Sequence record: OP870143.1
Direction: 5' to 3' (one strand)
Length of the DNA: 64,000 nt
Source of the DNA: Escherichia phage vB_Eco_F22
How positions within the stretch are numbered: the first letter of the stretch is position 1; each line of letters begins with the position of its first letter. The notes under the pieces are model-generated. The model was not told where the DNA came from and did not search any database. It worked only from the letters and a program-made list of their open reading frames with translations. Shown here one piece after another: positions 1 to 64,000 of this stretch. The position numbers and the translations under genes are program-made.

Positions 1-1
1 C

Positions 2-67
2 TCTGCTGGTAAGCTGGATGACAGCCTTTGGCAGGACATCCTTGAAACAGATTATGCATTAAGTTAA
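2..67 (+). CDS. 3' end of an upstream gene running off the window (partial CDS)
   Basis: Open frame from the window edge to TAA at 65-67, followed directly by a terminator hairpin. Confidence 0.25.
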   Translation, partial: SAGKLDDSLWQDILETDYALS

Positions 68-73
68 TAAACT

Positions 74-109
74 GGCCTCATACCTTCGGGTATGGGGCTT
101 TTATTTTTT
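74..109 (+). terminator. Rho-independent terminator
   Basis: Hairpin gcctcatacc-ttcg-ggtatgggg followed by cttttattttttg. Confidence 0.6.
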
Positions 110-111
110 GC

Positions 112-309
112 TTGGAGGTAGTCAACATGCCAGACATCTATGATGTTATTACTAAAACCGTACTGATAGTTTTATCTGCTATTGTGATACTCACTATAGT
201 TAACGCCCACAAATCCAAGTTTGCTTATTGCTACTATGGAGCATACTCTGCCGGATGTTTTGTATTAGCCGGTTGGATAGCTTACTGGATTTACCACATC
301 AACAACTAG
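112..309 (+). CDS. small hydrophobic membrane protein
   Basis: 65-aa ORF with two hydrophobic segments, bracketed by terminators. Confidence 0.5.
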   Translation: MEVVNMPDIYDVITKTVLIVLSAIVILTIVNAHKSKFAYCYYGAYSAGCFVLAGWIAYWIYHINN

Positions 310-337
310 CCACCCTCAAGGGTGGCTTTCTTTTTTA
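308..337 (+). terminator. Rho-independent terminator
   Basis: Hairpin agccaccc-tcaa-gggtggct followed by ttcttttttat. Confidence 0.65.
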
Positions 338-383
338 TCAGCCTTCATAATGATTAGGCATATTTACTCAAGAGGATACATAC

Positions 384-1217
384 ATGCCAACCCTAAAGAT
401 TGCGTTTAATAAAACTACCAACGTTGCTACCGTGCTTGATTCAGGTGGCAGTGTTCCAGGTGGTTCCGTGGAAGTAGGTACTTTTGAACATCCAGATGCC
501 ACTTACCCTGATAGCTTAGTTATCTATCACGGTGTTCGTGACCTGTTGTATAAACGTTCTGCTAAAAACCCTGCTGAAGAAGGCTTCTGGCCTGACAACA
601 TCGTGGATATGCAATCGGTCACTATCGACATGCAAGCTACTCCACGACTGACTGTTGCTACCAAACTGCCTCGTGTAGTCTCTGCCATCGAAGGAGTAGA
701 TGTTAACTGGCATATTGATGTAGCAGGTGGTAAAGCACCATTTACTTATAAGTGGCAATTCAAAGCTGATACTGCTGGTGCAGTATTCACTGATATTGAT
801 TCTGGTGATAACGCATCTGCTATCACTGCAACATTGACCCTTAGTAACGTAACAGCTGCTTCTGCCGGTACTTATAAAGTGATTGTTACTGATGCTAATG
901 GAACCACGGTAGAAGATACCTCGTTGCTGGCTGTAGGTTACTACGAAGCAAGTTCACTGGTAGCTACTCCTACTTCACTGGCTCTGTCTGTTGCTGAAGA
1001 TCTCGCCGCTGGCAAGACTGTAACCATTGCTGCTATGCCTGTTGGTTCATCTGCTGGTACTTTGTCTATCAAGACTGCTCCAGATTCTGCCCGTGCTACA
1101 GCTACCATTGCTGGTAACGTACTGACAGTTAAACCTGTGGCTGCTGGTGATGCTACTTCTGTTGTAGTTACCAACGGTACTGTCGATGTAACCATCGCTG
1201 TTACTGTTGCAGAGTAA
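384..1217 (+). CDS. Ig-like domain protein, possibly a capsid decoration protein (N4 gp17-like by position)
   Basis: 277-aa ORF, Thr/Ala/Val-rich beta-strand composition with Ig-like repeats (KAPFTYKWQF...TYKVIVTDANG); the decoration-protein assignment is inference from N4 gene order. Confidence 0.5.
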   Translation: MPTLKIAFNKTTNVATVLDSGGSVPGGSVEVGTFEHPDATYPDSLVIYHGVRDLLYKRSAKNPAEEGFWPDNIVDMQSVTIDMQATPRLTVATKLPRVVSAIEGVDVNWHIDVAGGKAPFTYKWQFKADTAGAVFTDIDSGDNASAITATLTLSNVTAASAGTYKVIVTDANGTTVEDTSLLAVGYYEASSLVATPTSLALSVAEDLAAGKTVTIAAMPVGSSAGTLSIKTAPDSARATATIAGNVLTVKPVAAGDATSVVVTNGTVDVTIAVTVAE

Positions 1218-1278
1218 GGGTATCCCTTATTTGGGGTTATAAACCCCGAAAGGAAACCCTCAAGTTTGGCCTCCCTAT

Positions 1279-1308
1279 TGAAGGGAGGTCTTTTTTTGAC
1301 TATTGTTT
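1279..1308 (+). terminator. Rho-independent terminator
   Basis: Hairpin ggcctccct-attgaa-gggaggtc followed by ttttttt. Confidence 0.65.
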
Positions 1309-1354
1309 GTCTGTTATATGAATATGTATCAATCTACTAACTAAGAAGGTAACT

Positions 1355-1615
1355 ATGCGTAAAATTGCTATTGGATTCGGTTGTAGTGCTGTTACGGGCC
1401 TTATCGCTTATGCTGCCCACGTAATCTTGGGTATGTCACTGATTGACCTGACACCGGTCATGGTAGCTGCTATCGCAGCCCCACTATTTGGTATCGTAGT
1501 CTTTGACTTTAAAGCATTCAGCCGTGCTGCTGCTGAAGTAAGCAATCTAATCCTGGGCCGACTTGGACATCGTTCCTTTGGTTCTGGTAGTCTATGCCGA
1601 CCTCATGGTCTGTAA
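1355..1615 (+). CDS. small membrane protein
   Basis: 86-aa ORF with hydrophobic helices; AAGG Shine-Dalgarno upstream. Confidence 0.5.
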   Translation: MRKIAIGFGCSAVTGLIAYAAHVILGMSLIDLTPVMVAAIAAPLFGIVVFDFKAFSRAAAEVSNLILGRLGHRSFGSGSLCRPHGL

Positions 1616-1635
1616 AGTATAAACTGATAGATAAA

Positions 1636-1660
1636 CCCCAGCATTGACTGGGGTTTTTTG
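1636..1660 (+). terminator. Rho-independent terminator
   Basis: Hairpin ccccag-cattga-ctgggg followed by ttttttg. Confidence 0.6.
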
Positions 1661-1675
1661 CATCTGGAGCCAGGA

Positions 1676-1865
1676 AATGTATAAAGAGATTGCATTCTTC
1701 TCGTTCTTGTTAGGAGGGTTAATTGGTGCAGGAATTGTAGCTATTTCTAATACCTACTTTGGTTCTACTCCAAACTCTGTAACACAAACCCACAAGCATG
1801 AATGTGAATTGAATATCCCTCGTAATCAAAACTGCGTAATGCAGTTCGTACCGGAGAAGAAATGA
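1676..1865 (+). CDS. small membrane protein (start moved to the ATG after the terminator)
   Basis: The track ORF 1644..1865 begins inside the terminator; ATG at 1676 is preceded by ggagccaggaa; hydrophobic N-terminus. Confidence 0.45.
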
Positions 1866-2047
1866 AACTTACCCAGTCCCAAGTAATATTCCTTCGCATG
1901 GTTCAAGGTGGTTCTGCCACCAGCAACCGTAATAACAAAACCGCACAGTCTCTTAAGAAGCTGGGCTTAGTACAGTTCAATACTGGTCTTGGGTGGTCAT
2001 TAACCCCTACCGGAGTAATTCAACTCAACGAATTAAAAGGTAACTAA
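1862..2047 (+). CDS. hypothetical protein
   Basis: 61-aa ORF whose start overlaps the stop of the previous gene (ATGA). Confidence 0.4.
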   Translation: MKLTQSQVIFLRMVQGGSATSNRNNKTAQSLKKLGLVQFNTGLGWSLTPTGVIQLNELKGN

Positions 2048-2374
2048 ATGAAAACTTTAATTGCTGTTGCTGTAGTAGCTTTATCAGTTCTGTCATTCGG
2101 TGCTCAAGCATCTAGTCGTGCAACCTTGCTGGAAGCTGCTGCTGATTACAAAGCTAATAATACAAACTTTGTGAACCAGGGTTACTTCATGGGCATGGTT
2201 ACCATGGGGGTGGAAGCAGGAAAGAACTGTGTACCTGACGATATGAAGTTAGGGCACATTTTTGACAGAGTGGCTTCTATTATTCTGTATGACCGAAAGG
2301 TTAATGCAATGAAAGTACCTTCAGACATGGTTCTGTTAGCGATTGATACAGCGTATCCCTGCGTTAAATCTTAA
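2048..2374 (+). CDS. small secreted/periplasmic protein with signal peptide
   Basis: N-terminus MKTLIAVAVVALSVLSFGAQA-SS is a Sec signal peptide with an AxA cleavage motif. Confidence 0.55.
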   Translation: MKTLIAVAVVALSVLSFGAQASSRATLLEAAADYKANNTNFVNQGYFMGMVTMGVEAGKNCVPDDMKLGHIFDRVASIILYDRKVNAMKVPSDMVLLAIDTAYPCVKS

Positions 2375-2408
2375 TTAGTAATTCCATTAACTTTAGGAGA
2401 GTAAGTAA

Positions 2409-3461
2409 ATGGCGAGCATTGACTCCTTGACTGTATGTAATACACGCCAAGCCCGTAACTTTATTATCCGTGCCTTACAAGCAGGTAACGTACCGTTCCT
2501 GACTTCATCGCCGGGCATGGGTAAATCTGCAATTATCCGTTCTGTTGCAGAAGAATTTGGCATGAAGCTGATTGACCATCGTCTATCTACTTCTGCCCCG
2601 GAAGACTTATCTGGTCTACCATTCCGTAATGGTGACCGTGCAGAGTTTATCCCTTTCGCTGACTTATTCCCTATTGAGGGTGACGAAGTACCGGAAGGTT
2701 ATAATGGCTGGCTCCTGTTCCTTGATGAGTTCAACTCAGCTAAGAAAGAAGTAGTAGCTGCTGCATATAAACTGATTCTAGACCGTATGACTGGACAGAA
2801 AAAACTTCACCCCAACGTGATGATTATCTGTGCCGGTAATAAAGCTACTGACCGTGCTATCGTTAACCCTCTAGGTACTGCAATGCAGTCCCGTGTTGTC
2901 CACTTCGAAATGGAACTTAACTTCGACATCTTTGTTGAAGACGTAATGATTCCACAAGAATGGGATGAGCGTCTGGTTGCATTTTTACATGCTAACCCAG
3001 GTTATCTGCACGACTTCGACCCTGCCCATAAGAACAAAACATTCTGTTGCCCTCGTACCTGGGACTTTGTTAATAAAGACCTCAAGAACCGACCAGAAGG
3101 TGCTTTGCCTGATGAAGATTCTATCTACTATGCAGGTCACGTTACTGCTGGTAAAGCTACAGAATTTGTTCAGTTCACCCAGGTATACAATCGTATGATT
3201 ACGATTGAGAAGGTAGTCAAAGACCCATTGGGCTGTGCACTACCGGAGGATAATAACCTGTGTTGGGCTACCGTTAACCACCTGGCTAACAAGACTACTG
3301 AAGATAACTTCGCTGATGTACTTAAGTACATTGAACGCTTTAAAACGTTCACCCATAAGATTCTGTACTTCCGTACAGTAGGCAAAGCATTACCAGAAAT
3401 TCAGGCTACCCCTGAATGGCGTAAGGCTGCTGCTAATATCTCTCGTTACATTCACGGATAA
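2409..3461 (+). CDS. MoxR-like AAA+ ATPase
   Basis: Walker A SSPGMGKSAI, Walker B LLFLDEFN, sensor-1-like CAGNK; GGAG RBS upstream. Confidence 0.85.
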   Translation: MASIDSLTVCNTRQARNFIIRALQAGNVPFLTSSPGMGKSAIIRSVAEEFGMKLIDHRLSTSAPEDLSGLPFRNGDRAEFIPFADLFPIEGDEVPEGYNGWLLFLDEFNSAKKEVVAAAYKLILDRMTGQKKLHPNVMIICAGNKATDRAIVNPLGTAMQSRVVHFEMELNFDIFVEDVMIPQEWDERLVAFLHANPGYLHDFDPAHKNKTFCCPRTWDFVNKDLKNRPEGALPDEDSIYYAGHVTAGKATEFVQFTQVYNRMITIEKVVKDPLGCALPEDNNLCWATVNHLANKTTEDNFADVLKYIERFKTFTHKILYFRTVGKALPEIQATPEWRKAAANISRYIHG

Positions 3462-3468
3462 TCACAAC

Positions 3469-4644
3469 ATGAACCAGATACCTCAGCACACACTTAGTGA
3501 TGAACAACTCATGCGTGAGTATGACCGTATTCAGGCCAAAGCCTTTCTCGGACGTAGTGCAGCGTTTTTTGGTTCATTGCTGTGTAGTCTTAAGTTCTCA
3601 TGGAAACGTGAAGACTGTCCTACCGCATGTACTGATGGGATAGAACTGCATTTCAACCCAGACTTCTTTATCTGGATGTGTCCTGATGCAAGAGAAACAG
3701 TATTAATGCACGAGCTATGGCATGTGGCATATCTACATGACATCCGTCGTGGAAGCCGTGACCCAGAAGTCTGGAACCAGGCTTGTGACCACTTCATTAA
3801 CCTTCAGTTAGAAGAAGATGGTTACAAGTTCACTGGTATCGACGAAGGTATTTGTAAAGACCCTCAATATAAAGGATGGGTCGAAGAAGACATCTACGAT
3901 GACCTGATGAAGAACCCTCAGAAAAGGCAGAAGCCGTCAGGGGGTGCTGGAGCAGGTCTTGCTGGCGACATGAAATCCCCCACTTCGGGACAGTCCCAGG
4001 GTGCTGTCGTCAATAACGTAGTACGTGCAATGCAAAGCCAGAAGATGGCTGGTGGACAGATGCCTGGTAAAGGTGCTGGTCGTATGGAAGAGGTCATTAC
4101 CCAATTCCTTAAACCAGTGGTTCCTTGGCAGGAAGTTCTGATGAACTTCTTTACCGACATTGATGACACACATTATACGTGGGCCAGACCTAATCGTCGT
4201 TACACTGACATCTATCTACCTTCACTGGAAGATGATGAAGGACGTCTACGTCACTTAGCCTACTTTGAGGATGTATCTGGTTCCATCAGTAGTGCTGACT
4301 CTCTGCGTTTTAACTCAGAGGTTGCCTACGTTAAGAGCCAGTTCAATCCTAAGAAGATGTCCCTAATTACCTTCGACGATATTATCCAGGAAGAAATAGA
4401 CATCACTGAAGAAGATACTTTTGAAGAGATTAAGATTACAGGTCGTGGTGGTACAAACCTTGAACCAGTACGCGAATGGATTATTAAGAATAAGCCAACC
4501 GCTGCAATCATATTCTCCGATATGTATGTTCGTCCAATGGAAGAATTGCCATTTGATATTTCCATCATCTGGTGTGTTCTGAATAATCCCAATGCTACCG
4601 TACCTTTTGGGGAGGTAGTTCATATCCCTAAAGGAATGAAATAA
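3469..4644 (+). CDS. VWA-domain protein with N-terminal HExxH metallopeptidase-like motif (MoxR partner)
   Basis: HELWH zinc-binding motif and MIDAS-like DVSGS in the C-terminal half; immediately downstream of the AAA gene. Confidence 0.75.
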   Translation: MNQIPQHTLSDEQLMREYDRIQAKAFLGRSAAFFGSLLCSLKFSWKREDCPTACTDGIELHFNPDFFIWMCPDARETVLMHELWHVAYLHDIRRGSRDPEVWNQACDHFINLQLEEDGYKFTGIDEGICKDPQYKGWVEEDIYDDLMKNPQKRQKPSGGAGAGLAGDMKSPTSGQSQGAVVNNVVRAMQSQKMAGGQMPGKGAGRMEEVITQFLKPVVPWQEVLMNFFTDIDDTHYTWARPNRRYTDIYLPSLEDDEGRLRHLAYFEDVSGSISSADSLRFNSEVAYVKSQFNPKKMSLITFDDIIQEEIDITEEDTFEEIKITGRGGTNLEPVREWIIKNKPTAAIIFSDMYVRPMEELPFDISIIWCVLNNPNATVPFGEVVHIPKGMK

Positions 4645-5150
4645 TGGTTGTTAATGGTAATTCTCTATATCGCTCATCTCAGTTGCTGGATGTTCCAGAC
4701 CATAAGGTATCTGAACATGGTGTAAGCTATGGATTAGGTGAAGCTGGCTACGATATTCGTATCAAACAGGACATTACCTTCTATCACTTATTTGGGTTGA
4801 TTCCAATGGTGAAGGTCGTTGATGGAAATCAAGTATCACGCCATTTCGGTAAGTTCACATTGGCTTCAGCAATTGAGAAGTTCAACATGTCCCCTTCCTG
4901 TGTAGCTATCGTTCACGATAAGTCTACATGGGCAAGACGTGCATTATCAGTGTTCAATACCGTAATAGAACCAGGATGGAAAGGGTATTTGACTCTTGAA
5001 CTGGTCTATCATGGTCGTAAGAAACTACATATCCCGGCTGGTGCTGGGATAGCTCAAGTATTATTTCATCTGGTTCAGGAACCTGCTAATTACAACGGCA
5101 AGTATCAGAACCAGGAAAATCAACCAGTAGCTGCAAGAAGCAGTAAATAA
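4644..5150 (+). CDS. dCTP deaminase / dUTPase-family protein
   Basis: 168 aa with the GEAGYDIR motif typical of the dUTPase/dCTP-deaminase fold; start overlaps the upstream stop (ATAATGG). Confidence 0.6.
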   Translation: MVVNGNSLYRSSQLLDVPDHKVSEHGVSYGLGEAGYDIRIKQDITFYHLFGLIPMVKVVDGNQVSRHFGKFTLASAIEKFNMSPSCVAIVHDKSTWARRALSVFNTVIEPGWKGYLTLELVYHGRKKLHIPAGAGIAQVLFHLVQEPANYNGKYQNQENQPVAARSSK

Positions 5151-5159
5151 GGAAAACTC

Positions 5160-5369
5160 ATGTCAGTATTTCAAGTAACTCATGCAACCTCAGATGTACG
5201 TTTAACCATTAATGCTGCAAATGTAGTTGCAGTGGAACAGATTCCACTGTCTGATTGCGCTCGTATTACACTTGTAAATGAAGGTACTTTGGATACCAAA
5301 GAAAGCTATCGTTCAGTACGTAATTACCTGAAGAAAGCTCTTGCTCCTGCAAGCAAAGATGCTGAGTAA
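5160..5369 (+). CDS. hypothetical protein
   Basis: 69-aa ORF in a tightly packed co-directional gene string. Confidence 0.45.
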   Translation: MSVFQVTHATSDVRLTINAANVVAVEQIPLSDCARITLVNEGTLDTKESYRSVRNYLKKALAPASKDAE

Positions 5370-5442
5370 GTAGCTGCCTAAATAGCCCAGCATAGTTGGG
5401 CTATTTGTGAAGAAACTAACTCAACCCCACATAGGAACTATC

Positions 5443-5703
5443 ATGGAATCTTTAGCAGCAATCCTTATTCTGTTATTTGCACTAGCTGTATACCTTATCC
5501 CTACCATTATTGCTTTTGCACGGGGCCATGCCTCTAAGTGGGGAATTGGTGTACTCAACATCGTATTAGGCTGGTCTTTGGTCTTCTGGGTAGTAGCACT
5601 GATTTGGTCACTGTCTAATAAAGGACAGTCTCAGACTACAATCGTTAACGTTGGTAGTGGGAACCAATACAACGTGTCTCAAACGAGCCAGTCTGATAAG
5701 TAA
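5443..5703 (+). CDS. superinfection-immunity-like small membrane protein (Imm-type motif)
   Basis: Motif IIAFARGH-x5-GIGVLNIVLGWSLVFWVVALIWSL resembles the superinfection-immunity membrane family; ATG at 5443 with AGGAA RBS is preferred over the GTG at 5407. Confidence 0.5.
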   Translation: MESLAAILILLFALAVYLIPTIIAFARGHASKWGIGVLNIVLGWSLVFWVVALIWSLSNKGQSQTTIVNVGSGNQYNVSQTSQSDK

Positions 5704-5777
5704 CTAACCTAAGCATCATTGCATAGTGGTGCTTGTGGAAGTTACTTTCAGCTCATTGCTTATCCATCTCCTAATCC

Positions 5778-5806
5778 AAGCCCACCTAACCCGTGGGCTT
5801 TTTTAA
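5778..5806 (+). terminator. Rho-independent terminator
   Basis: Hairpin aagcccac-ctaaccc-gtgggctt followed by ttttttaatt. Confidence 0.6.
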
Positions 5807-5820
5807 TTACAGGTACTCTT

Positions 5821-6204
5821 ATGTCAAACAGACAAAATGGTAAGTCTATCTTATATGGACTGGACTTAAGTAAACTGGAACAAACTGCAATGCTTACTTT
5901 AGGTAAAACTATACATGACCAAGTAGAGAATGAAATAGAATCAGATGTTTATGCAGCAATGCAAGCTGCTATTCTGAAAGGATGGACTAGTAGATCATTT
6001 AATGTTTTCCCATACATCCCTCCTGAACCTCATCTGAAATCTAAGGTAGACCGTATCATAGATAAGTTCTGGCTTAGTCCTTGCTATGACGAAATGCATC
6101 TTTACCTGGCTCAAATACAAAAGAATCCACGTACTAAGGATTTGTTCAAAGGCAAGAGCACTACCCATCATTACCCTTGGTATAGAAGAGGTAGTAAATA
6201 CTAA
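5821..6204 (+). CDS. hypothetical protein
   Basis: The track ORF 5719..6204 reads through the terminator; ATG at 5821 (MSNRQNGKS...) lies just after it. Confidence 0.5.
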   Translation: MSNRQNGKSILYGLDLSKLEQTAMLTLGKTIHDQVENEIESDVYAAMQAAILKGWTSRSFNVFPYIPPEPHLKSKVDRIIDKFWLSPCYDEMHLYLAQIQKNPRTKDLFKGKSTTHHYPWYRRGSKY

Positions 6205-6647
6205 TGCGTATCCCATTCCTAAGAAAAAGGGAACGAAATCCTGTTCTTTATAATAAAGGCATAGAGGATGAGTACGAACTTAACCGTAAGGCCCGTTCCT
6301 ACGCAGCAAAATTATTAATGGGGGCTACCAACCCTGATAGATTACTGGACTTTGTTTTCGAACAAGTCTTTATCATATACAGCTTAGCTATGTCTGCTGG
6401 TTCACAAGAAGTAAGTGATAAGGCAAGAGATGCTCTCTGTATGCTCCGTAAAGAGTATGAAGCCCTCATGTATGAAGACTTGTACTCCTTTAAAAAAGAA
6501 ACCGCTGTAGCGTGTTCTGTGGCTCTTACTGAAGGTATAGCAGTATTACAGGAACTACCACGTAGTGAGTTTAAACTGGTATATGTTCAGGCCAAGAGGA
6601 TTACAGAAAGCCGTAGTGGTATTACCAACTATCTAAGGTCATTCTAA
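6204..6647 (+). CDS. hypothetical protein
   Basis: 147-aa ORF with start/stop overlap to neighbours (translational coupling). Confidence 0.5.
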   Translation: MRIPFLRKRERNPVLYNKGIEDEYELNRKARSYAAKLLMGATNPDRLLDFVFEQVFIIYSLAMSAGSQEVSDKARDALCMLRKEYEALMYEDLYSFKKETAVACSVALTEGIAVLQELPRSEFKLVYVQAKRITESRSGITNYLRSF

Positions 6648-7591
6648 TGATTAAGGCAACTGTCATTGCAGATTCCGTTCATCATGCAACGGGTACTCGT
6701 ATTACTACCTTTGAATTGGTCTATCCCCGATTCATTCACAGTGAGTTTATGACCCACCGTGTATTCAACCGAAATGCTTCAAGTAGTCGTGCTATCCCTA
6801 CTTCTAAGTTCATCGAACAAGTTCGTAATGAACCAGTGATGCCAAGTCACTGGGGCAAGAACCAGAAGGGTATGCAGGCATTTGAGGAACTGTCCGAAGA
6901 CCAACGTAGTGATGCAATCTTTATCTGGAACCAGGCTGCGTCAAGTGCTGCTACCTATGCGGAAATGCTTCGTCGTGGACAAGTTCATAAGCAGATTGTT
7001 AACCGTATTCTGGAACCATTCACACATATCCGTGTAGTGGTAACTTCAACTAGCTGGGCTAATTTCTATGGCTTACGTGACCATGAAGATGCCCAACCAG
7101 AGATTCGTGAATTAGCTCAAGCAATGCGTAAGGCTCATAATGAAAGCACTCCAAGAGCACTCCCACAAGGGGAATGGCATTTACCGTATATTGCTCATAT
7201 TGATCGTGTCGGGGCTTATAATTACTGCAAACATCAGCGAATTACTCGTGATGAACCAAGTAGTGAAGAAGTGTATGGCTTACTTCTTAAGGTAAGTGCT
7301 GCTCGTTGTGCTCGTGCTTCTTACAACAATTTTGAAGGCCGTCCTTCTACTATTGAAGAAGACTTAGGATTGTTTGCTAAGTTAGTAGAGAACCAACCTA
7401 TTCATGCATCCCCTACAGAACACCAGGCAACTCCTATGCTGTTCGGTGATAAGTTCATTAACAACCAGAACCCATTAACCTGGGAACAGGGTGTTACTTC
7501 AATGGATCGTGAAGGTAATCTGTATTCAGGTAACCTGTTAGATTTCATCCAATTCCGTAAACTAATCCCCGGAGAAACAATTACAGAATGA
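6647..7591 (+). CDS. thyX: flavin-dependent thymidylate synthase
   Basis: ThyX-like signature FMTHRVFNRNASSSRAIP (HR-x7-S-x-SR), 314 aa. Confidence 0.7.
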   Translation: MIKATVIADSVHHATGTRITTFELVYPRFIHSEFMTHRVFNRNASSSRAIPTSKFIEQVRNEPVMPSHWGKNQKGMQAFEELSEDQRSDAIFIWNQAASSAATYAEMLRRGQVHKQIVNRILEPFTHIRVVVTSTSWANFYGLRDHEDAQPEIRELAQAMRKAHNESTPRALPQGEWHLPYIAHIDRVGAYNYCKHQRITRDEPSSEEVYGLLLKVSAARCARASYNNFEGRPSTIEEDLGLFAKLVENQPIHASPTEHQATPMLFGDKFINNQNPLTWEQGVTSMDREGNLYSGNLLDFIQFRKLIPGETITE

Positions 7592-7824
7592 AACGTTTAG
7601 CTATCCAAGCCCTGTTTATAAGTATCATCCTGGTTCTGGAATTTGTATTTGCACTGCATGGTGCACAGAGCCTAGAAGAGATGTTCTTCGTAGTAGCCCG
7701 TTTTTCTGCATGTGTTCTTAGCTTATGGTGTGTGTATTACTATGCACGCGATTATGTAGCCATCAAGGAACAGGATGATGCTAAGGAACGTCTATTACAA
7801 TTCGTAGAACAGAATCGTAAGTAA
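7588..7824 (+). CDS. small membrane protein
   Basis: 78 aa with hydrophobic N-terminal helices; start overlaps thyX stop (ATGA). Confidence 0.5.
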   Translation: MKRLAIQALFISIILVLEFVFALHGAQSLEEMFFVVARFSACVLSLWCVYYYARDYVAIKEQDDAKERLLQFVEQNRK

Positions 7825-7829
7825 ACCTA

Positions 7830-7857
7830 AGACCTCCTCCGGGAGGTCTTTTTTTGG
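7830..7857 (+). terminator. Rho-independent terminator
   Basis: Hairpin agacctcc-tccg-ggaggtct followed by ttttttt. Confidence 0.7.
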
Positions 7858-7884
7858 TTTCAATTAACTCTTTTAGGGGGGCAT

Positions 7885-8097
7885 ATGCCTGCTAAATACC
7901 GTATCAAAGACACTCCACTAATGTGTGAGGGTGAGAAGGGTGACATTGTATATGCCTGTATCCAGGATGATTTCAATGCTGCTCTGATGTTAACCCAAAT
8001 GACAAATACACTGCATGTATCAGTAACACTGGACCCTACCGGTGACTATCCATGCTTCCCTATCCCTGCCCATAACCTGGAGCAAATCCATGATTAA
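7885..8097 (+). CDS. hypothetical protein
   Basis: 70-aa ORF with GGGGGG/RBS-like sequence upstream. Confidence 0.45.
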   Translation: MPAKYRIKDTPLMCEGEKGDIVYACIQDDFNAALMLTQMTNTLHVSVTLDPTGDYPCFPIPAHNLEQIHD

Positions 8098-8404
8098 TCC
8101 TGAAGTTATTCATAGTAAAACTGGTAAGGCTATTCCACTTAGTGATATTGCAGTTACCGGTGATATTGCTGCTTGTCCGGCTAACATCGCTTCCCTGTGT
8201 ATGTGCATTGCTGCACTAGCAGAGGAACGTAAATTATGGCTGGAACCAAGCAAAGAAATGGTACTAGCTGGCATGTCTGAACTGAATGCACTTCTGAAAG
8301 AAATGTATGACGAGGATGGTCAATTAGTTGAGCCAACTGATGACCAGATTTCTGATGCTGTAGTATTTATCCTTCAAGCAATGGCAGGTAAACGTAATGG
8401 CTAA
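8090..8404 (+). CDS. hypothetical protein
   Basis: ATG at 8090 with GGAG RBS; overlaps the previous stop (ATGATTAA). Confidence 0.45.
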   Translation: MINPEVIHSKTGKAIPLSDIAVTGDIAACPANIASLCMCIAALAEERKLWLEPSKEMVLAGMSELNALLKEMYDEDGQLVEPTDDQISDAVVFILQAMAGKRNG

Positions 8405-8588
8405 TGTAAATATCGCCTCAGAGAAAACATATAGCATTCAAATTAATGGCTTAACAGAATATCAGGTCTTATTCCTAATGAATGCTTTTCAAAACAGTCC
8501 AGTGGGTCACCATCCTAATGATGAACCACGGGAAGAAGCTGAGCTTCGTAAAGCTATTTTTGATAAGTGTAAACAAGTACTACTTTAA
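8397..8588 (+). CDS. hypothetical protein
   Basis: 63-aa ORF overlapping the upstream stop. Confidence 0.4.
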   Translation: MANVNIASEKTYSIQINGLTEYQVLFLMNAFQNSPVGHHPNDEPREEAELRKAIFDKCKQVLL

Positions 8589-8615
8589 GCAACATTTAAA
8601 CTGGAGAGTAAATAA

Positions 8616-11180
8616 ATGTTAGTTGCAGATACTAATCAATCAGCCACTTCAGCGACACTGGGTGGCAAAGAAGCAATCGCCTTTGGCATCTCTGATGACC
8701 CGGCATTCTTTCACGTATTAAGTACTTCCTTGTATAACAACCCTACTCTGGCAGTAGTCCGTGAGACTATCTGTAACAGTTGGGATGCCCACATTGAAAC
8801 AGGTAAGACTGATACACCTATCCGTATTACCATTGATACTGACAACTTTATTACCTTCCGTGACTTTGGTAACGGAATCCCGGATGAACTCATTGGTTCC
8901 ATTTACGGTGTCTATGGTGCATCCACTAAGAAGTCCAACAGCAGTGTTACTGGTGGCTTTGGTCTGGGATGTAAATCCCCATTCGCTTATACAGATAGCT
9001 TCCAGGTTACTTCATGGAACCAAGGAAAGATGTCTGTGTATAACGTAGCTAAGGCTGCAATTGAGAATGATGGTAAACCAGGTATTGTTCCTATTGTTAC
9101 TGGTATTCCTACTGAGGAATCTGGTCTGGAAGTTAAATTCCAGTTAGGTAAGCACGACGTAAATACCTTTGTGCATTACATCACATCAATTGTGTTTAAC
9201 GGTGAAATTAAGGCCGAGCTTAGTCTTCCCAAATTAATTCGTGAAGAAACAGGTAATAGTATTCAACAAGGTGACTACACGCTACTGAATACATTAGGTA
9301 TGTCATTTGAACCTGGTTCGTATGATATGTCTGATAGCTGGTATCAAAGCTATATGGGTAGCAGTAACATCTTTGTTCGTTACGGTAACGTAATGTACCC
9401 AATAGTATCCAGCCCAGCTAGTGAAGAAGCTGTAGGTCTTATTCTCAACTTCATGAATATTATTGGTGCTGACACTTTAGTAGTTCAGGCTGCACCAGAT
9501 ACCTTAGCTATTGCCCCTAGTCGTGAAACCCTGTCTAACCAGAAGCTAACTGACGATGGTATTACTGCTCTATGTGTAGATTTAGTAGACCGTATGGAGA
9601 AAGAGATTAAGGCTAAGATTCCTGAAGCTATTAAGCAGATTGAAGAATACGCCTCTGAATCTTCTACTCAATATTGGGAATACCCATCTTTCCTGGGTGC
9701 TGTTACAGATAGAACTGTTCAACGCTATATGTCCTCCAGTTTGTGGGCTAAGCAACGTAAGCATCATATTAAGCACTGGCGTAATCTATCCAATAAGGCA
9801 TTACTAGCTCGCCCTGAGTATGCAGGTCTTAAAAAACTGTATAGTAAAGCTATGAGTGCTCTTAAGGATACTCGTGCAGATGGTACAAGATACCCATTCC
9901 AGGAATTAGTATACCGGCATCTGCACTTACCTCAGCTTGCTGCTTTAAAAGCCACTGGTATTAAGTGGTCTGGTTACATAATGAACCAAGGTTATAGTGT
10001 TGACCTGGTGAAAGGTAAACTTACTGACTACTTTAAGATAGGTTATAACTCCCATCTAGGTATTGGTATTTTCACTACTAAGAACGTTGTAGTTACTCGA
10101 CGTTTATCTGATTGTGCAGACTCTTTCTCATACTTCCCTGAATACAACCGGGGTGACCTGGAGCGTACAGCTTTTGTTCACGTCGTTGGTCCTAAGAAGG
10201 GTGAAGCAGAAAAAGCTGTAGCAAAGTTCACTGCTATGGGTTATCGGGTAATTGACCTTACTCAATATAATGAGTGGGACAAGCCAACTAACTTCCGTAG
10301 AGAACAGGCTAAGATAGCTGCCGAGAAGCGTGCTAAGACAATAGCTGCCAATAAAACCAAAGCAGGAGGTAAAACTAATGCACTGGTTTCATTGAATGCT
10401 GTACTAGGTATTATTCGTGAACGAAATATGAGTGGTGATTGGGAATCCAGGCCATATATTCAGGGGGAGTTTGCTGACCCAATCTACCATGAGAAGTCTG
10501 GTTTTGTTGAAGTAGAACTGCCCAAGTACTACGTACCAGCCAATCAGGTTGGTTCTGGTAGACCAGAAACTGCCAAGATAGGAACCATGTGGAAATGGTA
10601 TGAACTGTCCGATGAGATGAAAGCAGAAACTGTTGTCTGTCGTAATCAAATCGAAGTTAACAAGGCCAAACGTCGTGGTGCTATTCACATTGACGATATT
10701 CGTCTTAATGAACTGATGTCTGTTATTACCAGTAAGGGATTCAAGAAGTATGTCACTGAACAGCGTATCGGTGTTCTGGAATATGTAGGACTGGATGACA
10801 GAGAATACTGGGAAATTCTCGACATTCTGGGACTAACATTCAAACCATTACAGAATCTGGTTCTTAAACCAGAGTATGAATGGGCGTGTGACTTCCTAAG
10901 AAACCATCCACGTAACAAAGAGAGACTTATTGAGATGGGCCTCATTAAGTCAGTAGACGACTTAGAGCCATATGTAAGGATGGTTAATCCCCGTATGCAC
11001 AAGCATTACGAAGTACTTAAAAAGTACAAAGAACTATTCTGTTATAGCTGGGGTGCTGGTGACATCCTACAGAGCCTGGACTTGGGTAATTTAGTTAAAC
11101 ATCTCAAGAAGAATCCAGAGGATATTCCTGGGTTTAAGCCCCTCTACCATAATCGTCTAAATAAACTGAAAGGTAAATAA
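8616..11180 (+). CDS. rIIA: rIIA-like protein with GHKL-type ATPase domain
   Basis: GHKL Bergerat-fold motifs: N-box ETICNSWDA, G1 DFGNGIP, G2 GGFGLGCKSPF; 854 aa; GGAGAG RBS. Confidence 0.7.
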   Translation: MLVADTNQSATSATLGGKEAIAFGISDDPAFFHVLSTSLYNNPTLAVVRETICNSWDAHIETGKTDTPIRITIDTDNFITFRDFGNGIPDELIGSIYGVYGASTKKSNSSVTGGFGLGCKSPFAYTDSFQVTSWNQGKMSVYNVAKAAIENDGKPGIVPIVTGIPTEESGLEVKFQLGKHDVNTFVHYITSIVFNGEIKAELSLPKLIREETGNSIQQGDYTLLNTLGMSFEPGSYDMSDSWYQSYMGSSNIFVRYGNVMYPIVSSPASEEAVGLILNFMNIIGADTLVVQAAPDTLAIAPSRETLSNQKLTDDGITALCVDLVDRMEKEIKAKIPEAIKQIEEYASESSTQYWEYPSFLGAVTDRTVQRYMSSSLWAKQRKHHIKHWRNLSNKALLARPEYAGLKKLYSKAMSALKDTRADGTRYPFQELVYRHLHLPQLAALKATGIKWSGYIMNQGYSVDLVKGKLTDYFKIGYNSHLGIGIFTTKNVVVTRRLSDCADSFSYFPEYNRGDLERTAFVHVVGPKKGEAEKAVAKFTAMGYRVIDLTQYNEWDKPTNFRREQAKIAAEKRAKTIAANKTKAGGKTNALVSLNAVLGIIRERNMSGDWESRPYIQGEFADPIYHEKSGFVEVELPKYYVPANQVGSGRPETAKIGTMWKWYELSDEMKAETVVCRNQIEVNKAKRRGAIHIDDIRLNELMSVITSKGFKKYVTEQRIGVLEYVGLDDREYWEILDILGLTFKPLQNLVLKPEYEWACDFLRNHPRNKERLIEMGLIKSVDDLEPYVRMVNPRMHKHYEVLKKYKELFCYSWGAGDILQSLDLGNLVKHLKKNPEDIPGFKPLYHNRLNKLKGK

Positions 11181-11184
11181 TCTG

Positions 11185-13230
11185 ATGAAAATCGAATTGA
11201 TTTCTATCATCGCACTGGCAGTTGACAGTCGAAACCTCACACTGTGGAAGCCAGATGGCTCCACGGTTGTATATCCACAGAGTGACCCACGGGTTGCTCG
11301 TATTGTATCTGAAGCACAGACTAAAGGTCTGGGCACTATCCATGACCAAATAGAAGTAAACATTGCACCAGAAGTAGAGTTACGTATTGAATATCTGGAA
11401 GCAGAGAAGAACACCAACGGATTCGTCCGTTTCTTCAAGGTAGCTAAGGCTAAGCTAAAAGAGTTCTTCGAGGACGGTACAAGTAACCAGCCAGCTCGTA
11501 TCATTTCAGATATTAAGCTGGGTAATCCTATTAAGACATTAGTATCTAAAGCTATGGATACCTTCCTGGCTGTTCAGGCTAATGAACCAGAAGTAACAGT
11601 AGCAGATGGTTGCTATGACAAACGTGACAATCTGATGTGGGTTACTGGTTGGGACAAAGACCATAACCATCTTGCACTGGTTCGTTTTATTAACGACGTA
11701 CTGGGTTGGGGTTATGACCATACTAATCGCATCCTTGCACGGGAATGGCCTATTGCAATTCGTGCGGTATCCGATGATGAAATGGGTGAGTTTGCTAAAC
11801 AAGCTCAGAATATCAAAGGCGTACACGTTGTATTTACCAATCGTGAAGAAACACCACTGCCTTATGTGGAAGTGGTTAAAACTACTAACCAGGATAAGCT
11901 GGCTGCTGCTTCAGAGAAGCTGGCTGCATTAGGTGCTATCAGTACTGATGATGCTAACTTCCACACTGATGTGAAGGAAGATGAGGTAGTTGTTGCTGTT
12001 ACCAACAATGGGGTTATCCCTGGGGTTGAGAACCTGCAACGTCACCTGCGTCAGTCTGCCAAGCTGAAAGACTACAAGGGCTTTACCAAGTTCCTTGAGC
12101 GTCTGGCCCCGGTTATTAAAGACCGTCTGCACTCAGTGGAAGACCTGATGAAGTTCATGGAAACTGCTGAACTGCCTATCGCTGATGATGGCTCCATCCT
12201 GTTCCTGAAACGACTTAAGTTCAGGAGTACAGAAGATGGTAAACGTGTATTCGTTGACTGTCACTCAGGCAACATCCGTCAGTGGGTAGGCTGTAAAGTA
12301 CAGGTACGAGAAGACCTGGTAGACCCTGACCGTCGTCAGGACTGCTCCAATGGTCTGCACGTAGCATCCATGAGTTACATCCGTACCTTCGGCGGTAACG
12401 TAACTATCCTTGGTAAAGTAGCACCAGAAGATGTATTTGCTGTTCCTGAGTACAACACTAATAAGATGCGTGTAGCTGCGTATCACATTATTGCTGAACT
12501 ACCAGAAGAAGAACGTTGCAACGTTAACAATGGCATCTATCTGTCTAAGACAGAAGTAGGTAAGAAGTTACTTAATGATGCCATCGTTGGGAACCATAGC
12601 TCACCTACCACACTTGTTATGGTTGGTGGTCACTATGGTACTAACCTCAAATACACTAATCTCTCATCTGGTTTTGTAGAACAATTCCGTACAGTTGCTA
12701 ATAAAGAAGCACTGAATATGGAAGAGTCACTGAATGAAGCTGTAGCCGCTGAACCAGTGAAGGCTACTGACCTTAAACCTGTTGTTAAGAAGGCTCCAAC
12801 TGTGAAAGAACAAATTCAGGAACTCCTTGGTGAGTTCTTATCTGCATCTACTATGGAAGATAAGTTAGCTGCTGCTGACTTATTGGTAGAGTTACGTGGC
12901 AAAGCTCGTAAGCCTTGGGCTGCTCTAGGTGTTTGTAGTTCTGCTGTAGATGCTATTGCTGCTGTACGTAGTACTCGTATTCCTGTTCCAAAGCCTGAAC
13001 CAGTGAAGAAAGCTAAGGCTGTCCGTTCGGCTGCTGCTACTAAAGTAGCTCCGTCCGGTAAACACGCTGATAACCTGCGTAGCATCCTGAACGATACGTC
13101 ATATTCTGACTATCAGAAAGGCCATGCTCTGCAAGACTATAAGCGTCATGCTAAGAAGTCGTTCACTGCAATGGGTCTGACTGAAGAAGAAGCTAACTTA
13201 GCTACCAAACTGGTCAAAGCTGCTAAGTAA
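11185..13230 (+). CDS. rIIB: rIIB-like protein (assigned by adjacency to rIIA)
   Basis: 681-aa ORF directly downstream of the rIIA-like gene; no diagnostic motif recognised, so this is a positional call. Confidence 0.4.
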   Translation: MKIELISIIALAVDSRNLTLWKPDGSTVVYPQSDPRVARIVSEAQTKGLGTIHDQIEVNIAPEVELRIEYLEAEKNTNGFVRFFKVAKAKLKEFFEDGTSNQPARIISDIKLGNPIKTLVSKAMDTFLAVQANEPEVTVADGCYDKRDNLMWVTGWDKDHNHLALVRFINDVLGWGYDHTNRILAREWPIAIRAVSDDEMGEFAKQAQNIKGVHVVFTNREETPLPYVEVVKTTNQDKLAAASEKLAALGAISTDDANFHTDVKEDEVVVAVTNNGVIPGVENLQRHLRQSAKLKDYKGFTKFLERLAPVIKDRLHSVEDLMKFMETAELPIADDGSILFLKRLKFRSTEDGKRVFVDCHSGNIRQWVGCKVQVREDLVDPDRRQDCSNGLHVASMSYIRTFGGNVTILGKVAPEDVFAVPEYNTNKMRVAAYHIIAELPEEERCNVNNGIYLSKTEVGKKLLNDAIVGNHSSPTTLVMVGGHYGTNLKYTNLSSGFVEQFRTVANKEALNMEESLNEAVAAEPVKATDLKPVVKKAPTVKEQIQELLGEFLSASTMEDKLAAADLLVELRGKARKPWAALGVCSSAVDAIAAVRSTRIPVPKPEPVKKAKAVRSAAATKVAPSGKHADNLRSILNDTSYSDYQKGHALQDYKRHAKKSFTAMGLTEEEANLATKLVKAAK

Positions 13231-13245
13231 TAGCCTGTTCAAATG

Positions 13246-13272
13246 CCCTCACTTATAATAAAGTGAGGGTAA
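13246..13272 (+). terminator. terminator-like hairpin (weak T-tract)
   Basis: ccctcactt-ataata-aagtgaggg followed by taaattt. Confidence 0.35.
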
Positions 13273-13292
13273 ATTTGAAGAGGAAATGTACT

Positions 13293-13688
13293 ATGAGTAG
13301 TGTATATCGTGTAAACCGTAAGGCTACTGATGAAGACATCATTCGAATGAATGCTGTTGGATTGTCTCTGGCAACCATTGCTAAAACATTGGGTGTTCAC
13401 CCAACAACCGTGACCTTACGGTTACGTTCTTTAAACATTGAACCAGCCGACACACGTCGGACGTTCATGGAGAATGTACTCCGTCCATTACCAACCCATG
13501 TGGCAGATTGGCTATCAGAACAAGTTGGTCCTGCTTATGAGATTCGTTCATATGTAAGGGACTTGATTCTGGAGGCATATAATAATCGCCACCTTAACCA
13601 AGAGAGTGAGCATGACAAGTTCATCCGTTTGTACGCTGGAAAGAACCGAAGCCTGGTTCAAGAAAGCAGTACCGAATCCGACGAGTAA
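13293..13688 (+). CDS. helix-turn-helix DNA-binding protein
   Basis: HTH-like segment LSLATIAKTLGVHPTTVTLRLRSL; ATG at 13293 with GAGGAA RBS. Confidence 0.5.
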   Translation: MSSVYRVNRKATDEDIIRMNAVGLSLATIAKTLGVHPTTVTLRLRSLNIEPADTRRTFMENVLRPLPTHVADWLSEQVGPAYEIRSYVRDLILEAYNNRHLNQESEHDKFIRLYAGKNRSLVQESSTESDE

Positions 13689-14064
13689 GAACATTAGTAC
13701 CCAGGTGGGCTGTCACCTGGAAGAAGTAGCAGAGATGCTTAATGCCCTCACTAACGCTGACCCAGAGTTAGCTAGTAAGATGGGCTTCCTAAGTGAAGCC
13801 ATTGACCACGTAGGTAACCTCATCAAAAAGAATGGGGGTATTGTGGTCAAAGACCGTGTGGAACTGTTGGATGCTCTGGCTGATCAGATTGTTACAGCAA
13901 CTGGCATCGGTACTTTCCTTGGGATGAATGTCCCTGGAGCATTGGCTGAAGTCAATCGCTCAAACTATTCTAAGTTCGAAGATGGAGAACCCATCTTCAA
14001 TGAGAACAAGAAAGTCATGAAGGGGAAAGACTATACGCCACCAGACCTGAGTAAATTTATCTGA
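13606..14064 (+). CDS. MazG-like nucleotide pyrophosphohydrolase
   Basis: EExxE-type motif HLEEVAEML with characteristic helix spacing; N-terminus overlaps the previous gene by 83 nt in another frame. Confidence 0.55.
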   Translation: MSMTSSSVCTLERTEAWFKKAVPNPTSKNISTQVGCHLEEVAEMLNALTNADPELASKMGFLSEAIDHVGNLIKKNGGIVVKDRVELLDALADQIVTATGIGTFLGMNVPGALAEVNRSNYSKFEDGEPIFNENKKVMKGKDYTPPDLSKFI

Positions 14065-14070
14065 GGTATA

Positions 14071-14202
14071 TATGACTGAAGATTTTCTGGCATGGTTTGA
14101 TAAGAATTTCCCTGTACATCTTTGGCCTTCCGAAGAAGAACGAGAGGAAATTAAAACATACACATGGCTCGCTTGGCGTGATGCTAAAAGAGTAAATATT
14201 TA
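14071..14202 (+). CDS. small hypothetical protein (43 aa, not in the ORF track)
   Basis: ATG at 14071 with GAGG RBS, read by hand to TAA at 14200-14202, immediately followed by a terminator. Confidence 0.3.
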
Positions 14203-14207
14203 AAAAT

Positions 14208-14231
14208 AACCCTCTACGGAGGGTTTTTTAC
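14208..14231 (+). terminator. Rho-independent terminator
   Basis: Hairpin aaccctc-tacg-gagggtt followed by tttttt. Confidence 0.7.
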
Positions 14232-14242
14232 TGGAGATTTAA

Positions 14243-15553
14243 ATGTTTTCCAAACCTACCAAAGCCCCATTGAACCAGGGGCAAGAAGCGGTTGCGAAGG
14301 AGTTCTTCGACTTCCTGCTCGACCCTAATGCCACAGAGTTCGGAATCAGTGGACCTGGAGGAACTGGTAAGACATTCCTGATGTCGCACCTTATTGATGA
14401 CACTATGCCTGCATATATGGAAACCTGTTCTTTGATGGGAACCAAGCCTCTGTATAACGAAGTTGTCATGACTGCGACCACGAACAAAGCTGCTGAAGTT
14501 CTGGCTCAGGCTACTGGACGACCAACCTCTACCTATCATTCCTTCCAGGGACTGATTGTTAAGAATGACTTTAAGACTGGTGAAGCTAATGTCGTACCGT
14601 CTAAGTCATTCACTATTAAGAAGAACAAAATTATCTTCGTAGATGAAGCATCCATGATTGACCGTCAGTTACTTAAGTATGCTCGTGAAGGTACTCACCA
14701 GTGCAAACTGGTATTCGTAGGTGATGCTTCTCAGCTTCTGCCTGTTAAAGAGAGTAAGTCTCCAGTGTACGCAGGTAATATCCCAACACACTATCTGACT
14801 GAACAGATGCGTACCGATACACCAGAACTCAAAACATTGCACCAGCAATTGCGTGATACGGTGGAAGGTAAGACAGGCTTCCTACCTATTAAATGTATTC
14901 CAGGTATCATTGACTGGGTGCAGGGGGAAGAGATGGAGAAACTGGTTCTCAGTCACTTCACTCAGCCCACCAATAGCCGTATTGTTGCTTACACAAATGA
15001 CCAGGTTATTAATTACAATAACTACATTCGTGAAGCTAATGGATATGTGGGTGAATACTCCATCGGTGAACAGCTTGTTTCTAACTCAGCCGTTCGCTTA
15101 GGCGTGGATGACCGTCTGTCTATCGAGCAGGACGTAAAACTCATTGACCAGGATAGCAGTACTCGCATGATTAAGGTTACAGGTGACCTGGAACTGGAAG
15201 TTCGTGATAGTACTCTTGACCTTGGCTATGGTGGTATTGTTAGTGAAGTACCGGTTCCTACCGACCCAGACTACTTCAACCGTTTGGTTAAGTGGTTAGG
15301 TAAAGAGAAGAACTGGGAACCTTATTTCCGTCTTAAAGAAACCATTCCAGACCTTCGTGCTACTCATGCATGTACTGTTCATAAATCACAAGGCTCTACT
15401 TACGACACAATCTTTATTGATGCAAATGACCTCTCAAGCTGTCGCCAACCTGATATGGTTGCCCGTCTGCTTTACGTCGCTGTGTCTCGTGCTCGTAAGC
15501 GTGTAGTGTTCTATGGCAATCTTGCCAGTAAGTATGGTGGTCTAACTTTCTAA
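14243..15553 (+). CDS. SF1 DNA helicase (Dda/RecD-like)
   Basis: Walker A GPGGTGKTF, Walker B IIFVDEASM, and C-terminal helicase motifs (VHKSQGSTYD). Confidence 0.85.
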   Translation: MFSKPTKAPLNQGQEAVAKEFFDFLLDPNATEFGISGPGGTGKTFLMSHLIDDTMPAYMETCSLMGTKPLYNEVVMTATTNKAAEVLAQATGRPTSTYHSFQGLIVKNDFKTGEANVVPSKSFTIKKNKIIFVDEASMIDRQLLKYAREGTHQCKLVFVGDASQLLPVKESKSPVYAGNIPTHYLTEQMRTDTPELKTLHQQLRDTVEGKTGFLPIKCIPGIIDWVQGEEMEKLVLSHFTQPTNSRIVAYTNDQVINYNNYIREANGYVGEYSIGEQLVSNSAVRLGVDDRLSIEQDVKLIDQDSSTRMIKVTGDLELEVRDSTLDLGYGGIVSEVPVPTDPDYFNRLVKWLGKEKNWEPYFRLKETIPDLRATHACTVHKSQGSTYDTIFIDANDLSSCRQPDMVARLLYVAVSRARKRVVFYGNLASKYGGLTF

Positions 15554-15563
15554 GGGAGGGTAT

Positions 15564-16094
15564 ATGCCTCAGATTGGTTCAGCGACTATTGGTCAGGTTG
15601 CCAATAGCAGTGAGATAGTCAAACACCTGTTCTTAGCAGAACTGGTTCGTCTTGATGGTGTGTTAAACGGTATCATTGATAAGAACGACCGTATCAATGG
15701 TGTAGATGTATCGGCTGGATTCCTTCACCAAGGGGAGTTCTATCAGCGTTCTAACGCTACCAGACCTCCAACCTACGGTGAGCGATTAACACTTAATCCA
15801 GAACTTTGGCCTGCAATGGACAAGTATCTGAAAGCCTCCAGTCGTCTGATTATGGAAGTACACCTTGTGAACCAGACTGTATATCGACTGGTTCGCGGTT
15901 GTATGTCCTATCAGGATGTACGTGATGCTTTACCTGAATGTCTGGTAGCTCAGGACCAGACTGGTCAGTACAAAGGGCTACCACGTACTCGTGAAGCAGC
16001 TTGGACTCTTGCTGGTGATGCTATGGCAATCAAACAGTATGAGAAGATTCTACCTTCTATTGAGTACTATGCAGCTTCACATCTGATCTTCTAA
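15564..16094 (+). CDS. hypothetical protein
   Basis: 176-aa ORF with GGGAGGG RBS. Confidence 0.5.
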   Translation: MPQIGSATIGQVANSSEIVKHLFLAELVRLDGVLNGIIDKNDRINGVDVSAGFLHQGEFYQRSNATRPPTYGERLTLNPELWPAMDKYLKASSRLIMEVHLVNQTVYRLVRGCMSYQDVRDALPECLVAQDQTGQYKGLPRTREAAWTLAGDAMAIKQYEKILPSIEYYAASHLIF

Positions 16095-16103
16095 GGTAAA
16101 GCT

Positions 16104-18683
16104 ATGCGTTACATCACCTCTCAGGATACTGGCAAGTATCCTATTGCTATCCTCGGTCATCAAATCCGAAGGGAGGAGATGATTAAAACCTACCTGCTGC
16201 CTTATGACCTAAGCATGGAAGATTTCATCTTCCTTGAACTTCATTCTGCTCCCGGTAAGAAGAAGACTCCTGCAAGGGAGATTAAAGAGTTCATTCGGCA
16301 GGAACTACAGCAAGTACTGGATGATGCAGAGACTCAGTACATTATATGTACCGATTCTGACTACTTTAAGATACTGACTAAAGAAGCTAAAGCAGAGGCT
16401 AACCTCGGCTATGTTTGTGACTCAGTATGGGGTAAGCAGAAGGTTATCTATACACCCAGTTACAGACAGGTCTTTTATGACCCACCTGTAGTGAAAGCCA
16501 AGATTGCTCAGGGTATGGATGCATTACTTAACCACATTCGTGGACAGTATGCTGAACCAGGACAGGGAATCATTGAGTTTGAAGCCTATCCAGATACGCC
16601 TGAAAAGATTAAAGCCTGGTTAGACCAGTTGCTTGAGATGAATAAGCCTCTGGCTATAGACATCGAATCCTTCGGTTTAAAGCACTATAACGCTGGTATA
16701 GGAACGATTACGTTCTGTTGGAGTAAGACACAAGGCATAGCCTTTAATGTGGACTACGAGCCGATTAAGGGGGCTACTGAAGCTCCTTATGGGCGTATCA
16801 ACAGGAACGATGTTGTTCGTAACCTATTACGTGAGTTCTTCATTAAGTACACACAGCGGCAGATGTATCACAACATTAGCTATGACGTGTACATACTTAT
16901 CTATCAGTTATTCATGGATAATCTGATTGATACGGAGGGCTTACTGCATGGCATGGAAATCATGCTGCGTAACTGGGACTGTACTAAGTTAATCACATAT
17001 CTGGCTACTAACAGTTGTGCTGGCAATCACCTTAGTCTTAAAGACCAGGCTCAGGAGTATGCTGGTAACTATGCTCAGGATGATATTAAAGACATTCGTC
17101 TTATTCCTAATGAGCAATTGTTACGCTACAACCTCATTGATGGTTTGTGTACCTGGTACACCTATGAGAAGCACTGGGATACTCTCATTGCTGATGACCA
17201 ACTAGATGTTTACAACAACATCTTTAAGCCAGCCTGCGAAGATATTATCCAGATGCAACTTACCGGTATGCCCATGAATATGGATACCGTTAACCAAGTA
17301 GCTAAGGAGATGGAAACTGACAGGAACCAGGCTCTGAAAACTATTCGTGAGTCTAAGCTCATGAAGAATTTCACACTGATGCTTCGTCAGGAATGGGTAG
17401 ACGATAAGAATGCTAAGCTTAAGAAGAAGCAGGTAACATTGGCTGACTGTGACATTGAGTTTAATCCTAACTCCGGTCCACAATTACAGAAACTGTTATT
17501 TGATTATATTGGCTTACCGGTTCTTAGCCTTACTAAGAGCAAGCAACCTGCTACTGACGGCGACACTATTAAAGCACTGCGTACACATACGCAGAGTGAA
17601 GATGTTAAGGAACTGCTCAATGCACTTATCGACTATAAACTCGTGGATAAGATTATCACTAGTTTTATACCAGCTTTCAGGAATGCCCAACCGGGGCCAG
17701 ATGGCTGGCACTACCTATTCGGCAACCTCAATCTGGGAGGCACAGTATCAGGACGTCTCTCAGCGTCTGAACCTAACCTACAGACCATCCCCAGTGGTTC
17801 CAAATATGCCAAGAAGATTAAGAAATGCTTCGAAGCACCACCAGGCTGGATATTTTGTGGACTGGACTTTGCAAGCCTTGAAGACCGTATCTCAGCTTTA
17901 ACTACGAAAGACCCTCAGAAACTTAAGGTGTATACCGATGGTTATGATGGGCATAGTCTACGTGCATATGCTTACTTCGGTGAGCAGATGCCAGACATTG
18001 TAGATACAGTTGAGTCAATCAATTCTATTCAGACGAAGTACAAGCACTTGCGTAGTGATTCTAAAGCCCCAACCTTCTTGCTTACCTATGGTGGCACGTA
18101 TATGGGCTTGATGAAAAACTGTGGCTTCTCGGAAGAGAAAGCTAAGACAACAGAGAAACGTTATCACGATCTCTATGTAGTTAGTGATATGTGGGTTCAG
18201 GCTAAGCTAGACGAAGCTGCCAAAACTGGTTATGTAACTGCTGCATTTGGTTTGAGAGTGCGTACTCCTTTACTGGCTCAGGTATTACGTGGGACATGTA
18301 AGACTCCATATGAAGCAGAAGCTGAAGGTAGAACTGCTGGTAATGCCTTGGGGCAAAGCTGGTGTCTACTGAATAACCGTGCTGGTTCAGAGTTTATGCG
18401 TAAAGTCAGAGCCAGTGAGTTCAGATTAGATATACGTCCTAGTATTCACATTCATGATGCTCAGTACTTCATGATTCGTGACAACATGGATACCTTGCAG
18501 TACACGAACAAGCATTTGGTTGAAGCCGTTAACTGGCAAGACCATCCTGATATTGCTCATCCAGAAGTTGGTTTGGGTGGGGAACTATCCTTGTTTTACC
18601 CAACGTGGGCTAACGAGATTGAGATTCCAAATCACGCTACCCCAGAAGAAGTTAATCAAATAATTCAAAAGGCATTCGCATGA
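16104..18683 (+). CDS. family A (Pol I-like) DNA polymerase with 3'-5' exonuclease domain
   Basis: Exo motif LAIDIESFG (DxE), polymerase motif B-like RSDSKAPTFLLTYGG, motif C-like IHIHDAQ; 859 aa. Confidence 0.85.
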   Translation: MRYITSQDTGKYPIAILGHQIRREEMIKTYLLPYDLSMEDFIFLELHSAPGKKKTPAREIKEFIRQELQQVLDDAETQYIICTDSDYFKILTKEAKAEANLGYVCDSVWGKQKVIYTPSYRQVFYDPPVVKAKIAQGMDALLNHIRGQYAEPGQGIIEFEAYPDTPEKIKAWLDQLLEMNKPLAIDIESFGLKHYNAGIGTITFCWSKTQGIAFNVDYEPIKGATEAPYGRINRNDVVRNLLREFFIKYTQRQMYHNISYDVYILIYQLFMDNLIDTEGLLHGMEIMLRNWDCTKLITYLATNSCAGNHLSLKDQAQEYAGNYAQDDIKDIRLIPNEQLLRYNLIDGLCTWYTYEKHWDTLIADDQLDVYNNIFKPACEDIIQMQLTGMPMNMDTVNQVAKEMETDRNQALKTIRESKLMKNFTLMLRQEWVDDKNAKLKKKQVTLADCDIEFNPNSGPQLQKLLFDYIGLPVLSLTKSKQPATDGDTIKALRTHTQSEDVKELLNALIDYKLVDKIITSFIPAFRNAQPGPDGWHYLFGNLNLGGTVSGRLSASEPNLQTIPSGSKYAKKIKKCFEAPPGWIFCGLDFASLEDRISALTTKDPQKLKVYTDGYDGHSLRAYAYFGEQMPDIVDTVESINSIQTKYKHLRSDSKAPTFLLTYGGTYMGLMKNCGFSEEKAKTTEKRYHDLYVVSDMWVQAKLDEAAKTGYVTAAFGLRVRTPLLAQVLRGTCKTPYEAEAEGRTAGNALGQSWCLLNNRAGSEFMRKVRASEFRLDIRPSIHIHDAQYFMIRDNMDTLQYTNKHLVEAVNWQDHPDIAHPEVGLGGELSLFYPTWANEIEIPNHATPEEVNQIIQKAFA

Positions 18684-18985
18684 CTAAAAGTACTAAAGAA
18701 ACCGTCGTCAAAAAATATCATTGGATGGTGGCAGCACAGGTAATCTTCCAGCTTCCTAAAGCTGAAGATGGTTCCCTGCTTACCATGAACACAATGCTGC
18801 TCACTGACGAACCTCATGTGACTTATAAAGATTTGGCTCGTGTCAATCACTCCCTGAAGATTAGTCTGGACCAGCGTTTCGACACCTCGGTTGACCTGAA
18901 AGATATTGTTTATCTGTCTCTTAGCAACCTGGGTCTGATGTCTGAACCAGAGTTCCAGGCAAACATGATTCCCAAGGGGGAATAA
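18680..18985 (+). CDS. hypothetical protein
   Basis: 101-aa ORF with start overlapping the polymerase stop. Confidence 0.45.
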   Translation: MTKSTKETVVKKYHWMVAAQVIFQLPKAEDGSLLTMNTMLLTDEPHVTYKDLARVNHSLKISLDQRFDTSVDLKDIVYLSLSNLGLMSEPEFQANMIPKGE

Positions 18986-19269
18986 TGACTAAGCTCTCCG
19001 GTGGTCTTAATAACTACTATGTAGTTCCAATTAAGAATCCCCAACGGAAAGAGCAAGAGCCATATCAAGCAGAGTGTGAGGATATTATCCAAGCACTGGG
19101 CATGACCTTCGATGAAGGTTGTGCCTTTAAAGCTCTATGGCGAAATGCTGCTGCCCGTATGGGTAATGGTAAACCAGGTAACTCTTCGGTGTACGACTCA
19201 GAGAAGATTGTGCACTATGCCAATCGAATATTGAAAAAGGCTTATAATGAAGATAACCAACAATCATGA
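18985..19269 (+). CDS. hypothetical protein
   Basis: 94-aa ORF, translationally coupled to its neighbours. Confidence 0.45.
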   Translation: MTKLSGGLNNYYVVPIKNPQRKEQEPYQAECEDIIQALGMTFDEGCAFKALWRNAAARMGNGKPGNSSVYDSEKIVHYANRILKKAYNEDNQQS

Positions 19270-20227
19270 TGTCTCATTGGCTCTGGCTGTATGGCTATTA
19301 CATGACGAGTATGATTACGTAGACAATCCTAAGTACCTGTCTGCTACCACATTGCTTAAACCTATTAAGCAAATCGTCATGAAGCATCGTGTAGATTTTA
19401 GTGACCAGTCCATTGATGTTATGGATTTCGTATCCACATCAATGGGTACTGGCTTACATGACTCTATAGAGAAAGCCTGGAAGCTGGGCCATAAGACTGC
19501 ATTGAAGAAGCTAGGTTATCCTCAGCGAGTAATTGATGCAGTAGTCATTAACCCAACCAAAGCAGACTTTGCTGCTAATCCTGACCTTATCCCAATCTAC
19601 ATTGAACAACGTGGAACCAAACAGGTTAAGGGATGGACTATTGGTGGTAAGTTCGACATCGTAACGGAAGGTCTGCTGCAAGACTTCAAGTCTACCTCAA
19701 CCTATTCCTGGGTTGCTGGTTCCCGTGATGATGAACACAAGATGCAAGGCAGCTTGTATCGTTGGATTCACAACGACATCATTACTGAGGATGTAATTCG
19801 TATTAACTACATCTTCACCGACTTCATGAAACACATGGCTAACAGCAATCCGAACTATCCTGCTAATCGCATTATGCATAAGGATATTCCATTGCTATCT
19901 GTCGAGAAGACTGAGCGTTGGGTAGAGGAGAAGATTCACTTAATTGAAAAGTACTGGGATGCACCTGAAGAGGAAATCCCTGAATGTACTGACGAGGAGT
20001 TGTGGCGAACAGAGCCACAGTTCAAATACTTCTCTGATGCTTCTAAGGTAGATGTACCTGGAGCCAGAAGTACCAAAAACTTTGACGATATGGCATCTGC
20101 CCGTATCTTCATGGCTGAAAAAGGTGGCAAGGGTGCTATCAAGGTCGTGGAGGGACAGGTTAAAAGATGTCTTTACTGTCCTGTCGCATCTATTTGCAAA
20201 CAAAGAGAGAGATATTTTCCATCATGA
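19247..20227 (+). CDS. PD-(D/E)XK-type nuclease with C-terminal Cys cluster (Cas4/RecB-like)
   Basis: Candidate D...(E/D)xK core (GGKFDIV...LLQDFKS) and terminal cysteines (ECTDEE ... RCLYCPVASIC) as in Fe-S RecB-family nucleases. Confidence 0.5.
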   Translation: MKITNNHDVSLALAVWLLHDEYDYVDNPKYLSATTLLKPIKQIVMKHRVDFSDQSIDVMDFVSTSMGTGLHDSIEKAWKLGHKTALKKLGYPQRVIDAVVINPTKADFAANPDLIPIYIEQRGTKQVKGWTIGGKFDIVTEGLLQDFKSTSTYSWVAGSRDDEHKMQGSLYRWIHNDIITEDVIRINYIFTDFMKHMANSNPNYPANRIMHKDIPLLSVEKTERWVEEKIHLIEKYWDAPEEEIPECTDEELWRTEPQFKYFSDASKVDVPGARSTKNFDDMASARIFMAEKGGKGAIKVVEGQVKRCLYCPVASICKQRERYFPS

Positions 20228-22377
20228 GTATTGACCTTACCGGAGTAGTGCACCATCCAGCGATTGAAGAAATCGTAGATGTGCTCTGCAATAAAACCCA
20301 GAATAACGACCGGGGATTCTTCCGTGTCGAAGTAGCCTACTTCTTGGCTAAAATGGCATCCTGCATGGGTGCAACCATCGTAACTAAAGACCGTGGTGAC
20401 CTGCCGGTAAACATCTACGCTATGGCGTTGGCTACATCTGGTTTCGGTAAAGGTCACTCGGTAAATATCATTGAAGACGGGTTCATGACTGGCTTCCGTA
20501 AACGTTTTATGGAAGACACCATGCCCGTCATTGCAAATGACCGTTTATGGAAGATTGCTAACGAACGTGCTGCTCGTCAGGGTACGGACCAGAATGATGA
20601 GTTTGATAAAGTCGAAGCAGAGTATAAACGTGCTGGGGCATTCCCATTCACATTCGACTCTGGTACAGCACCTGCTGTAAAACAACTTCGTCACAAACTA
20701 CTTATGGCTGGTTGTGGTGCTATTAACCTACAGATTGATGAGATTGGTTCCAACCTCATTGCCAACGTTGAAGTACTTAACCTGTTCCTTGAGTTGTATG
20801 ACCAGGGGAAAGTAAAACAGAAGTTAACCAAGAACACTGCTGAAAGTATTCGTGGTGAAGAACTGGATGGTAAGACTCCTGCTAACCTGCTGCTGTTCGG
20901 TACTCCGAGTAAGCTGCTGGATGGTGGGCAGACTGAAGACCAGTTCTATGACTTCCTCGATACAGGGTATGCACGTCGTTGTCTGTTTGCGATTGGACAC
21001 TTAGACAAGCGAGCACATGCAACGCTGACCCCGGAAGAAATCTACCGTAACCTGATTAAGCAGGATAACGTTCAATCTCTTGGTAAGTGGGCTAACCACT
21101 TCCATAGTCTGGCTGACCCAAACCTGTTTGGCTTTAAGATGATTGTGGAAGATGCAGTGGGTATTGCTTTAATTACTTACAAAATTGATTGTGAGAAAAA
21201 AGCAGAAGCTATGGCTGACCACGAAGAAATTCGTAAGGCTGAAATCTCTCACCGTTACTTTAAGGCTCTTAAGCTGGCAGGTGCACTGGCGTTTGTTGAC
21301 CAGAGTTCATTCATTGAGATGTCTCACCTTAAACAAGCAATCCTGCTCGTAGAAGAATCCGGGGCAGCATTCCAGGGTATTCTCAATCGCGAGAAAGCCT
21401 ATGTGAAGCTGGCTAAGTACATTGCCTCCGTAGGTAAGGAAGTGACACATGCTGACTTGCTGGAGTCATTACCATTCTATAAGAGTGGTAATGCAGCTCG
21501 TAATGAGATGATGACTCTTGCTACAGCATGGGGTTACAAACAGCACATCATTATTAAGAAGACCTTCAATGAAGGTATTGAGTTCTTCCGTGGTGAGACT
21601 CTGAAAGAGACTGATACCAATGAGATGATAGTGGCATATAGTGATAGCTTTGCTTATGACTATGTTGGTGAACGTGTACCGTTTGACCAATTACATGTAT
21701 TAACCCAAGCTCCCGGTATGCACTGGGTGAACCATCACATGAAGAATGGACATCGTTCTGAAGAGAACGTTATTCCAGGATTTAACATGATTGTTATTGA
21801 CTGTGATGGTGGAGTACCTCTGCATACGTGCCATGAACTGATGAAGGAATATAAGTTCATGACCTATACCACTAAGCGTCACACCGACGAAGAGAACCGC
21901 TTCCGTCTGATTATTCCAATGAACTATGAGTTACACCTCGACACTGAGGAATACAAAGAGTTCATGAATAACGTTATGGCTTGGCTACCATTTGAAACGG
22001 ATGAGTCTGCTAACCAACGAGCCAAGAAGTGGATGTCCTGTGAGACTGGTTCCTATCATTACAACCTTGATGCAAATCTGTTGGATGTACGTGACTTTAT
22101 TCCTCGTACCAGTAAGAACGAGCAGTTCCAGAACCAGATGAAGGAAGTTCAGTCGTTAGACAATCTGGAGCGTTGGTTCGCTGGTCGTATTGCCTCCGGT
22201 AATCGTAATAATCAAATGATTAAGTACGCACTGGCATTAGTAGACAGTGGTTGGGACTTTGCTCAAGTACAGCAAGCCGTCTACTCATTCAATAAGAAAC
22301 TGGCTAATCCATTACCAGATGATGAATTGAATTCAACCGTAATGGTCACCGTGGCTAAACGCTTCGCTGGCAAGTAA
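20224..22377 (+). CDS. primase-like replication protein (assigned by position between nuclease and ATPase, N4 gp43-like)
   Basis: 717 aa from ATG at 20224; large replication-module protein; function is inferred from synteny, not from a clear motif. Confidence 0.45.
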   Translation: MSIDLTGVVHHPAIEEIVDVLCNKTQNNDRGFFRVEVAYFLAKMASCMGATIVTKDRGDLPVNIYAMALATSGFGKGHSVNIIEDGFMTGFRKRFMEDTMPVIANDRLWKIANERAARQGTDQNDEFDKVEAEYKRAGAFPFTFDSGTAPAVKQLRHKLLMAGCGAINLQIDEIGSNLIANVEVLNLFLELYDQGKVKQKLTKNTAESIRGEELDGKTPANLLLFGTPSKLLDGGQTEDQFYDFLDTGYARRCLFAIGHLDKRAHATLTPEEIYRNLIKQDNVQSLGKWANHFHSLADPNLFGFKMIVEDAVGIALITYKIDCEKKAEAMADHEEIRKAEISHRYFKALKLAGALAFVDQSSFIEMSHLKQAILLVEESGAAFQGILNREKAYVKLAKYIASVGKEVTHADLLESLPFYKSGNAARNEMMTLATAWGYKQHIIIKKTFNEGIEFFRGETLKETDTNEMIVAYSDSFAYDYVGERVPFDQLHVLTQAPGMHWVNHHMKNGHRSEENVIPGFNMIVIDCDGGVPLHTCHELMKEYKFMTYTTKRHTDEENRFRLIIPMNYELHLDTEEYKEFMNNVMAWLPFETDESANQRAKKWMSCETGSYHYNLDANLLDVRDFIPRTSKNEQFQNQMKEVQSLDNLERWFAGRIASGNRNNQMIKYALALVDSGWDFAQVQQAVYSFNKKLANPLPDDELNSTVMVTVAKRFAGK

Positions 22378-22433
22378 GCAAACAGGAGTCTTTCTTTGGT
22401 TTGAAGGACTCCTAAACTAAACGAGGAAAAATA

Positions 22434-23186
22434 ATGTCCGAAGAAATCTCCAACGATATGAACACTCAGCTAATCCTGATTGCAGGATTCTCAGCAAGTG
22501 GTAAATCAGCATCGCTGCGTAATATCCGGAACCAGGAACGCTGGCTGTATCTGAATACAGAAGCAGGCAAGCGTCTACCTTTTCGTAATAAATTCAACAC
22601 CTACAACATTGAAGACCCATATCAGATTTGGGAAGCATTTGATGTTGCATCTCCAGGTGGTGAAATGGCAGATGATGTTGATGGTATCATCATCGACTCT
22701 GCTACCTTCATGATGGACATGTTGGAATCCCAGTATGTATTGCCATCTGCTAATACTCAGAAAGCCTGGGGAGACTTTGCACAGTTCTTTAAAATACTGC
22801 TGCAACAGAAAGTCGTTAAGTTTGGTAAGCCAGTAATTATTACTGCACATGCCAAAGATGAACTCGACGAAGCTGCTGGTGTGATGAAAACATTCATCCC
22901 AGTTAAAGGCTCCCTGAAGAACAATGGCCTTGAGGCTTACTTCTCTACAGTGGTTTACGCAGAACGTGTAGACATTAAGGAACTGGAGAAGTACGGCAAC
23001 AAGATGCTTGATATTACGGAAGAAGAACGTGACTTAGGCTATAAGCACGTATTCCAGACACGTCCAACCAAGAAGTCTGTTGGTAAACGACTTCGCTCAC
23101 CGATGGGTATGTTTGATAAGTCGCAGACTTACATTGATAATGATGCCCAAAAACTCTTAGACCATCTGGCTGAATACTACGCTTAA
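22434..23186 (+). CDS. P-loop NTPase (RecA/Sak4-like small ATPase)
   Basis: Walker A GFSASGKS near the N-terminus and Walker B-like GIIIDS; 250 aa. Confidence 0.55.
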   Translation: MSEEISNDMNTQLILIAGFSASGKSASLRNIRNQERWLYLNTEAGKRLPFRNKFNTYNIEDPYQIWEAFDVASPGGEMADDVDGIIIDSATFMMDMLESQYVLPSANTQKAWGDFAQFFKILLQQKVVKFGKPVIITAHAKDELDEAAGVMKTFIPVKGSLKNNGLEAYFSTVVYAERVDIKELEKYGNKMLDITEEERDLGYKHVFQTRPTKKSVGKRLRSPMGMFDKSQTYIDNDAQKLLDHLAEYYA

Positions 23187-23226
23187 GCGTTTGCCTGGTT
23201 GTTAATCACTTATTAGGAAAAATATT

Positions 23227-24030
23227 ATGTCACTGTTCGGTAACTTGAAAGAAAAAACCAAAAACGTTGAAGCTGCAAAAGACACTCTTGGTGGTGGTGG
23301 CTTCGGTGCTAAAGAATCTGATATCTACACTGGTACTGTAAAAGTAGCTTACGTAGGTAAAGCTGATTCTGGTGCAGACTGGATGCAGTTAATCATCGAA
23401 AACCTGAAAGGTTCTGACGGCAATGATGCTGGTGAGTTCCGTGCTCAGGTGTACTTTACTTCCGGTAATGCTAAAGGCAATAAGCCGACTTACGAGAAGA
23501 ATGGTAAAGAATACTTCCTGCCTGGCTACACTGTCATTAATGACATGATGCTGATGGCTACTGGTTGTGAACTGCCAGATGCAGACTTCGAAGAGAAGAT
23601 TGTTAAAGTCTATGACTTCGACCTGAAAGCTGAAACCAATAAGTCTGTCATGGTTCCAGTTGACCTGGTTGGGCAGACTGTTACCTTCGCTCTGGAAAAG
23701 GTTCTGGAAGCTAAGCAGGTTAAAGGTGACAACGGTTACGTTGACTCCGGAGAAACTCGTGAAGTAAACGAGATTCAGAAAGTATTTCACCCGGAATTGC
23801 TGGTCACAGTCGTCGAGGCTCAGGAAGCAGAGAAGGCTGAGAAAGAACTGACCCCAGAACTGGCTGTATTCTATGCAGCATGGCTGGAAAAGAACAAAGG
23901 TAAAACCCGTGATAAGACCAAGGGTTCTGCTGGTGGTAATGGTAAAGGTGGCCTGCCTCCTAAACCAGGTGCAGGTGCTGGCACAGGTACTACTCCTGCT
24001 GGTGGTAAATCTCTGTTCGGTAAGCGTTAA
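23227..24030 (+). CDS. single-stranded DNA-binding protein-like (N4 gp45-like by position and size)
   Basis: 267-aa ORF with Gly-rich, low-complexity C-terminus; assignment is from synteny. Confidence 0.45.
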   Translation: MSLFGNLKEKTKNVEAAKDTLGGGGFGAKESDIYTGTVKVAYVGKADSGADWMQLIIENLKGSDGNDAGEFRAQVYFTSGNAKGNKPTYEKNGKEYFLPGYTVINDMMLMATGCELPDADFEEKIVKVYDFDLKAETNKSVMVPVDLVGQTVTFALEKVLEAKQVKGDNGYVDSGETREVNEIQKVFHPELLVTVVEAQEAEKAEKELTPELAVFYAAWLEKNKGKTRDKTKGSAGGNGKGGLPPKPGAGAGTGTTPAGGKSLFGKR

Positions 24031-24584
24031 TGAAAATCCCAATTGTCGGTGCAGACATTAGCCTCCGCAATTGGGGATTAGCTCGTGGGATGCTGGACAT
24101 TGAGTCCGGCGTCTTCGAGCAGGTCGAACTTAAACTGGTTCAAACTGAAGTTGACCACAACAAACAAGTTCGAACCAACTCCAAAGATATACAAGCTGCC
24201 CATGATTTGTTTCTTGGTTGTGAAGAATGGTTACGGTCTGCTAAAGCAGTATTCGTAGAAGTGCCAGTAGGCTCTCAGTCTGCTAATGGTATGAAGTCCT
24301 ATGGTGTATGCGTAGGATTAATCGGTGCATTCCGTGCATTGGGTTGCCCAATCTTTGAAGTATCCCCAATTGAAAACAAACTTGCACTGGTCGGTGATAA
24401 AACTGCATCCAAAGACACGATGATCCGTGCTGCTCATGCCATCTATCCTGAAGCCAACTGGCTCACAGATAAGAAAGGTAAACTTCTGAATAAGAATGAG
24501 CACTTAGCCGATGCAATCGGTGCAATCCACGCTGGGGTAAATCTTCCAGCTTTCCAAAATCTCATTAAATTAATAAAGGCATAA
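24030..24584 (+). CDS. RuvC-like Holliday junction resolvase
   Basis: N-terminal IVGADISLRNWGLARG (RuvC motif I-like) and C-terminal HLADAIGAIHAG (catalytic Asp region); start overlaps upstream stop (TAATG). Confidence 0.65.
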   Translation: MKIPIVGADISLRNWGLARGMLDIESGVFEQVELKLVQTEVDHNKQVRTNSKDIQAAHDLFLGCEEWLRSAKAVFVEVPVGSQSANGMKSYGVCVGLIGAFRALGCPIFEVSPIENKLALVGDKTASKDTMIRAAHAIYPEANWLTDKKGKLLNKNEHLADAIGAIHAGVNLPAFQNLIKLIKA

Positions 24585-24585
24585 T

Positions 24586-25035
24586 ATGCAAATCGTTCTG
24601 AACCAGTCTGAAGTAGAAGCTGCTATTGAAGCTTATGTAAACGAACAAGTTAATCTTGCCGGGGACATTAATATCCTGGTGAATGCAGATGGTACTGCCA
24701 CCATTGGAATCAATGAAGAGGTCGGTCATAGTGATGACACTCCCCCCGTGGTAGAGAAGAAGACTCGCCGTCCTCGTAAGAATCCACAGGAAGCCAAACA
24801 CCGTCCAGTAGAACCGGAACCGGCTGTTGAGGATGAAGCTGAAGAAGAGGTAAAGGAAGAAGAAACCCAGACCTCTACTGGTGGTGTGAACGAGAGTTCT
24901 ACGCCGGAAGCTGAAGAAGTAGTAGCTGAACCAGAAGCACAAGAAGAAGCTGTGCAGGAGGAAGTTAAGGCAGAAGAACCAGCAGAGAAACCTGCTGCGA
25001 AGCCTTCACTGTTCGCTGGCCTGAAACGTAGTTAA
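24586..25035 (+). CDS. acidic Glu-rich protein
   Basis: 149 aa; C-terminal ~70 residues are dominated by E/A/P/V low-complexity acid repeats. Confidence 0.55.
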   Translation: MQIVLNQSEVEAAIEAYVNEQVNLAGDINILVNADGTATIGINEEVGHSDDTPPVVEKKTRRPRKNPQEAKHRPVEPEPAVEDEAEEEVKEEETQTSTGGVNESSTPEAEEVVAEPEAQEEAVQEEVKAEEPAEKPAAKPSLFAGLKRS

Positions 25036-25266
25036 TCTGGTAGGTGGCTCAGAAGCTGCTGCTAGGTGTGGTAGTGTTTATAGTCCTGATGCTACTACTA
25101 GTCAGGATTATAGACGTGTCGGCTCCATACATAGCTTTTATCATCACTGTCATTATCCTGTGGAAATGCAGTGGTAAACACGGTGGTGACAAGCCGCCAG
25201 AATAACAACAACCGAACCAGTGGACTTTAATACTCTCCGAAGTCCATTGGTTCAACCGGGGTTGAT

Positions 25267-25437
25267 ATGAACAAATTTACTATTCACTGGCTCAATGGAA
25301 AGGTTAGTTCTTTCATGGGTGGAGAACCTGCTGAAGGAAACAAAGCATTCCACATTGATTCAGAAGGCTGCAAAATCTTAATACCATATGCTTGGTATAA
25401 AGATGGTGAAGTTGAAGCATTAAAAAAGAGTAGTTAA
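25267..25437 (+). CDS. small hypothetical protein (56 aa, not in the ORF track)
   Basis: ATG at 25267 read by hand to TAA 25435-25437; weak purine-rich RBS. Confidence 0.25.
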   Translation: MNKFTIHWLNGKVSSFMGGEPAEGNKAFHIDSEGCKILIPYAWYKDGEVEALKKSS

Positions 25438-25865
25438 TATCGTGAAGGGTTCTGTCAGAATCCTTTGAGATAGGAACTCCTATCATAACCTTTCTTAACT
25501 TAATCTTTGCCGTATGGCACTGACGCTAGGGGTGGCCCCCCATCCGTCAGACAGACTATTTTAAGAATGGGTTATCTCAGAAAATGTAAAGCAACATTCG
25601 GGTTAATCAATGGCCTCTCCTATAGAGGCCATTTCTGAATCTTAGGCTATATCCCAAAGGTTAATATCTTTGGGATAAGGCTTCAGATCCCTTATCAAAC
25701 TAACCGCTCAATGTTGAGCATTTTAATCACATAAGCCCCTATATGGGCTGGGTTAAATGTCGGATAGCATAGCTACCTACAGCATCGAATTGTTAGGTCT
25801 TACATGCAATATAGGGTATAAAGGGAGGACTCGTCCCCTCCCTCCTATTATGACATCCTATCAAT

Positions 25866-25929
25866 GAGTACACTTCAAGTGGTAGGCCTGCCGCTCTTGA
25901 AATTCATCTGCAAAGCTGGAAGTGTACTC
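25866..25929. repeat. 11-bp perfect inverted repeat separated by 42 nt
   Basis: gagtacacttc (25866-25876) and its exact reverse complement gaagtgtactc (25919-25929). Confidence 0.8.
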
Positions 25930-26109
25930 TTTGATAGTTTTCGTAAGCGATTATGCGGTTTTTTAGAAACGAACCAATAACATAAATGCAAACGATGATG
26001 TTGTTCTGATGGCAGCCTAATAAGCCAAGCGTCAGTCAGGAGTGAGTCGTCCTGATTATCAAACGACCGTGGAGTACTCCCGTCCATGTATTAGAAACGG
26101 GGGACCAAT

Positions 26110-26476
26110 TACCAGTTGCACGAGATGGCTTGACATGTTCAAGTTTGGACTAAGTGTGACACCGCTAGATTGGAGGGCTGCTGCGGTAAGCTATAGACTC
26201 CAACCGGAGGTTCGAATCCTTCACTGGTAACCAATTCAAAGTAGCACTGCATAGAACGCGAAAAGGTACAGCGACGTTAGCCATACGGTATTGTGAGGTT
26301 CGAGTCCTCACCTATGAGCAGTGACGACTGCAACAGTGCTACTCTGAATTGGAAGAATTAAGACGGGTCTGGTGAAGTAGATGGGGTTCGATTCCCCCAG
26401 GTGGAGTAATCCACTAGCGTGCTTGGTGCACGAATAAGACTTAATACTGGTGGTTCGATTCCATCCCCCGTTACCC
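26110..26476 (+). ncRNA. cluster of tRNA-like structured elements (T-arm-like hairpins; canonical cloverleaves not confirmed)
   Basis: Four T-arm-like hairpins with GGTTCGA(A/T/G)T loops at 26206-26222, 26294-26310, 26382-26398 and 26449-26465; acceptor-like long-range stems (taccagt/actggta, gtagcactg/cagtgctac, gacggg/cccgtt) enclose ~100-125 nt units rather than ~76 nt. Confidence 0.3.
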
Positions 26477-26667
26477 AAAGTCGCCAGGTACTTATGGCAA
26501 ATGGGTAGTAACGAACTAGTCATTCGTCAAACGCCCACCTAATTACGAGTCAGCAAGAACGCCTTCATTTAAACTTAAACAAAAAAGCTTAACGCAATAA
26601 TTATGTAGGGGTATGTAAGGATTGCGAAGAAGGAGCCAGTTAGAGCCTGGCATGACTCACCCATTAT

Positions 26668-26743
26668 GTCCACTTAGCTTAGACTGGGAAAGCAACCGAC
26701 TAATAATCGGAAGGTCACTGGTTCAAATCCAGTAGTGGACACC
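26668..26743 (+). tRNA. tRNA (cloverleaf folds by hand; anticodon reading uncertain)
   Basis: Acceptor gtccact/agtggac 7/7 bp, D-stem gctt/aagc, T-arm actgg-ttcaaat-ccagt, discriminator A then CC; anticodon stem has 4 of 5 pairs and the loop ctaataa gives an unusual AAT anticodon. Confidence 0.5.
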
Positions 26744-26977
26744 TATTCAGCAGTAACATAGTCCTGATTGCATAGCACTCTAAAGACAACACTGGTAAGA
26801 CAGTCCAGTGGCTGCTAATGTATTGTTATTCCCCTCGACGGGAATTTCGCTAGTGAAGGTAACACTTAAAAATCCAAAGCTACGTCTTACTACTATCGGG
26901 CTATCAACCCACGGTCGCTTAACCCTATAGCGGTAGTAGTTTGACGGCCTGCCTCGTTGACTGCGTTAAAGTCACTA

Positions 26978-27016
26978 AGTCCCTCGGAGCCGTCACTCTG
27001 GGGGACTTTTTTATTT
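26978..27016 (+). terminator. Rho-independent terminator closing the RNA island
   Basis: Stem agtccc...gggact followed by ttttttat. Confidence 0.5.
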
Positions 27017-27041
27017 GAGAACTACTTATTGGACGATTCAT

Positions 27042-27200
27042 ATGATTGACCTAATCTTAACACCGTATGCCTATGAGGTAACGGATAACCAAGGACGTAA
27101 GTCTTTGGTGTTTGCAGGTAGCGTAGCCTATAACAACGCAGTCATGTTTAAATACAAACTCAAACCACTCTATGAGGCTAATAATGGCAACAGTAAGTAA
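27042..27200 (+). CDS. small hypothetical protein
   Basis: Internal ATG of track ORF 27015..27200, placed after the terminator; 52 aa. Confidence 0.3.
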   Translation: MIDLILTPYAYEVTDNQGRKSLVFAGSVAYNNAVMFKYKLKPLYEANNGNSK

Positions 27201-27564
27201 AGAATCAATCGAAGCTAAGATTAAGAGCGTCTACTATTTCAACGGTGCTGATGCAGTAAAGTCTGCCTTCGTTAACCCTTCTGCACTTCCGGCAGACGAT
27301 TTGTCTAACCTGGGCCTGGTAACCTACTGTATTATCATCCTGGAAAACGGCTTCAAAGTTGAAGGTGTATCTGCCTGTGTTGACCCGACCATCTATGATG
27401 AGCAGAAAGGTCGTCAGTATGCATATGAAAACGCATTCAATAAGATTTGGGAAATAGAGGGTTACCTGCTGCGTCAGGCACTGCATGAGAAAGAGGAGAC
27501 TGCTAAGGCTCTGGCTTCCTTTGCAGAAAACAACACCTGTGATGGTGGTGGTTGCACCATTTAA
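27184..27564 (+). CDS. hypothetical protein
   Basis: ATG at 27184 with GAGG RBS; 126 aa. Confidence 0.5.
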   Translation: MATVSKESIEAKIKSVYYFNGADAVKSAFVNPSALPADDLSNLGLVTYCIIILENGFKVEGVSACVDPTIYDEQKGRQYAYENAFNKIWEIEGYLLRQALHEKEETAKALASFAENNTCDGGGCTI

Positions 27565-27644
27565 CAAACAGGTATATGGTAGTTTTTACCGAAAGGTACT
27601 GAACTACCTGTCATGTGGTAAGGCTCTAGAAGCCAAAACAAAAC

Positions 27645-27672
27645 AAGCCCTCCTAGTGAGGGCTTTATCATT
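27645..27672 (+). terminator. terminator-like hairpin
   Basis: aagccctc-ctagt-gagggctt followed by tatcattt. Confidence 0.4.
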
Positions 27673-27683
27673 TGAGGTAGTTA

Positions 27684-28171
27684 TGTCAGAAGAAATTAAA
27701 GTTCACTTCACCAACTACATTGGAACCAAGTGTGTAAATGGTTTCAAGATGAACAAGGAAACATATTGCAAACTTCGTGGCTGGGATGTGCCTGCTAATG
27801 AAGACCCATTAGAAGTAGGTTACCTAGTAGAATACCCGGATTCTAAACCTAACCATGAGCAATTCCGTGGTTATATTAGCTGGTCACCGAGGGCTGCATT
27901 TGAGGCTGCATATCATGATGTAGATAAAGGCTGTAGCTTTGGTCATGCAGTAGAACTTATAAAACTAGGTCACAGACTGACCCGTAAAGGCTGGAACGGT
28001 AAGGGAATGTATATCACCCTAGTATCTGGTGAAAATTGGGCTATGGATAAACATGAGAATACCATATGTGAGAAACGGGATTGGTTGGGCATAAAAACTG
28101 TTGATGACCAGTTTATGCCTTGGGTTCCATCCCAATCGGATGTATTAGCCGAAGACTGGATAATTCTATAG
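27684..28171 (+). CDS. DUF2829-like protein (Tad2-like candidate anti-defence protein)
   Basis: C-terminal half carries AVELIKLGHRLTRKGWNGKGMYI, which I recall as the hallmark of DUF2829; start at ATG 27684 (GAGG RBS) after the terminator hairpin. Confidence 0.45.
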
Positions 28172-28179
28172 GAAACTAT

Positions 28180-28473
28180 ATGGAACTCTTTAAGAAAGGG
28201 CAGCTTATACCAAAGCGTATTGGTGGATTGCATGTTCATCGTAAGGCAAGACATCGTTTAACCTTTGGTTGTGATGTACAAATTGATGGTAACAATTGGA
28301 TTGCCGTACCAGATACAGGAATTGCAATGGTTCACTGTAAGAAGTTAGGTATTCGTAGAAACAATGGTACTTATCAAAATGTACATGCTGATTTTGTAGA
28401 TATTCATTTTGAAGCCAACAGGATTGATTATGTAATCAAGACTGAACGAAAAATTCTTGTAGTTAAGAAGTAA
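28180..28473 (+). CDS. hypothetical protein
   Basis: ATG at 28180 with AGGAAA RBS; 97 aa; last plus-strand gene before the late block. Confidence 0.45.
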   Translation: MELFKKGQLIPKRIGGLHVHRKARHRLTFGCDVQIDGNNWIAVPDTGIAMVHCKKLGIRRNNGTYQNVHADFVDIHFEANRIDYVIKTERKILVVKK

Positions 28474-28475
28474 AA

Positions 28476-28510
28476 TAGAAGCCCCTCATTAGAGGGGCTT
28501 TTTTATTTTA
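28476..28510. terminator. bidirectional Rho-independent terminator between convergent genes
   Basis: Hairpin aagcccctc-atta-gaggggctt flanked by A-tract on one side and ttttttatttta on the other; the vRNAP stop codon lies in the T-tract. Confidence 0.7.
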
Positions 28511-31500
28511 GTTTACCAGGTTCATCCAAGGGTTCAGGTTGTGAGCACGTAGACCTTGCCCAAAGCCCCATGAGTAATCCAGCCCACCCTTAGCAGCAAT
28601 GCTAAAGATGTTGTCCTGAATAGGCAGACCAACATTACCAAACATGGTAGGAGTTGGAGCCAGCATTGCCATTGCTGCATGCACCGGGTTATTACGAATC
28701 ATGGACACTGCAACCTTAGCTGAACGAATCTTAAAGTTGTAGAACCACATCAAACCAACACTTTCCATATACCCACGGAAGCGACCTGGTAAACGGTCAT
28801 AGTTAACAAACTCTTCAGTTACACGTCCCAGTGCTTCTTCACGAGTCTTACCTTTACGCTGAGTCAATTCATCATAGATGATTGCTTTAGCGATAAAGTC
28901 AGAGTACTCAACTGTCTTTTGGATACCCTGGAACAGAGCAGTATCCTTGGTGATAAGTGCATAACGTCCAGCAGTACGTACAGACTTAGGTAACTTATCT
29001 GCCAGCTTTTCCATATATTCGTGAAGTTTGCCTTCAGTAATCAGAATGTCATCACGACCGATACCAGCATCTGCAATTGAAGAGAACTCACCAGCTTCCA
29101 ACAGAGGCCAGATGCTCATACGCTTATGGCTATCAGTAATGGACTGAATCTCAGCCTTAAGTTTACGAATCTGGTTCGGGTTAGTAGCTGCACGTAATTC
29201 TGCTTCTGCATCTACCTGACGCAGACGAGATTTCAGGTACTGGTTAATCTCAGCAGTTTTCTGTGGAATGCTTTTAGCAATGTTCTTAACCGGTACACCA
29301 CGGGCAACCATCTGGTAAAGGTTAGCCAAGAAGTTAACAGCAGGTACGACTACTGACTTAACTACAATCAGAGTCTTGGCTTCTTTAACTAAGTTTTGAA
29401 CCAGGTTCTCACCACCCATTGTGTACTTATAAGCACGGTTGCCAAATACACCCAGCATAGCTTTCTTGAAGGTATCCAATGTTTCCGGGGACCAACGAGA
29501 ATTACCAGACCAGGCATCACCTACAGAAGCTGCACGATAACCAAGTGCATCATTCAGCATGTCACGACGCACCCACAGTTCACCCTCACCAAACAGACTT
29601 TCTGCTTTCTGACGTGTTTCACTGTTCATTAGCTTAAGAGCATCAGCAGTTACTGGGTCCAGTTTAGAACCAAGAAGGTTAACGTACTGGGATTTATTAG
29701 AGGCAGACATCTTAATGTCGTTCTCATACATGCTATGCAGGTTCTCAATCAACATATTGTTGAAACGCTGAGCCTTAGCTTCTTCCACCTGACGACCACG
29801 CCATACACCAATTGCACGGGCAAGGTGATTCTCGCCTTCAATGTGCTTCAGCATGTTAGGGTCAATGGATTGCTCATAGGCAACCACATTACCTTTGTCA
29901 TCATATACAGGCAGAAGTGGTTCATTACCACGTTCACCACGAGCCAGTGCTTTAGTGATACGGTCTACGGAAGGCTTGTCAGTAATACGACCAGCTACCA
30001 TCGAACCCATCGTAAAGCCCGTACCGATGTCTACACCACCAGCAGTATTACGAACGTTTTGTAGGATACCCTGTGAGAAAGGAGCCTGTGCCTGTACCGG
30101 TGCGAAGTAGTAGCTGCGTGCTGGACCACGGTTAGCAGAGCTACCTTGATAAGTACCCAGACGTACATAAGATTTCTCAATCAAATCTCCAAACTGGCTA
30201 TCTTCAGCAACAATCAGATTAACACCCTGTTTAGTCTCACTAGGGATATGCCCTTTGTACTGGTTCAAGGTTGCACGCATATCAGACTTGGCTTTAGCCA
30301 TTTCATCTTTACGCTGACCAACCAGGTAAGAAGTAGCAAAGTCCATTCCATCAACTTCTGTCTGAGCCAGAGAAGATAACATCTCACGGTCGGACTTGTT
30401 CATTGCTTCCAGTGCATACAGGGTAATCAGTTTATCCAGTTGAGCTACATCTACAGTAGAACGAGCAGCCTGACGTTCACCAAGCATACGAGAGATTGCA
30501 GTAGCATTACGCAGCAGGTTATTACCGACTGTACCGTTAATCATGAACTGAGCCAGTTGCTTAGATTTACGACTAATAAGAGGCCAGTTACGACCAGCTT
30601 GTTTCTGCAAATCTGCTTCCAGCTTATTCACTTCACGGTCAACAATCTTCTGGTCAGATAGTAGGTCACGGATTTCAGCCAGAGACATAGTGTCACGCAG
30701 AACAGCTAAGTCAGTTTTACCCATGCCAGTGTGCATTGCTTTCCACTCATCGTTAGTCAGCTTACGGCTGAACTTAGATGCGATAGTGGTAGGCAGGTGT
30801 TCACGGAATTGCTGACGGTCTGCTTGTACCTGTGCACGAACTGCTTTAATCAAATCGTATACAGAAGCATTACTCTTAGTACGACCAGTTAAGTCATTAA
30901 CCAGGTCATGGAAGGGTTGCCATACCTTACCCTGGTTCATTGCAGCCATAACACCTTCAGCTACAATTGCACCATTCTTCTCAGTAGCAATAGCAGCCAC
31001 CAATTGTGCAGCATGGGCAGCACCTTTAACCAATGGATTCTTAGTATTAGCTGCAACTTCGCGAGCACTTTCTAAAGCACGAGTAGACAGTGCATCAATA
31101 GAATCCACCAGATACTGGTTAGCACGATCAATAGCATTACCACTAGGAGTAGCAACGGAATCATAGAATGACTGTGCATTGAGGCTAGTCTGCATGATTG
31201 TCTGAGCCAGTGCATCCATACCTTCCTGTACGTTGGTAGCTTTAGTGTCACCTGCTACACGGGCATTCAAGCTAGACATTGCAGCAGTACCAATGTTAGT
31301 CAGCATTGCATCAATGGTATTACCGGATTTCTTATCTGCTTTCATAACAGGAATGTTAGCCAGTACGTTACGTACCTCTTCACTTACCATTGCCAGACCA
31401 ACAAAGGTAGGCAGTAAGGAAGAACGACCCTGTGCATCAAACTCGATATTGTTAGCACCCATGATGGTATCGAACTTCTGCTGTGCATAGTAACGGTCAG

Positions 31501-34500
31501 CAGGGTTGGTACTATCCGGGTCAGCCATGAATGCTTCAACGGTCAGATTCTTAGTAACGTGTGCATAGTATTCCTGTGCACGAGATAGAGCAGCCGGACT
31601 AATAGCAGCCTCAGTAGCCAAAGCAGCAACGATATTAGTGAACAGGCGTTGTTCCTGCATATTCATAGTGAAACCATGAGCCTGAACATCACGGGTTACT
31701 TTAGTAGCATTCACTACTGCATCAGAGAACTTACCTTTACGAATTACTTGTTGCACTGGTTCTGAACCAATGTAGTTAGTAATCAGCTTATCAAAGGTCT
31801 GCCCCAATTCTTCCAGACGGGTATTGTCGCCATACGCCTTGTTATGGAACAAGGTAGTGTCCTTGGATACAGCAGCCGTAGGAGCCTGCCCACGCATAAC
31901 TACGGAAGAGTTAAACAGTAAGCCAGAGAACATATCATCTGCATTAGCAGGAGCTTTCTTACGACCGAATACCAGACGCTTGATTGCTTCATACACAGAC
32001 TGAACCATAGTCTTCAGTGCAGTAGTCTTCTTCTGCTTACTAATTAGTTCACGGTTGGTTAAGCCCCAAGCCATGTATTCGTTCAGTGCAGCAGCTTTAG
32101 CCATTGCCGGTTCAATGAAGCCATTAGACAAGTGACCGTTAATGGTATTGAGTGCATCAGCATATGCTTCACGTACTGCCGGGGTTTCATCCTTAACATC
32201 CAGAGTACGGAACTGGTTCATCAGGTCTTCAATATTCTGAACTGCTTCATTAGGAGTACCCTCATAATGAGCCAGTACAGATTCAAAAGTAGAAGCATGT
32301 ACCAATTCATGAACCAGAGTCTCTAAGGAAGGGGTAACTAAGTAGATGGTCTTATCATCAAAGTTAGTCCAGCCATATGCATTACCAGCTTCGGCAGCTT
32401 CAATATCTTCCGGTGCTGGGCGAGTAATGTTCTTCTCAATAGCATAAGCATCCAGCTGAGCAGGAGTACCGTAAACAACCTTGTAGTCTTTAGCAGCAAG
32501 GGATTTCTGTACTTCTTTCAATACCGCTTGCTGTTCAGGAGACATCTCTTTAGCCAGCTTAGTGATAGCAGTATTAGACAGCAGACGTACACCAGACTTC
32601 AGTACACGACCAACCTGTTCCATTGCTGGTACTTCTTTAACAGGTGTTTCTTCAGCAGGTACTTCTTTCACTGGTTCTGCTTTAGCAGCACGTACTGCAT
32701 CACGGCGCTTATTTAATTCGGCATCAAACAGTTCGTTTAGCTTAGCTACTTGCTGGTCTACAGTCAGACCTTCCAGAGAGATTTTACCGTTGTTCACATA
32801 AGGAGCACCTACAGCAGCCATCTGGTCAACAGTGGTCTGTACCTGGTTCATTACTTTGTGGCGAATATCTACACCTAAAGCAATGTTACGCAGATTACGT
32901 TCAATGAGGTTAACACCGGATTTCTCAATCATATCAATCTTATACTGCCTGTCTCCCTCAACACGACTGATATGGGAAAGCTGTTCAAAATCTAAAGCGG
33001 AACGAGCAATGTCATCAATTGTCTTATCTGACAACTTATTAAAGTCTACGTTCTTCATGAACTTAGAGAAGGAGTCATACACGTTCTTAATAGGATTGCC
33101 CTGCCAAGAAGTATAAACAGCCTCATTAGCTTTACGACTTGCATCAGTGATGTCATTGATACCAATGTTCATACCATCAAAGATTTTCAGGGTATTCTTC
33201 GGAGCACCTTTCATAGTAGAAAGGGTCTGCATCATCATGCCATCACCAGTACCAATGGTCATAAATGGAATACCTGCAACACCTGCTTGTGAAGGAGCAT
33301 AGATGCTCATTGGCACACGCATACGGTCGTCTAAGTTGGTAGCCAGTACTTGGTTAGCAACATCAGTATTCTCACTGCCAGCAATGTAAAAAGTCTGTGA
33401 ACCAGTCTCAATCATTGGAGCCAGTGGAGACAGGGATTTCTGAATTTCATTCAGCTCTTCCTGTGTTAAGAAATCGCCCTTCTTCCAGGTTGGGTCTTTT
33501 TCTTTTTCTGCCAGTTTAGCCTGTACTGCTTGTTGGAACATATCCTGCAATACTAAAGACTGAATTTGAGTAGCCTTCTGCAAGTTCTCAGTGGAGTGCA
33601 TCAGACCTTCACCAACGGTGAACCGGATACTTTGTCTCATTGGTTCAACGAAGAAGTGCAACATGTTCTCTTGTAGGTTCTTAAGAGCATCACCAGATAC
33701 AGTAAACTCCTGGGGATCTAACTCACCAGTCAGAGCACCATCTACTTCCTTAATAAATAACTTACCTTTACGCTTAGCTGGAATCTTACCAGTCAGTGCT
33801 TCCATAGAAGTAAGGAAGGTATCCAGCATAGCCTGAGCATCTGCCTCAGACGCAGCCTCCTTACCAAACAATGCCATAGCTGGGGAAATGCTAGGGTCAG
33901 TAGCACGTGCTTGTAGAACGTCACTGAGGCGTTCGTAGATGGCGTCAGTAATTGCACTAACCATCTTGCCAGCAATACCACGAGCACCAGAACCATAGAT
34001 GGTAATGGTCAGGGGGTTTTTAGCGATGCCACGTTTCAGGTCCAGAGTACCGTCTTCATTCAGGTTAAAGTCTTTAATGAACAGGTCCATTAGCTTCTGG
34101 AGATGATCCATCTGGCTCATAACAGGAACGTTGTTACGGTAAGCACTACGTAATTCATTTAGATAGAATTGCAAACTATTGGTAGATGCTTCATACAGGT
34201 CAACATTATCGTCGATAGAGCAATGTTCGTTCATCGTTTTACCAGCACGACCAAAGAACAAACCACCCTTGGCAGTATTCTTAATCCAATTTGGAGTGAA
34301 CTTACCTCCAGTCATTAATACCATTGCGTTGATTGGGCCGTTGGTTACACCATCGGCTTCAACGTACAGAGGAGTATTAAAATTAGCACGGTTATCACTG
34401 TTCAGGTAACGGGCATATTCCATCAGAGCCATGAGAGCCACGAAGGATTTGTTATCACCCAAAGAGGTCTTCAGGATATCTACTGCATCTGTCGGTAAGT

Positions 34501-37500
34501 GCCCAGACTTATCAAACTCAACCATCATATCAACAGCAGGTTTCAATTTGCCTTCCAGAGCTTTAGTCAACTCTTCAGACATAGCTTCACGGGACATTTT
34601 ATGTACCTTGATGCCTAATGCCTGAGCCAGTCCTAACTGGAAGTCAGAGAACGCTTGGCTATTTTCATTACTCAGGTCAATAGTAGAGAAGGTTGGCAGA
34701 ATTGCTTCACGAACCAGCTTACTGGATTGTGGGTTGTTCTTACCAAGCATCTGCATACGACCTACTCGGGTCATGTTATAGCCATAGTGAATGGGGGTAT
34801 CCAAACCATTCTCTTGTTCTTTTAGATGATTAATTAAACCGAACAGAGAATCATATGCCATAGATACTGATAAGTTCTTACCTTCCAGTGATTTAGCATT
34901 ATTTTTATTCAGCAAATCAGGATTAAGAGTACCAGCACCCATTAGTTCCAGAATGCTGTCTCGACCCAATGCTTCATAGAAGTTAACCATCGGCATGTGT
35001 ACACGGAACTCAGTAGCCTGTTCAGCTTTCAGTGCAGCTTTCTGTTCGGGGGTATTCTTAACAGCAGGATTACGTAACTGAGTTTGGGCCACGGAAGGAA
35101 TGTCGTCACCAAAGTACATTTTCTCTTCCGGATTTACCAACACAGCTTCTTCAATTGCTGTAGGGAAATTATTAATAGGGTCTTTATCAGCCAACTTATT
35201 AATAGTGTACAGACCAATAGTCTTATTAGAGTCCGGGTCAATCTCAGACACATCCAGCATAGTCTCTGTAACTGCACCCATCTCAATGAGGGAAGACAGA
35301 ATCTCTGTAGCCATTGCCACTGGAATGCCTTTTGTATAACCCAGTGGTGCATTAGGGTTACGATTCAAACCCCAATAAGATTCAATCTTCTGAGCCAGTG
35401 AGCTAGTAGCTTCGACCAGGGTCTGGGCATTCTCAAATTCAGCCAGAATACTTTCTGGTAACAAGGATGCTTCTACTCCAGTAATGGCAGCTACGTCTTT
35501 TATGTCTTTAATGGCAGCATTCTGTGCAGCAGTCAGTCGCCATTGCAGACCAGCAAGCACGGCAGTCTCTAACAACTGGTCATTGAACTTAAAGGTATCA
35601 CCATCTTTTTCAACGATATTCAGCAGTTTGCCACCTACCCAACGGTTAGCTTCAGTACCTTCTGCAAAACGTTTACCAACGTTCTTATTAGCAAGGAACT
35701 TAGCCAGTCGTTCAGACAGAGTAGTCTTCAGTGTTTCCCCAAAGTCCATCAAATCTTGGTAACGTTCTAACACATCACCCGTGAGAGCGTTATTTTCTTT
35801 TTGAGTGAATGCTTCAAAGCGAGCAGCAGAAGACAGTGCTTGCTTAATATCAGCTAAAGGAGATTCAGAACCAATGGTACGGGACTTGGGTTCTTCTGGC
35901 AGGGTAAATGCTTTCAGGAACTGGTTCGGTGTCTTTTCATTGTTATAGACAGGGAACACTGTTTCCATCTCAGAAAGAGGTTTGCCACCTACTGTATAAT
36001 CTGCTTTTAGCTGAGCCAGCGATACTTCATCTTTCTCCACGTTGTTAGTGTTACGGCCAGAGGTATCTACACCAACCAGAATCTGTGCATTATTGGCTTC
36101 AACGAAAGATTGAACAGTATTGAATTGTTCAGCGGTCAGCTTTTGATTATCAAACAGTTGTAGGGACACAAACGGTTGTTCACTGCCTTTATAGAAAGTA
36201 GAGCGAATAGAACCAGTATCCAAAGACATATCACGATAGCCATCATGCCCAAATACGTCAGACAGGCTGATATGGTCGCCATTAGAACCAACCACAGTAC
36301 CATCAGCAAACAACCACGGACTCTCTCTACGGTCACCACTCTTATTAAGAGTTTCCTGTGAAATGGTATTTTCTTTCACATAAGCATCTCTTTCAGATTC
36401 AGTAGGTTGCTCAATGGTATCCTCATTAGTGAGGGTAGCATCTACTGTTTCAGGCTTAGTAGTAGAAACTTCTTCTGTTTTTGGGCTAGTCTCCTTAGTA
36501 GGAGCAGTCTTATTTTCTACCACTGGTTTAGCTTTAGGCTGTACAGTAGTAGTGTCCTCTTGCACTGGTGCAGGAGTTTCATCAACCTGATTCACTGGTT
36601 CATTAGTCTGTTGAGACTGAGTGGCATCAAGACCACCTTGACGGAACTCTTTAACTACCTGGGCAGCAGGCTTGTTCAGACGTGAATCCAACGAGGTAAC
36701 TTTCACATGAGAAACATTAAGCTCCGGGTAAGCCGTAGCAAGTGCATTAGCAATATCAGCTACGGTTTTGGCCTCCAGTCCTACTTGCTGTGCAAACTTA
36801 ACAGACTTGGTATCGTAAGGATTAACACCGAGGCCAGTACGACTACGTACCCATTCACGGGAAGGCGAGAGAGCCTGATAATGAACAGACTTATTCTTAT
36901 CCGCATTCCCCGAAATCAGATGCTCATTCAACGCTCCGACCTTATTCTGCATGTGCTGGGCGAACTTCATAAAGTCGCTCAGATAAGCGGAGGCCAAATC
37001 GAAGTTACCAGAGTTATACGCAGAACGAATGCGTTTCGCATGTTGCAACGCAGAGTACTGTCCTTCATTAGAACGAGACTCGTCGGTTTTAATCTGTTTA
37101 CTAACAATGTCTTGAGGACGTAAGCCTAGTTCTTCTGCTTTAGCGTCGAACTCTCGTGCACCCTGTAACAAGGCAGCAGCAGATTGCAGGGCAGCACGTT
37201 GACGATTCCCCAGTGTAATCTTACCTTCGCTTGCGTGCTTCAGAACCATGTTCACTGAATCTGCATCCAGTACTTCTGGAGATACATCAGCAGCCATAGC
37301 AATGTTGTTTGCTTGGGCTTGATTAGCTTCTTCAGTAGCTTTCAGCTTACCTGCTTCAGCCTGTTCCTGAATCATAGAATGGATGGCACGGAATGCACGA
37401 AGTACTTTAGGGGTATTCTGTACGTTAGCCATCAGACCAGAGAACTGGTCTACGATTGCAGCAGCAGGGGAACCCTGTTCCAGATTAGCCAGAGCACCCG

Positions 37501-39355
37501 GGTCACGGTTAATGAAGCTATCCATGGACATGATGTTGTCATACATCTGGATTGCAGCTTCCATTTGAACGTTAGGGTCTTCGGCAGTATTAACCAGGTC
37601 AGCCATCTTCTGAATAGCTTCTACACGGTTAGTGGAACCAGAAACAGCTTCACGGATTACTGGGTTAGCTTGTTCCAACTCTACCGGGTCGAACTTCATT
37701 GCCTGAGTTAAGTCAGCAGCATACTGGGTAGCAGCAGCTTTCTCTTCCGGAGAAATATCCATTGCATCTACTGCTTCCTGTACAGTTGCTTGTGCTTGTT
37801 CTGCCTGAGCAGCAGCTTCCTGTGCAGCAGCATTAACCGTAGCATCAGCTACAGGGGATGCTTGTTCATTACGCTTGGCAACTTCTTCACCACGTTGAAC
37901 CAGAATGTTAGTAAGAGGAGATGCAGCTTTTGCTAGTGTTTTACCAACCAGAGAAGCACCAGCCAGGGTAGTACGAAGAGTAGGGCCAGCAGCAGCACCG
38001 GCAGCTTTAACAGTTGCACCAGGGACTTGAGCAACTCCAGCACTACCGAAGCCATAAAGTGCACCAAGACCTGCTTGCTCACCAACCCCTTTGAGGGTGT
38101 CACGGGATGCATCAACGTTTTCTTTGATTGCAGTATTCTGTGCGAACTGACCAAAGCCGGATTGAATACCTTCCTCTACAGTTTCACGCAGCATATTAGA
38201 ACCAGCACCTGCCAGTGAACCTACCTTAAGTGGGTTAAGTTCAAAGCGAGATACCAGTGGGCCGGTAGCAGCAGCAACTGGAGCAGTTAAGCCAGCAGCA
38301 ATGATACCTGTTTCAGATGCAGTCTGACGACGTGCTTCATCAGGAGATAAACCATCAGCAATATGCTGTTGGTAAACAGGAGACTTACTTGCCAGTTCTT
38401 GGTGGGACATCTTCATGATTTCAGAAGCAGTCTGTTGGTATGCACCACCAGCTTCCATACCACCGATTGCAATAGCAGGTGCAGCAACACGACCAGCAGA
38501 CAGTGCAACCTGTGCAGGACGTGAACCTAACCCAGCAGCTAAGGTAATACCCTTAACAGCTTTATCACCACCTACCATTACTTTACCGAGTGCAGATACA
38601 CCACGAATAAGTGGACCACCGGTAAAGAGGGAACCAACACCTTCACTCAGTCCGTCAGAGGCAGCCATACCATTATCAAGTGTATTAGCAACAGAATCGA
38701 AAGCATCACGACCAATACGAGACAAGGAGGCAACCAAATCGTTCTCCCCATTTTTGATGTCTTGTTCATAAAGTTTCTGATTCTTTTGAGCAGAAATCTG
38801 GTTCTGATTCTGAACAACCTTACGGGTAGCATTCAGTGCATCAGACTGTAGATTGTGTACGCCTTCATTCAACCAATCCATCCCGGAAGCAATGGTTGCC
38901 CCGGCATTATCATTGACCAAACCTGTGCCAAGAGCAGCAATGCCCCCAAGGGTATTAGCAACACCAAGACCAACACCAGAAAGAGTATCGCCAAATGCTT
39001 CTGCGTTAGTACGTTGTTTAGATAAGTCCTGACGTACAACATCCGCAGCATTAGCTCGGCTATTAAGAATTTGTAGACCTTGCTCATTACCGTATTTATT
39101 AATGATTTCTAATGGGGAGGCTTGAGTGAAATCTGCCTGAAGTGAACCTGGTTCGAATGCACCGATTCCAAGATTACCTACACGTCCGGTCTGGAGATTG
39201 TAAGCATTCTCTGGGGTTAATTGGAAAGGGATTTGCCCTTGTGCAGCTTGCTTCTGAGAGGTTGCAGTAGAGACATCGACTCGCTTAGCATTAGTGATGC
39301 TGTCTGCGAAACCTGCCAGACGGTCAAATGTTGACATAGCATGTTTCCTGTTCAA
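28508..39355 (-). CDS. virion-encapsidated RNA polymerase (giant vRNAP, N4 gp50-like)
   Basis: 3615-aa ORF; single-subunit RNAP-like motifs in the central region: motif A-like LYVEADGVTNGPINAM, motif B-like K-x-PLTITIYGSGARG; first gene of the late block. Confidence 0.8.
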   Translation of the reverse strand: MNRKHAMSTFDRLAGFADSITNAKRVDVSTATSQKQAAQGQIPFQLTPENAYNLQTGRVGNLGIGAFEPGSLQADFTQASPLEIINKYGNEQGLQILNSRANAADVVRQDLSKQRTNAEAFGDTLSGVGLGVANTLGGIAALGTGLVNDNAGATIASGMDWLNEGVHNLQSDALNATRKVVQNQNQISAQKNQKLYEQDIKNGENDLVASLSRIGRDAFDSVANTLDNGMAASDGLSEGVGSLFTGGPLIRGVSALGKVMVGGDKAVKGITLAAGLGSRPAQVALSAGRVAAPAIAIGGMEAGGAYQQTASEIMKMSHQELASKSPVYQQHIADGLSPDEARRQTASETGIIAAGLTAPVAAATGPLVSRFELNPLKVGSLAGAGSNMLRETVEEGIQSGFGQFAQNTAIKENVDASRDTLKGVGEQAGLGALYGFGSAGVAQVPGATVKAAGAAAGPTLRTTLAGASLVGKTLAKAASPLTNILVQRGEEVAKRNEQASPVADATVNAAAQEAAAQAEQAQATVQEAVDAMDISPEEKAAATQYAADLTQAMKFDPVELEQANPVIREAVSGSTNRVEAIQKMADLVNTAEDPNVQMEAAIQMYDNIMSMDSFINRDPGALANLEQGSPAAAIVDQFSGLMANVQNTPKVLRAFRAIHSMIQEQAEAGKLKATEEANQAQANNIAMAADVSPEVLDADSVNMVLKHASEGKITLGNRQRAALQSAAALLQGAREFDAKAEELGLRPQDIVSKQIKTDESRSNEGQYSALQHAKRIRSAYNSGNFDLASAYLSDFMKFAQHMQNKVGALNEHLISGNADKNKSVHYQALSPSREWVRSRTGLGVNPYDTKSVKFAQQVGLEAKTVADIANALATAYPELNVSHVKVTSLDSRLNKPAAQVVKEFRQGGLDATQSQQTNEPVNQVDETPAPVQEDTTTVQPKAKPVVENKTAPTKETSPKTEEVSTTKPETVDATLTNEDTIEQPTESERDAYVKENTISQETLNKSGDRRESPWLFADGTVVGSNGDHISLSDVFGHDGYRDMSLDTGSIRSTFYKGSEQPFVSLQLFDNQKLTAEQFNTVQSFVEANNAQILVGVDTSGRNTNNVEKDEVSLAQLKADYTVGGKPLSEMETVFPVYNNEKTPNQFLKAFTLPEEPKSRTIGSESPLADIKQALSSAARFEAFTQKENNALTGDVLERYQDLMDFGETLKTTLSERLAKFLANKNVGKRFAEGTEANRWVGGKLLNIVEKDGDTFKFNDQLLETAVLAGLQWRLTAAQNAAIKDIKDVAAITGVEASLLPESILAEFENAQTLVEATSSLAQKIESYWGLNRNPNAPLGYTKGIPVAMATEILSSLIEMGAVTETMLDVSEIDPDSNKTIGLYTINKLADKDPINNFPTAIEEAVLVNPEEKMYFGDDIPSVAQTQLRNPAVKNTPEQKAALKAEQATEFRVHMPMVNFYEALGRDSILELMGAGTLNPDLLNKNNAKSLEGKNLSVSMAYDSLFGLINHLKEQENGLDTPIHYGYNMTRVGRMQMLGKNNPQSSKLVREAILPTFSTIDLSNENSQAFSDFQLGLAQALGIKVHKMSREAMSEELTKALEGKLKPAVDMMVEFDKSGHLPTDAVDILKTSLGDNKSFVALMALMEYARYLNSDNRANFNTPLYVEADGVTNGPINAMVLMTGGKFTPNWIKNTAKGGLFFGRAGKTMNEHCSIDDNVDLYEASTNSLQFYLNELRSAYRNNVPVMSQMDHLQKLMDLFIKDFNLNEDGTLDLKRGIAKNPLTITIYGSGARGIAGKMVSAITDAIYERLSDVLQARATDPSISPAMALFGKEAASEADAQAMLDTFLTSMEALTGKIPAKRKGKLFIKEVDGALTGELDPQEFTVSGDALKNLQENMLHFFVEPMRQSIRFTVGEGLMHSTENLQKATQIQSLVLQDMFQQAVQAKLAEKEKDPTWKKGDFLTQEELNEIQKSLSPLAPMIETGSQTFYIAGSENTDVANQVLATNLDDRMRVPMSIYAPSQAGVAGIPFMTIGTGDGMMMQTLSTMKGAPKNTLKIFDGMNIGINDITDASRKANEAVYTSWQGNPIKNVYDSFSKFMKNVDFNKLSDKTIDDIARSALDFEQLSHISRVEGDRQYKIDMIEKSGVNLIERNLRNIALGVDIRHKVMNQVQTTVDQMAAVGAPYVNNGKISLEGLTVDQQVAKLNELFDAELNKRRDAVRAAKAEPVKEVPAEETPVKEVPAMEQVGRVLKSGVRLLSNTAITKLAKEMSPEQQAVLKEVQKSLAAKDYKVVYGTPAQLDAYAIEKNITRPAPEDIEAAEAGNAYGWTNFDDKTIYLVTPSLETLVHELVHASTFESVLAHYEGTPNEAVQNIEDLMNQFRTLDVKDETPAVREAYADALNTINGHLSNGFIEPAMAKAAALNEYMAWGLTNRELISKQKKTTALKTMVQSVYEAIKRLVFGRKKAPANADDMFSGLLFNSSVVMRGQAPTAAVSKDTTLFHNKAYGDNTRLEELGQTFDKLITNYIGSEPVQQVIRKGKFSDAVVNATKVTRDVQAHGFTMNMQEQRLFTNIVAALATEAAISPAALSRAQEYYAHVTKNLTVEAFMADPDSTNPADRYYAQQKFDTIMGANNIEFDAQGRSSLLPTFVGLAMVSEEVRNVLANIPVMKADKKSGNTIDAMLTNIGTAAMSSLNARVAGDTKATNVQEGMDALAQTIMQTSLNAQSFYDSVATPSGNAIDRANQYLVDSIDALSTRALESAREVAANTKNPLVKGAAHAAQLVAAIATEKNGAIVAEGVMAAMNQGKVWQPFHDLVNDLTGRTKSNASVYDLIKAVRAQVQADRQQFREHLPTTIASKFSRKLTNDEWKAMHTGMGKTDLAVLRDTMSLAEIRDLLSDQKIVDREVNKLEADLQKQAGRNWPLISRKSKQLAQFMINGTVGNNLLRNATAISRMLGERQAARSTVDVAQLDKLITLYALEAMNKSDREMLSSLAQTEVDGMDFATSYLVGQRKDEMAKAKSDMRATLNQYKGHIPSETKQGVNLIVAEDSQFGDLIEKSYVRLGTYQGSSANRGPARSYYFAPVQAQAPFSQGILQNVRNTAGGVDIGTGFTMGSMVAGRITDKPSVDRITKALARGERGNEPLLPVYDDKGNVVAYEQSIDPNMLKHIEGENHLARAIGVWRGRQVEEAKAQRFNNMLIENLHSMYENDIKMSASNKSQYVNLLGSKLDPVTADALKLMNSETRQKAESLFGEGELWVRRDMLNDALGYRAASVGDAWSGNSRWSPETLDTFKKAMLGVFGNRAYKYTMGGENLVQNLVKEAKTLIVVKSVVVPAVNFLANLYQMVARGVPVKNIAKSIPQKTAEINQYLKSRLRQVDAEAELRAATNPNQIRKLKAEIQSITDSHKRMSIWPLLEAGEFSSIADAGIGRDDILITEGKLHEYMEKLADKLPKSVRTAGRYALITKDTALFQGIQKTVEYSDFIAKAIIYDELTQRKGKTREEALGRVTEEFVNYDRLPGRFRGYMESVGLMWFYNFKIRSAKVAVSMIRNNPVHAAMAMLAPTPTMFGNVGLPIQDNIFSIAAKGGLDYSWGFGQGLRAHNLNPWMNLVN

Positions 39356-39398
39356 ACTTATATCGTATATAGGTAACTTACTCTACAGTAAGCCAGTG

Positions 39399-39425
39399 TA
39401 AGAAAAAAGCCCCGTAGGGCTTTTA
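39399..39425 (-). terminator. Rho-independent terminator (minus strand)
   Basis: aagccc-cgta-gggctt; on the minus strand it is followed by ttttttctt. Confidence 0.6.
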
Positions 39426-39431
39426 TTAGTA

Positions 39432-41384
39432 TTACCGATTTTGTCTTGGTTGCATATACTCGGGCAGTCCTTGTGCCTGACGTAAGTATCGTGCAGCACG
39501 CTCTTCATCTTCCTTGGCTCGTGCCCTGTCCACACTAGCCTGTGACTGGAAACCTCTTGGAGCCAGGTTAGCTGGGTCAGCTTGAACTTGTGCCTGTGCA
39601 GCTTGGAGCATTGCAGCAGCTTTAGTAACAGCTTCCTGTCTTGCAGGTAACAATGCAGTAAGACCTGTTTGTCCGGTGTTAATCTTATTCTGGGTATTTG
39701 CCAGTGCAGCTACAGCAGCATCATATGCAGTCTGTGCTGCCTGAATATTCTGCATAGCTTGAGCACGACCCAGGTTACGAACACTACCTTCCAGTGGCTC
39801 TCCCCGTTTCACACCCTCAATTAACTGTTCTACCTGACGGTCATTAAGACGCATACCATTACCGGCTTCATTGGTAATGAGTGGGTTAATTGCATCAATA
39901 GCACGGCTAATATAACCCTCTGGTACACCGGTCTGTGCACGTTGCATAACAGCAGCAGCCATAGCTGGTGACATATTCCCACGTTGAGAAATATCATTCA
40001 GTCGGTTCAGTACCCAGTTACGGTCAGCACCTTTAAAATCACCCTCCAACAGACGGTTAGCAATCTCACCTACTGGGGTATTATCAGTGACAGTACCGAG
40101 GAAGTCTGTATTAAGACTACCGGTGTTATCCTGCATAGAACGAGTACCAATCATACCGGTAGCCAGAGTAGATACTGCCTGATTACCAACCATAGCTAGT
40201 GGGTCAGCCCCCACTTCTGCTTGGGCAATAACAGGTTTAATCTGTTCCCAAGTCATATCCTTATAAGCACCCGGAGTAGAGTTAGGCAGAGCAGCCCAGG
40301 TATCTTTAAGGTTGCCATTCTTACGGGCCTCGAAGATAGCCTTACCAATCTTATCCTGGTTCTCAGGAGAAAGAGGCTGGCTTTGCCAATCTGAACCAAG
40401 AACTTTGGGAGCGAAGTCTTGCAGAGTAGCTTGGTTAATCTGGAATGCACCAACAGGTGAAGCACCCTGGTTCGTCTTCATACCTTCTTGATGCTTAACT
40501 ACATCACCAATACTCATTTGAGTAATAGGAGTAGAAGTACCAGCAAACTGGTAAGTAACATCATAAGGGGAACCCTGACGTGTACCAGCAGTACCCGGAG
40601 CAGATGCAGCACCCACACCATTACCGTATACACCCGGGTAAGCACTAGCCAGTAATCCCTGCAAACGTGCCTGTGCAACCGGGGACAGGTTCTTACTATA
40701 TGCTTCTGCCAACAGACGGGCATCATTAGGGTTCTCAGCACCACGGGTAATCTGTGACATTACACCCATAGCAGCCTGACTATCAGCATCATTACGCTGA
40801 GCAACACCTAAATCAAAACGATTCTGAGCTTGATTAATAGCCTGACCACCCTGACCTTGAAGACTACTCAGCATGTCCAATTGCTGGTTAGCAGGGAGTG
40901 CAGACAATGCATCACGGGTCTGACTTAATGCAGCATTAATACGGTTCTGGTCACCGGACTGATAAGCCTCAGACAGTAAACGAATAGCAGGGGAAGCATT
41001 ATCTAATGCAGAGTTAGTATCCTGCAAACGTCCAAAGATATAAGCATTGTAGTCATTGGTTCCCTGCTGACCTTGTTGAGTCAGTAATGTACCTGCTCTC
41101 TCGTCCAGATTCTGGAGAGTACGCTGGTTTATCAGTGAAGGGTCAACCCCCTGAAACAATGCACCAGATGCTAAAGCATTACGGTACTCATTCGGGTCTT
41201 GATACTGCATAGCATTCATCATGACGGCATTGCCAGCCTCCTGCTTGGCAGCGTTCTGGAAATTACCCAGTGCATCACTTAAGCCGGAGGTGGCGTTACC
41301 AATCATGTTGCCAAATGTGCGAATGCTGTCACCAACTCCAGAGAAGTTAGGTGCATCAACATTTCTCCACGTTATCTGAGCCAT
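39432..41384 (-). CDS. virion protein (N4 gp51-like by position)
   Basis: 650-aa Q/A/N-rich protein immediately upstream of the vRNAP gene. Confidence 0.55.
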   Translation of the reverse strand: MAQITWRNVDAPNFSGVGDSIRTFGNMIGNATSGLSDALGNFQNAAKQEAGNAVMMNAMQYQDPNEYRNALASGALFQGVDPSLINQRTLQNLDERAGTLLTQQGQQGTNDYNAYIFGRLQDTNSALDNASPAIRLLSEAYQSGDQNRINAALSQTRDALSALPANQQLDMLSSLQGQGGQAINQAQNRFDLGVAQRNDADSQAAMGVMSQITRGAENPNDARLLAEAYSKNLSPVAQARLQGLLASAYPGVYGNGVGAASAPGTAGTRQGSPYDVTYQFAGTSTPITQMSIGDVVKHQEGMKTNQGASPVGAFQINQATLQDFAPKVLGSDWQSQPLSPENQDKIGKAIFEARKNGNLKDTWAALPNSTPGAYKDMTWEQIKPVIAQAEVGADPLAMVGNQAVSTLATGMIGTRSMQDNTGSLNTDFLGTVTDNTPVGEIANRLLEGDFKGADRNWVLNRLNDISQRGNMSPAMAAAVMQRAQTGVPEGYISRAIDAINPLITNEAGNGMRLNDRQVEQLIEGVKRGEPLEGSVRNLGRAQAMQNIQAAQTAYDAAVAALANTQNKINTGQTGLTALLPARQEAVTKAAAMLQAAQAQVQADPANLAPRGFQSQASVDRARAKEDEERAARYLRQAQGLPEYMQPRQNR

Positions 41385-41396
41385 GATGGTTTCCTA

Positions 41397-41861
41397 TTAA
41401 CGGGTTAGTTTATTAGCTGCAATGTAAGCATCAGCTGAAGACTGGTCACGGTTCTCTGCTGTAGCACGACTACGAGCACGGTCTTCCAGTGCAGTGTTAT
41501 AAGACTTAATCTGGTTATTCAGGTTAGTGTTAGTAACACTCTTAGTAAAGTTCAACTGGTCTTTGGCTAACTTGTTAGCCTGGAAACCACTATAGATACC
41601 AGCTAAGGAACCAAGTGCACCAAGTCCTAGTTGGAAGGTGGGTACGTTCATACCCAACTGATTAGCTGAACCAGATAAGAAGGAGGTAGGGGAAGCCACT
41701 CCTGTACCTGTATTCATACCAATAGCTGCACCCGGATTATAGTTCATAGCTGGAGTATTAAAGTTTTGATTGTTATTAGACATCCAAGACATAGCAGCTG
41801 GCTGTGGGGTTTGGTTGCCTGTTAAAAATGACAAATCCATGGGGATTCTCCTGTTAAACAA
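41397..41861 (-). CDS. virion protein (N4 gp52-like by position)
   Basis: 154 aa, Gly/Asn-rich with a hydrophobic segment. Confidence 0.5.
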   Translation of the reverse strand: MFNRRIPMDLSFLTGNQTPQPAAMSWMSNNNQNFNTPAMNYNPGAAIGMNTGTGVASPTSFLSGSANQLGMNVPTFQLGLGALGSLAGIYSGFQANKLAKDQLNFTKSVTNTNLNNQIKSYNTALEDRARSRATAENRDQSSADAYIAANKLTR

Positions 41862-44496
41862 GGTCAGTATTAAGGGTCATATCAGAGTAGCTGCCAACCA
41901 TGTTTAAAGACATGTCAGCTATATCCGAACCAGTCATAAGAGTACGTGAGAGGAAAGAATCCATCGACTCCATTGACACAAATTGCATAGGGTCAATTAC
42001 ACCCTGCCCAGCAGTACCAAACATTTCTTCATACTGCTTATTGATTGCCATCATATCAGTATTGTACTGCTGCATTAAATTCTCTGCTTTCTGAATAGTA
42101 GCAGCCGTGGATGCATTAATATACTGACTAATGCCGTTACCCACTGAACTGGTAAGTTGCATGATGTTCTGAGCATTCATCATTTCACTGGCTAAGGTAG
42201 ATAAAGATGTACCAGTAGACATAGCAGTACCAACGTTCATAGCTACCATTGAAGCAACAGCAGCAATGATAAAACCTAGCTTATCACCAAAGAGTGAAGT
42301 GGATACTTTAGTGACAATAGATATCAGAATCATTGCAGCAATGGCGTTTGCTACAGCACCAACTATTACAGCAGCTAACCCAACAAAACCTAGCGATGCA
42401 CCAACTGCACCATATGCCCCAAGAATACCAGCACCACCAGTACCCATAGTAAATACGGATACAACGACAGCAACCACAACAACCACAATCTTAAAGGCAG
42501 AGGTTTGATACCACTTCTGCTTAACCTTCTTGTATGAGTTCATCACTAAGTAGGAACAAGCAGTAGACAGTTGGGTACTACGAGTCAGTGACATTGAACG
42601 GTAGATGTTAGTGTGTAGTGGAATAATGAATCCACTTTCCTCTGCATCACCCATTGCTTCGGCAACATCAATACTCACTGACTTATTTTTATATACTCTA
42701 TTGTTGTGGTTTAGTCCCAGTACTCTAAGTTTACGGTAGGTGTCATTACCATCCTGCCAAAGCAATTCATACTCCTGCATAGAATAAAACGTAGGAGTAA
42801 CTTCTAGTTTTTTGTTAGCACCAGTACGTATGTTCTTACGGGTAAGGGTTATATCCCCTGCATATCTGGCTCGAAGTTGCCCCTGCTTAGCACCAGCCCA
42901 TGCTTTACCAGAATGAGTAGTTTCAAACACATAGTTCCAACGGATGGTCATGTCATACTTATAATGCTTACTACTATGTACCCTAAACTCTCGCTTAGGT
43001 ATGACAGGGTATTCTGGTAGTGGAGGAGGTGTTCCAACAATTTGACCTTCCTGTCTGTTCCACCATTCTACGTATGCATCGACTGCATCGTTTGCTGCCT
43101 GATAACCTGCAATCACTGCTTCCAGTGTGGGGTAGGTTGGGTCAGGTGGGAATGCTTCAGTAGCCATCTGAAAGAAACGGTAGATGTATTCCTTAGCAGT
43201 ATCTTCTGGAGTGTTAAGAGATACACCGAATGTGCCATAGATGTACTGGATATCACCTATGTCGTCATTCTTCTTAAGCTCAGTAACTACTTTATTAAGC
43301 TTACCACCAGTAGCTTTATAGAGTGCCTTCTTACAGTGGGGGTAGATTGGGTCATTCTCTACCCATTGTTTATCATTCCTGATTGGAATGAATGGATAGA
43401 ATCGGTTATCGGTAGCTTCCGTTTCAAACAGTGAATCGAGTGCAACGTTACCAGAGTTCTGCTTATAGATAAGCATCTTAGGAGTACCAACAGCAGTCAT
43501 CTCAGTATCAGTACGAGTAGTCTGGGATGAGTACTTACGAACCAGTGTCTCTGTGGTTGTGGTAATTGTATCTGTGCGAGTAACACCACCACCTAAATCA
43601 ACTACATTGGTAGTTACAGTAGTACTGGATTGAACCTCACCAAACTTTGTATGAGTCATTACCCTGTCAGATACAACTACAGTTACATCATCAGGCTTCT
43701 CAGTGAACCCCCTACGGTAAACCTTAACGTAAGAGTTCCAGTTATCTACACTTGGTTCAGTAACAGTACTGTCTTCATCCGGTCTACCATCAGAGTAAAC
43801 AGAATGGGTCTGTATAGTCTTAGTAAGATTGGTTGTATTAGCTGTAGTATCGCTTGAGATAGTGGTCCACAACAAAGTAGACGGTAAGTCATCTTCATCA
43901 TCATAGACAGTAGTCGGACCTACTACCGGTGGATTGATAATAGGGGACTTATAGAATGAGTAATCAGCATAGAGATACAAAGCACCTGGTTCAAAGTTAG
44001 TAGGTGTGAATGTAATGGTAGAACCTCCATCCAGGGAGGTCATAGTAATTTCATTGGTATCTTCATCAATGTCTATATCAAATCGTTCCATAATTCGACT
44101 TGGGGCATTCTCATAAAGATACTGGTCACACCATTGCTCAAAGTCAGCAAAGCCAATCTCTGCTGCCTGAACATAGACAGATTCTCCGGCAGGTGGGGTA
44201 ATTTGACCCTCTATAACAGTAGGGTCAATCTTAGCCAGTACACCTAACGAAGAACCAGCCATACCAACTTCTGAATCATAGTGGTTCTTACTCCAGCTGG
44301 AGAACAGTCGCATACGAATACCCGGCCCATTCAGATAACTATCAGAGATAGTGTCTGCCATAGTGAATCCCGTATTGGAAACAATGTTACCAATGACTAC
44401 AGTCTTCATATAGTTTGGACGTTTGTGTATATCCCCTGCCATGTTATAGACAGAGGATGCTACGTATACTTTGGTCTTCCCACTGAATAAGCCCAT
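41854..44496 (-). CDS. large virion protein with C-terminal glycine-zipper transmembrane region
   Basis: 880 aa; C-terminal ~120 residues are Gly/Ala/Val-rich with repeated small-xxx-small spacing (IVVVVVAVVVSVFTMGTGGAGILGAYGAVGASLGFVGLAAVIVGAV). Confidence 0.55.
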   Translation of the reverse strand: MGLFSGKTKVYVASSVYNMAGDIHKRPNYMKTVVIGNIVSNTGFTMADTISDSYLNGPGIRMRLFSSWSKNHYDSEVGMAGSSLGVLAKIDPTVIEGQITPPAGESVYVQAAEIGFADFEQWCDQYLYENAPSRIMERFDIDIDEDTNEITMTSLDGGSTITFTPTNFEPGALYLYADYSFYKSPIINPPVVGPTTVYDDEDDLPSTLLWTTISSDTTANTTNLTKTIQTHSVYSDGRPDEDSTVTEPSVDNWNSYVKVYRRGFTEKPDDVTVVVSDRVMTHTKFGEVQSSTTVTTNVVDLGGGVTRTDTITTTTETLVRKYSSQTTRTDTEMTAVGTPKMLIYKQNSGNVALDSLFETEATDNRFYPFIPIRNDKQWVENDPIYPHCKKALYKATGGKLNKVVTELKKNDDIGDIQYIYGTFGVSLNTPEDTAKEYIYRFFQMATEAFPPDPTYPTLEAVIAGYQAANDAVDAYVEWWNRQEGQIVGTPPPLPEYPVIPKREFRVHSSKHYKYDMTIRWNYVFETTHSGKAWAGAKQGQLRARYAGDITLTRKNIRTGANKKLEVTPTFYSMQEYELLWQDGNDTYRKLRVLGLNHNNRVYKNKSVSIDVAEAMGDAEESGFIIPLHTNIYRSMSLTRSTQLSTACSYLVMNSYKKVKQKWYQTSAFKIVVVVVAVVVSVFTMGTGGAGILGAYGAVGASLGFVGLAAVIVGAVANAIAAMILISIVTKVSTSLFGDKLGFIIAAVASMVAMNVGTAMSTGTSLSTLASEMMNAQNIMQLTSSVGNGISQYINASTAATIQKAENLMQQYNTDMMAINKQYEEMFGTAGQGVIDPMQFVSMESMDSFLSRTLMTGSDIADMSLNMVGSYSDMTLNTDLV

Positions 44497-44497
44497 A

Positions 44498-45340
44498 TTA
44501 GTTCAGCCCGTTGTTAGACTTCAGCTTGGTCAGAATGGTATCAATACTTGCGTTAGTGAAACCATTAGGTGGGTTCAAGCCTTCATCAATAGTCTTCTGT
44601 GTAATCCATGCATCAGTAAACAGCTTAGATGCTTTAACTTCTGCATCACGTTGGTAAGAAGTAATTTGCTGAGAGTACAACTCTTTCTGCTTACCTACAG
44701 AACCAGTAACAGTAGCTCCATCACTTCGGGTATCTAGCGTCTGTGCACGTTGTGCTTCGGTCTGCTCAGTAATCAGCTTAAGCTGTTGAGGTAACATCTG
44801 GTCAGCATTAAATAATGCAGCACAGTATGTTTCAGACTCAGTAGCAATCTTCAGTTTAGTAAGAGCATACTCACTCTTAGCAGACAGTGCCTGAATCTTA
44901 GCCAGTACATACTGAGCTTTAGAAGTTGCCAGTTGAACGCGTGCAGTAACTGCCTGAATCTGTGCCATAGCAGCAGCCCAGTATGCTTGGTCACGACCAA
45001 GTAAAAACTGAACAGCATTACTCATGCACGATTCCATCATAGCAATGTATGCTTTGGTGTATTCACCACCAGTAATACGATTAGCTTTAAACTCAGCTTT
45101 AAGGTGATTGTGTGCAGATTCCATTAATGCATCAAACGTACCACTACCACCTACTTCACGGGTAGTAAGTGATTCATTTGTTACTTTAGTAATAGCATCA
45201 AAGATTGGGGAATTATCACCACCAGGGATATCCCATTCAGGACCAGACATATCAATGTCAGGGAGGGTAAAGTCATCACCCTTAGTTAACTCTTCTAGGA
45301 GTCGGTTAGCTTCTACCTCAGCAGAACAAGACATAATCAT
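44498..45340 (-). CDS. virion structural protein (N4 gp54-like by position)
   Basis: 280 aa, coiled-coil-prone central region. Confidence 0.5.
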
Positions 45341-45410
45341 TCCTCTTGGTTCAAAAAGAAACGGCCCACGGAGTTACCCCAGTGAGCCGTGTTGAACTGT
45401 AGCTTATACG

Positions 45411-46052
45411 TTAATCGTTCAGGCTACCAGCAGCAATCTGTGCTTGAGCCAGTTGAGCCAATTCTGCTTCAGTCAGCGGAGGCAATACTTCAATGGAGAA
45501 CTCACGTGCTTCTGTTGCACGGATATCCGGTAAGCCATTCTTACCTTTGCGAGTCGTAATGTTGATGAACTTACGCTCTTTAAGGAACTCATAAATACAG
45601 TACGGAATATGATAACCATTGTCGGTGACTTCACCGAATGGAACAAACTTACGTACAGTACCCATATATTCGTTAGCTACGGTGATAATCTCACCCGGCA
45701 GGTCTTTCTTCTTAGGATCAAGGTTCTGGATACGTACACGAATCAGTCGAGTCTGTTCTGCACGAATCTTCTGACCCAGAGTCATTTTCTTAACACCTGC
45801 TTCTTGTTTTTCACCCAAAGGATTAACAGCAGTTTCTTTTACTTCTGGTTCATCTTTTGCTTGTGCAGCTTCAATCTTCTCACGGAGTTTCTCAACGGAG
45901 ATGTTGTTAGAGAACTTAATATTCATCAATGTTGCACGTTGCTTAAGAACTTCAAGTTCGCTAGGCATTGCAATATCGTTAACGGTATCTTCGTTGCCCT
46001 GTACGTCCAGTTCTACGTCAGTGGTCGGTTTATCGTTAATGCTCATGTTCAT
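45411..46052 (-). CDS. head-associated hypothetical protein
   Basis: 213 aa, directly downstream (on the minus strand) of the capsid gene. Confidence 0.5.
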   Translation of the reverse strand: MNMSINDKPTTDVELDVQGNEDTVNDIAMPSELEVLKQRATLMNIKFSNNISVEKLREKIEAAQAKDEPEVKETAVNPLGEKQEAGVKKMTLGQKIRAEQTRLIRVRIQNLDPKKKDLPGEIITVANEYMGTVRKFVPFGEVTDNGYHIPYCIYEFLKERKFINITTRKGKNGLPDIRATEAREFSIEVLPPLTEAELAQLAQAQIAAGSLND

Positions 46053-46081
46053 ATTTCCTGTGGTTCAACTAGTTTTATTAA

Positions 46082-46110
46082 GAGGGGGACTTATGTCCCC
46101 CTTGTTTTAT
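46082..46110. terminator. GC-rich hairpin downstream of the capsid gene
   Basis: gagggggac-ttat-gtccccctt; the T-tract is on the plus-strand side only, so function on the minus transcript is uncertain. Confidence 0.35.
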
Positions 46111-46119
46111 TTAGGACTA

Positions 46120-47322
46120 TTACAGAGGAGCAACAGTCTTAATCAGAGCCAGACGTTCTGGACGTTTAACCAGGATACCGTAGTACCACTTGATGGAACT
46201 GAAGCCAGTCTCACCATACGGATCATTACGGTCAGCAGTTTCTCGACCAGGCATCTTAGTCATGATGGAGAACTTAACAGACTTACCATCAGTCTGGAAG
46301 CCAATGGTAGAGAAGGAGTCATCACCAACTACCAGCATCGGGAATACGTCGTAGTGTTCTTGACCACTAACCATAGAAGAACGATAACCTGGGTTAGTAG
46401 TAACCTGAGCACCAGCACCTGCCCAATGCAGCATTTCTGGAACCTGGATAATACGGAACTTGTCGATACAACCAATCTCACCATTCATCAGAGTACCAGC
46501 ATCAGCATAGTGCTGAACCTCGATGAATGCTTTGTTACCGAACAGGTCTTTCATCGCTTTCAGTTCTGGAACCAGTTCAGAACCAACGTACATTACACGA
46601 GTACCACCAAGTACTTTGGTATCAGTAAGTTTAGAACCAGTGATGATAGTAGTCTGGGTCGGAGTACGGTTCTCAGTAAGAATCTGGTCAAGACGCATCA
46701 GGTTCTTATAAGAAACTACAGACGGGGTAGAACCTTCACCGGTGATGGTAGCATCGGAGGTAGCAGCACCTGCATACAGTACAGTACCAGCAGCAGCCAG
46801 CAGGTCTTTCTGGAGAACAGCTTCAGTCAACTGTACAGCACCGTTCATCAGTTCACGGGACAGGTGCTCTTTCAGTTGGTCGTCAGAATCAAAGTCCAGA
46901 GACTCTTGAGTAAATTCGTAGAAGAAACCGAACTTATGAATGGAACCTTCACGAGACAGACGGGTAAAGCCTACACGGTTAACACGACCACCATTCTCTG
47001 TCAGCAGAGGCAGTTTAGAAGTGATGTTACCAACGTCTCGGGAAGAACCATACAGGTTACCATTAACGATGGTAGCACCCTTAGCATCAATACCCTGGTC
47101 GTTGATGTTCTTATCATCAAGCAGTGGGACGTACTCATACACCTTAACAGTCTTACCATAGTTCTTCGGCATGTTAATGGTGTTAGCCAGTGGCATGAAA
47201 TACTGGTCTTTACGGGACTGAATAATAGCTTTCTTCAGCCAGTAATAGGTATTCATCTGGTCGGAACCAGCACCATCAATGCTAGATTTCTGGCCGTCAA
47301 TTGGGGCGTTATAGTTTAACAT
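46120..47322 (-). CDS. major capsid protein
   Basis: 400 aa; position between a scaffold-like acidic protein and the downstream head gene; size matches N4-type capsid protein. Confidence 0.7.
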
Positions 47323-47338
47323 ATCATCTTATTCCTGT

Positions 47339-48559
47339 TTAAAGACTACCCGGTACTGGGAGTTTAGCGAAATCTTCATCACTCATAGCGAGTGGGTTTA
47401 CAATAGGTGTTGCTTTACGTGTAGCAGCCCGACTAAGGGAAGCTGCTTTAGCTTGCTCACTGTTAGCCAGAGTCTGCTTAGGTTGTGCTACACGCACTAC
47501 CGGCTGAACTACTGGTTTAACTGCTTGTACCGGTTCTGGCTTAGCCACTCGGTTAAATGCCCCTTGTTGTGCAAGGAGGTTACCGACGTGGTTATAAGCC
47601 TGAATGAACGGAGTACCTACCGGAATCTGGCCTAACATCTGAAGACGGTTCACTTCGTTTGCAATGGTGTCATAAATACCATTCTCACGTTGTTCGTGAA
47701 TAGTCTGGAGTAGGCCACGATTCTGGTAAAGAGCATCTTTACTGGCAGCATCCCATGTCGAGCCGATAACACCTAATGTAGCTTGTCCTTCTTGAGTAGA
47801 CTTTAAGTCGTCAATTTCGGTTGCAAAATCTGCTTCGGTGTCGGTAACACGGTGATTGCCACCCTGGTAGTTAATTTCCTCATCTGGGTTAAAGTCCAGA
47901 GGATCTGTACCAGAGTCTTTGAGCAACTTCTTAATGGCTTCAGGATTCTTTTTATCCAGGTCAATCAGGAAGGAAAGTTTGTCCTCATCCATTAAACCGT
48001 TGTTCTGTAACATCAGCATTACCTTACGGTAAGGCTTTAGTTCTTGCATCTTACGAGTATAGTTAGCACCCATCTGCATCAGGCTAATGGCCTCCTCCGG
48101 TGAACGGGGAGTAATCACTTTGCCGTTAGCTTTAAAAGGAGCCATCAACTTTTCGTAACTTTCCTTATAGTTGAAGTCAGCAGGCAGACCTTCAGACTGT
48201 TTGCCTTCTTCTTCCTGTTCCTGGCCTGGTTCAGTAGTAGAAGGTTCAGCTTTAGTAATCGGCTCGCCGTTACTATCAACTTCTGTGTCAACAACTTTAT
48301 CATCAACTTTATCAGAAGTTAAAGGATTTGCTGAATCTTCTTCATCTGGTTCGGCTTCGGGGGAGGTTTCTTCGGTTGGTAGGTCTTCAACAGCAGGGGT
48401 GTCAACTTCTTCATCAGGAGTCTGTACGCCGTTGGTTTCTGGGTTGTTCTGAGTGGAAGTATCTTCCTCAGCGATAATTGCTGGGGCTTCCATATTCAGA
48501 ATCTCATCATCCGACATTGCGAGAATGTCGGAAGCTGTGGTTGCAGCTTCCGTAGTCAT
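47339..48559 (-). CDS. acidic head-assembly/scaffolding-like protein
   Basis: 406 aa with a strongly acidic, low-complexity N-terminal third (E/D/T/P-rich). Confidence 0.5.
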   Translation of the reverse strand: MTTEAATTASDILAMSDDEILNMEAPAIIAEEDTSTQNNPETNGVQTPDEEVDTPAVEDLPTEETSPEAEPDEEDSANPLTSDKVDDKVVDTEVDSNGEPITKAEPSTTEPGQEQEEEGKQSEGLPADFNYKESYEKLMAPFKANGKVITPRSPEEAISLMQMGANYTRKMQELKPYRKVMLMLQNNGLMDEDKLSFLIDLDKKNPEAIKKLLKDSGTDPLDFNPDEEINYQGGNHRVTDTEADFATEIDDLKSTQEGQATLGVIGSTWDAASKDALYQNRGLLQTIHEQRENGIYDTIANEVNRLQMLGQIPVGTPFIQAYNHVGNLLAQQGAFNRVAKPEPVQAVKPVVQPVVRVAQPKQTLANSEQAKAASLSRAATRKATPIVNPLAMSDEDFAKLPVPGSL

Positions 48560-48578
48560 AGGAAATATCTCCGGTTAA

Positions 48579-48923
48579 TTATTCGTCTTCAGGTTCAGCA
48601 CGAACTGCGTCGAGTTCTTCTTCTACCTGTAGAATAACGTCAGCTTCGTTTTCACCCATGCGAATAGCGAGGTCGAGCCAACGACGTAAGTGACCAGCAG
48701 CTTGAGCCATGTTCAATGCATCTGCACGGTTATTTGCTTCAAGCAGTGGGTCACCAGACTCTTGCACGTAACGTGCACAATCTTCCGTACAGAACTGGCG
48801 AAGAATTACTTTACGGAACAGTGGATTCTCCAGAAGTTTACGTACATCTTCTGCATGTGCAACTGCACCTTTAGCAGCTTCCAGTCGATGTTCCAGTCCA
48901 GCGATTGTTGATTCTTTACTCAT
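48579..48923 (-). CDS. hypothetical protein
   Basis: 114-aa ORF between portal and scaffold-like genes. Confidence 0.5.
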   Translation of the reverse strand: MSKESTIAGLEHRLEAAKGAVAHAEDVRKLLENPLFRKVILRQFCTEDCARYVQESGDPLLEANNRADALNMAQAAGHLRRWLDLAIRMGENEADVILQVEEELDAVRAEPEDE

Positions 48924-48936
48924 GTGAAGGTCTGCC

Positions 48937-51207
48937 TTACAGGTTCATGCCAAGAGCCGATGCTGGGTCTTGGCTAGGGTCATAGTATTGGGAACTAAGT
49001 GAATAAGCCGGGTCTTGTTGAGCAGCTAAATCACGTTCTGGTATAGAGTTCCCGTCAGTCAAAGTATTATATCCAACAGCAGCAGATATGTTGGGGGTAG
49101 TTTCCCCTTCTTTAATAGGTGTTGTCAATGCCTTAGTTATCTGAAGGTTCTGGTTTCCTTGGGATTGTGCTTTTTGTTTTTCCATATCACGAGCATGTTT
49201 AGTACCAGATTCCTGTTCCAGATAATCCAGGTCTTTAAGGTCACCAGCAGAAGCAGCCTCTTTAGCCTTAGCCATATTGAGTGCAATCTTACTTTGTAAC
49301 TCTTCATTCTCAAGCTGTGCTTTCTGAATTGCCAATTGCTTAAGCTGTTCTTCCATAGGGTCTGGTTGTGGTTGCCAGGTACGTAACTCATGGGCCAGGT
49401 CAGGCATACGTTTAAGTTCTGCAATCTTAGCTACAAGAGATAATGTAATAGTCTGGTCAACCGTATTACCCAATGTTTGAACCATGAAGCTCAAGTCCTG
49501 AGATTTCTGGTTATCAATTTCAGCAGTGTTAATATCAACCTCAATGTCGAAGTTACCTTTAAGGTCTTCACGGTTAATCTCTACATACTGCTCGTTAGTA
49601 ATACGTACGACTTCTTTCTCAGATAAGAACACAGCATTCATTGCACAAATCTTAGTACCAATGTCTGCCATACCTTTAGCCAATCGACGAAGGATTGCCA
49701 TCTCACGTTTGGATGCTGCATCAAGTGCACCACGAATACCGGCAGCCACATCTCCATAAGCTGAACCAGTTACACCACCAGAGAATGCTTTGACCCCAGT
49801 TAATGCTTCTGCTTCCTGGTTTTGCATCTGAGTCATTACTATTGCTGACTGAGGTAACTCAGGGAACTTATGTTCCATAATGGCCTGACTAGGATTACCT
49901 TGCATTGGGTTATATTCATAGTCTTGTCCATCGTCATATCGACGTCGGTTTAGTGTATCCAGCATCCCTTTAGGATAACCACGTTGACCATTTGCACTTC
50001 GACCTAACAGGTCAATCATCCCACGCATAGTTGCACCAAGAATTGCTTGGTTATCTCCTAACAGTTCAGCATCAGCTTCACCGAATAGCTCTCGTTTACG
50101 TGGCATGTAAGGAACAACTACCAAAGGTAACTTACCATCCGGGAAAGGGTTCTTCTCCATACGAATAAGAGTAGAGCCAATCCAGGTAGCAACAATTGGT
50201 TCCAGAGAACCATCATCATTGATGTCGTAAAATCCCCAGTACTCATAAGCAACGACTTTCTTACGTAGTGCATCCTTAAACTGGAAGTCGCTTGGAGTTT
50301 TACTCTCATGGTCTGGATCAGTCATAGGACTGGAGCTTTCCCAATCAATCTTATCTAAATTGTGGTAACGATCTTTGTTCTTCATGAGGTCTGCTTTACA
50401 TGTCTCAAACGAGATAACTGCATACAGAGCCTTATCCAAATCACCATTACAACTAGGGTCAATAACTACGTTATTAGGGTTAAGCATTTCAACGGTGGGT
50501 CTGTTAACCAGTGCCTTCTCTACTTCTACTTCAGTAACCCCAGTCTGGATTGCATAGGTAGCTTCCCCAGTTTCATTGAAGTAGTTAACAGCTTCTTTAA
50601 TATCTTCAGGCATTGTTTCATCGTACTCACGAGGATTCTCTGCCTGAAGCTGTAAAGCCTGTTGAAGAACATCTGCCTGTTCCTGGTTCTCAATTGGATA
50701 CAACTGAAATACTGGAGTTTCAGTTTTAATCTTAACAGTCTTACGTTCCCAACCAATACGAGCAATACCAGTACCGTCATCTACGACACTGTGTACGTAA
50801 TCATCTATCAGTTTCACTTTATTAAGCTGGGTACGGAATTGGTAGTTAAGAACTAATTCATTCTGACGTGCAGCTAATTCATCTTCAAAAGTAACCGGAG
50901 TTACTTTAAAGAGTTTATTAGATGAGAGGAATGGTTCAGACAATGGAGCATATCGCCACTCTGCCTGACGGCGAACCAGTCTAGGCTGGACTTGCGAACG
51001 TCCCTTAACCTTTGGGGGTTTAGCCTTACCCTTGACTTCCATCAGGTCATTCCACTCACGAATCTGTGCCATAATCGCATCGTGAGCAGGTTTAGCTGAT
51101 TCCAAATCACCCTTCAGCAATTGGATACTTGGTTCCTTCTTCCAGTCCGTTATCTTCTCTGATTGAGCCGGGTCTGGTAAAGGCTTAAAAGTGTCTTGGT
51201 GTTCCAT
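48937..51207 (-). CDS. portal protein
   Basis: 756 aa; size and position (upstream of scaffold and capsid genes, downstream of lysis cassette) match N4-type portal. Confidence 0.7.
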
Positions 51208-51215
51208 AGTTATTC

Positions 51216-51716
51216 CTATTCAAAAAGTTTACGGTCAGCCTGAATTTGTTTACCCAACTCAATTAGTTGGTTGTCACGGAGTCTAACAGTTGCCCGGAGT
51301 TCTTCAACCAAACGTCTGCCTTCTTCAAGACTGTTGTCGAGTCTGGCTGCATGGCTTGCAAGACTTCTGCACTCAAGGGTTCCGGCTTCGGCTTGACGTT
51401 TATATACCGATGCTCGTCTTTCAGACTGTTGCATCCGGCTGTCGTAATCACTGCTAACGCGAGCAAGCTCGCTTGCGTAATTACTCTCAGCCGTCTGCAA
51501 CCGGGAAGTGAGTAACCCGACTTCATAACTATGGTTTCTTTGGAGAGCATTGTATTTGTCCTGTAGTTTTTGTATTGCCTTCAGGTCTTCAACCTTTTGG
51601 ACATCCCACTTCTTTTGAACAGTAGACTGCCCATTGGAATTGCCCCAAAAGTAAATGGTGGCCCCGAGGACCACCACCAGAAGATAAGGCCAACCTTTAG
51701 AGATTAGCATCTTCAT
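51216..51716 (-). CDS. i-spanin (Rz-like)
   Basis: N-terminal TM ([21 protein letters not shown]) then coiled-coil-prone periplasmic domain; last gene of lysis cassette. Confidence 0.5.
51263..51526 (-). CDS. o-spanin (Rz1-like) embedded in the i-spanin gene in another frame
   Basis: Lipobox [12 protein letters not shown] followed by a Pro-rich short periplasmic domain; fully inside 51216-51737 in the +1 frame. Confidence 0.5.
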   Translation of the reverse strand: MKSGYSLPGCRRLRVITQASLLALAVITTAGCNSLKDEHRYINVKPKPEPLSAEVLQAMQPDSTTVLKKADVWLKNSGQLLDSVTTN

Positions 51717-52332
51717 TACATGCCTCCAGTGGTACATTACCGATTCGGTTAGCTACCCAACCATACGTAAAGTCTGGCATGTTCAATGAGGTGTAGTGGT
51801 TCAGTTGTTTAGCATCAAGCAACTTAATCATTACCTTACATGCTGCAACTTTGCCTCGTTTTTTCTGTAATACTTTATATGCATTAACAGTACCTGCACC
51901 GACTTTACCATCAACTTGTATTTTAGGGTAGTCTTTGCCATCACGGGACATTTCATTAAGAGATTGCTGCAACCATTTAGCTGGTCTGGTTACACCAGTG
52001 TTAACACCAGCATCAACCAGTTTGTGTGTTACAGCAGGAGATATATCAGCGAAAGCTACGAAGTTAGGCTTGAGTACGTAGTCATCAATGTATATCTCAG
52101 CAGCCATCTCTTTCGATAAACCCTTCATGGAACCATTCCAACCATACTCAGTAGCCAGAACTTCTTTATGAGACTTAGCTACCGATTGGGTAATACCATG
52201 ATTAGTTTCCCCACCTGGGTCACGAGGATTGTTTACGTACCCTCCTTCCATATAGAACACTGCCCCCAGAATAGCAGCGACAACTCCTCCCACTGCACCA
52301 CCTTTTGCAGCAAGTTTTTGTTTAGCTTTCAT
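51697..52332 (-). CDS. SAR-endolysin, GH108-type N-acetylmuramidase
   Basis: N-terminal Gly/Ala-rich signal-anchor GGAVGGVVAAILGAVFY followed by EGGYVNNPRDPGGETNHGIT (GH108 hallmark). Confidence 0.75.
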   Translation of the reverse strand: MKAKQKLAAKGGAVGGVVAAILGAVFYMEGGYVNNPRDPGGETNHGITQSVAKSHKEVLATEYGWNGSMKGLSKEMAAEIYIDDYVLKPNFVAFADISPAVTHKLVDAGVNTGVTRPAKWLQQSLNEMSRDGKDYPKIQVDGKVGAGTVNAYKVLQKKRGKVAACKVMIKLLDAKQLNHYTSLNMPDFTYGWVANRIGNVPLEACNEDANL

Positions 52333-52582
52333 GAGAATCTTCCTTTGGATGGAATCGTATTAGTCTGCCCACAATATTTAAAGCAAACAGTGCGATTGTA
52401 ATACTGGAACCATGTGGGATATCTTCAAGGATGTGACGGGGTAGTCCTGTTAGCATTGGTTGGATAATATCTACAGCAGAAAACAGAATTAATCCAAACG
52501 TACTAATCTGAACAGATGCCCACTTCCAGGACTTCTTCCAGTTAGGTACTAGTCCTATCTTTCTTTTTAGCTTGCAAACCAT
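52322..52582 (-). CDS. holin-like two-TM membrane protein
   Basis: Two hydrophobic helices (ISTFGLILFSAV..., ITIALFALNIVG) with charged C-terminus; start chosen at the internal Met downstream of the overlapping gene. Confidence 0.45.
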   Translation of the reverse strand: MVCKLKRKIGLVPNWKKSWKWASVQISTFGLILFSAVDIIQPMLTGLPRHILEDIPHGSSITIALFALNIVGRLIRFHPKEDSHES

Positions 52583-52899
52583 GCGAATATCTCCCGTCTT
52601 GCAGCAGCCAATACACCAATAATTGCACCTGCTCCAGCCCAAACCCACTTACCAAAAATCCCAGCACCGGCAACTTTATGTTTAATGGTGATGAACTCTT
52701 CAATGGTGGGTTCAGACTTAGTGATGCTCTCTTCTACCCGTTTAAGTCGGGTACTAAGGTCGCCCATAGACTCACTTAGCTTTTTAATAGACTCTTCCAT
52801 TTTCTCCCTTTCTCTCGATTCACGAGTTTGGTTTTCGAAAATGTTTCTCAGTCTCTCCTCGAGTCTGGCTAGAGTTACGTTATCTGGTTCATTTCCCAT
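52567..52899 (-). CDS. lysis-associated membrane protein with coiled-coil N-terminus and C-terminal TM
   Basis: Charged coiled-coil segment then GAGIFGKWVWAGAGAIIGVLAAA hydrophobic helix; first gene of the lysis cluster. Confidence 0.4.
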   Translation of the reverse strand: MGNEPDNVTLARLEERLRNIFENQTRESREREKMEESIKKLSESMGDLSTRLKRVEESITKSEPTIEEFITIKHKVAGAGIFGKWVWAGAGAIIGVLAAARREIFAWFAS

Positions 52900-52970
52900 A
52901 GGGACTTTCTCAGGTTAGTTAAGTCGTGATTGACTGAAACAGTCTACATAAAGGATTGTTTGGGATACAA

Positions 52971-53005
52971 CAAAAAAGCCCCCAGACGGGGGCTTTGTTT
53001 TATTT
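52971..53005 (-). terminator. Rho-independent terminator (minus strand) after the tail fibre gene
   Basis: agccccc-agac-gggggct with tttttt on the minus strand. Confidence 0.65.
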
Positions 53006-55259
53006 AGGTGTTATCAGCAACTACCTCAAGTACTCCGTTATTAGAACGAAGGCGTTTGTAAGTACTATCCCCCACATCTCGGAGTATAATCCCTTTGGTA
53101 GCATACATAGTACCGAAACGTCCATCCTTAGAACCAATATCCTGCAAGGAATCTGTTACTGCTGTCATAACCCCTGCAACACGATTAACTTTACGGGCAT
53201 ACCAGACATTTTTGCCAACATCTTTATCCATAGCAACATCGAAGTTAAAGTTTGCAGTATTGGTAGATAAACCATTCATTGCTGCACTAGAAGTATCAAC
53301 AGTAATCTTGAGAGTACCTCCAGTAAGTCCATCAGCAGAAACGTACAACTCTGCATTCTTAAAGTTACGAATGCCACCTAGACCATTGGCAAAGGTAACT
53401 TTAGATGCATCACCATAAACAATTAACCGATTCTCTTTGAATCGTTCTGCGTAAAGACCGAAAGGAGTAGCGTCCTGATCTTCAATATTAATTGTTGCAT
53501 GGTTAGTGTTAATGGTGGGTGGGATACCAAATGTAATAGTATTCCCTTTAAACTCTTTAACTTTGAAATTCAAACGATACTCATCAGCATAATCATTTGC
53601 ATATCTGTTCTGAAGTTCACAATCAATAAAGCTATAACACTCAAAACCCATAGCAGCAGGCCAGCCAGTATCAATAATACTGCCTATGATGGTTGTGCCT
53701 ACAAACTTAATATTACGGGCATTACCAGCATTGGATACAGCACCCTCAGAGTGCATACTATGTAGCACGCCACCCACAACCAGAATATCGTTAACAGTCC
53801 CCGGTACGGATACAGTCTGGAATGCACACTTACCGGTGTTAACAATTTTAGGGTTAATAACACGAATGTTGTAAGGGTTTCCCCCTTCAGCTTCAATATC
53901 AATACCTGCTTCCGGTCCGGTATAATGAGTACCAATCCCACCAGCTTTATTGCCTGAGCGGGTAATTACTGGATTAATGATATCAATGTTAGCTCCACCA
54001 GTCAGGGAGTAGCAGTTGCGCCCACAGGAATCCCAGTAACAGTCTTCAATAACAGTGCGTGGAACAATATCCAAGAAACTGAAGCTACCGGTAGATTGAT
54101 GATATAAGCCATCTACAGGCGAATTAAGGTATTTATGTCGGTAAACACGAGCACCTGCTGACTGGTTAATCCACATGTTATAACAAGGAATCTGATAACC
54201 AGTGTTACCAAACTTACCCCCCCATACAGCAGAGGCTAAGTTACCATCACTGGTCCCACCATTAATTACGACGTTAGGTGCTTTGTACAGTTTAATAAGA
54301 AAACCTTGGTAAGCCATATAGCTATAATCAGGGGTTTCAGCTACAACATCCGGTGCAATAGAACCAGTAACAGGATCAAAAGCCCCTAAACGCATACCGT
54401 CATTAATCTTAAGTGTCCAGTTACTCATCTCCAGTTCGATATTAGCATCCGTCATATGAATGGAGAACCAGCCTTTAGCAGAAGCATCTGTCCAGGCACG
54501 CTGCTCATAGGAAGGTTTATAAGAACCACCCTGACCAGTAGAACCAGTGAGATACTGGGAACCTACTAAACTAGTGCCAGCAGGGAATATCACCTTAACC
54601 GGTTCAGTTACCTGTGTGCTTAAGTATTGACCCAATTCCCAAAGAGCGTCTGCGTTATCAGCAGAGTCAACAGTTACACCAAAATCCGTAGCATAGATTA
54701 CACGTCTACCCATTAAATCCATGTTAGCAGCTACGTTGGTATTAATTGCATTAGGCATACGAACATAGGGAACTTCTTCAGACTTAACTAATGGGCTTAA
54801 CTTACTCCAGGCATCATTAGCTACACCACCTGAGTTTTCTGGTGTAGAGGATGCCGGGACAACTTTAGGGAATGCACCATTCCAAATATAATACTCACCA
54901 TTATGAATCAGTCTTTGGTTTTTAACGGTAAGGGTAGCCCCAGTAGTAAATGAACCGGGAGAGTTAATATACTCCTTACGTTCTACAGCCAGAGCACCTA
55001 AGTCAACATTACCAGCAGAGTGAACTAATACCCCAGCAGGACTAAGACTTACAGCAGTAACACCTGAACCAATATCAGCAGGTAAGGAGTAAGCACGCTG
55101 TGACGCTTTGTCATAGATGACTTTATAACCGCTTAGTACAGCACCAGTAGAGAAGTAAACAACCTCAGATTGCTTAACCCCAAAGTGACGGGCTACTGCT
55201 TGTTTGTTGGTTAAGATTCCAGTTGAACCCTTACCACCTTGTGAAAACATTTCGTTCAT
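53004..55259 (-). CDS. tail fibre / tailspike protein (beta-helix-like)
   Basis: 751 aa rich in Gly/Asn/Thr/Val repeats typical of right-handed beta-helix tailspikes. Confidence 0.6.
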   Translation of the reverse strand: MNEMFSQGGKGSTGILTNKQAVARHFGVKQSEVVYFSTGAVLSGYKVIYDKASQRAYSLPADIGSGVTAVSLSPAGVLVHSAGNVDLGALAVERKEYINSPGSFTTGATLTVKNQRLIHNGEYYIWNGAFPKVVPASSTPENSGGVANDAWSKLSPLVKSEEVPYVRMPNAINTNVAANMDLMGRRVIYATDFGVTVDSADNADALWELGQYLSTQVTEPVKVIFPAGTSLVGSQYLTGSTGQGGSYKPSYEQRAWTDASAKGWFSIHMTDANIELEMSNWTLKINDGMRLGAFDPVTGSIAPDVVAETPDYSYMAYQGFLIKLYKAPNVVINGGTSDGNLASAVWGGKFGNTGYQIPCYNMWINQSAGARVYRHKYLNSPVDGLYHQSTGSFSFLDIVPRTVIEDCYWDSCGRNCYSLTGGANIDIINPVITRSGNKAGGIGTHYTGPEAGIDIEAEGGNPYNIRVINPKIVNTGKCAFQTVSVPGTVNDILVVGGVLHSMHSEGAVSNAGNARNIKFVGTTIIGSIIDTGWPAAMGFECYSFIDCELQNRYANDYADEYRLNFKVKEFKGNTITFGIPPTINTNHATINIEDQDATPFGLYAERFKENRLIVYGDASKVTFANGLGGIRNFKNAELYVSADGLTGGTLKITVDTSSAAMNGLSTNTANFNFDVAMDKDVGKNVWYARKVNRVAGVMTAVTDSLQDIGSKDGRFGTMYATKGIILRDVGDSTYKRLRSNNGVLEVVADNT

Positions 55260-55279
55260 ATAAACCTCATTGTTTTTCT

Positions 55280-55305
55280 ATAAAAGCCCCCTCGGGGGCT
55301 TTCTT
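55280..55305. terminator. intergenic GC hairpin of the AAGCCC family between the two tail genes
   Basis: aaagccccc-tcg-ggggcttt. Confidence 0.45.
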
Positions 55306-58300
55306 TAAAAGAATTGAGAATCAATTGAGTAGGTAATTGTCCCACGTAATTCAGCAGTAGGAGTAATGTCCGATTCTAATAGTGCTGTCGTAGCCTCTTC
55401 AGGCTGTTTAAGTATTTGAATTACATTAGACCCTCTATTCATTACTACAGAAAGTTGTGGGGTTCCTGGTTGCAATCCAGTATATGCACTAATAGTACCA
55501 CTTGCAGCATTCTTAGCAGGGTAGGGCATATTACGTATTTGCATAGCACCCGTTTGACCACCTGCACCATTAAGCTTAATAAAGAACTCTACGGTAACTG
55601 TATTACCTGTTTTAGTGTACTTAATATCTTTAGTAGCACCTCCCACATCTGAGGTTACTGAACCAAAAGTAATAGCTGCAAGGGGAACGTCAGCAGTTTC
55701 ATTCCATGCCTCAAAATTGATGAGGTTGGAATCTCCAGTTACAATATGTATAAACTTGTTGCTGCCAGTATTAACAATAATCTTAGAGCCAGCAGCATTA
55801 GCACTTACCCCAATCTTAGGCAGTTCTCCATTAGAGAAACGTCCATTGTTAAAGACAATATGGTTGTTAGGTCCATGTATCCACATATCCCTGGAGTATG
55901 TAGTTCCATATGCTAAAAAAGTATTAAATATGATAAAGTTATCATTACCTACTGAAATTAAAGGGTTTTGCTCATTTGTTTTAGGCAAGCAATAAAAATC
56001 ATCAACAGTCATATCATTGCCAGAATTAAAATGAGCAGCTACCCCATAACCTGCATCAGTAGCAGATGGTAACTCAGAACCACAACCACTAATGTGAAGT
56101 CCATTGTTATTGTCAAAGTAATAGGCAGTACGCACCGTACCATCAGAAGCACAGCTTTGCATATTACCATATTGATGATTCAGGATACGGTACGCCCCTG
56201 GTGCAACAGAAGGATCTGTTACTTTAGCAAAACAGTTTCTATAGTTAGCGGACGTACCACCCTCATGTAATATCTGACCCCAGGCACTAATATTACTAAT
56301 TTCAGTCATCCACACTTCTTTCATCCAAAGTGCAATTTTGGTTTTTAGAAAACCAAGATGATGCAGTTTAAAATTATGACCTTGTAATATTACTAAACCT
56401 GCTTCGCCCCCAGAGTCATCCCCCTCAAAGGTAATCCCCTCAATTATAGTACCAGCAGGGAAAGAATTTGCTTGGGGTTGATCTGGGTTAACATAACCAA
56501 CTGTATCTACTGTTAATGGCCCTACTGGTGTACCACTACCCATAGAAGAGGTCAGTGTAATGGTATCATTACCAGTCTTTTTAATACGTCTGGTTGAAAT
56601 AGGTATAGACCTACTTTCGGTAAACCTTAAGTCGTGATTACCTATATATGTTTCATACGAATCAAACATATAACCTGTAGATGGTGCTGAGAAACCATTT
56701 CTAATGTTGGCATATGAAATATCCAAAGCACTTTTAACATCCATAGCAGTATTAGTTATGGGTTCTTCATAACCAATGGTTGTTGCACCACCAATTGCTG
56801 CTAATTCTTGTTTATGCTTGGGTACTAAATCTTCCGCTGAATTTGGCACCCCAGAGTCATCCCCCTCAAAGGTAATCCCCTCAATTATAGTACCAGCAGG
56901 GAAAGAATTTGCTTGGGGTTGATCTGGGTTAACATAACCAACTGTATCTACTGTTAATGGCCCTACTGGTGTACCACTACCCATAGAAGAGGTCAGTGTA
57001 ATGGTATCATTACCAGTCTTTTTAATACGTCTGGTTGAAATAGGTATAGACCCACTTTCGGTAAACCTTAAGTCGTGATTACCTATATATGTTTCATACG
57101 AATCAAACATATAACCTGTAGATGGTGCTGAGAAACCATTTCTAATGTTGGCATATGAAATATCCAAAGCACTTTTAACATCCATAGCAGTATTAGTTAT
57201 GGGTTCTTCATAACCAATGGTTGTTGCACCACCAATTGCTGCTAATTCTTGTTTATGCTTGGGTACTAAATCTTCCGCTGAATTTGGCACAGGAGTTAAA
57301 GATACAACTACATTACCAGGCTGGTAAGTTAACTGACCATTACTAACGGATGCAATGTATACATTAGTAGGCAAAGCAGGTAACCCATACGCCTTCTGTT
57401 CACTAACAGAGTAGACAATCTTCTTATCATTTAGGAATTGAGTGGTGTCAGTACTAAGAATTACCTCACTATCCTTAACGTTAGCTGCACGAGCCACTTC
57501 CTGAACAGTATGGTCTACTATTTCAAGTATCTTAGCTTCCCCACCTAACTGGACAATCAAACGATCATTGGTTGCTAATGGTTCAGTAAGAATGATTTGG
57601 TTGTTATCTGCGTCAATTGTATAGGAGTTATTGGCTAACCCTTTGTAGAATCGTAAACCATTTTTATATACAGCTGGTACAGATTGGAAGGTATAGGGGA
57701 TATCAATTACCTGTTCCCCACCTACAGCAGCTCCATGGTTGTACAACCAGTTAAGGGTTACCCAATCGGAAACGTTAGGATTATCTGGGGTTGCAGGAAC
57801 ACCAGTACGCATTACTACTACAAAGTCACCCGATTCCAGTGGCGTAGCGAAGCTAACCTCAAAAGCTACTGGGTCGTACTCAAAATCATATCCCTCAGTC
57901 TGCCAGTCACCATTAACAATCATAAAGGGTGCACCAGCCGTTTCATCCGGGATACGAATGGTAGTCTCACCACCATTAGCAGAACCAGAGTTATAAATCC
58001 ACGGGATGTATCCACCATCATTGGTAGACTCGCCACCATCTCCACCAGTACCTGAAGTAGCTACCTTAACCCATGAACCAGTTGCAGTAACATCATCCGG
58101 GATGACTCCAGTACGATCACCCTCTACGTACAAGTAGTCAGTAACCTGACGGTCACCAGCAGGAGTCTTATCATAGATACGGGCAAAGGTAGCCTTAGTA
58201 GTTAATGCTTTAAGTTCTGCTTCAGACTGTACACCAAGAACCATTCCATACTGGTTCAGGAAGTCGTAGATAAGTTTCAGGTTACCCAAGTTACAGTAGA

Positions 58301-58427
58301 CAGTACGAACCACGTGGTAAGCATTACCAAGCAGTGCATCTACCATCGGGTCATTGGAACTGTTCTGGCAGTAAGGATTGGTCCAATCCTGTTTTGCATC
58401 GAAGGGGGTATGTGCGTTCATCGCCAT
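55305..58427 (-). CDS. large tail appendage/receptor-binding protein with an internal tandem domain duplication
   Basis: 1040 aa; a 147-aa segment (PNSAEDLVPKHKQELAAIGG...ITFEGDDSG) occurs twice in tandem. Confidence 0.6.
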   Translation of the reverse strand: MAMNAHTPFDAKQDWTNPYCQNSSNDPMVDALLGNAYHVVRTVYCNLGNLKLIYDFLNQYGMVLGVQSEAELKALTTKATFARIYDKTPAGDRQVTDYLYVEGDRTGVIPDDVTATGSWVKVATSGTGGDGGESTNDGGYIPWIYNSGSANGGETTIRIPDETAGAPFMIVNGDWQTEGYDFEYDPVAFEVSFATPLESGDFVVVMRTGVPATPDNPNVSDWVTLNWLYNHGAAVGGEQVIDIPYTFQSVPAVYKNGLRFYKGLANNSYTIDADNNQIILTEPLATNDRLIVQLGGEAKILEIVDHTVQEVARAANVKDSEVILSTDTTQFLNDKKIVYSVSEQKAYGLPALPTNVYIASVSNGQLTYQPGNVVVSLTPVPNSAEDLVPKHKQELAAIGGATTIGYEEPITNTAMDVKSALDISYANIRNGFSAPSTGYMFDSYETYIGNHDLRFTESGSIPISTRRIKKTGNDTITLTSSMGSGTPVGPLTVDTVGYVNPDQPQANSFPAGTIIEGITFEGDDSGVPNSAEDLVPKHKQELAAIGGATTIGYEEPITNTAMDVKSALDISYANIRNGFSAPSTGYMFDSYETYIGNHDLRFTESRSIPISTRRIKKTGNDTITLTSSMGSGTPVGPLTVDTVGYVNPDQPQANSFPAGTIIEGITFEGDDSGGEAGLVILQGHNFKLHHLGFLKTKIALWMKEVWMTEISNISAWGQILHEGGTSANYRNCFAKVTDPSVAPGAYRILNHQYGNMQSCASDGTVRTAYYFDNNNGLHISGCGSELPSATDAGYGVAAHFNSGNDMTVDDFYCLPKTNEQNPLISVGNDNFIIFNTFLAYGTTYSRDMWIHGPNNHIVFNNGRFSNGELPKIGVSANAAGSKIIVNTGSNKFIHIVTGDSNLINFEAWNETADVPLAAITFGSVTSDVGGATKDIKYTKTGNTVTVEFFIKLNGAGGQTGAMQIRNMPYPAKNAASGTISAYTGLQPGTPQLSVVMNRGSNVIQILKQPEEATTALLESDITPTAELRGTITYSIDSQFF
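56408..57290. repeat. tandem direct duplication, 2 x 441 bp with a single mismatch
   Basis: Copy 1 ~56408-56848 and copy 2 ~56849-57289 are identical except T at 56612 versus C at 57053. Confidence 0.85.
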
Positions 58428-59128
58428 CCTCGTTGTTCAAATTTAGTTTCGGTAATTGAAATACTTCCATTAGCTAGGTCGTAATCAACAACCTCACCAC
58501 AGATGCTTTCATACGTTTGCAGATATTCTGCTGCTTTAGCGTTAGCTTCCGGGGTATTCAAACCAGTGTGGTAACGGTAACCCACCCAGTTATGAAGTGC
58601 CGTCATTAGCGTATCAGCTAAATCAACTTCCTGTTCTTCATCCCCCGTAAGTACTGGGTGCTTAGCTTGATACGTTACGTTAAGTGCCTCGAAGTGTCGA
58701 GGTCGCATACACTGAATAGTATCAGGCCGTGGGGTGAAAATAGCACGAGGGTCTGAGTCGTCGTTCAGTCTACGTCGATTCCCAGAGTTATCAAACACAT
58801 TTAAGATTTTAATAACATCATCCTGGAAAGGTTTCATGAACCCATCCATGATGTACGGATATTGAACCTCAAGTGTAGGCTTAGTAAATCTGGAGTAAGC
58901 ATATTTGGATTGAAGAGGGTAATCGGTGCGACCTTCCTTCATCTCCACAATGCAGCTATTTGTCTTAAGAGGGAAACGACTATGCAGTCGTACCAGTCCT
59001 TCATTAATAGCTGCCAGTATCTCCGGCTTACTATCTGGTTCAATATCTAATCTGTCATCCGTGACTGCACCAGTACCCTTCAAGGTACTCAGTGCTAAGC
59101 CACGGTATACTTCCGATAATTTCTGCAT
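58418..59128 (-). CDS. virion/tail-associated hypothetical protein
   Basis: 236-aa ORF between terminase and tail genes. Confidence 0.5.
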   Translation of the reverse strand: MQKLSEVYRGLALSTLKGTGAVTDDRLDIEPDSKPEILAAINEGLVRLHSRFPLKTNSCIVEMKEGRTDYPLQSKYAYSRFTKPTLEVQYPYIMDGFMKPFQDDVIKILNVFDNSGNRRRLNDDSDPRAIFTPRPDTIQCMRPRHFEALNVTYQAKHPVLTGDEEQEVDLADTLMTALHNWVGYRYHTGLNTPEANAKAAEYLQTYESICGEVVDYDLANGSISITETKFEQRGWR

Positions 59129-59134
59129 GGTTCC

Positions 59135-60745
59135 TCACACAATGTATGAACGTAGTGGGTTAACACTATCTTCTTCTTCCTCATCCCACATTGGGTCACC
59201 CTTGTTATCCACCAGAGTCATACCTGCTTGTGGTTTCCAAGGATTGAGATAACCCAGCATGGAGATAGTATCAATACAGTCATCCTTACCTTTAATCCCA
59301 TTAATGGTAGCTAGTTTAATCTGGCCCATGAATAAACCCATAATAGTTGTATCTCTCAACTCTTCCGGGAAGTACATCTTACCAGCCTTGAACCAAGGAA
59401 CTACCAGGTTAAAACGTGACAGTTTAGAGGTTACAGGACGGATGCCGGGCTTACCACCCTCAGAGGATGCAAAGTTAAAGAAGACATTACGGTTAATCAT
59501 TTCTTTCTGAAGGAGTGATATGAATCCATTTTGCTGCCCTGTAATTTCGACCCCAACATTTTGTGGTTGGTATTCCTGAACCAGACGGAACAAGTCGTCA
59601 AAGTTCTTATCCATAAGCTGGCGATTAGCCACACCGTCAACCCAGAACCAATCTCCATTAGAACTATAAGCCCAAACTGATATGACACTGTAGTCACTAG
59701 TCTGTTTCTCCGAAGTAGCGAAGTCAGTTGTAATGTAATAGTTATAGCAGGACTTCATCCTCAGTAACTGTTGCCTGCTGTACCATTTAATCTCGCTATC
59801 CTGAACAAGACGTTCATCTTCAGAACTAATACGAAGCATAAGTTCCTGGTAAAAGCCAGCCAGCTTACCAGTCTTAACTGCCATATCGTATTGGGCTTTG
59901 ATGTAGTCATATGAGAAACGGTCATCCCATGCACCCTGAAATTCTTCCCTACTACATGGAAATTTTTCACACACAGGCCATACGTTAACATCCCATGCAC
60001 CGGACTCAACTGCTTCAATAATGATGTCTTCCTTATTAAAAGGAGTACCATTGAAGATTACTTTACGACGTGTCGGGTCAAGAGCATGGTTCACACCTTT
60101 ATAGACAGTATCCTTAATAGCTTCCATGCTTGTTTTAGAGTTAGCATCACCGTCACTAATTAAGTCATCCAGTACACAGAGTGTTGGACGCTTACCATAT
60201 ATCTTCGTACCACGAAGACCGGTCTTAGCACCAAATAACTTAACACCTAGTCGATGTCCTTCTGCATTACGAAACTCTAACAGGTTATCCGTAAAGGTAG
60301 CTTCAGGTATCCACTGCTGAAGGAACTCACTATTCTTGTATCGAAACTCAATGTTCTTACGTGCAGACTTAGCACCGTTATCCATTGAGTCAGATACGTA
60401 AATCATTCCTTCTACCTTACCCAGACTAGGTAAGTGACCAAACACTGCCAAGAATAGAGTAAAGTATTCCATGAACACAGCAGTCTTACCTGCACCACGG
60501 AAGCAAAGGTTAACTACATACTGGTTCGGGGTAATCATCTTATCCAGCATCTTTAGGTGAACTGGGGGTGTTTTGTTAGATTCACCTTCTTTGCCATTAA
60601 CCAACTTAATAAAGTTGGCAAAGGTAAGAGCAAACTGACTAGGAACATAGTTGGATGAATTGAGGTAGGAGTAATCCACCTGGTCTAGCCATTCATCCAG
60701 TTCCTGTTTAAGTAACTCAGACATCTGTAATGTCCTCATCTGCAC
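59135..60745 (-). CDS. terminase large subunit
   Basis: Walker A CFRGAGKTA, Walker B LCVLDDLIS, C-terminal nuclease-like acidic residues; 536 aa. Confidence 0.75.
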   Translation of the reverse strand: MQMRTLQMSELLKQELDEWLDQVDYSYLNSSNYVPSQFALTFANFIKLVNGKEGESNKTPPVHLKMLDKMITPNQYVVNLCFRGAGKTAVFMEYFTLFLAVFGHLPSLGKVEGMIYVSDSMDNGAKSARKNIEFRYKNSEFLQQWIPEATFTDNLLEFRNAEGHRLGVKLFGAKTGLRGTKIYGKRPTLCVLDDLISDGDANSKTSMEAIKDTVYKGVNHALDPTRRKVIFNGTPFNKEDIIIEAVESGAWDVNVWPVCEKFPCSREEFQGAWDDRFSYDYIKAQYDMAVKTGKLAGFYQELMLRISSEDERLVQDSEIKWYSRQQLLRMKSCYNYYITTDFATSEKQTSDYSVISVWAYSSNGDWFWVDGVANRQLMDKNFDDLFRLVQEYQPQNVGVEITGQQNGFISLLQKEMINRNVFFNFASSEGGKPGIRPVTSKLSRFNLVVPWFKAGKMYFPEELRDTTIMGLFMGQIKLATINGIKGKDDCIDTISMLGYLNPWKPQAGMTLVDNKGDPMWDEEEEDSVNPLRSYIV

Positions 60746-61406
60746 GTACTAGTTTAGAACCAGCAATCTCTTTAGTAGGTACACCACTATTGATTGCATT
60801 AATTTGCTGTTCAGCTAATGCAGCAAGTGTTGCCTTGAGGTCAGTCAACCCGGAGTTCTCTCTCAAGTCCAGATTGATATTCGTTACCTGGTCTTTTGGT
60901 TTAGCTAAATGAGTAAGGATAGAGTTAGCTGCATCACATCTTACTTTCTCGCTTGCTGCTGTAGTCATTAGTTCAACCTGAACATTGATTGCCTTCTGAT
61001 AATTGTCTTGGTTCACAATCCACACTGGAACCAAACTTTGTTCCATGATGAGGTTAACTAACTTACCTCTGTGGTAAGCAGATACATAAGCACTGATATC
61101 TTTCTCACTGGTTCCTCGTGCTACAAGTTCTGCTTGTCGGTTAGGGAATGTCTTGAAGTAGGCTTCCTTATTTGAGTAGCCCATGTGTTTGTAAGTCACA
61201 TACTGAACTGCATTCATGTAGTCCTGTGTCTTAAACTTACCTTCCTTCATAACACTAGAGTAAGAGATGAAGTTTTCACGAAATGCCTCAGCAACCAGTT
61301 GGTCTTGGGTTACGTTGTTAATCGTGTCTACCAACTCCTGGCTTACACTGTTCTTGAAGTTAGCAGGTAAGGCATTAATGATCTGCTGCTTAGTTAGCTC
61401 ACTCAT
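60717..61406 (-). CDS. putative terminase small subunit / packaging protein
   Basis: 229-aa ORF immediately upstream of and overlapping the terminase large subunit gene; first gene of the late strand. Confidence 0.4.
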   Translation of the reverse strand: MSELTKQQIINALPANFKNSVSQELVDTINNVTQDQLVAEAFRENFISYSSVMKEGKFKTQDYMNAVQYVTYKHMGYSNKEAYFKTFPNRQAELVARGTSEKDISAYVSAYHRGKLVNLIMEQSLVPVWIVNQDNYQKAINVQVELMTTAASEKVRCDAANSILTHLAKPKDQVTNINLDLRENSGLTDLKATLAALAEQQINAINSGVPTKEIAGSKLVRADEDITDV

Positions 61407-61468
61407 ACTTATCTCTCTACAAAGTTATGTCTATTAACGAAGATTCTTTTCTTGGGGTGAGATACCCC

Positions 61469-61497
61469 TTGAAGAAACTCTATCACACAGTTACACT
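61469..61497 (+). promoter_or_regulatory. candidate sigma70-like promoter in the divergent intergenic region
   Basis: ttgaag - 17 nt - tacact, about 80 nt upstream of the first array gene. Confidence 0.2.
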
Positions 61498-61577
61498 TTA
61501 GTCATGATATAGAAAAAGTTCATGATACTAAATAGTATGTAATGTTCCGATGACCCTATCCCCAAAAGGAGTAACCT

Positions 61578-61868
61578 TTGAGAATATTTATGAGAGTCCT
61601 CGACTCTAAAGACGAATACAAGGAGCTAGACCATACCAAGGCTGGTATTCTACCGGATGATATTATCATTACACATGATGAAAATACCTACCATGAATTA
61701 GCTGGGATGATGCTGTTAGAGAATCGTCCAGGCATTAAGATCTTAGAACCAAGTGAAACTTATACTTTAGATAAAATGGTTTCCTCTCTTGTGTTCTTTA
61801 CAAAATTACCTCATAGTGTCTCCATCAAACGAAGCAAAGATAGCGTTCGGATGACGGTGACGATGTGA
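61578..61868 (+). CDS. small protein, paralogue family member 1
   Basis: TTG start with AAAGGAG RBS; shares the core IIITHDENTYHELAGMMLLEN...ILEPSETY with the five downstream ORFs. Confidence 0.5.
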   Translation: MRIFMRVLDSKDEYKELDHTKAGILPDDIIITHDENTYHELAGMMLLENRPGIKILEPSETYTLDKMVSSLVFFTKLPHSVSIKRSKDSVRMTVTM

Positions 61869-62016
61869 TTAGTCATACCGCCTAGTAGACAGTGGCGGTA
61901 CTCGTAAAGAGTTAATAACTTCTACAGTCAGGGTTCCCCGGCTCCTTTCCTACTCCGTAGGTCTAACGGTACATAAGTACCTAGGGGGATGAACTGACCC
62001 GTGATTGAAAACGGTA

Positions 62017-62056
62017 AGGGGTAGAGTCGAGAGGCTCTACCCCATTTCTTTTTCTG
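62017..62056 (+). terminator. Rho-independent terminator
   Basis: ggggtagag-tcgagagg-ctctacccc followed by atttctttttctgg. Confidence 0.65.
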
Positions 62057-62069
62057 GAGGCATGCAATT

Positions 62070-62468
62070 ATGAGCATCTACTGTTTTGATATTGATATTA
62101 CCGGTGTACTGCATAAGCAAGAACCCTATCTCCTGGGGGAACCAGAAGCAGTAAGTAAGTTCATTGCCCCGTGGCAATCAGTATTCCTACCTGACTGTGA
62201 AGAATCCCATGAGGTCATTGGTTCTCTTTTCTTATCCAACCTTCAGCTTAACACTGAGATACTTACTGAACCAAAGGTATACGACCTTACCCGCTATGAT
62301 GGATTCAATGAGTTCTTCCCCGGTGTACGCTTCTATAAGATAGACGGTTGGGAATTGATAGCTGACCATAACGTCTTTAATAAAACACTTTCCATTTACT
62401 TCAGACCTATCCCTAAAGGAAGGAGAATCAATCATGAAATTCTTAATGACAGCCCCCAGTTTTGTTAA
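62070..62468 (+). CDS. small protein, paralogue family member 2
   Basis: Core VFLPDCEESHEVIGSLFLSN...ILTEPKVY; 132 aa. Confidence 0.55.
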   Translation: MSIYCFDIDITGVLHKQEPYLLGEPEAVSKFIAPWQSVFLPDCEESHEVIGSLFLSNLQLNTEILTEPKVYDLTRYDGFNEFFPGVRFYKIDGWELIADHNVFNKTLSIYFRPIPKGRRINHEILNDSPQFC

Positions 62469-62748
62469 AGGGGAGTCCATGTACACAACTGACTTCTCTT
62501 TAGAAGAAGTCATGAATAGCAAACCACAGCATGTAATCCTGGTTCCTACCTTAGAGGATTACCATGAAGTAAGAGGTCAACTCTTCCTAGCAGGTAATGA
62601 TCGTAAGGTTGTGTGTATCATTCCTCCTTCCGTCTATATAGATAGTAGTGCTTATGACGCTATACCCTTCATGTTGGTATCCGATGACTACCAATGGGAT
62701 ACCAGTTATGAGAATGAGGAATACCATTACTACTATGTAAGGAAGTAG
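62434..62748 (+). CDS. small protein, paralogue family member 3
   Basis: Strong RBS AAGGAAGGAG; core VILVPTLEDYHEVRGQLFLAGN; 104 aa. Confidence 0.55.
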   Translation: MKFLMTAPSFVKGESMYTTDFSLEEVMNSKPQHVILVPTLEDYHEVRGQLFLAGNDRKVVCIIPPSVYIDSSAYDAIPFMLVSDDYQWDTSYENEEYHYYYVRK

Positions 62749-62751
62749 GTT

Positions 62752-63072
62752 ATGCATCCGTACTGCCTCATTAGTTTTGCCACTACTTGCTATTTATCCC
62801 CATACACACTGGATAATATTCTGGCAGGTAGGGGTAGAGTTACCACTATCTTATACGAGCCAAGTGAAGAAGCAGATGTGTTCGTTGGTACTTGCTTAAT
62901 GTTGGGGCAACCTATCCGATTCGTTAAGATAGAAGATTCCGTAGAAATACCGGAACACACCTCCGTGTACATACTCTCTGAGAATGAACCTATGGTAGCT
63001 ACTACTCTTACAGGGAGACTCATTACCCTATATCCTTCCTCATATTTATCTAGCGACGAGTGTACCAAATGA
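62752..63072 (+). CDS. small protein, paralogue family member 4 (divergent)
   Basis: Core TILYEPSEEADVFVGTCLMLGQ; 106 aa. Confidence 0.5.
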   Translation: MHPYCLISFATTCYLSPYTLDNILAGRGRVTTILYEPSEEADVFVGTCLMLGQPIRFVKIEDSVEIPEHTSVYILSENEPMVATTLTGRLITLYPSSYLSSDECTK

Positions 63073-63407
63073 GTAGAGTGCTATTCCTACATCAATATAC
63101 GGATGAAGTTTCTTTTTACTCTGGGAACGTCACTAAAGCTATTGAGTGGTTATTGCTGCAAGACTGTCATATGCTCATGCTACCGGGTGAGTTAGCAGAT
63201 AGTACTCGTGGTTCTATTCTTCTACTTAATAGTCCAGCCAAGTTAACCATCCTTAATCCAGGAGAATCCATAAAGATACCTGCTGGTGAATCTGCATTCT
63301 TGTTCTTTGAACCAAGGATAGAGGAAGGGTTTGTTGGGCTTACTATAGATAGTAGACCTAATAAAGATTTTAAAAGAGTAAGGATTATATCTCATGAAAC
63401 TTACTAA
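63060..63407 (+). CDS. small protein, paralogue family member 5 (divergent)
   Basis: Core LMLPGELADSTRGSILLLNS; 115 aa; start overlaps previous stop. Confidence 0.5.
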   Translation: MYQMSRVLFLHQYTDEVSFYSGNVTKAIEWLLLQDCHMLMLPGELADSTRGSILLLNSPAKLTILNPGESIKIPAGESAFLFFEPRIEEGFVGLTIDSRPNKDFKRVRIISHETY

Positions 63408-63720
63408 GATAGGTTATGCTGGTGGACCTAACCCCACTATCCATACAACCTTGCAAGACCTTGAACCAAGAAGGCTCACTCCTATTATTCTAGTACCAGA
63501 TGAGCAAACACTACACGAAGTGAAAGGTCTGGCTCTAATACTAGGTAAGAAGGTTATTGTAAAACTACATGAACCAGGAAAGGCATTACCATGGTCCTCT
63601 TCCTTGTACTCCCCCTGGCATGTGAATACGGATAAGTACACTCTTACCTTCATCATGAGTGATACCTTACAATCTCCCCATTTGGTATACGCTCCCTCCT
63701 ATTTAACTGCTTATAAGTGA
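63394..63720 (+). CDS. small protein, paralogue family member 6
   Basis: Core IILVPDEQTLHEVKGLALILGK; 108 aa; start overlaps previous stop. Confidence 0.55.
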   Translation: MKLTKIGYAGGPNPTIHTTLQDLEPRRLTPIILVPDEQTLHEVKGLALILGKKVIVKLHEPGKALPWSSSLYSPWHVNTDKYTLTFIMSDTLQSPHLVYAPSYLTAYK

Positions 63721-63922
63721 GATAGTTATAATATTTTTGCATACCAATTTGGTCATAGCTATGTGTAACTGTAGTGGTGTGGCAGGGGCTACACCCTTAC
63801 ACTCAACCATCCCCCCCGGTATGTTGACCGTGTAGCCACTACCCTACCCCACCTTACACGTTACACGTTGCTCCGCAACCTATGGACATGTCGTCCTATC
63901 ATCAACTATTGGAGCTATCATC

Positions 63923-64000
63923 ATGACTACTACCGCTACTGTACGTATGACCGCAGGAACTTTACTTGGTACTGTTAACTCTGCTGCAACAGTAGTAGCA
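63923..64000 (+). CDS. 5' end of a gene running off the window (partial CDS)
   Basis: ATG at 63923 with GGAG RBS; open to the window end (MTTTATVRMTAGTLLG...). Confidence 0.3.
   Translation, partial: MTTTATVRMTAGTLLGTVNSAATVVA

What the first reader, a model, noticed from the sequence alone, without database searches (positions are those of the whole stretch)
2409..4644. MoxR-type AAA ATPase paired with a VWA protein carrying an HExxH motif
This is a classic chaperone-like two-gene module (Walker A/B ATPase followed by a MIDAS-containing VWA protein), but here the VWA partner also carries a metallopeptidase-like HELWH motif. The module is placed early, among host-interaction genes. Its target in infection is not evident from sequence and could be host-directed proteolysis or remodelling.
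Basis: partly seen in the sequence, partly recalled or inferred. Interest (0 to 1): 0.45.

Follow-up and report, generated by a model that had tools for sequence, protein, structure and literature searches.

The report
N4 gp24/gp25 ATPase–VWA–zincin core pair
The two genes are real: a MoxR-like ATPase followed by a protein that joins a zinc-protease-like domain to a metal-binding VWA adaptor domain, but they are the long-catalogued gp24/gp25 core pair of all N4-like phages, already described in the literature and still without a tested function.

Summary

**What is there**
- The window is a G7C-like N4-like coliphage (Gamaleyavirus), 93-95% identical in DNA to sequenced phages.
- ORF 2409-3461 is the N4 gp24 orthologue. 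It is an AAA+ ATPase of the MoxR/midasin (AAA_5) type, with invariant Walker A and B motifs.
- ORF 3469-4644 is the N4 gp25 orthologue: Pfam DUF2201_N ("putative metallopeptidase", E 6e-57) plus DUF2201 ("VWA-like", E 2e-33).
- HELWH and the full MIDAS motif (DxSGS...T...D) are invariant in N4-like homologues.

- The HExxH domain is the defining architecture of a very large family (21,484 clusters), not a peculiarity of this phage.
- gp24 and gp25 are two of the 14 core genes of N4-like phages.
- The pair lies in the middle-gene block with nucleotide-metabolism genes, not among early genes.
- The same ATPase-then-peptidase/VWA pair occurs in jumbo phages, rV5-like phages, plasmids and archaeal contigs. 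Iyer et al. 2021 described it as a MoxR-vWA pair with an N-terminal metallopeptidase.

**Function**
No function has been tested. The most likely one is an ATP-driven, MIDAS-targeted protein remodelling and cleavage machine. Its client is unknown.

The parts
1268..1290 (+). Terminator-like hairpin after the gp17 (head decoration) gene. It is the likely upstream boundary of the transcription unit that holds the module.
   Evidence: 9-bp stem, 6 G-C pairs, followed by a T-run. PhAPEC7 has an annotated terminator at the equivalent place.
2395..2399 (+). Shine-Dalgarno-like AGGAG, 9 nt upstream of the gp24-like start codon.
   Evidence: Read directly from the sequence.
2409..3461 (+). gp24-like AAA+ ATPase of the MoxR/midasin (AAA_5) type, 350 aa.
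   Evidence: Pfam AAA 2e-6; AAA_5 below cut-off. PHROG 1297 'ATPase' 6e-134. 61.8% identical to N4 gp24. Among solved structures only midasin AAA domains match.
2514..2528 (+). Walker A motif GMGKS (aa 36-40).
   Evidence: G38, K39 and S40 are invariant.
2598..2621 (+). Conserved PEDLSGLP segment (aa 64-71) between Walker A and Walker B, at the position of the helix-2 insert of MoxR/midasin-type ATPases (the positional assignment is inferred). In relatives it is also an intron or homing-endonuclease insertion site.
   Evidence: P64, D66, G69 and P71 are invariant; insertions in pSb-1 and L006 at codon 67/68.
2715..2729 (+). Walker B motif LFLDE (aa 103-107).
   Evidence: D106 and E107 are invariant.
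2832..2894 (+). Candidate sensor-1 (AGN, N144) and arginine finger (QSR, R162).
   Evidence: Invariant. The functional assignment is inferred from the usual AAA+ motif order.
3048..3062 (+). CPRTW motif (aa 214-218), with R216 as the candidate sensor-2 arginine in the lid domain.
   Evidence: R216 and T217 are invariant. The role is inferred.
3469..4644 (+). gp25-like protein, 391 aa: N-terminal zincin-like domain, a partly disordered middle region, and a C-terminal VWA domain. It starts 7 nt after the gp24 stop codon. Its stop codon overlaps the dCTP deaminase start codon by 1 nt.
   Evidence: Pfam DUF2201_N 5.7e-57 (aa 17-253) and DUF2201 1.7e-33 (aa 263-386). 61.5% identical to N4 gp25. Gene junctions read.
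3709..3738 (+). HELWHVAYLH (aa 81-90): HExxH on the predicted helix 72-87, plus H90, one candidate third metal ligand.
   Evidence: H81, E82 and H85 are invariant and H90 is kept in at least 90% of homologues. Helix positions come from the models.
3781..3789 (+). ACD motif (aa 105-107): D107 lies on the next long helix and is the alternative candidate third metal ligand.
   Evidence: A105 and D107 are invariant, including in distant phage lineages.
4186..4203 (+). Conserved basic RPNRRY motif (aa 240-245) just before the VWA domain. Its role is unknown.
   Evidence: R243 and R244 are invariant in N4-likes. The region is low-confidence in both models.
4270..4284 (+). MIDAS motif DVSGS (aa 268-272).
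   Evidence: D, S and S are kept in 390 of 390 homologues. A weak match to the integrin I-domain lies at this motif.
4447..4455 (+). GGT: MIDAS threonine T329.
   Evidence: Invariant.
4513..4521 (+). FSD: MIDAS aspartate D351.
   Evidence: Invariant.
4644..5150 (+). dCTP deaminase (N4 gp26 orthologue), overlapping the gp25 stop codon by 1 nt (translational coupling is an inference). It is a neighbour in the same transcription unit, not part of the module.
   Evidence: Pfam DCD 1.5e-15. TAATG overlap read.
5778..5800 (+). Terminator-like hairpin: the likely downstream end of the transcription unit.
   Evidence: PhAPEC7 has an annotated terminator at the equivalent position.

Best explanation
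These are the N4 gp24/gp25 orthologues of a G7C-like phage. They form a two-protein, ATP-driven protein-remodelling and cleavage machine.

Proposed mechanism:
- gp24 is a MoxR/midasin-type AAA+ ATPase that presumably forms a ring.
- gp25 is its adaptor. The C-terminal VWA domain would use its intact MIDAS metal site to grip an acidic residue of a client protein, as in other MoxR-vWA pairs.
- The N-terminal zincin domain (HExxH plus H90 or D107) would cut the client once the ATPase has loosened or presented it.
- In effect this would be a split, MIDAS-targeted analogue of an AAA+ metalloprotease.

Expression and likely client:
- The pair is expressed in the middle phase, in one transcription unit with dCTP deaminase.
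- It is a universal, fairly well conserved core gene pair across N4-like phages of very different hosts. I therefore judge the client more likely to be a conserved protein or complex of the phage itself (assembly or maturation of a virion or replication component) than a host-specific target.

Shown here:
- domain identities, motif conservation and predicted folds;
- obligatory gene pairing;
- core status and genomic position.

Inferred:
- ring formation;
- MIDAS-client binding;
- actual proteolysis;
- the identity of the client.
For: Domains, motifs and folds:
- Domain assignments.
- Invariant Walker A/B, sensor and arginine-finger candidates.
- Invariant HExxH, H90, D107 and MIDAS residues.

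Pairing:
- A gp24-like gene lies next to or near every gp25-like gene in all loci with enough flank. These include jumbo and mega phages, rV5-like phages, archaeal MAG contigs and plasmids.

Core status and context:
- Two of 14 N4-like core genes; middle transcripts in N4.
- About 62% identity to N4, mid-rank among core genes.
- Catalytic E82 is kept in 120 of 120 N4-like homologues.
- A terminator-bounded unit shared with the dCTP deaminase gene.
- In roseophage relatives, virion proteins expressed in mid-phase are encoded next to the gp24/25 homologues.

Precedent:
- Iyer et al. 2021 describe the same architecture in jumbo phages and propose virion assembly with proteolytic processing. They cite the MoxR-vWA pair needed for tail development of the Acidianus two-tailed virus.
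- ATV ORF892 is a weak structural match here.
Against: - No experiment on gp24 or gp25 of any N4-like phage was found.
- The region aa 150-260 is poorly modelled.
- In the Atu_ph07-like megaphage clade, 9 of 120 members have lost the catalytic Glu while keeping both His residues and the MIDAS site. Proteolysis is therefore not indispensable to the family.
- The module also sits on plasmids that make no virions, so a virion-specific role cannot be general.
- Neither protein is listed among virion proteins in the papers read.
- The ATPase is below the Pfam cut-offs for the MoxR-specific models.
Confidence: 0.45

Rival explanations
1. Host-directed or counter-defence protease. The pair remodels and cleaves a host protein, such as a defence or stress factor, to secure infection. 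Plasmids would use the same activity to establish themselves in a new cell.
For: - The module is spread across very different mobile elements: phages, conjugative plasmids and pSYSA.
- In two bacterial cases a DUF262 gene lies near it, and on pSYSA toxin-antitoxin genes flank it.
- MoxR-vWA cores are known parts of bacterial conflict systems.
- Small membrane or secreted ORFs lie just upstream in the window.
- ArdC, an anti-restriction zincin, is among the weak fold matches.
Against: - It is a universal core gene pair kept at 45-60% identity across N4-like phages of alpha-, beta- and gamma-proteobacteria. Anti-defence genes are usually variable accessory genes (general knowledge).
- It is expressed in the middle phase, not early.
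- There is no hit in the PADLOC defence library beyond a 0.004 E-value noise match.
Confidence: 0.2
2. Removal of proteins from DNA during replication. This would be a prokaryotic-virus analogue of Wss1/SPRTN working with the AAA+ unfoldase Cdc48/p97. The ATPase extracts a DNA-bound or crosslinked protein, or a clamp-like ring, and the zincin degrades it.
For: - Neighbours are repeatedly nucleic-acid enzymes. These are dCTP deaminase, ThyX and the replication genes here. In megaphages they are DNA polymerase I, 5'-3' exonuclease, RNA ligase and glutaredoxin.
- In a Burkholderia plasmid a beta-clamp-like gene lies between the two genes.
- In a Rhodococcus plasmid an SOS-response-associated peptidase and LigD lie nearby.
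Against: - The fold scores are low and no better than for unrelated zincins.
- No DNA-binding domain was detected.
- The N-terminal domain is acidic (pI 4.8).
- Gene neighbourhoods in phages are weak evidence, and the clamp-like neighbour was seen in one genus only (it is absent in Cupriavidus).
Confidence: 0.1
3. Non-proteolytic metal-insertion or complex-activating chaperone, like CobS/CobT, BchI/BchD, NorQ/NorD or CbbQ/CbbO. The HExxH domain would act only as a metal- or client-binding domain.
For: - All well-studied MoxR-vWA pairs are remodellers or metal insertases rather than proteases.
- The NorD and BchD VWA domains are structural matches.
- The ATPase has a weak PHROG hit to 'porphyrin biosynthesis' (CobS-like) ATPases (6e-4).
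- The catalytic Glu is lost in some megaphage members while both His residues persist.
Against: - gp25 shows no detectable CobT, BchD or NorD N-terminal region. Its N-terminus is a zincin fold.
- The catalytic Glu is strictly kept in all 120 N4-like members and in more than 92% of the others. That pattern argues for catalysis.
Confidence: 0.1

Closest known systems
Bacteriophage N4 gp24 (ATPase) and gp25 (vWFA-domain protein), core genes of N4-like phages (Schitoviridae)
   Same: These are direct orthologues. Identity is 61.8% and 61.5%. Order and position are the same: after gp17 and before dCTP deaminase gp26. They are listed among the 14 N4-like core genes and reported as middle transcripts.
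   Different: Nothing of substance. In the window the two genes are 7 nt apart, against 167 nt in N4. Some close relatives carry HNH endonuclease insertions that the window lacks.
MoxR AAA+ / vWA chaperone-cochaperone pair with an N-terminal metallopeptidase on the vWA protein, described in group 2.2 jumbo phages (Iyer et al. 2021, PMC7824862)
   Same: The architecture and gene order are the same. The Atu_ph07 pair aligns with the window proteins: tblastn gives 29% (ATPase) and 22% identity, and the alignment gives 23% for the VWA protein. H81, H85, H90, D107 and the MIDAS residues are conserved.
   Different: The jumbo-phage proteins are longer and carry insertions. Atu_ph07 itself has HQILH, so the catalytic Glu is lost. 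The virion-assembly role proposed for them is untested there too.
Pfam DUF2201_N (PF13203) + DUF2201 (PF09967) proteins paired with MoxR-family ATPases on plasmids, e.g. the Synechocystis pSYSA pair (the N4 record also notes similarity to an S. coelicolor pair)
   Same: Same two domains and the same upstream ATPase, with overlapping or adjacent genes.
   Different: Identity is 25-35%. The context is plasmid or island, with toxin-antitoxin and DUF262 neighbours. Burkholderiales plasmids insert one or two extra genes between the pair.
Characterised MoxR-vWA systems: RavA-ViaA, CbbQ-CbbO, NorQ-NorD, CobS-CobT, BchI-BchD, midasin, ATV p618-p892
   Different: None of these has a zincin domain on the VWA protein. 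They remodel clients or insert metals rather than cleave them. Sequence similarity is marginal.
AAA+ metalloproteases and AAA+-assisted zincins (FtsH; Wss1/SPRTN with Cdc48/p97)
   Same: The functional logic is the same: an ATP-driven unfoldase coupled to an HExxH zincin. Wss1 and Spartan are weak fold matches.
   Different: FtsH has both activities in one chain and an M41 peptidase domain. The AAA+ clades differ (classical against MoxR/midasin). Here substrate recognition would go through a MIDAS site. There is no evidence of homology beyond the zincin superfamily level.

Membership tests
MoxR-family AAA+ ATPase (MoxR/midasin/dynein, helix-2-insert clade) | Walker A GxxGxGK[ST] and Walker B hhhhDE | tested here: met
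   GMGKS at aa 36-40 and LFLDE at aa 103-107, invariant in 39 homologues.
MoxR-family AAA+ ATPase (MoxR/midasin/dynein, helix-2-insert clade) | Significant match to clade-specific profiles (Pfam AAA_5 PF07728, AAA_3 PF07726, bpMoxR PF20030) | tested here: inconclusive
   Window protein: AAA_5 17.7 bits (cut-off 22) and bpMoxR 13.7 bits (cut-off 27). Only the generic AAA model passes. Among 39 homologues, AAA_5 matches 34 (best E 9e-6), bpMoxR 9 and AAA_3 7. The only hit among solved structures is midasin AAA domains, E 5.8e-5.
MoxR-family AAA+ ATPase (MoxR/midasin/dynein, helix-2-insert clade) | Helix-2 insert and pre-sensor-1 beta-hairpin seen in the structure | not tested
A conserved DHRLSTSAPEDLSGLP segment lies where the helix-2 insert would be, but that reading is an inference.
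MoxR-family AAA+ ATPase (MoxR/midasin/dynein, helix-2-insert clade) | Genomic coupling to a VWA/MIDAS partner | tested here: met
   A gp24-like gene lies upstream of the gp25-like gene in every locus with enough flank. The one exception in arrangement is the rV5-like phage, where it is 3.6 kb away on the other strand.
VWA domain with MIDAS | VWA alpha/beta fold | tested here: met
VWA domain with MIDAS | Complete MIDAS motif DxSxS...T...D | tested here: met
   D268, S270, S272, T329 and D351. The first three are kept in 390 of 390 homologues, T329 in 388 of 390 and D351 in 389 of 390.
Zincin metallopeptidase (Pfam DUF2201_N) | HExxH on an active-site helix | tested here: met
   HELWH at aa 81-85 within the predicted helix 72-87. 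Invariant in 120 of 120 N4-like homologues.
Zincin metallopeptidase (Pfam DUF2201_N) | Zincin fold | tested here: met
Zincin metallopeptidase (Pfam DUF2201_N) | Identified third metal ligand | tested here: inconclusive
   There are two conserved candidates: H90 (HExxHxxxxH) and D107 on the following helix. Model coordinates could not be inspected.
Zincin metallopeptidase (Pfam DUF2201_N) | Metal binding and peptidase activity | not testable with these tools
   This needs biochemistry. Note that the catalytic Glu is lost in 9 of 120 Atu_ph07-like members.
N4 gp24/gp25 orthologous group (Schitoviridae core genes) | Reciprocal similarity and conserved synteny with N4 gp24-gp25-gp26 | tested here: met
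   61.8% and 61.5% identity over the full length, same order and neighbours. PHROGs 1297 and 1314 match at 6e-134 and 2e-143.
Cobaltochelatase CobS/CobT or Mg-chelatase BchI/BchD | Chelatase-specific N-terminal region on the VWA subunit; strong match of the ATPase to CobS/BchI | tested here: not met
   No CobT, BchD or Mg_chelatase Pfam hit for either protein. The N-terminus of gp25 is a zincin. There is only a 6e-4 PHROG hit to CobS-like ATPases.
HNH endonuclease (the label that PHROG 1314 and several RefSeq records give to gp25 homologues) | HNH / beta-beta-alpha-metal nuclease domain | tested here: not met
   No HNH family hit in Pfam. The whole length is accounted for by DUF2201_N plus DUF2201. 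The label probably spread from homing-endonuclease genes inserted next to or within this gene pair in some phages.

The most novel reading that the evidence does not exclude
gp24/gp25 could be a widespread 'split AAA+ metalloprotease' of mobile elements that uses a MIDAS site to seize a specific DNA-associated protein and destroys it with ATP-driven help. The target might be a clamp-like ring, a stalled or crosslinked protein, or a host replication or defence factor bound to incoming DNA. This would be a prokaryotic-virus counterpart of Wss1/SPRTN with Cdc48. It would be essential for replication of all N4-like phages and shared with jumbo phages and conjugative plasmids.
Probability: 0.1. Interest if true: 0.6.

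Novelty: already known. Interest (0 to 1): 0.25.

Why it matters
The pair is one of the few universally conserved gene sets of N4-like phages. It recurs in jumbo phages, rV5-like phages, plasmids and archaeal elements, and the family has more than 21,000 clusters at 50% identity, yet nobody has tested what it does.

Finding its client would fill a real gap in the biology of a phage family used in therapy and ecology studies. It would also define a new functional type of MoxR-vWA system, one that cuts its client.

This particular window adds nothing beyond what is already in public records and in the 2014 and 2021 comparative papers.

Tried and rejected
**Searches that found nothing or little**
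- NCBIfam: no hit for either protein.
- PADLOC: only a noise-level DolB match.
- PDB by sequence for gp25: nothing with the single sequence; only a marginal integrin I-domain match with the profile.

**Attempts to reach cellular homologues**
- The genome-contig scan returned only N4-like contigs and two archaeal contigs.
- A homologue search seeded with the Atu_ph07 protein returned only jumbo and mega phage relatives.
- The plasmid collection then supplied the non-phage contexts.
- The afdb50 fold library was unavailable.

**Literature**
- Searches for functional data on gp24/gp25, DUF2201, COG3864, Schitoviridae with MoxR, and CRISPRi-ART with N4 found no experiments.
- The phAPEC6 virion proteomics paper does not mention the pair.

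**Readings rejected**
- Cobalt or magnesium chelatase: no chelatase domains.
- HNH endonuclease, the database label: no HNH domain.
- 'Early host-takeover gene': the pair is in the middle-gene block.
- HExxH as a chance motif: ruled out by the profile match and the conservation.
Full report
**What is at the coordinates**

- The first ORF is preceded by an AGGAG 9 nt upstream of its ATG.
- The second starts 7 nt after the stop codon of the first.
- The stop codon of the second overlaps the ATG of the next gene, a dCTP deaminase, by one base.
- Strong terminator-like hairpins at 1268-1290 and 5778-5800 bracket a unit. It holds three or four small ORFs, the two genes, the deaminase and two more small ORFs.

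**Where the window comes from**

The 2.2-kb region is 93-95% identical in DNA to 55 sequenced coliphages and Shigella phages of the genus Gamaleyavirus (G7C, PhAPEC7, E20, SP5M and others), family Schitoviridae.
- In the annotated relative PhAPEC7, the two genes are 'ATPase, similar to N4 gp24' and 'VWA-like domain-containing protein, similar to N4 gp25'. They lie after the early genes, after the two RNAPII subunit genes and after the gp17 decoration protein gene.
- A comparison of all major N4 proteins with the window confirms synteny along the whole window. gp24 is 61.8% and gp25 61.5% identical to N4. That is mid-rank among conserved genes (major capsid protein 89%, terminase 86%, DNA polymerase 73%, SSB 58%).

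**The ATPase**

Motifs invariant in 39 homologues down to about 50% identity:
- Walker A GMGKS (aa 36-40);
- Walker B LFLDE (aa 103-107);
- an AGN motif (N144);
- a QSR motif (R162);
- a CPRTW motif (R216).

I read N144, R162 and R216 as sensor 1, arginine finger and sensor 2 from the usual AAA+ motif order; this is an inference.

Profile evidence for the clade:
- The generic Pfam AAA model is passed.
- The clade-specific models AAA_5 and bpMoxR fall below their cut-offs for this sequence.
- AAA_5 nevertheless matches 34 of 39 homologues.
- The only matches among all solved structures are AAA domains of midasin.

With the obligatory VWA partner, this places the protein in the MoxR/midasin group, as a divergent member. 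I could not test the structural hallmarks (helix-2 insert, pre-sensor-1 hairpin).

**The second protein**

Pfam assigns residues 17-253 to DUF2201_N, 'putative metallopeptidase domain' (E 5.7e-57). It assigns residues 263-386 to DUF2201, 'VWA-like domain' (E 1.7e-33).

Conservation:
- In 38 N4-like homologues, H81, E82, H85, D107, D268, S270, S272, T329 and D351 are invariant, and H90 is nearly so.
- The same residues, apart from E82, hold in five distant phage lineages at 23-30% identity.
- Among 390 family members, the MIDAS D-S-S triad is kept in all.
- The two HExxH histidines are kept in 98-100%.
- The catalytic glutamate is kept in 120 of 120 N4-likes. It is replaced (L, Q, N or M) in 9 of 120 members of the Atu_ph07-like megaphage clade.

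Predicted structures:
- The full-length model has mean pLDDT 78.6. It is confident for residues 11-150 and 260-390 and poor for about 150-260.

So the HExxH sits in a zincin-like fold. The third ligand is either H90 or D107, and I could not decide between them. No close solved relative exists.

**The pair is a fixed module and a very large family**

- A profile of the N4-like proteins finds 21,484 clusters at 50% identity with E up to 1e-3, and 5,237 with E up to 1e-30.
- In the phage collection, gp25-like genes occur in 691 records and gp24-like genes in 806.
- These cover N4-likes of many hosts, rV5-like myoviruses, Asteriusvirus and Atu_ph07-type jumbo phages, PA5oct-like phages and Campylobacter phages. 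Structural search adds cyanophage S-TIM5, Bacillus phage PBS1 and a crAss-like virus.
- In every locus fetched with enough flank, a gp24-like ATPase gene lies just upstream of the gp25-like gene.
- This holds for 500-kb phage contigs, two archaeal MAG contigs, Synechocystis plasmid pSYSA and plasmids of Burkholderia, Cupriavidus, Rhodococcus and Sphaerotilus.
- In rV5-like phages the ATPase is 3.6 kb away on the other strand.

**What the literature says**

- Chan et al. 2014 list gp24 ('unknown') and gp25 ('vWFA domain') among the 14 core genes of N4-like phages and state that they have no known function. They also cite them as middle transcripts in N4.
- Iyer et al. [quoted passage not shown]
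- They propose a role in virion assembly with proteolytic processing, by analogy with the MoxR-vWA pair needed for tail development of the Acidianus two-tailed virus.
- By its ATPase-then-peptidase/VWA architecture, the Atu_ph07 pair fetched here belongs to the kind of pair that paper describes, and it aligns with the window proteins.
- I found no experimental work on the pair in any phage.

The interpretation needs three corrections.
1. The HExxH domain is the family's normal architecture, not an extra feature of this phage.
2. The module is a middle-gene core function, sharing a transcription unit with dCTP deaminase and lying upstream of ThyX, rIIA/B and the replication genes. It is not an early host-takeover gene, although a few small membrane or secreted ORFs do lie just upstream.

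**How it most likely works**

The established behaviour of MoxR-vWA pairs is that a ring ATPase remodels a client held by the MIDAS site of the VWA adaptor (summarised). The best-supported reading combines this with a conserved zincin on the adaptor: an ATP-driven, MIDAS-targeted remodelling and cleavage machine.

The catalytic Glu is strictly kept in N4-likes, which argues that cleavage matters there. Its loss in some megaphages shows that the adaptor and remodelling role is the more fundamental one.

The client is unknown.
- I lean to a conserved protein of the phage itself. The pair is universal, moderately well conserved across phages of very different hosts, and expressed in mid-phase. 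In roseophage relatives it sits beside structural genes expressed in mid-phase.
- A purely virion-directed role cannot be general, because plasmids carry the module.
- Host-directed or counter-defence proteolysis remains a live rival. It is supported by the distribution across mobile elements and by DUF262 or toxin-antitoxin neighbours in two bacterial contexts.
- A role in clearing proteins from DNA is a more speculative rival. It is suggested by nucleic-acid-enzyme neighbours, a clamp-like gene inside the Burkholderia version and weak Wss1/Spartan fold similarity.
- A non-proteolytic metal-insertion role like CobST or NorQD is least supported, because no chelatase-type domains are present.

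**Verdict**

The finding is real, correctly recognised at the domain level, and ordinary for this phage family. The pair is already annotated in public records, catalogued as core genes and described as an architecture in the literature.

The open question is the function of a widespread MoxR-vWA-zincin module. It is genuine, but this window does not make it more tractable. Novelty: already known. Interest: 0.25.

Noticed in passing
window 3469-4644; L012 4165-5307 (N4 gp25); L013 4977-6266: PHROG 1314 and several RefSeq records, including N4 gp25 itself, call this protein 'HNH endonuclease'. It has no HNH domain: its whole length is DUF2201_N plus DUF2201. The label looks like an annotation error that has spread through many phage records.
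   Followed up: partly
L025 503-1371 (Shigella phage pSb-1), corresponding to window nt 2609-2612; L006 4289-5145: In pSb-1 the gp24 gene is interrupted after nt 201 (codon 67/68, inside the conserved PEDLSGLP motif). The insert is 869 bp and carries an HNH endonuclease ORF. It also has a sub-threshold group I intron match (26.8 bits, E 5e-4). A distant N4-like contig (L006, 42% identity) has its ATPase split at the same codon 68. This looks like a recurrent intron or homing site. The window copy is uninterrupted.
   Followed up: partly
relatives of window 2409-4644 (G7C, Mimir124, NAN33P5): Several close relatives match the region in two or three pieces, with 0.5-1.7 kb of extra DNA annotated as HNH homing endonucleases. 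The gp24-gp25 interval therefore looks like a hot spot for homing-endonuclease insertion in Gamaleyaviruses.
   Followed up: no
L013 4977-6266 (Atu_ph07) and 8 other proteins among P0391-P0510: The catalytic glutamate of HExxH is replaced (Q in Atu_ph07; L, N or M in others) in 9 of 120 Atu_ph07-like megaphage homologues. Both histidines, H90, D107 and the MIDAS residues are kept. These may be pseudo-peptidase variants.
   Followed up: partly
L003 (Roseococcus MAG contig, 296 kb) and L004 (Mesorhizobium yinganensis isolate contig, 727 kb): Syntenic N4-like gene blocks lie inside large bacterial contigs. L003 carries RNAP1, RNAP2, gp24, gp25, dCTP deaminase, ThyX, gp35 and helicase; L004 shows the same run from gp24 to gp35. 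These could be integrated N4-like elements or assembly chimeras. Integration would be unusual for a phage family regarded as strictly lytic.
   Followed up: no
L027 (Acinetobacter baumannii 'plasmid' pRBH2-3, 75 kb): This record carries a DNA-directed RNA polymerase gene, a gp24-like ATPase, an HNH endonuclease and a gp25-like gene in N4-like order, and it has the size of an N4-like genome. It is probably an N4-like phage genome deposited as a plasmid.
   Followed up: no
L021 10506-12236 (pSYSA) and L028 6743-8539 (Sphaerotilus plasmid): A DUF262-domain gene lies within 0.7-2.3 kb of the MoxR/VWA-zincin pair in two unrelated bacterial plasmids. On pSYSA, toxin-antitoxin genes also flank the pair. 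This may be a defence-island association.
   Followed up: no
L020 5061-5864 (Burkholderia gladioli plasmid): A 267-aa protein with a DNA polymerase III beta-clamp central domain (Pfam E 3.9e-9) is encoded between the ATPase and the VWA-zincin gene. The related Cupriavidus plasmid lacks it but shares a roughly 300-aa unknown gene in that position.
   Followed up: partly
L017 376-11048 (569-kb phage-like contig): In this megaphage contig the gp25-like gene lies among genes for ClpX, ClpS and ClpP homologues and a ribosomal protein S21 gene. This is a cluster of proteolysis-related genes.
   Followed up: no
window 26668-26743 (+): A single tRNA gene, tRNA-Ile with anticodon AAT, lies at the end of the rightward-transcribed block.
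   Followed up: no
window about 28000: GC skew changes sign near 28 kb. This coincides with the switch from rightward middle genes to leftward late genes, starting with the virion RNA polymerase ORF (about 28.5-39 kb, minus strand). That 3609-aa ORF also contains a chance HExxH (HELVH).
   Followed up: partly
window 1355-2374 and 5407-5703 (+): The small ORFs in the same transcription unit look like membrane or secreted proteins. For example, ORF 2048-2374 starts with a signal-peptide-like MKTLIAVAVVALSVLSFGAQA. The counterpart of ORF 5407-5703 in PhAPEC7 is annotated 'immunity to superinfection'.
   Followed up: no

Follow-up and report, generated by a model that had tools for sequence, protein, structure and literature searches.

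In a permuted tmRNA gene, the helix that precedes the pseudoknot PK1 is helix 2, and its apparent 'loop' houses the tRNA-like domain. T4 species 1 and 2 (RNA C and D) and YrlA (Y-RNA-like) are stable non-coding RNAs of other kinds, the T4 ones being co-transcribed with phage tRNAs and released by processing. The phage tmRNAs described in surveys carry both domains, or the tRNA-like domain alone (PMC4131195, PMC11915505). The tmRNA of mycobacteriophage DS6A, which has the tRNA-like domain only, is reported to inhibit tmRNA (PMC4131195, PMC11915505), and a phage-borne two-piece tmRNA is known from a marine methylophage (PMC9004378). Here we describe a conserved unit having the mRNA half only, in P1, N4-like and Ackermannviridae phages, which would extend the catalogued kinds of phage tmRNA. 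Full-text literature searches on the tag peptides, phage tmRNA-like RNAs and the P1 dicF/ban region brought up no relevant paper.

The stretch analysed, called the window throughout, is 64 000 nt of Escherichia phage vB_Eco_F22 (OP870143.1), a G7C-like N4-type coliphage of the genus Gamaleyavirus; the region of interest is 86-96% identical to that of PhAPEC7, UE-S5a, Bp4, ECBP1 and St11Ph5. Genes of the gp44, SSB/gp45, gp46 and gp47 types and a 56-aa ORF run along the + strand and end at 25437, and from there about 1.7 kb holds no convincing gene until the gp48-like ORF at 27172. The virion RNA polymerase ORF (3615 aa) lies on the - strand at 28508-39355. An earlier note had marked 25440-26100 as a hairpin-dense non-coding island between the replication genes and a tRNA-like cluster. 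That placement is confirmed, with the SSB/gp45-, gp46- and gp47-like genes on the replication side, and the island indeed has no convincing ORF, the longest being 43 aa on the + strand and 70 aa on the - strand; its right border falls 3 nt short, as the functional unit extends to 26103. One island ORF only has a PHROG match (36 aa, 25757-25867, phrog_37481, function unknown in PHROG), and its frame is not preserved in a Suseptimavirus copy of the same DNA. ARAGORN at default settings called a single tRNA-Ile in the gap, at 26668-26743. Degenerate tRNA-like pieces and long stems abound in the cluster around the island. A strong terminator at 26977-27008, annotated as such at the equivalent site of PhAPEC7, is the likely end of the non-coding transcript. 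No sigma-70-like promoter was found on the + strand of the island, and given this and the terminator the block is most simply taken as the tail of a rightward transcript. The features are as follows.

25438-25857, + strand: conserved stem-loop block of at least two modules, putative RNA (fold z-score, conservation, compensatory changes)
25470-85, 25609-33, 25639-88 and 25823-42, + strand: hairpins of the earlier note within that block, seen in the sequence
25858-25879 / 25916-25937, + strand: long hairpin around the 11-bp repeat, with 22-nt arms that are 91% complementary
25937-26103, + strand: tmRNA-like unit (PK1, GCA resume codon, tag frame, helix 5, two pseudoknots)
25937-41 / 25966-70 and 25951-55 / 25981-85, + strand: PK1, with S1 GUUUU / GAAAC and S2 UUAUG / CAUAA
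25988-26023, + strand: tag frame GCA AAC GAT GAT GTT GTT CTG ATG GCA GCC TAA TAA, encoding ANDDVVLMAA and two stops
26006-26035, + strand: helix 5 analogue with the stops in its loop, CUGA 26006-09 / UCAG 26032-35 and GGC 26011-13 / GCC 26024-26
26036-26067, + strand: pseudoknot PKa, S1 UCAGGA 26036-41 / UCCUGA 26050-55 and S2 GUCG 26046-49 / CGAC 26064-67
26068-26103, + strand: pseudoknot PKb, S1 CGUGGA 26068-73 / UCCAUG 26083-88 and S2 CUCCCG 26077-82 / CGGGGG 26098-26103
26110-26233, + strand: tRNA-like RNA of 124 nt with an encoded ACCA end, T arm GGAGG-TTCGAAT-CCTTC, then ACTGGTA-A-CCA
26977-27008, + strand: strong intrinsic terminator, 13-bp stem with a T run

The tmRNA-like unit was detected with a permissive Rfam scan, in which tmRNA_permuted (RF04321) matched 25898-26020 at 38.8 bits (E = 6e-6 to 1.7e-5). 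This is below the gathering score of 47, and the Rfam threshold for tmRNA was not reached; RF00023 and RF01850 gave trivial matches only in the window. UE-S5a scored 32.7 bits with the same model, and over seven related loci Rfam returned tRNAs, one weak tmRNA_permuted match and nothing else. The well-aligned stretch runs from the A-rich pre-resume sequence to the UAA (AACAUAAAU-GCA AAC GAU GAU GUU GUU CUG AUG GCA GCC UAA), and in the cmscan alignment 94 model positions of the tRNA domain are replaced by 7 nt. When ARAGORN was relaxed to -ps80, and at that relaxed threshold only, it reported a 'resume consensus' and the tag ANDDVVLMAA with two stops, together with unconvincing tRNA domains. 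At default settings it found no tmRNA in 132 family loci with 1.5-2.5 kb of flank.

The mRNA half of a tmRNA is present element by element. PK1 stands shortly 5′ of the resume codon, ending 2 nt before it in the window and 2-6 nt before it across the family; the resume codon (GCA 25988) has no start signal and opens a short tag frame closed by a stop; and helix 5 encloses the end of the frame and the stop and is followed by pseudoknots, two of them and not three. The tRNA-like domain, with a 7-bp acceptor stem bearing G3·U70, a T arm and a 3′ NCCA, is lacking in cis, as is the permuted arrangement of an upstream acceptor piece, an intervening sequence and a coding piece. Conservation between lineages is confined to about -57 to +141 around the resume codon. 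Small structured RNAs had been listed in the earlier note as one of four possible roles for the island, and this is the sole one to hold, with stems that are conserved, several that covary, and G·U pairs that point to + strand RNA; what was missed is the nature of the RNA, which immediately 3′ of the inverted repeat is a tag-coding unit resembling tmRNA.

That repeat, described as an 11-bp perfect one, has its arms at precisely the positions given, 25866-25876 and 25919-25929, 42 nt apart, and is the core of a covarying helix of 19-22 bp. Among 12 N4-like relatives 95.2% of the cells are paired, against 28-53% with the partner slid; 6 of the 19 pairs have a double-sided change, and none of 500 shuffles scores as high in covariation. 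The relatives have many U·G and G·U pairs, and since these are mismatches in DNA or in the opposite transcript, the helix is selected in + strand RNA. It is through such pairs that the helix is conserved, and the perfect 11 bp of the window is thus, on this comparison of sequences, one state of a conserved RNA helix. The loop is variable (26-63 nt, of differing sequence; 34-36 nt without a T loop where the acceptor piece of a permuted tmRNA was tested). The long hairpin ends at the base before PK1 and appears to occupy the position of helix 2 of a permuted tmRNA. Many prophage copies have long 'cassette' stems upstream of the unit, and the 3′ strand of these (CAGUGCUCUUUCC...) is similar to the 3′ arm of the long hairpin (UAGUGUACUCUUUGAUAG); phiMAM1 and Ag3 have long stems of their own at the equivalent place.

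The helices of the unit itself were followed across the family. PK1 S2 occurs as CUUUG/CAAAG (46 distinct cores), ACUUUG/UAAAGU (26, P1 type), UUAUG/CAUAA (window type, also phiMAM1) and, in a fourth version, UAUUUU/AAAAUA (Michonne). PK1 S1 is nearly invariant and therefore compatible only. In helix 5 the outer stem changes from A-U to G-C in 10 of 24 sequences, and the inner stem is found as GGC/GCC, GCC/GGC, GCG/CGC and UAGCC/GGCUA. The 3′ half of the unit falls into two types, A (window, P1, phiMAM1, KP8 and 7-11) and B (Sa179lw, St11Ph5, Michonne and most prophage copies). The type-A helices were tabulated by anchored extraction; a MAFFT alignment put the P1 rows one column off. All four 3′ stems of type A are kept paired by compensatory changes, one stem reading, for example, UCAGGA/UCCUGA, ACGGGG/CCCCGU or CGAGGG/CCCUCG. 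Variants of PKa S1 are AGUCAGGA/UCCUGAUU, ACGGGG/CCCCGU (P1), AGCGAGGG/CCCUCGUU (phiMAM1) and AGUCAGGG/CCCUGAUU (KP8), all paired; those of PKb S1 are CGCAGA/UCUGUG, CAUGGA/UCCGUG and CGUGGUG/UACCAUG, and those of PKb S2 are UCCCCGU/ACGGGGA and ACCCCU/AGGGGU. The type-B 3′ half (24 sequences) has 97% of its cells paired, against 32-50% in slid controls, with double changes in 11 of 21 pairs and a covariation score that none of 500 shuffles reached. Folding and covariation against related phages, which the earlier note had proposed as a check, thus found the stems conserved, several with compensatory changes.

The tag frame has neither a start codon nor a Shine-Dalgarno sequence. Among 136 loci there are 31 distinct 33-nt versions coding for about 20 peptides, always of 10 codons followed by UAA, with no indel or internal stop in any. 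The other two frames are closed in 25-30 of the 31 versions, variation at codons 3, 4, 9 and 10 is mostly at third positions, ANDDVVLMAA alone has eight synonymous spellings, and residues 5-10 are hydrophobic in this frame only. Other tag peptides include ANDDLMMVAA (the tag of P1), ANEEMYLAVA, ANDEQFLAVA, ANEEAYLMVA and ANDNAYLMVA. Among the distant members, 7-11 has ANDNAFRVAA and Michonne has ANDNVFLAVA, and altered first codons occur (GCA to GCU, AAC to AAU), as in PhaxI, which begins GCU AAU... and encodes ANDSEVLMAA. An alternative AUG frame (AUGCAAACG...) was rejected; its products of 5-13 aa are not conserved, and it is closed in 30 of the 31 versions. The constraint on the tag frame is of the protein type, and the frame appears to be under selection as a peptide; as evidence of translation this is strong but not conclusive, because part of the frame overlaps helix 5. 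The constant length and codons 7-10 are partly explicable by the structure of helix 5 alone. Every family sequence inspected by eye has an A at position -4 relative to the resume codon; we take it to be the counterpart of A86 in E. coli tmRNA, a base that acts through SmpB to set the frame, and its conservation suggests frame setting of that type.

When the island was used as a BLAST query, only 25920-26110 of the window matched very different phages. These are P1, SJ46, Serratia phage phiMAM1, Ackermannviridae (Ag3/PhaxI and others), the Klebsiella N4-like phage KP8, 7-11, FSL SP-058 and Michonne, with further matches in Buchananvirus Sa179lw and many siphophages of about 46-58 kb from Klebsiella, Escherichia and Salmonella. 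The matching unit is about 170-180 nt long and 70-98% identical across unrelated phage families, in flanks that are unrelated. A 174-nt core as query hit 398 of 50 697 phage records, and a family-specific pattern hit at least 120 IMG/VR contigs and 6 of 185 579 species-representative genomes, five of them Enterobacterales. The unit is carried by 649 of 5426 complete E. coli genomes (about 12%), at 547 places on plasmids and 150 on chromosomes; among the matches listed, the carrier plasmids measure 80-117 kb, the size of P1-like plasmid prophages. At nearly all loci the unit lies in or beside a tRNA cluster on the same strand. The P1 copy lies in the ban operon leader, with the 'dicF-like region' terminator immediately upstream and tRNA-Asn and tRNA-Thr downstream. 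None of the matches listed has an RNA annotation on the unit, which bears no feature or a few short 'hypothetical protein' calls, and the E. coli RefSeq copies among them likewise have no annotation or 'hypothetical protein'. Small ORFs have been called in such gaps, the Mimir124 and Bas96 records being examples, and are probably false calls; annotation pipelines gain a new ncRNA family.

The conserved unit contains no acceptor stem, T arm or T loop, G3·U70 pair or conserved CCA end, and a search for a 5′-strand partner beside a T arm returned only an internal GAAACUG-ACCA. That segment lies 11 nt ahead of the resume codon and, if it were an acceptor 3′ end, would pair with xxGUUUU, but it failed covariation: mismatches are common at pairs 1:72 and 2:71 and no compensation is seen, 3:70 is G-C, no T arm lies between the strands, and Michonne lacks the ACCA. 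Direct reading of the sequence shows a promoter-like site abutting PK1 in Sa179lw (TTGACA-17-TAGATT) and in Michonne (TTGACA-17-TAAGAT), and with a sigma-70-type promoter in that place the RNA cannot carry a 5′ acceptor strand. In P1 a terminator abuts PK1, and in some lineages the helix preceding PK1 is missing altogether.

Further acceptor candidates were also rejected. The loop of the long hairpin and the GGGAGG hairpin, as a degenerate T arm or acceptor, have unfit spacing and loops, and loop content varies among relatives. In P1, CCGGAAACGUACCC before tRNA-Asn is suggestive as a helix-2a partner of GGG-UUUUCG, but the changes in locus L019 are uncompensated, there is no covariation, and other lineages have no equivalent. 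Pairing with the host E. coli ssrA gave whole-length duplex energies no better than those of shuffles, and a 7-nt match (UGAUUAA / UUAAUCA) is within chance. The 124-nt tRNA-like RNA at 26110-26233 has an acceptor stem that covaries (TACCAGT/ACTGGTA in the window, TACTGGT/ACCAGTA in KP8, TATCAGT/ACTGATA in UE-S5a), with no G3·U70 and no alanine identity, and is absent after the unit in P1, Sa179lw and Michonne. It was rejected as a tRNA domain in cis on these grounds, being neither conserved with the unit nor supplied with G3·U70, and on topology, which would make the tag region a 5′ leader; it stands as a candidate partner outside the conserved unit.

Upstream of the helix, all four stem-loops quoted in the earlier note are present, although the GGGAGG/CCTCCC hairpin has a loop of 8 nt and not 7. 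The hairpin density is real: 25438-25857 folds at -145.9 kcal/mol on the + strand, against -106.6 ± 6.2 for 100 dinucleotide shuffles (z = -6.4), and at z = -7.3 on the - strand. The nested fold of 25852-26108 is less extreme (z = -2.3) because much of that segment is pseudoknotted. Across 7 Gamaleyaviruses with diverging flanks 25438-25700 is nearly invariant, and the roughly 150 nt that follow split into two types. The GGCCTCT/AG(A/G)GGCC stem has a T-A to T·G change among Gamaleyaviruses and the GGGAGG/CCTCCC stem has three compensatory changes in PGN829.1, both of which fit + strand RNA. The segments 25438-25487 and 25690-25845 recur in Suseptimavirus 101114UKE3 at about 83% identity. An Rfam scan of the block found no matching family. 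The block consists of further mobile RNA modules. A repeat search of 25400-26150 returned seven inverted repeats besides the long one.

Two readings at the level of DNA or of promoters had been raised for the hairpins. A replication origin, a cruciform or a protein-binding palindrome would account for the perfect 11-bp palindrome-like repeat in the window's copy and for the adjoining replication genes. The cumulative GC skew, proposed as a check for an origin at the island, peaks at about 28 kb, where the coding strand switches; 25300-26100 contains neither iterons nor arrays of direct repeats; G·U and U·G pairs, mismatches in DNA or on the other strand, maintain the helix in relatives; and the module sits at unrelated positions in unrelated phages, away from the replication genes in P1, Sa179lw and Ackermannviridae. 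For individual hairpins a regulator binding site is conceivable, though nothing points to one. We consider a DNA-level element very improbable. N4 virion RNA polymerase promoters have a stem of 5-7 bp, a 3-nt loop and conserved flanks, and serve early genes at the left end of the genome. The phage encodes such a polymerase, of 3615 aa, and the hairpin at 25447-25461 has a 3-nt loop. It is the only one in the island that does; the others have loops of 4-8 nt and long stems, are common to phages without this polymerase, and lie in a region that closes the middle/replication gene block and is not at the early left end. Measured against these general features, and not an exact consensus, loop sizes and location do not fit, and hairpin promoters of the N4 type can be almost wholly discounted.

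Among readings of the unit as an RNA, we somewhat favor that of a tRNA-domain-less derivative of the coding piece of a phage two-piece tmRNA, serving as a tag template in ribosome rescue with the acceptor provided in trans. The island would then form the 5′ part of a non-coding RNA cluster of 1.5 kb that shares a rightward transcript with the replication/middle genes and the tRNA and tRNA-like genes and is cut into separate structured RNAs. From 25858-26103 would come a tmRNA-like RNA with the long helix, PK1, GCA, ANDDVVLMAA and its two stops in helix 5, and two pseudoknots. The tag frame would be translated, by trans-translation, on rescued (non-stop) ribosomes of the infected cell, and SmpB and an alanine-accepting tRNA-like part would be supplied in trans, by the host tmRNA system or by a phage tRNA-like RNA. 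A decoy or inhibitor that mimics the mRNA-like half of tmRNA and binds S1, RNase R or the mRNA channel of stalled ribosomes, its frame never translated, would instead damp or redirect host trans-translation. The lack of a tRNA-like domain agrees with this, as do the conservation of the first four codons and the pre-resume stretch at the nucleotide level and the mirror case of DS6A, whose tRNA-like-domain-only tmRNA is reported to be inhibitory (PMC4131195, PMC11915505). We judge a decoy unlikely: it would not call for variation of the synonymous type, for an open frame fixed at 10 codons, for a hydrophobic end in Ala/Val-Ala, or for the closing of the alternative frames.

The frame looks translated, and the conserved unit opens with PK1, whose end lies 2-6 nt ahead of the resume codon and at which promoter-like sites would start transcription in two lineages; all of this would fit an acceptor-independent template switch. 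PK1 and its flanking helix would then dock on a ribosome with an empty A site and mRNA channel, and ordinary Ala-tRNA would read GCA and translation proceed to the stop, much as in IRES-like or 'trans-mRNA' entry. The conserved A at -4 suggests SmpB-type frame setting, and we know of no bacterial precedent for such a switch, which seems to us quite improbable. Equally little weight goes to structured spacers or processing signals of a tRNA operon combined with a decaying, functionless tmRNA relic. The degenerate tRNA-like pieces and the long stems of the cluster, the latter plausible RNase III sites, agree with that history. A relic does not explain identity of 70-98% across unrelated phage families with unrelated flanks, a promoter of its own in Sa179lw and Michonne, five helices maintained by compensatory changes, or the lack of any broken frame in 136 loci.

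A more novel proposal is an 'acceptor-less tmRNA' family, namely phage RNAs of about 180 nt that have their tag translated on stalled ribosomes although no tRNA-like domain is joined to them covalently or stably. The RNA might borrow the entry of host Ala-tmRNA/SmpB, or dock directly in an empty A site. We hold this proposal tentatively and rate it doubtful; if true, the mechanism would be categorically new, a new way to switch the ribosome to a second template, present in P1, N4-like and ViI-like phages and many siphophages of Enterobacterales. If the unit is functional, phages would reprogram or supplement ribosome rescue and proteolysis tagging during infection, and a tag template without an acceptor of its own would be directly testable in E. 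coli with P1.

Compared with known systems, the unit has opposite content to the DS6A RNA (PMC4131195), also a phage half-tmRNA, which has the tRNA-like domain and lacks a tag frame. The T4 stable RNAs and YrlA resemble the neighbouring long-stem tRNA-like cassettes, none of them carries a tag frame, and Rfam found no family of T4-type stable RNA or YrlA here. E. coli SsrA shares with the unit an A at -4, a frame flanked by a pseudoknot on its 5′ side and further pseudoknots on its 3′ side, double UAAUAA stops and similar tags (ANDENYALAA, against ANDDVVLMAA and ANEEAYLMVA). It differs in having a tRNA-like domain, three 3′ pseudoknots where the phage unit has two, and 363 nt against about 170, and there is no detectable sequence homology outside GCAAACGA.

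The closest likeness is to two-piece permuted tmRNA (RF04321, RF01849-51; viral loci L030 and L088 in IMG/VR), which has the same AUAAAU|GCA AAC GAU. In common are a 10-codon tag with a hydrophobic-Ala-Ala or Val-Ala end and its stop inside helix 5, a PK2 of the form AGGU..UUCCG..CCUU...CGGA, and a long helix before PK1. Inside that helix the canonical permuted genes have the T arm, the acceptor 3′ strand with CCA, an intervening sequence, the GGGG acceptor 5′ strand and GGAUUCGA, whereas in the phage unit the helix is capped by a variable loop of 26-63 nt, or there is no helix. Canonical permuted tmRNAs on other viral contigs have the tags ANDNSYRMVA and ANDNAFLMAA and a PK2 of AGGU-UUUCCGG-UU-CCUU ... 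AACCGGA. Given tags and PK2 so similar on viral contigs, these canonical viral genes are a plausible ancestor on sequence grounds, and loss of the tRNA-like domain from such an ancestor would be the simplest history of the unit.

Across seven Gamaleyaviruses the 265-nt stretch at window 25438-25700 is near-invariant and is more strongly conserved than the flanking coding genes, while the sequence adjacent to it has diverged. A structured module (25438-25487 plus 25690-25845) has ~83% identity to Suseptimavirus 101114UKE3, an unrelated podophage (locus L239, 1470-1720). This common module is interrupted in the window by an insertion of ~200 nt.

One short reading frame and one RNA are considered individually:

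25757-25867, a 36-aa ORF with a match to phrog_37481
26110-26233, a 124-nt tRNA-like RNA; its acceptor stem is 7 bp long, its T arm is canonical and its ACCA end is encoded

The ORF is kept open among Gamaleyaviruses. The Suseptimavirus copy has a 7-nt indel that shifts the frame across conserved bases, and in St11Ph5 the ORF would have to run through inserted tRNA-like sequence. The frame is unlikely to be a gene.

Downstream of the tmRNA-like unit, the acceptor stem of the tRNA-like RNA shows covariation among relatives, and ~90 nt separate its acceptor 5′ strand from its T arm; ARAGORN made no call for it at default thresholds. The T-arm motif GGTTCGAnTCC occurs four times within 26207-26463, at spacings of 88, 88 and 67 nt, and the second occurrence lies inside a cassette (26240-26343) whose closing stem, AGTAGCACTG / CAGTGCTACT, has 10 bp and is perfectly paired. 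Taken together, these features resemble a row of degenerate tRNA-like cassettes. Immediately 5′ of tRNA-Ile is the motif ATGTAGGGGTATGT (26603-26616), found also in Sa179lw (L005, ~2895) and in 12 further family loci, that is, loci carrying the tmRNA-like unit; it seems to be a further RNA module that travels.

Long cassette stems, CACAACAGGTAAGGGCATTG ... CAGTGCTCTTTCCGTTGTG, recur in P1 (L003), L018, L067, L084, L128 and ~95 more loci. Their inserts are variable; many resemble tRNAs, combining GCGACGTCGGAGATCGCC with a T arm. Wobble pairs in the stems are consistent with plus-strand RNA. One cassette of P1 overlaps the annotated plp CDS region on the opposite strand. In P1-like contigs (L003, L019, L032 and L138) the first tRNA 3′ of the tmRNA-like unit lies at ~+401 to +480 from the resume codon, and its leader and its acceptor stem do not change between contigs (GATGGTG...CACCATCGCCA). 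Depending on the contig, this gene is tRNA-Asn or tRNA-Arg, as though by an exchange of the anticodon arm. Some Gamaleyaviruses (St11Ph5, L128 1898-1969; L204) have a 72-nt 'tRNA-Ala(cgc)' inserted immediately 5′ of the long hairpin that precedes the unit. Because its acceptor stem has U3-A70, this insert is without alanine identity.

Protein genes were also noted in two other phages. The Citrobacter phage Michonne has a DUF2828 'RNA-binding protein' (L249, 1-825), which may be Ro60/TROVE-like, adjoining a cluster of 25 tRNAs that contains the tmRNA-like unit. In PhAPEC7 (L001, 1-987) the annotation splits a gp44 homologue by a putative intron with its own ORF.

Canonical permuted (two-piece) tmRNA genes, with tags of 10-14 residues, are present on many viral contigs, among them the IMG/VR contigs L006, L030, L033, L088, L101 and L104. 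ARAGORN called no tmRNA in several contigs whose tag is similar (L013, L071, L098 and L107).

Follow-up and report, generated by a model that had tools for sequence, protein, structure and literature searches.

What is encoded by a non-coding gap of ~1.55 kb (~25440 to ~27015) that lies between genes of the + strand and carries a row of tRNA-type T-arm hairpins? The gap belongs to a 64,000-nt stretch of Escherichia phage vB_Eco_F22 (OP870143.1), referred to as the window throughout; the source is classed as an N4-like podophage of the G7C group (Gamaleyavirus, Schitoviridae), the closest DNA matches to the window are Mimir124, PhAPEC5, PhAPEC7 and G7C, and a 3615-aa ORF lies downstream of the cluster. 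A preliminary description had proposed four tRNA-like elements here, each built on a T-arm hairpin with a GGTTCGA-type loop and regularly spaced, which could be tRNAs with insertions, non-canonical tRNA-like RNAs or decayed tRNA genes. All four hairpins are present (26206-26465), with start-to-start distances of 88, 88 and 67 nt, and are followed by a tRNA and a terminator:

26206-26222, + strand: T-arm 1, ggaggTTCGAATccttc
26294-26310, + strand: T-arm 2, tgaggTTCGAGTcctca
26382-26398, + strand: T-arm 3, tggggTTCGATTccccc, 4 bp plus a conserved U.C
26449-26465, + strand: T-arm 4, ggtggTTCGATTccatc
26668-26743, + strand: tRNA-Ile, anticodon AAT (ARAGORN; RF00005, 65 bits)
26977-27008, + strand: intrinsic terminator at the end of the non-coding cluster, also marked as such in the PhAPEC7 and G7C records

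The motif GGTTCRANNCC occurs in five copies in the 64-kb window when both strands are scanned, all on the + strand between 26209 and 26730, against an expectation of 0.60 +/- 0.67 by shuffling (0 of 100 shuffles reached five); six hairpins in the 64 kb, on both strands, close a G-TTCRANN-C loop with a 4-5 bp stem, and five of these lie on the + strand at 26206-26733. Two of the T-arms had been described as followed by an acceptor-like strand, a discriminator A and CC(A), and this is what is seen: T-arm 1 leads into ACTGGTA-A-CCA and T-arm 4 into C-CCCGTT-A-CCC. The matching 5' strands do lie 100-125 nt upstream, as had been noted: TACCAGT at 26110 and GACGGG at 26362 are 120 and 111 nt, respectively, from the end of their 3' strands. 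A canonical tRNA was not called in 26100-26480 by ARAGORN or by Rfam, at gathering scores or at E<=10; because both call only the tRNA-Ile at 26668-26743, the single canonical tRNA in the entire window, ordinary tRNAs of 72-90 nt do not account for the hairpins. The number of elements needs correction, since T-arms 3 and 4 share one RNA and the four hairpins thus fall into three units (E1, E2 and E3/4). This shared RNA, a long closed helix under T-arm 2 and a tmRNA-like module directly upstream had all escaped the preliminary description.

We propose that 26110-26476 encodes three contiguous tRNA-derived, non-decoding RNAs within a polycistronic stable-RNA cluster (~25.44-27.01 kb, + strand) that is the counterpart of the T4 tRNA/species I-II cluster, an explanation that, taken with all its parts, we hold with moderate confidence. 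Because a sigma-70 promoter was not found upstream of the cluster, the transcription unit is an assumption drawn from gene orientation and the terminator.

Architecture and covariation of the three units

Homologous regions from at least 25 phages were compared; E1, E2 and E3/4 are conserved structures with covarying helices. The first of them, E1, was defined by homolog comparison and compensatory changes, and consists of the following parts:

26110-26233, + strand: E1, an oversized tRNA-like cloverleaf of 124 nt
26110-26116/26223-26229, + strand: acceptor helix, followed by A26230 and CCA (26231-26233)
26119-22/26155-58, + strand: D-stem CACG/UGUG
26127-26145, + strand: hairpin inserted in the D-loop
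26161-26203, + strand: invariant 43-nt 'cargo' with a UUGGAG/CUCCAA stem, replacing the anticodon arm
26206-26222, + strand: T-arm

The acceptor and T-arm half of E1 is that of a tRNA in every respect, with a 7-bp helix stacked on a 5-bp T-arm, a GTTCRANNC loop, N73 and CCA; U8, A14 and G18G19 stand at their tRNA positions (numbered from the 5' end), and the T-loop is standard. Ten distinct homologs from E. coli and Klebsiella N4-like phages share 97% column identity and are always 120 nt plus ACCA, the ACCA being invariant. Substitutions are limited to the scaffold helices and compensated, and the cargo is unchanged: the acceptor occurs as TACCAGT/ACTGGTA, TATCAGT/ACTGATA or TACTGGT/ACCAGTA, both strands matching each time, the T-stem as GGAGG/CCTTC or GGGGG/CCCTC, and one pair of the D-loop hairpin is altered on both sides. 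The centroid fold is a four-way cloverleaf, and the single-sequence fold is no more stable than those of shuffles (z = -0.2). The cargo could form an H-type pseudoknot (ACCGC/GCGGU) in the predicted fold, in a segment whose invariance places it beyond the reach of covariation.

E2 follows directly and combines a long helix with a small tRNA-like domain:

26234-26351, + strand: E2, 118 nt
26234-26249/26334-26350, + strand: long helix of 17 bp (7 bp, a conserved mismatch, further pairs)
26250-54/26312-16, + strand: acceptor-like helix CAUAG/CUAUG, 5 bp
26293-26311, + strand: T-arm with a 6-bp stem, on which the acceptor-like helix stacks
26318-26331, + strand: side hairpin GCAGU-GACG-ACUGC

The tRNA-like domain also has a D-like arm with a GG loop and a mini hairpin, and its arms come in the order acceptor-5', D-like arm, T arm, acceptor-3', with the acceptor end closed and no free end. 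Forty pairs are formed, 11 of which show compensatory double changes, and the fold is more stable than expected (z = -4.4). To the eye, the apical domain is similar to a 'mini' tRNA-like module, 62 nt long, that other N4-like phages carry. The gene for this module (TCCGGTG...CGCCGGA-ACCA) is present in N4 and most relatives and is deleted from the window.

E3/4, with two T-arms and five helices, is the strongest case of covariation among the three units:

26362-26476, + strand: E3/4, 115 nt (predicted RNA ~112-115 nt), delimited by covariation
26362-67/26467-72, + strand: closing helix of 6 bp, with a 1-nt spacer after T-arm 4
26368-75, + strand: mini D-arm of 2 bp, loop UGGU
26383-97, + strand: T-arm 3
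26400-15, + strand: hairpin A, GUAA loop
26418-32, + strand: hairpin B, loop UUGGU
26449-65, + strand: T-arm 4, the unit ending in A-CCC

The 14 distinct homologs are spread over Gamaleyavirus, Klebsiella N4-like phages and T4-like Straboviridae, and their length is fixed at 107-112 nt; in the T4-like phage VR25 the homolog sits between tRNA-Met and tRNA-Arg. The RNAalifold consensus has six helices and 28 pairs, half of which (14/28) are changed on both sides; 99.2% of the cells are paired, 0 of 500 shuffles reach the observed values, and the covariation score of 0.566 drops to 0.04-0.10 when the partners are slid. A covariance model built on the unit gives its members 105-139 bits, as against 13-21 bits for ordinary tRNAs. 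The two T-arms together with two conserved GG loops may represent a tRNA frame with a second 'elbow'. A nested outer helix between AACGGGG (26096) and CCCCGTT (26466), 377 nt apart, was considered and rejected: the tRNA-flanked homologs of T4-like phages close locally, and it is the local helix GACGGG/CCCGTT that covaries. The long-range match to the strand after T-arm 4 is misleading because ACGGGGG (26098-26104) is the 3' strand of a pseudoknot (PK3) in the upstream module.

In the modelled folds, the portion of a tRNA recognised by tRNA enzymes persists in every unit: a GTTCRANNC T-arm on which an acceptor-type helix stacks, and GG loops at hand to form the elbow. An anticodon arm (5-bp stem, 7-nt loop) and a length of 72-95 nt are found in none of them, as E1, E2 and E3/4 measure 124, 118 and 115 nt and have other structures at that place. 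Compensatory changes support all three units and homologs of E3/4 occur across phage groups; the units are therefore neither decayed tRNA genes nor decoding tRNAs, and among the options first offered it is the non-canonical tRNA-like RNAs that agree with the conserved units, the compensatory changes and the hallmarks U8, A14, G18G19, T-loop, A73 and CCA in the absence of an anticodon arm.

Conservation is likewise concentrated on the units. Compared with Klebsiella N4-like phages, the DNA-level alignment is limited to the RNA modules and the flanking genes do not align, with identities of 88-89% for the tag module plus E1, 72-77% for E3/4 and 86-91% for 26740-26817; the RNA units are thus better conserved than the flanking protein genes. 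Among Gamaleyaviruses, moreover, units come and go as wholes, which also favours the main reading. The high identity among relatives could reflect in part recent horizontal transfer rather than selection. No Rfam family matches E1, E2 or E3/4, in the gathering scan or in the lax scan at E<=10, and pattern scans of IMG/VR for E1 and E3/4 returned few extra sequences. The three units represent RNA families that are new and unannotated; their general kind, that of phage tRNA-like stable RNAs, is already known.

The upstream tag module and the rival readings

The region immediately 5' of E1 is occupied by a tmRNA-like coding module, itself abutted by a long helix:

25858-25937, + strand: long helix CUAUC.../...GAUAG on the 5' side of the tag module, apical part without a T-arm
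25937-26103, + strand: tmRNA-like coding module, identified by a sub-threshold RF04321 match and covariation
25988-26017, + strand: tag ORF of 10 codons, ANDDVVLMAA, followed by TAA TAA (26018-26023)
26034-40/26051-57 with 26046-50/26063-67, + strand: PK2
26068-73/26083-88 with 26077-82/26098-103, + strand: PK3

In the lax Rfam scan, RF04321 (tmRNA_permuted) matches 25898-26020 with 38.8 bits (gathering score 47) and beta_tmRNA scores 13.7 bits (gathering score 84). The tmRNA_permuted match rests on AUAAAU-GCA AAC GAU GAU GUU GUU CUG AUG GCA GCC UAA UAA, that is, a GCA resume codon without a start signal, a hydrophobic-A-A end and a stop. The tag of E. coli tmRNA is ANDENYALAA, and the tag of the window is equal in length with the same double stop. 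Sixty-one distinct module cores specify 13 tags, each of 10 codons plus stop, with the pattern A-N-[DE]-[DEN]-x-x-[LM]-[AMVI]-[AV]-A. Variants that preserve pairing number 16 in the stems of PK2 and 22 in those of PK3, and a small covarying hairpin holds the tag stop codon in its loop, as helix 5 does in tmRNA. A further pseudoknot upstream of the tag, PK1 (GUUUU/GAAAC plus CUUUG/CAAAG), is proposed, its first stem being invariant.

Homologs of the module were found in 369 phage records from unrelated groups, among them N4-like, P1-like, P22-like (HK620), T1-like and Vi01-like phages; SUSP2 and pSal-SNUABM-01, two ~89-kb phages that we take to be FelixO1-like, also carry it. At least six unrelated groups of enterobacterial phages have the module. 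It is present in 657 of 5426 complete E. coli genomes (about 12%), mostly plasmid-borne, and in only four species representatives in a genome scan for the tag module. The blastn matches are prophages and phage-plasmids only, never ssrA, and a homolog of host ssrA was accordingly rejected. None of the records inspected annotates the module itself, some placing a short hypothetical-protein CDS over it, and a literature search on tag peptides and phage tmRNA-like RNAs returned nothing. In P1, whose tag is ANDDLMMVAA, a detailed record gives only a 'dicF-like region' just upstream, within the C1-controlled ban operon.

An E2-type long helix usually borders the tag module on one of its sides. In the window this is the helix at 25858-25937, which shares the E2 design (7 bp, mismatch, extension) and covaries against PhAPEC7 (AAU/UUU to GGA/CCC). 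Salmonella phage TR2 has a domain homologous to E2 directly 5' of the module, and there, as in two further loci (L065, L074), the flanking helix bears a T-arm domain; in three others (L035, L018, L014) a T-arm domain follows the module.

These arrangements bring in the first rival explanation, that the units provide a phage tmRNA system with its tRNA-like half, in which E1 or an E2-type domain works with the tag module as a two-piece or rearranged tmRNA. The module would suit such a partnership by its resume context, its 10-codon tag ending in AA or VA, its stop codon in a hairpin loop and its three pseudoknots; E1 begins 6 nt past PK3 in the window, and the same gap is kept in PhAPEC7, KP8 and Kpn16-P2. 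The fused or following T-arm domains point the same way, and permuted tmRNAs encoded by phages exist (PMC9004378). However, a G3:U70 pair was not found in the acceptor-type helices of the window or beside the tag module in other phages, ARAGORN reports no tmRNA, the RF04321 match stays below threshold, and pairing between E1 and the module was not found. Several tag loci are without a T-arm from -1200 to +2000 nt of the tag, and E2-type domains are closed at the acceptor end. In the T1-like copies, a promoter-like site immediately upstream (by eye) would probably start the RNA ~5 nt before PK1. On this balance a tmRNA half is an unlikely reading of the units.

Several ways of supplying the module with a tRNA-like end were considered and rejected. 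A circularly permuted tmRNA gene does not fit, as upstream of the tag there is neither a T-arm nor a CCA, and the real permuted phage tmRNAs (L011, L021) differ. GAUAGUUUUCG could have been a tmRNA D-loop with an upstream 5' acceptor strand, but the T1-like copies have their promoter-like site there, and GAUAG pairs with CUAUC of the long helix and GUUUU can pair with the invariant GAAAC of PK1. The ACCA after PK3 is no general aminoacylatable end either: it is present only where E1 directly follows and is absent in UE-S5a, P1 and HK620. A tRNA-like domain is lacking from the module itself. One may picture it as a template without an acceptor end that is loaded onto stalled ribosomes, with the help of E2-type or E1 units or of host SmpB and tmRNA, so that the products receive a phage-specified 10-residue tag, and as spread by horizontal transfer among N4-like, P1-like, P22-like, T1-like, Vi01-like and FelixO1-like phages; we consider this scenario quite improbable.

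Returning to the units as stable non-decoding RNAs, the second rival takes them for tRNA pseudogenes in decay, remnants of a phage tRNA cluster that is shrinking. Canonical tRNAs do number 4-6 at this locus in N4 and the Klebsiella relatives, against one in the window, some neighbours are annotated 'tRNA-OTHER' or 'tRNA-Pseudo', and relatives carry a degenerate tRNA-Cys-like gene. Decay, which the preliminary description had entertained, conflicts with compensatory changes that keep the helices across three phage clades, with the 97% identity of E1 where flanking genes cease to align, with the better conservation of the units than of the flanking protein genes between E. coli and Klebsiella N4-like phages, and with the fixed unit lengths (120 nt for E1, 107-112 nt for E3/4). 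We give this reading very little weight.

It is equally hard to believe that the units are true decoding tRNAs whose insertions or introns misled the predictors, even though nothing of the acceptor, D-type and T-type frame is missing from E1 and its CCA is encoded. The notion of tRNAs with insertions does describe the build of E1, with its hairpin inserted in the D-loop and its replaced anticodon arm; it fails in that E1 has neither an anticodon loop nor an intron-like arrangement. The lax Rfam scan has no tRNA match in 26100-26480, a 7-nt anticodon loop with U33 cannot be drawn, the would-be inserts are the most conserved parts, group I intron features are absent and 40-90 nt would be too short for such an intron, and the E3/4 covariance model sets ordinary tRNAs far apart from its members. 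Least credible of all is a role at the DNA level (recombination or homing-endonuclease targets, hairpin promoters) or in small-protein coding: T4 SegB homing endonuclease targets T-loop-coding DNA (PMC2330249), G7C has an HNH endonuclease gene just upstream, Mimir124 and Bas96 records carry many short CDSs here, and units are gained, lost and swapped precisely at their borders among Gamaleyaviruses, but strand-specific G-U pairs and compensatory changes show selection on the RNA fold, the ORFs overlapping the interval have no PHROG family match and differ in strand and position between annotators, and DNA recombination, which may explain the mosaicism, is still compatible with an RNA function.

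Proposed role of the cluster and known systems

For the three units as tRNA-derived stable RNAs, a plausible route would begin with RNase P cleavage at 26109/26110 and 26361/26362, after which the 3' ends would be trimmed or completed to CCA and E1 and E3/4, once released, may accumulate as tRNA mimics. The mature ends given here are those predicted from the folds; efficient cleavage by RNase P is not assured, because E3/4 has a 6-bp closing helix and a 1-nt spacer and E2 is without a free acceptor end. The tRNA frame would act as a scaffold for processing and stability and would mimic a tRNA; function would reside in the 43-nt cargo of E1 and in the second elbow of E3/4. E2 may be a closed version, with the tRNA-like domain set on a long helix, and E2-type domains could be tRNA-like partners of the tag module. 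Because related phages fuse an E2-type domain to the tag module, the cluster probably acts on host translation or ribosome rescue, or on tRNA-binding factors, rather than on the supply of decoding tRNAs, candidate targets of the mimics being tRNA enzymes, the ribosome, SmpB and tRNA-cleaving defence nucleases. A function as mimic, scaffold or decoy is conjectural.

Phage tRNA clusters are usually read as a supply of tRNAs for codon usage or against defence, and the parts that predictors miss are left blank or called small hypothetical proteins. In the present cluster such a blank contains no fewer than three conserved RNA families derived from tRNA, plus a tmRNA-like coding RNA, which are testable candidates for phage manipulation of tRNA-binding enzymes, of tRNA-targeting defences or of ribosome rescue; adding the families to RNA databases would stop spurious ORF calls. 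The tmRNA-like coding RNA without a tRNA-like domain is the more surprising neighbour and merits separate study.

Four known systems invite comparison. In engineered tRNA scaffolds, the anticodon arm is swapped for an RNA of interest, and E. coli processes and stabilises the foreign RNA. PMC3753655 makes use of this concept. E1 and a 143-nt Vi01 unit (L005, 1206-1352) are alike in keeping the acceptor, D and T arms with the anticodon arm replaced; in contrast to the scaffolds they are natural, and any processing of them is presumptive. With tmRNA, the units share a tRNA frame (acceptor and T-arm, no anticodon arm) that carries other RNA domains, and their neighbour has a typical tag ORF with pseudoknots flanking the tag. 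They differ from it in the missing G3:U70, in the tag module being without a linked tRNA-like domain in either standard or permuted order, and in E1 having a full D-type arm and its own long arm, unlike the tRNA-like domain of tmRNA. A short, CDS-less tmRNA-like form reduced to the tRNA domain has been described in a mycobacteriophage (PMC11915505).

E2 has a superficial likeness to the YrlA Y RNAs in placing a tRNA-like domain on a long stem. In YrlA RNAs, which tRNA enzymes accept as substrates, the tRNA-like domain on the long stem has D- and T-type arms and its 'acceptor' is closed; their arm order is T, acceptor-like stem-loop, D, their ends lie at the anticodon position, a GNCGAAN0-1G motif binds Ro, and the genes lie beside rsr (PMC4201824). 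A YrlA/Y RNA identity for E2 was rejected, as E2 has the normal tRNA arm order, attachment at the acceptor end, no GNCGAAN0-1G in its stem on inspection and no Rfam match.

The closest known case is that of the T4 species I and II RNAs. In T4, one precursor gives rise to 8 tRNAs and to species I and II RNAs, the latter (rnaC, rnaD) being non-tRNA stable RNAs of 119-139 nt whose genes lie within the phage tRNA cluster (PMC2330249). Sequence homology of E1, E2 or E3/4 to rnaC and rnaD was not detected, the internal architectures differ, and window positions 26473-26600 resemble rnaD weakly. We know of no function for the species I and II RNAs. The likeness lies in design and setting: in rnaC the 7 nt that follow a canonical T-arm, CCGGGTTCGAATCCCGG, pair with a strand 91 nt upstream to form a 7-bp closing helix, and E3/4 homologs occupy tRNA clusters of T4-like phages, T4 itself being without one. 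The units described here can now be compared with the species I and II RNAs of T4, long without an explanation.

The tag module and its flanking helix

The cluster contains a tmRNA-like tag module, preceded by a long helix and by an upstream stretch (25440-25845) that is dense with perfect hairpins; the last is kept among Gamaleyaviruses and not in Klebsiella relatives. Promoters, processing sites and other RNAs are conceivable roles for these hairpins. The features are as follows.

25447-25468, 25608-25632, 25646-25680 and 25820-25842: examples of the perfect hairpins
25858-25937, plus strand: long helix of a recurrent design
25937-26103, plus strand: tmRNA-like coding module, with the tag ORF at 25988-26023 and the tag ANDDVVLMAA

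In the tag module of the window the stop codon lies in a hairpin loop and two pseudoknots covary; no tRNA-like domain belongs to the module itself. At least six unrelated groups of phages, with 369 records between them, carry the module, as do 657 of 5426 E. coli genomes. In the records it is not annotated in its own right, and Rfam does not contain it. The long-helix design, which also occurs in phage loci L002, L003, L004, L035 and L065, borders the module on either side and follows a consensus of approximately CAGGUAAGAGCA / UGCUCUUUCCG, in which 7 bp lead to a conserved U.U or A.C mismatch and then to further pairs. Its apical domains are interchangeable, some of them including a T-arm. 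The helix could be a processing site (e.g., for RNase III) or a P2-like connector.

Elements downstream of the tag module

N4 and the majority of N4-like phages share a conserved 62-nt "mini" tRNA-like gene (TCCGGTG...TCTGGTTCGAGTCCAGA-CGCCGGA-ACCA), which has a 7-bp acceptor and ACCA and is too short to hold a D arm together with an anticodon arm. It is missing from the window (26104-26109, versus L001 1190-1431 and L129 2864-2929), where the ACCAAT preceding E1, the first tRNA-like non-decoding unit, looks like its deletion joint. Three further features follow E3/4, the last of those units.

26473-26667: spacer between E3/4 and tRNA-Ile, with 95-97% identity among Gamaleyaviruses
26668-26743, plus strand: tRNA-Ile with anticodon AAT, the sole canonical tRNA
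26740-26876: conserved non-coding element immediately 3' of tRNA-Ile

The spacer motif UAUGUAGGGGUAUGUAAGG (~26603) is found again in a T1-like phage locus (L003 ~1880-1900) that also has the tag module. The anticodon AAT is unusual in bacteria, and the gene is labelled tRNA-Ile, tRNA-Xle or tRNA-Val in the annotations of relatives. The downstream element, in which an AGCAG/CUGCU closing helix encloses the hairpin CACUGG...CCAGUG, retains 86-91% identity in Klebsiella N4-like phages and 77% in N4.

Counterparts in Vi01, P1 and T4

In Vi01, the tag module sits in a region of over 2.3 kb (L005 740-3046) where no genes are annotated. Long helices and units with T-arms abound there, among them an E1-like unit of 143 nt (1206-1352; TGCGGTG...CACCGCA). 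The P1 copy (L161 712-1220) lies within the leader of the C1-repressed ban operon and therefore would be expressed on induction; an annotated "dicF-like region" with its terminator-like hairpin precedes it, and trnA/trnT follow.

For the T4 stable RNAs, rnaD (species II) bears a weak likeness to the first part of the spacer (GGGU.G..AC....AGUC), and rnaC (species I; L134 1909-2047, minus strand; VR25 locus, L133 2353-2443) has a tRNA-like 3' domain. In rnaC, CGGAACG and CGUUUCG pair over 91 nt beside the T-arm CCGGGTTCGAATCCCGG, and this tRNA-like 3' domain may aid interpretation of the long-unexplained T4 RNA.

Follow-up and report, generated by a model that had tools for sequence, protein, structure and literature searches.

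An N4 gp49-type phage protein joins a Tad2-like domain to an N-terminal domain that is recurrently fused to signal sponges

RESULTS

Gene content and setting of the locus

We analyzed a window of 64,000 nucleotides from Escherichia phage vB_Eco_F22 (OP870143.1); positions given below are those of this window unless another record is named. The source genome is that of a G7C-like (Gamaleyavirus) N4-like coliphage, and the interval 26900-28600 matches 71 phage records by megablast, nearly all of them Gamaleyavirus N4-like phages of Escherichia or Shigella, at 85-95% identity. Four small plus-strand genes at 27042-28473 form a pocket between an ORF-poor tRNA stretch and the virion RNA polymerase (vRNAP) gene, an arrangement described in our first-pass annotation and borne out by the ORF list. 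In order, they are: (i) a 52-aa gene of no known function (27042..27200, phrog_34266); (ii) an Acb4-family (PF13876) sponge gene, the orthologue of N4 gp48 (27184..27564); (iii) the gene studied here, which encodes 162 aa plus stop and is the orthologue of phage N4 gp49 (27683..28171); and (iv) a 97-aa gene of no known function (28180..28473, phrog_29107). The vRNAP gene (3615 aa, 28508..39355, minus strand) is convergent with the pocket. Further upstream, the plus strand carries genes for a primase (PriCT_1, 20167-22377), an AAA_24/Sak4-like protein (22434-23186), SSB (23227-24030), a Bes1-like RuvC-like protein (24030..24584), and a 149-aa protein (24586-25035).

Terminator-like hairpins flank the pocket: a strong one on the plus strand just upstream, with 13 pairs and a T-run (26977..27008), and a bidirectional one that separates the pocket from the convergent vRNAP gene (28477..28502). 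A third hairpin, G+C-rich, of 8 bp and terminator-like on both strands (27645..27665), lies between the Acb4-like and Tad2-fusion genes; it might separate the two transcriptionally or have another role. The ORF-poor stretch (25036-27000), called an RNA island in the first-pass annotation, contains a single tRNA-Ile (26668-26743, ARAGORN and Rfam) with the unusual anticodon AAT, and an Rfam search of the same interval returned nothing else at gathering scores. Our scan for sigma-70-like promoters found none upstream of the pocket on the plus strand, its three weak matches all falling within 26600-26707 in the tRNA region. According to published work on N4, the phage RNAPII transcribes the genes of this strand, which are middle genes; a sigma-70 scan would miss such transcription.

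The content of the pocket differs between related phages, with megablast query coverage of 62-100%. None of the four pocket proteins matched NCBIfam, and the 52-aa and 97-aa genes are candidates for further anti-defence functions. The product of 27184-27564 matches PF13876 (E=6e-25, Pfam), the Acb4 sponge family (Chang et al.), and is 46% identical to N4 gp48 by BLASTP; a profile built from it and its relatives matches the SPO1 Acb4 structure 9E4W at 1.8e-10. N4 gp48 has been named Acb4, triggers Panoptes, and binds c-di-AMP. Judged by their sequences, the Acb4-family and Tad2-like genes would be two sponge genes side by side. The RuvC-like protein shares 41% identity (E=7e-47) with gp60 of Pseudomonas phage Ab09, which is Bes1 ("broad evasion of signalling 1"), a protein reported to help evade CBASS and Thoeris. 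We also considered the 24586-25035 gene as a possible Bes2, but it has no detectable similarity to Ab09 Bes2.

The interval from primase-polymerase to vRNAP has been described as a gene-acquisition hotspot of N4-like phages, with a cargo of Tad2, Tad3, Acb4, Sequestin, and the RuvC-like Bes1 (Fedorova et al., bioRxiv 10.64898/2026.06.04.730250). The vRNAP gene is its right-hand boundary. The first-pass annotation had called the pocket a typical place for anti-defence cargo, and its position inside this anti-signalling hotspot, next to an Acb4-family gene, agrees with that description. As a separate observation, Bas96_0023 (PQ850623; locus L001, 3214-3594) matches PF13876 with E=5e-27; a preprint describes Bas96 as lacking an endogenous Acb4 and as not restricted by PanDA (10.64898/2026.08.10.743972). 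The Acb4 of Gamaleyavirus may simply not bind c-di-AMP.

Gene call and boundaries

The ORF proposed in the first-pass annotation stands, but its start at 27684 does not: the in-frame ATG is at 27683, and reading from 27684 gives 15 stops. The stop codon is at 28169-28171, and a Shine-Dalgarno-like GAGG, read from the sequence, lies 6 nt 5' of the ATG (27673..27676, plus strand). The peptide cited in that annotation, AVELIKLGHRLTRKGWNGKGMYITL, corresponds to residues 89-113 of the 162-aa protein. In the vB_Eco_F22 record the gene is annotated as F22_0059 (27542-28171), with a product of 209 aa whose last 162 aa are 100% identical to our protein and whose start reaches back over the 27645-27665 hairpin and the 3' end of the Acb4 gene. 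We prefer the 162-aa form because the 73 aligned homologues start at or near MSEEIK, with more distant ones lacking the first residues; the 209-aa annotation is probably over-extended. In Bas96 (PQ850623; locus L001, about 3710-4213) the Tad2-fusion gene begins with ACG in place of ATG. The Bas96 record starts its 144-aa product at an internal Met, and the first strands of the N-terminal domain would thereby be lost.

The C-terminal half is a Tad2 family domain

Residues 84-162 (27932..28168, plus strand) form a Tad2-like domain (DUF2829, PF11195). The first-pass annotation had recognized a DUF2829 signature in this half of the protein from the sequence alone, and an hmmscan search of Pfam confirms it: PF11195, now named "Tad2-like" and formerly DUF2829, matches residues 85-161 with E=2.1e-23, its 83.1 bits exceeding the gathering score of 25, and the match spans profile positions 2-72 of 73. 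This is far above chance level. A phmmer search of PDB sequences matched five solved Tad2 proteins, namely ModTad2 (9EIB, E 4e-16, 62 bits), SPO1 Tad2/Gp34.65 (8SME, E 7e-14, 55 bits), HgmTad2/AcrIIA7 (8KBI, E 1.5e-10), M. odoratus Tad2 (8V3E), and SptTad2.

The ligand pocket is conserved as well. In SPO1 Tad2, the residues that touch 1''-3' gcADPR or its waters are W25, N26, I63, T65, D67, H71, W73, S76, T78, and D79 (Yirmiya et al.), and their equivalents in the HMMER alignment are W104, N105, I137, T139, D141, M145, W147, S150, S152, and D153. Eight of the ten are identical, T78 to S152 is a conservative change, and H71 to M145 is a difference, at a position where the functional ModTad2 carries Ala. 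We predict the ligand residues to be W104, N105, I137, T139, D141, W147, S150, S152, and D153; six of these (W104, N105, T139, W147, S150, and D153) are invariant among the 73 homologues, down to 43% identity. By profile, fold, and pocket, the domain belongs to the Tad2 family. The earlier suggestion of a Tad2-like Thoeris anti-defence gene is supported, and the gene product would act as a sponge for Thoeris signals.

The pocket does not reveal which signal the domain would prefer: that of ModTad2 is canonical, but this protein blocks type II Thoeris and leaves type I unaffected. N7-cADPR or cUMP is the ligand of other Tad2 proteins, and of 84 sponges tested against seven systems, 19 (about a quarter) were inactive against all of them. 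In HgmTad2 and SptTad2, a cyclic-dinucleotide (CDN) pocket is built by an insertion of 35-41 aa between beta2 and beta5. This insertion is absent from the F22 domain, which places it outside the CDN-binding Tad2 subgroup; its beta2-beta3 insertion is short (~20 aa, residues 114-133), similar to that of SPO1 Tad2, and we therefore do not expect a cyclic-dinucleotide pocket of the HgmTad2 type.

The N-terminal half is a separate conserved domain

While the first-pass annotation was right about the C-terminal half, it overlooked a separate N-terminal domain of ~80 aa. Residues 1-83 (27683..27931, plus strand; core about residues 10-80) lie outside the Tad2 domain and are predicted to fold as beta-beta-alpha-beta-beta-alpha with high confidence, the pLDDT being about 95 in the full model and 94.0 when the domain is modelled alone. 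Conservation across the 73 homologues equals that of the Tad2 half. Ten residues are invariant in this set (G14, K16, Y28, P37, G46, L48, Y64, W67, P69, and Y77), and the domain can be summarized by the motif YIGTK..A.PM.R..Y...RGW..P..E...GYLVEY.DG..N...F.GYISWSP..FE.AY. The invariant residues are mostly aromatics, plus K16 and R32, a set that would suit nucleotide binding without proving anything. The domain is net acidic (mean -3.6), which is not decisive because Acb4 is also acidic (-2.6).

Searches for a relative among known families returned no match. Neither the domain nor 47 diverse relatives matched Pfam, a 48-sequence profile found nothing among PDB sequences, and Foldseek found no solved homologue. 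We compared the domain with several known sponge families. Sequestin (PF21825) is all-helical and about 60 aa long, whereas the N-terminal domain is beta-rich; there was no Pfam match at E<=10, and hhalign gave a probability of 0.3%. A divergent copy of Tad2 was likewise rejected (hhalign 0.8%, no Pfam or HMM support). Acb4 (PF13876) has no Pfam match to the domain, and its 12-column hhalign match is an artefact that falls on the envelope edge at the boundaries of Acb4-N fusions (N, the N-terminal domain). Acb2/Tad1 did not match by Pfam, profile, or fold. The LockinA sequence (Tal et al. supplement) shows no resemblance when judged by eye, and one protein (P0216) carries a Lockin-like segment in addition to, and apart from, the N-terminal domain; the PDB search gave no fold match to Lockin, whose structure is possibly missing from the PDB copy that was searched.

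One further lead came from Hadary et al., who removed sponge homologues with "PF21825 or PDB 6E3C" extra domains, so some two-domain forms fell outside their screen. The structure 6E3C shows the OB-fold of Dec, a decoration protein of phage L. Likeness to Dec was negligible by HMMER (1.0 bit) and by hhalign against Dec (0.4%) or against an 11-sequence Dec family profile (0.2%, a shallow profile), and 6E3C was absent from every fold-search list for the N-terminal domain. We cannot confirm a Dec-like identity by sequence, profile, or fold. A search for the N-terminal motif in the supplement of Hadary et al. gave no match.

The N-terminal domain is fused to five sponge families

An exhaustive phmmer search over 1.84 billion cluster representatives identified 1,111 proteins with the N-terminal domain at E<=1e-3, and 463 at E<=1e-10. 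These counts are of 50%-identity cluster representatives, and the architectures described here are those of the closest 146 of the 1,111, from which the rest may differ. A Pfam scan showed that 111 of the 146 are fused to known signal sponges: PF21825 (Sequestin) in 49, PF11195 (Tad2) in 39, PF13876 (Acb4) in 18, and PF24729 (Acb2/Tad1 hairpin) in 5. The HMM-based architectures were N-Tad2 (29), N-Sequestin (29), Acb4-N-Sequestin (9), N-Acb4 and Acb4-N (9), and N-Tad2-Tad2 (3); the triple fusions were confirmed by Pfam, as were further Acb2/Tad1-hairpin partners. One protein in this set (P0252) combines AP2, HNH_3, and Tad2 domains. About a dozen family proteins consist of the N-terminal domain with little else, some of them frameshifted fragments. 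We discarded one hit of 1815 aa with 12 matching stretches (P0129) as a false positive due to SpaA/prealbumin-like repeats. In phrog_9467, the domain is joined to an Acb4-like half.

The domain is also present in published supplementary data. The string "SWSP" occurs 148 times in the Sequestin homologue table of Tal et al., reflecting the N-terminal domain fused to Sequestin, and their supplementary tables also hold it fused to Lockin. The main text of Tal et al. and the paper of Chang et al. do not mention the extra domain, and we found no paper discussing it in open-access text and bioRxiv preprints to mid-2026.

Among isolate phages, tblastn detected the domain in 121 records from at least nine host genera (Escherichia, Klebsiella, Vibrio, Pseudomonas, Erwinia, Rhizobium, Clostridium, Aeromonas, and Acinetobacter). 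Escherichia phage Huey encodes an N-Tad2 fusion with an Acb4 gene nearby, and Vibrio phage 41E34.2 encodes another N-Tad2 fusion. In Clostridium phage CP51 (locus L008, 1295-1965), a 68-aa stand-alone Tad2 gene is directly followed by an N-Acb4 fusion, and on a 77-kb metagenomic phage contig an N-Sequestin gene is followed by an Acb2/Tad1-hairpin gene. The Aeromonas T7-like phage JELG-KS1 (locus L010, 1198-1407) carries a 69-aa stand-alone copy (86 bits) between its spanin and terminase genes, annotated as "putative decoration protein"; this domain and the 6E3C extra domain of Hadary et al. may be the same thing. From the fusions, the stand-alone copy, and the spread among phages, we conclude that the N-terminal domain is autonomous, widespread, and overwhelmingly associated with signal sponges.

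DISCUSSION

Proposed function and alternatives

We think it likely that TIR-derived ADPR signals are sequestered by the C-terminal domain, acting as a Tad2 sponge, and that the N-terminal domain adds a second activity, making the protein a two-domain anti-signalling factor of an N4-like coliphage. By analogy with solved Tad2 proteins, the Tad2-like domain would assemble as a homotetramer with pockets at the protomer interfaces. These pockets would bind and sequester ADP-ribose-derived messengers from Thoeris TIR proteins, the candidates being 3'cADPR/gcADPR, His-ADPR, and/or N7-cADPR; the Thoeris effector would then never be switched on, and the protein should be able to rescue infection from Thoeris. 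The N-terminal domain is an independent module that might either provide a further ligand pocket or bind an immune or phage protein. Since it is repeatedly fused to unrelated sponge domains, its most likely contribution is a second anti-signalling activity. The Tad2 tetramer is a dimer of V-shaped dimers, with tetramerisation running along helix alpha1, and an 83-aa N-terminal fusion could affect this assembly.

A different signal might be the target. The Tad2-like domain could sequester Pycsar cUMP/cCMP or CBASS cyclic dinucleotides, instead of or besides ADPR signals, at an alternative protomer interface. MoTad2 binds cUMP/cCMP in a second pocket, HgmTad2 and SptTad2 bind cGG/cGAMP, and the F22 domain scores slightly closer to ModTad2 than to SPO1 Tad2 (62 versus 55 bits). 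However, the CDN pocket of HgmTad2 requires the long insertion that the F22 domain lacks, the canonical ADPR pocket is conserved apart from T to S and H71 to M145, and of 18 Tad2 proteins tested, only 2 were active against Pycsar. We consider a non-Thoeris signal unlikely on balance. Quite unlikely, in our judgment, is that the N-terminal domain holds the main function by binding proteins (masking a phage trigger, inhibiting an immune protein, or anchoring the sponge to the capsid), with Tad2 serving mainly as an oligomerisation scaffold.

Automatic labels suggest yet another role. AcrIIA7 shares the DUF2829 domain (8KBI/9KZR), and relatives of the F22 protein in phages Mimir124 and Huey are labelled "anti-CRISPR protein". 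Against an AcrIIA7-type function, attempts to reproduce Cas9 inhibition with HgmTad2/AcrIIA7 or further Tad2 homologues failed (Li et al.), and the DUF2829/Tad2 family has been argued to be anti-Thoeris (Yirmiya et al.). The Acb4-like neighbour bears the same anti-CRISPR label, which suggests database carry-over. The published negative Cas9 data lead us to reject the anti-CRISPR reading as largely refuted and, at best, very improbable. E. coli is not known to carry a type II-A CRISPR-Cas9 system.

Significance

For the Tad2 half, the preferred assignment as a Thoeris-signal sponge is supported but not new, because relatives are already labelled as DUF2829 or Tad2-like. Existing labels range from "hypothetical" and "DUF2829 domain-containing protein", the latter also used in RefSeq, to "Thoeris anti-defense 2-like protein" in Shigella phage Moonfish, and the presence of a Tad2-like gene in the N4 hotspot is consistent with the 2026 description of that hotspot. 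This half is routine, one more predicted Thoeris-signal sponge in a described location. In open-access text and bioRxiv preprints to mid-2026 we found no paper in which N4 gp49 or an orthologue had been tested.

The literature that we searched describes neither the partner domain nor its fusions to five sponge families. From these Rosetta-stone fusions to Sequestin, Tad2, Acb4, the Acb2/Tad1 hairpin, and Lockin, which are unrelated to one another, we tentatively propose that the N-terminal domain of N4 gp49-type proteins represents an undescribed family of anti-signalling modules, the simplest case being a further small-molecule sponge that has a ligand of its own, a reading that we hold as a possibility worth pursuing and somewhat short of probable. 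Tal et al. reached Sequestin by the same argument from fusion to known sponges, restricted to Pfam-defined families; because the N-terminal domain has no Pfam entry, it lay beyond the reach of their screen, although their supplementary tables contain it. If our proposal is true, N4 gp49 would be a dual inhibitor, and the ligand of the N-terminal domain could point to an immune signal beyond the range of its partners. A domain that binds a signal would extend the set of sponge families and could, like Tad1 and ModTad2 before it, be used as bait to find an undescribed immune messenger. A domain that binds a protein would reveal a new way to couple sponges to immune or viral components. Its role is directly testable because the domain is present in N4, a tractable model phage in which the neighbouring gp48 (Acb4) has already been studied.

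Comparison with known systems

The best-characterized relatives, SPO1 Tad2 (Gp34.65; 8SME/8SMF/8SMG) and ModTad2 (Myroides odoratus; 8V3E/9EIB), are single-domain proteins (89 aa), and the F22 protein differs from them by its additional 83-aa N-terminal domain. Both originate from (pro)phages of Bacillus or Bacteroidota, whereas the F22 protein comes from an N4-like coliphage, and the measured ligands are theirs (3'cADPR; His-ADPR and cUMP), that of the F22 protein being predicted. HgmTad2/AcrIIA7 (8KBI) and SptTad2 (8WJD) differ from the F22 domain in the length of their insertion (35-41 aa versus ~20 aa).

Closer in architecture are the sponge-sponge fusions, such as Acb4-Tad2 of Pasteurella phage Pm86, Tad2-Sequestin of Comamonas, and Acb4-Sequestin of Pseudomonas phage Ab09 (gp59), the last of which sits in the homologous N4-like hotspot. 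Like the F22 protein, these join a sponge to a second small domain in an anti-defence island. Both of their halves are known sponges, whereas the partner half of the F22 protein matches none of Sequestin, Acb4, Tad2, and Acb2/Tad1 by Pfam, profile, or fold. We considered Ab09 gp59 as a carrier of the N-terminal domain and rejected it, as its 147 aa leave no room for one. CP51, a Gram-positive siphovirus, has the identical three modules found in N4 and F22, differently joined. The closest counterpart is N4 gp49 (YP_950527, "DUF2829 domain-containing protein"; N4 34003-34485), which is 87% identical over 158 aa (tblastn/BLASTP), shares the two-domain architecture, and likewise lies after the Acb4 gene (gp48) and before the convergent vRNAP gene. 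Between N4 gp49 and the F22 gene we find no difference of substance, and orthologues are present in Gamaleyavirus and Enquatrovirus.
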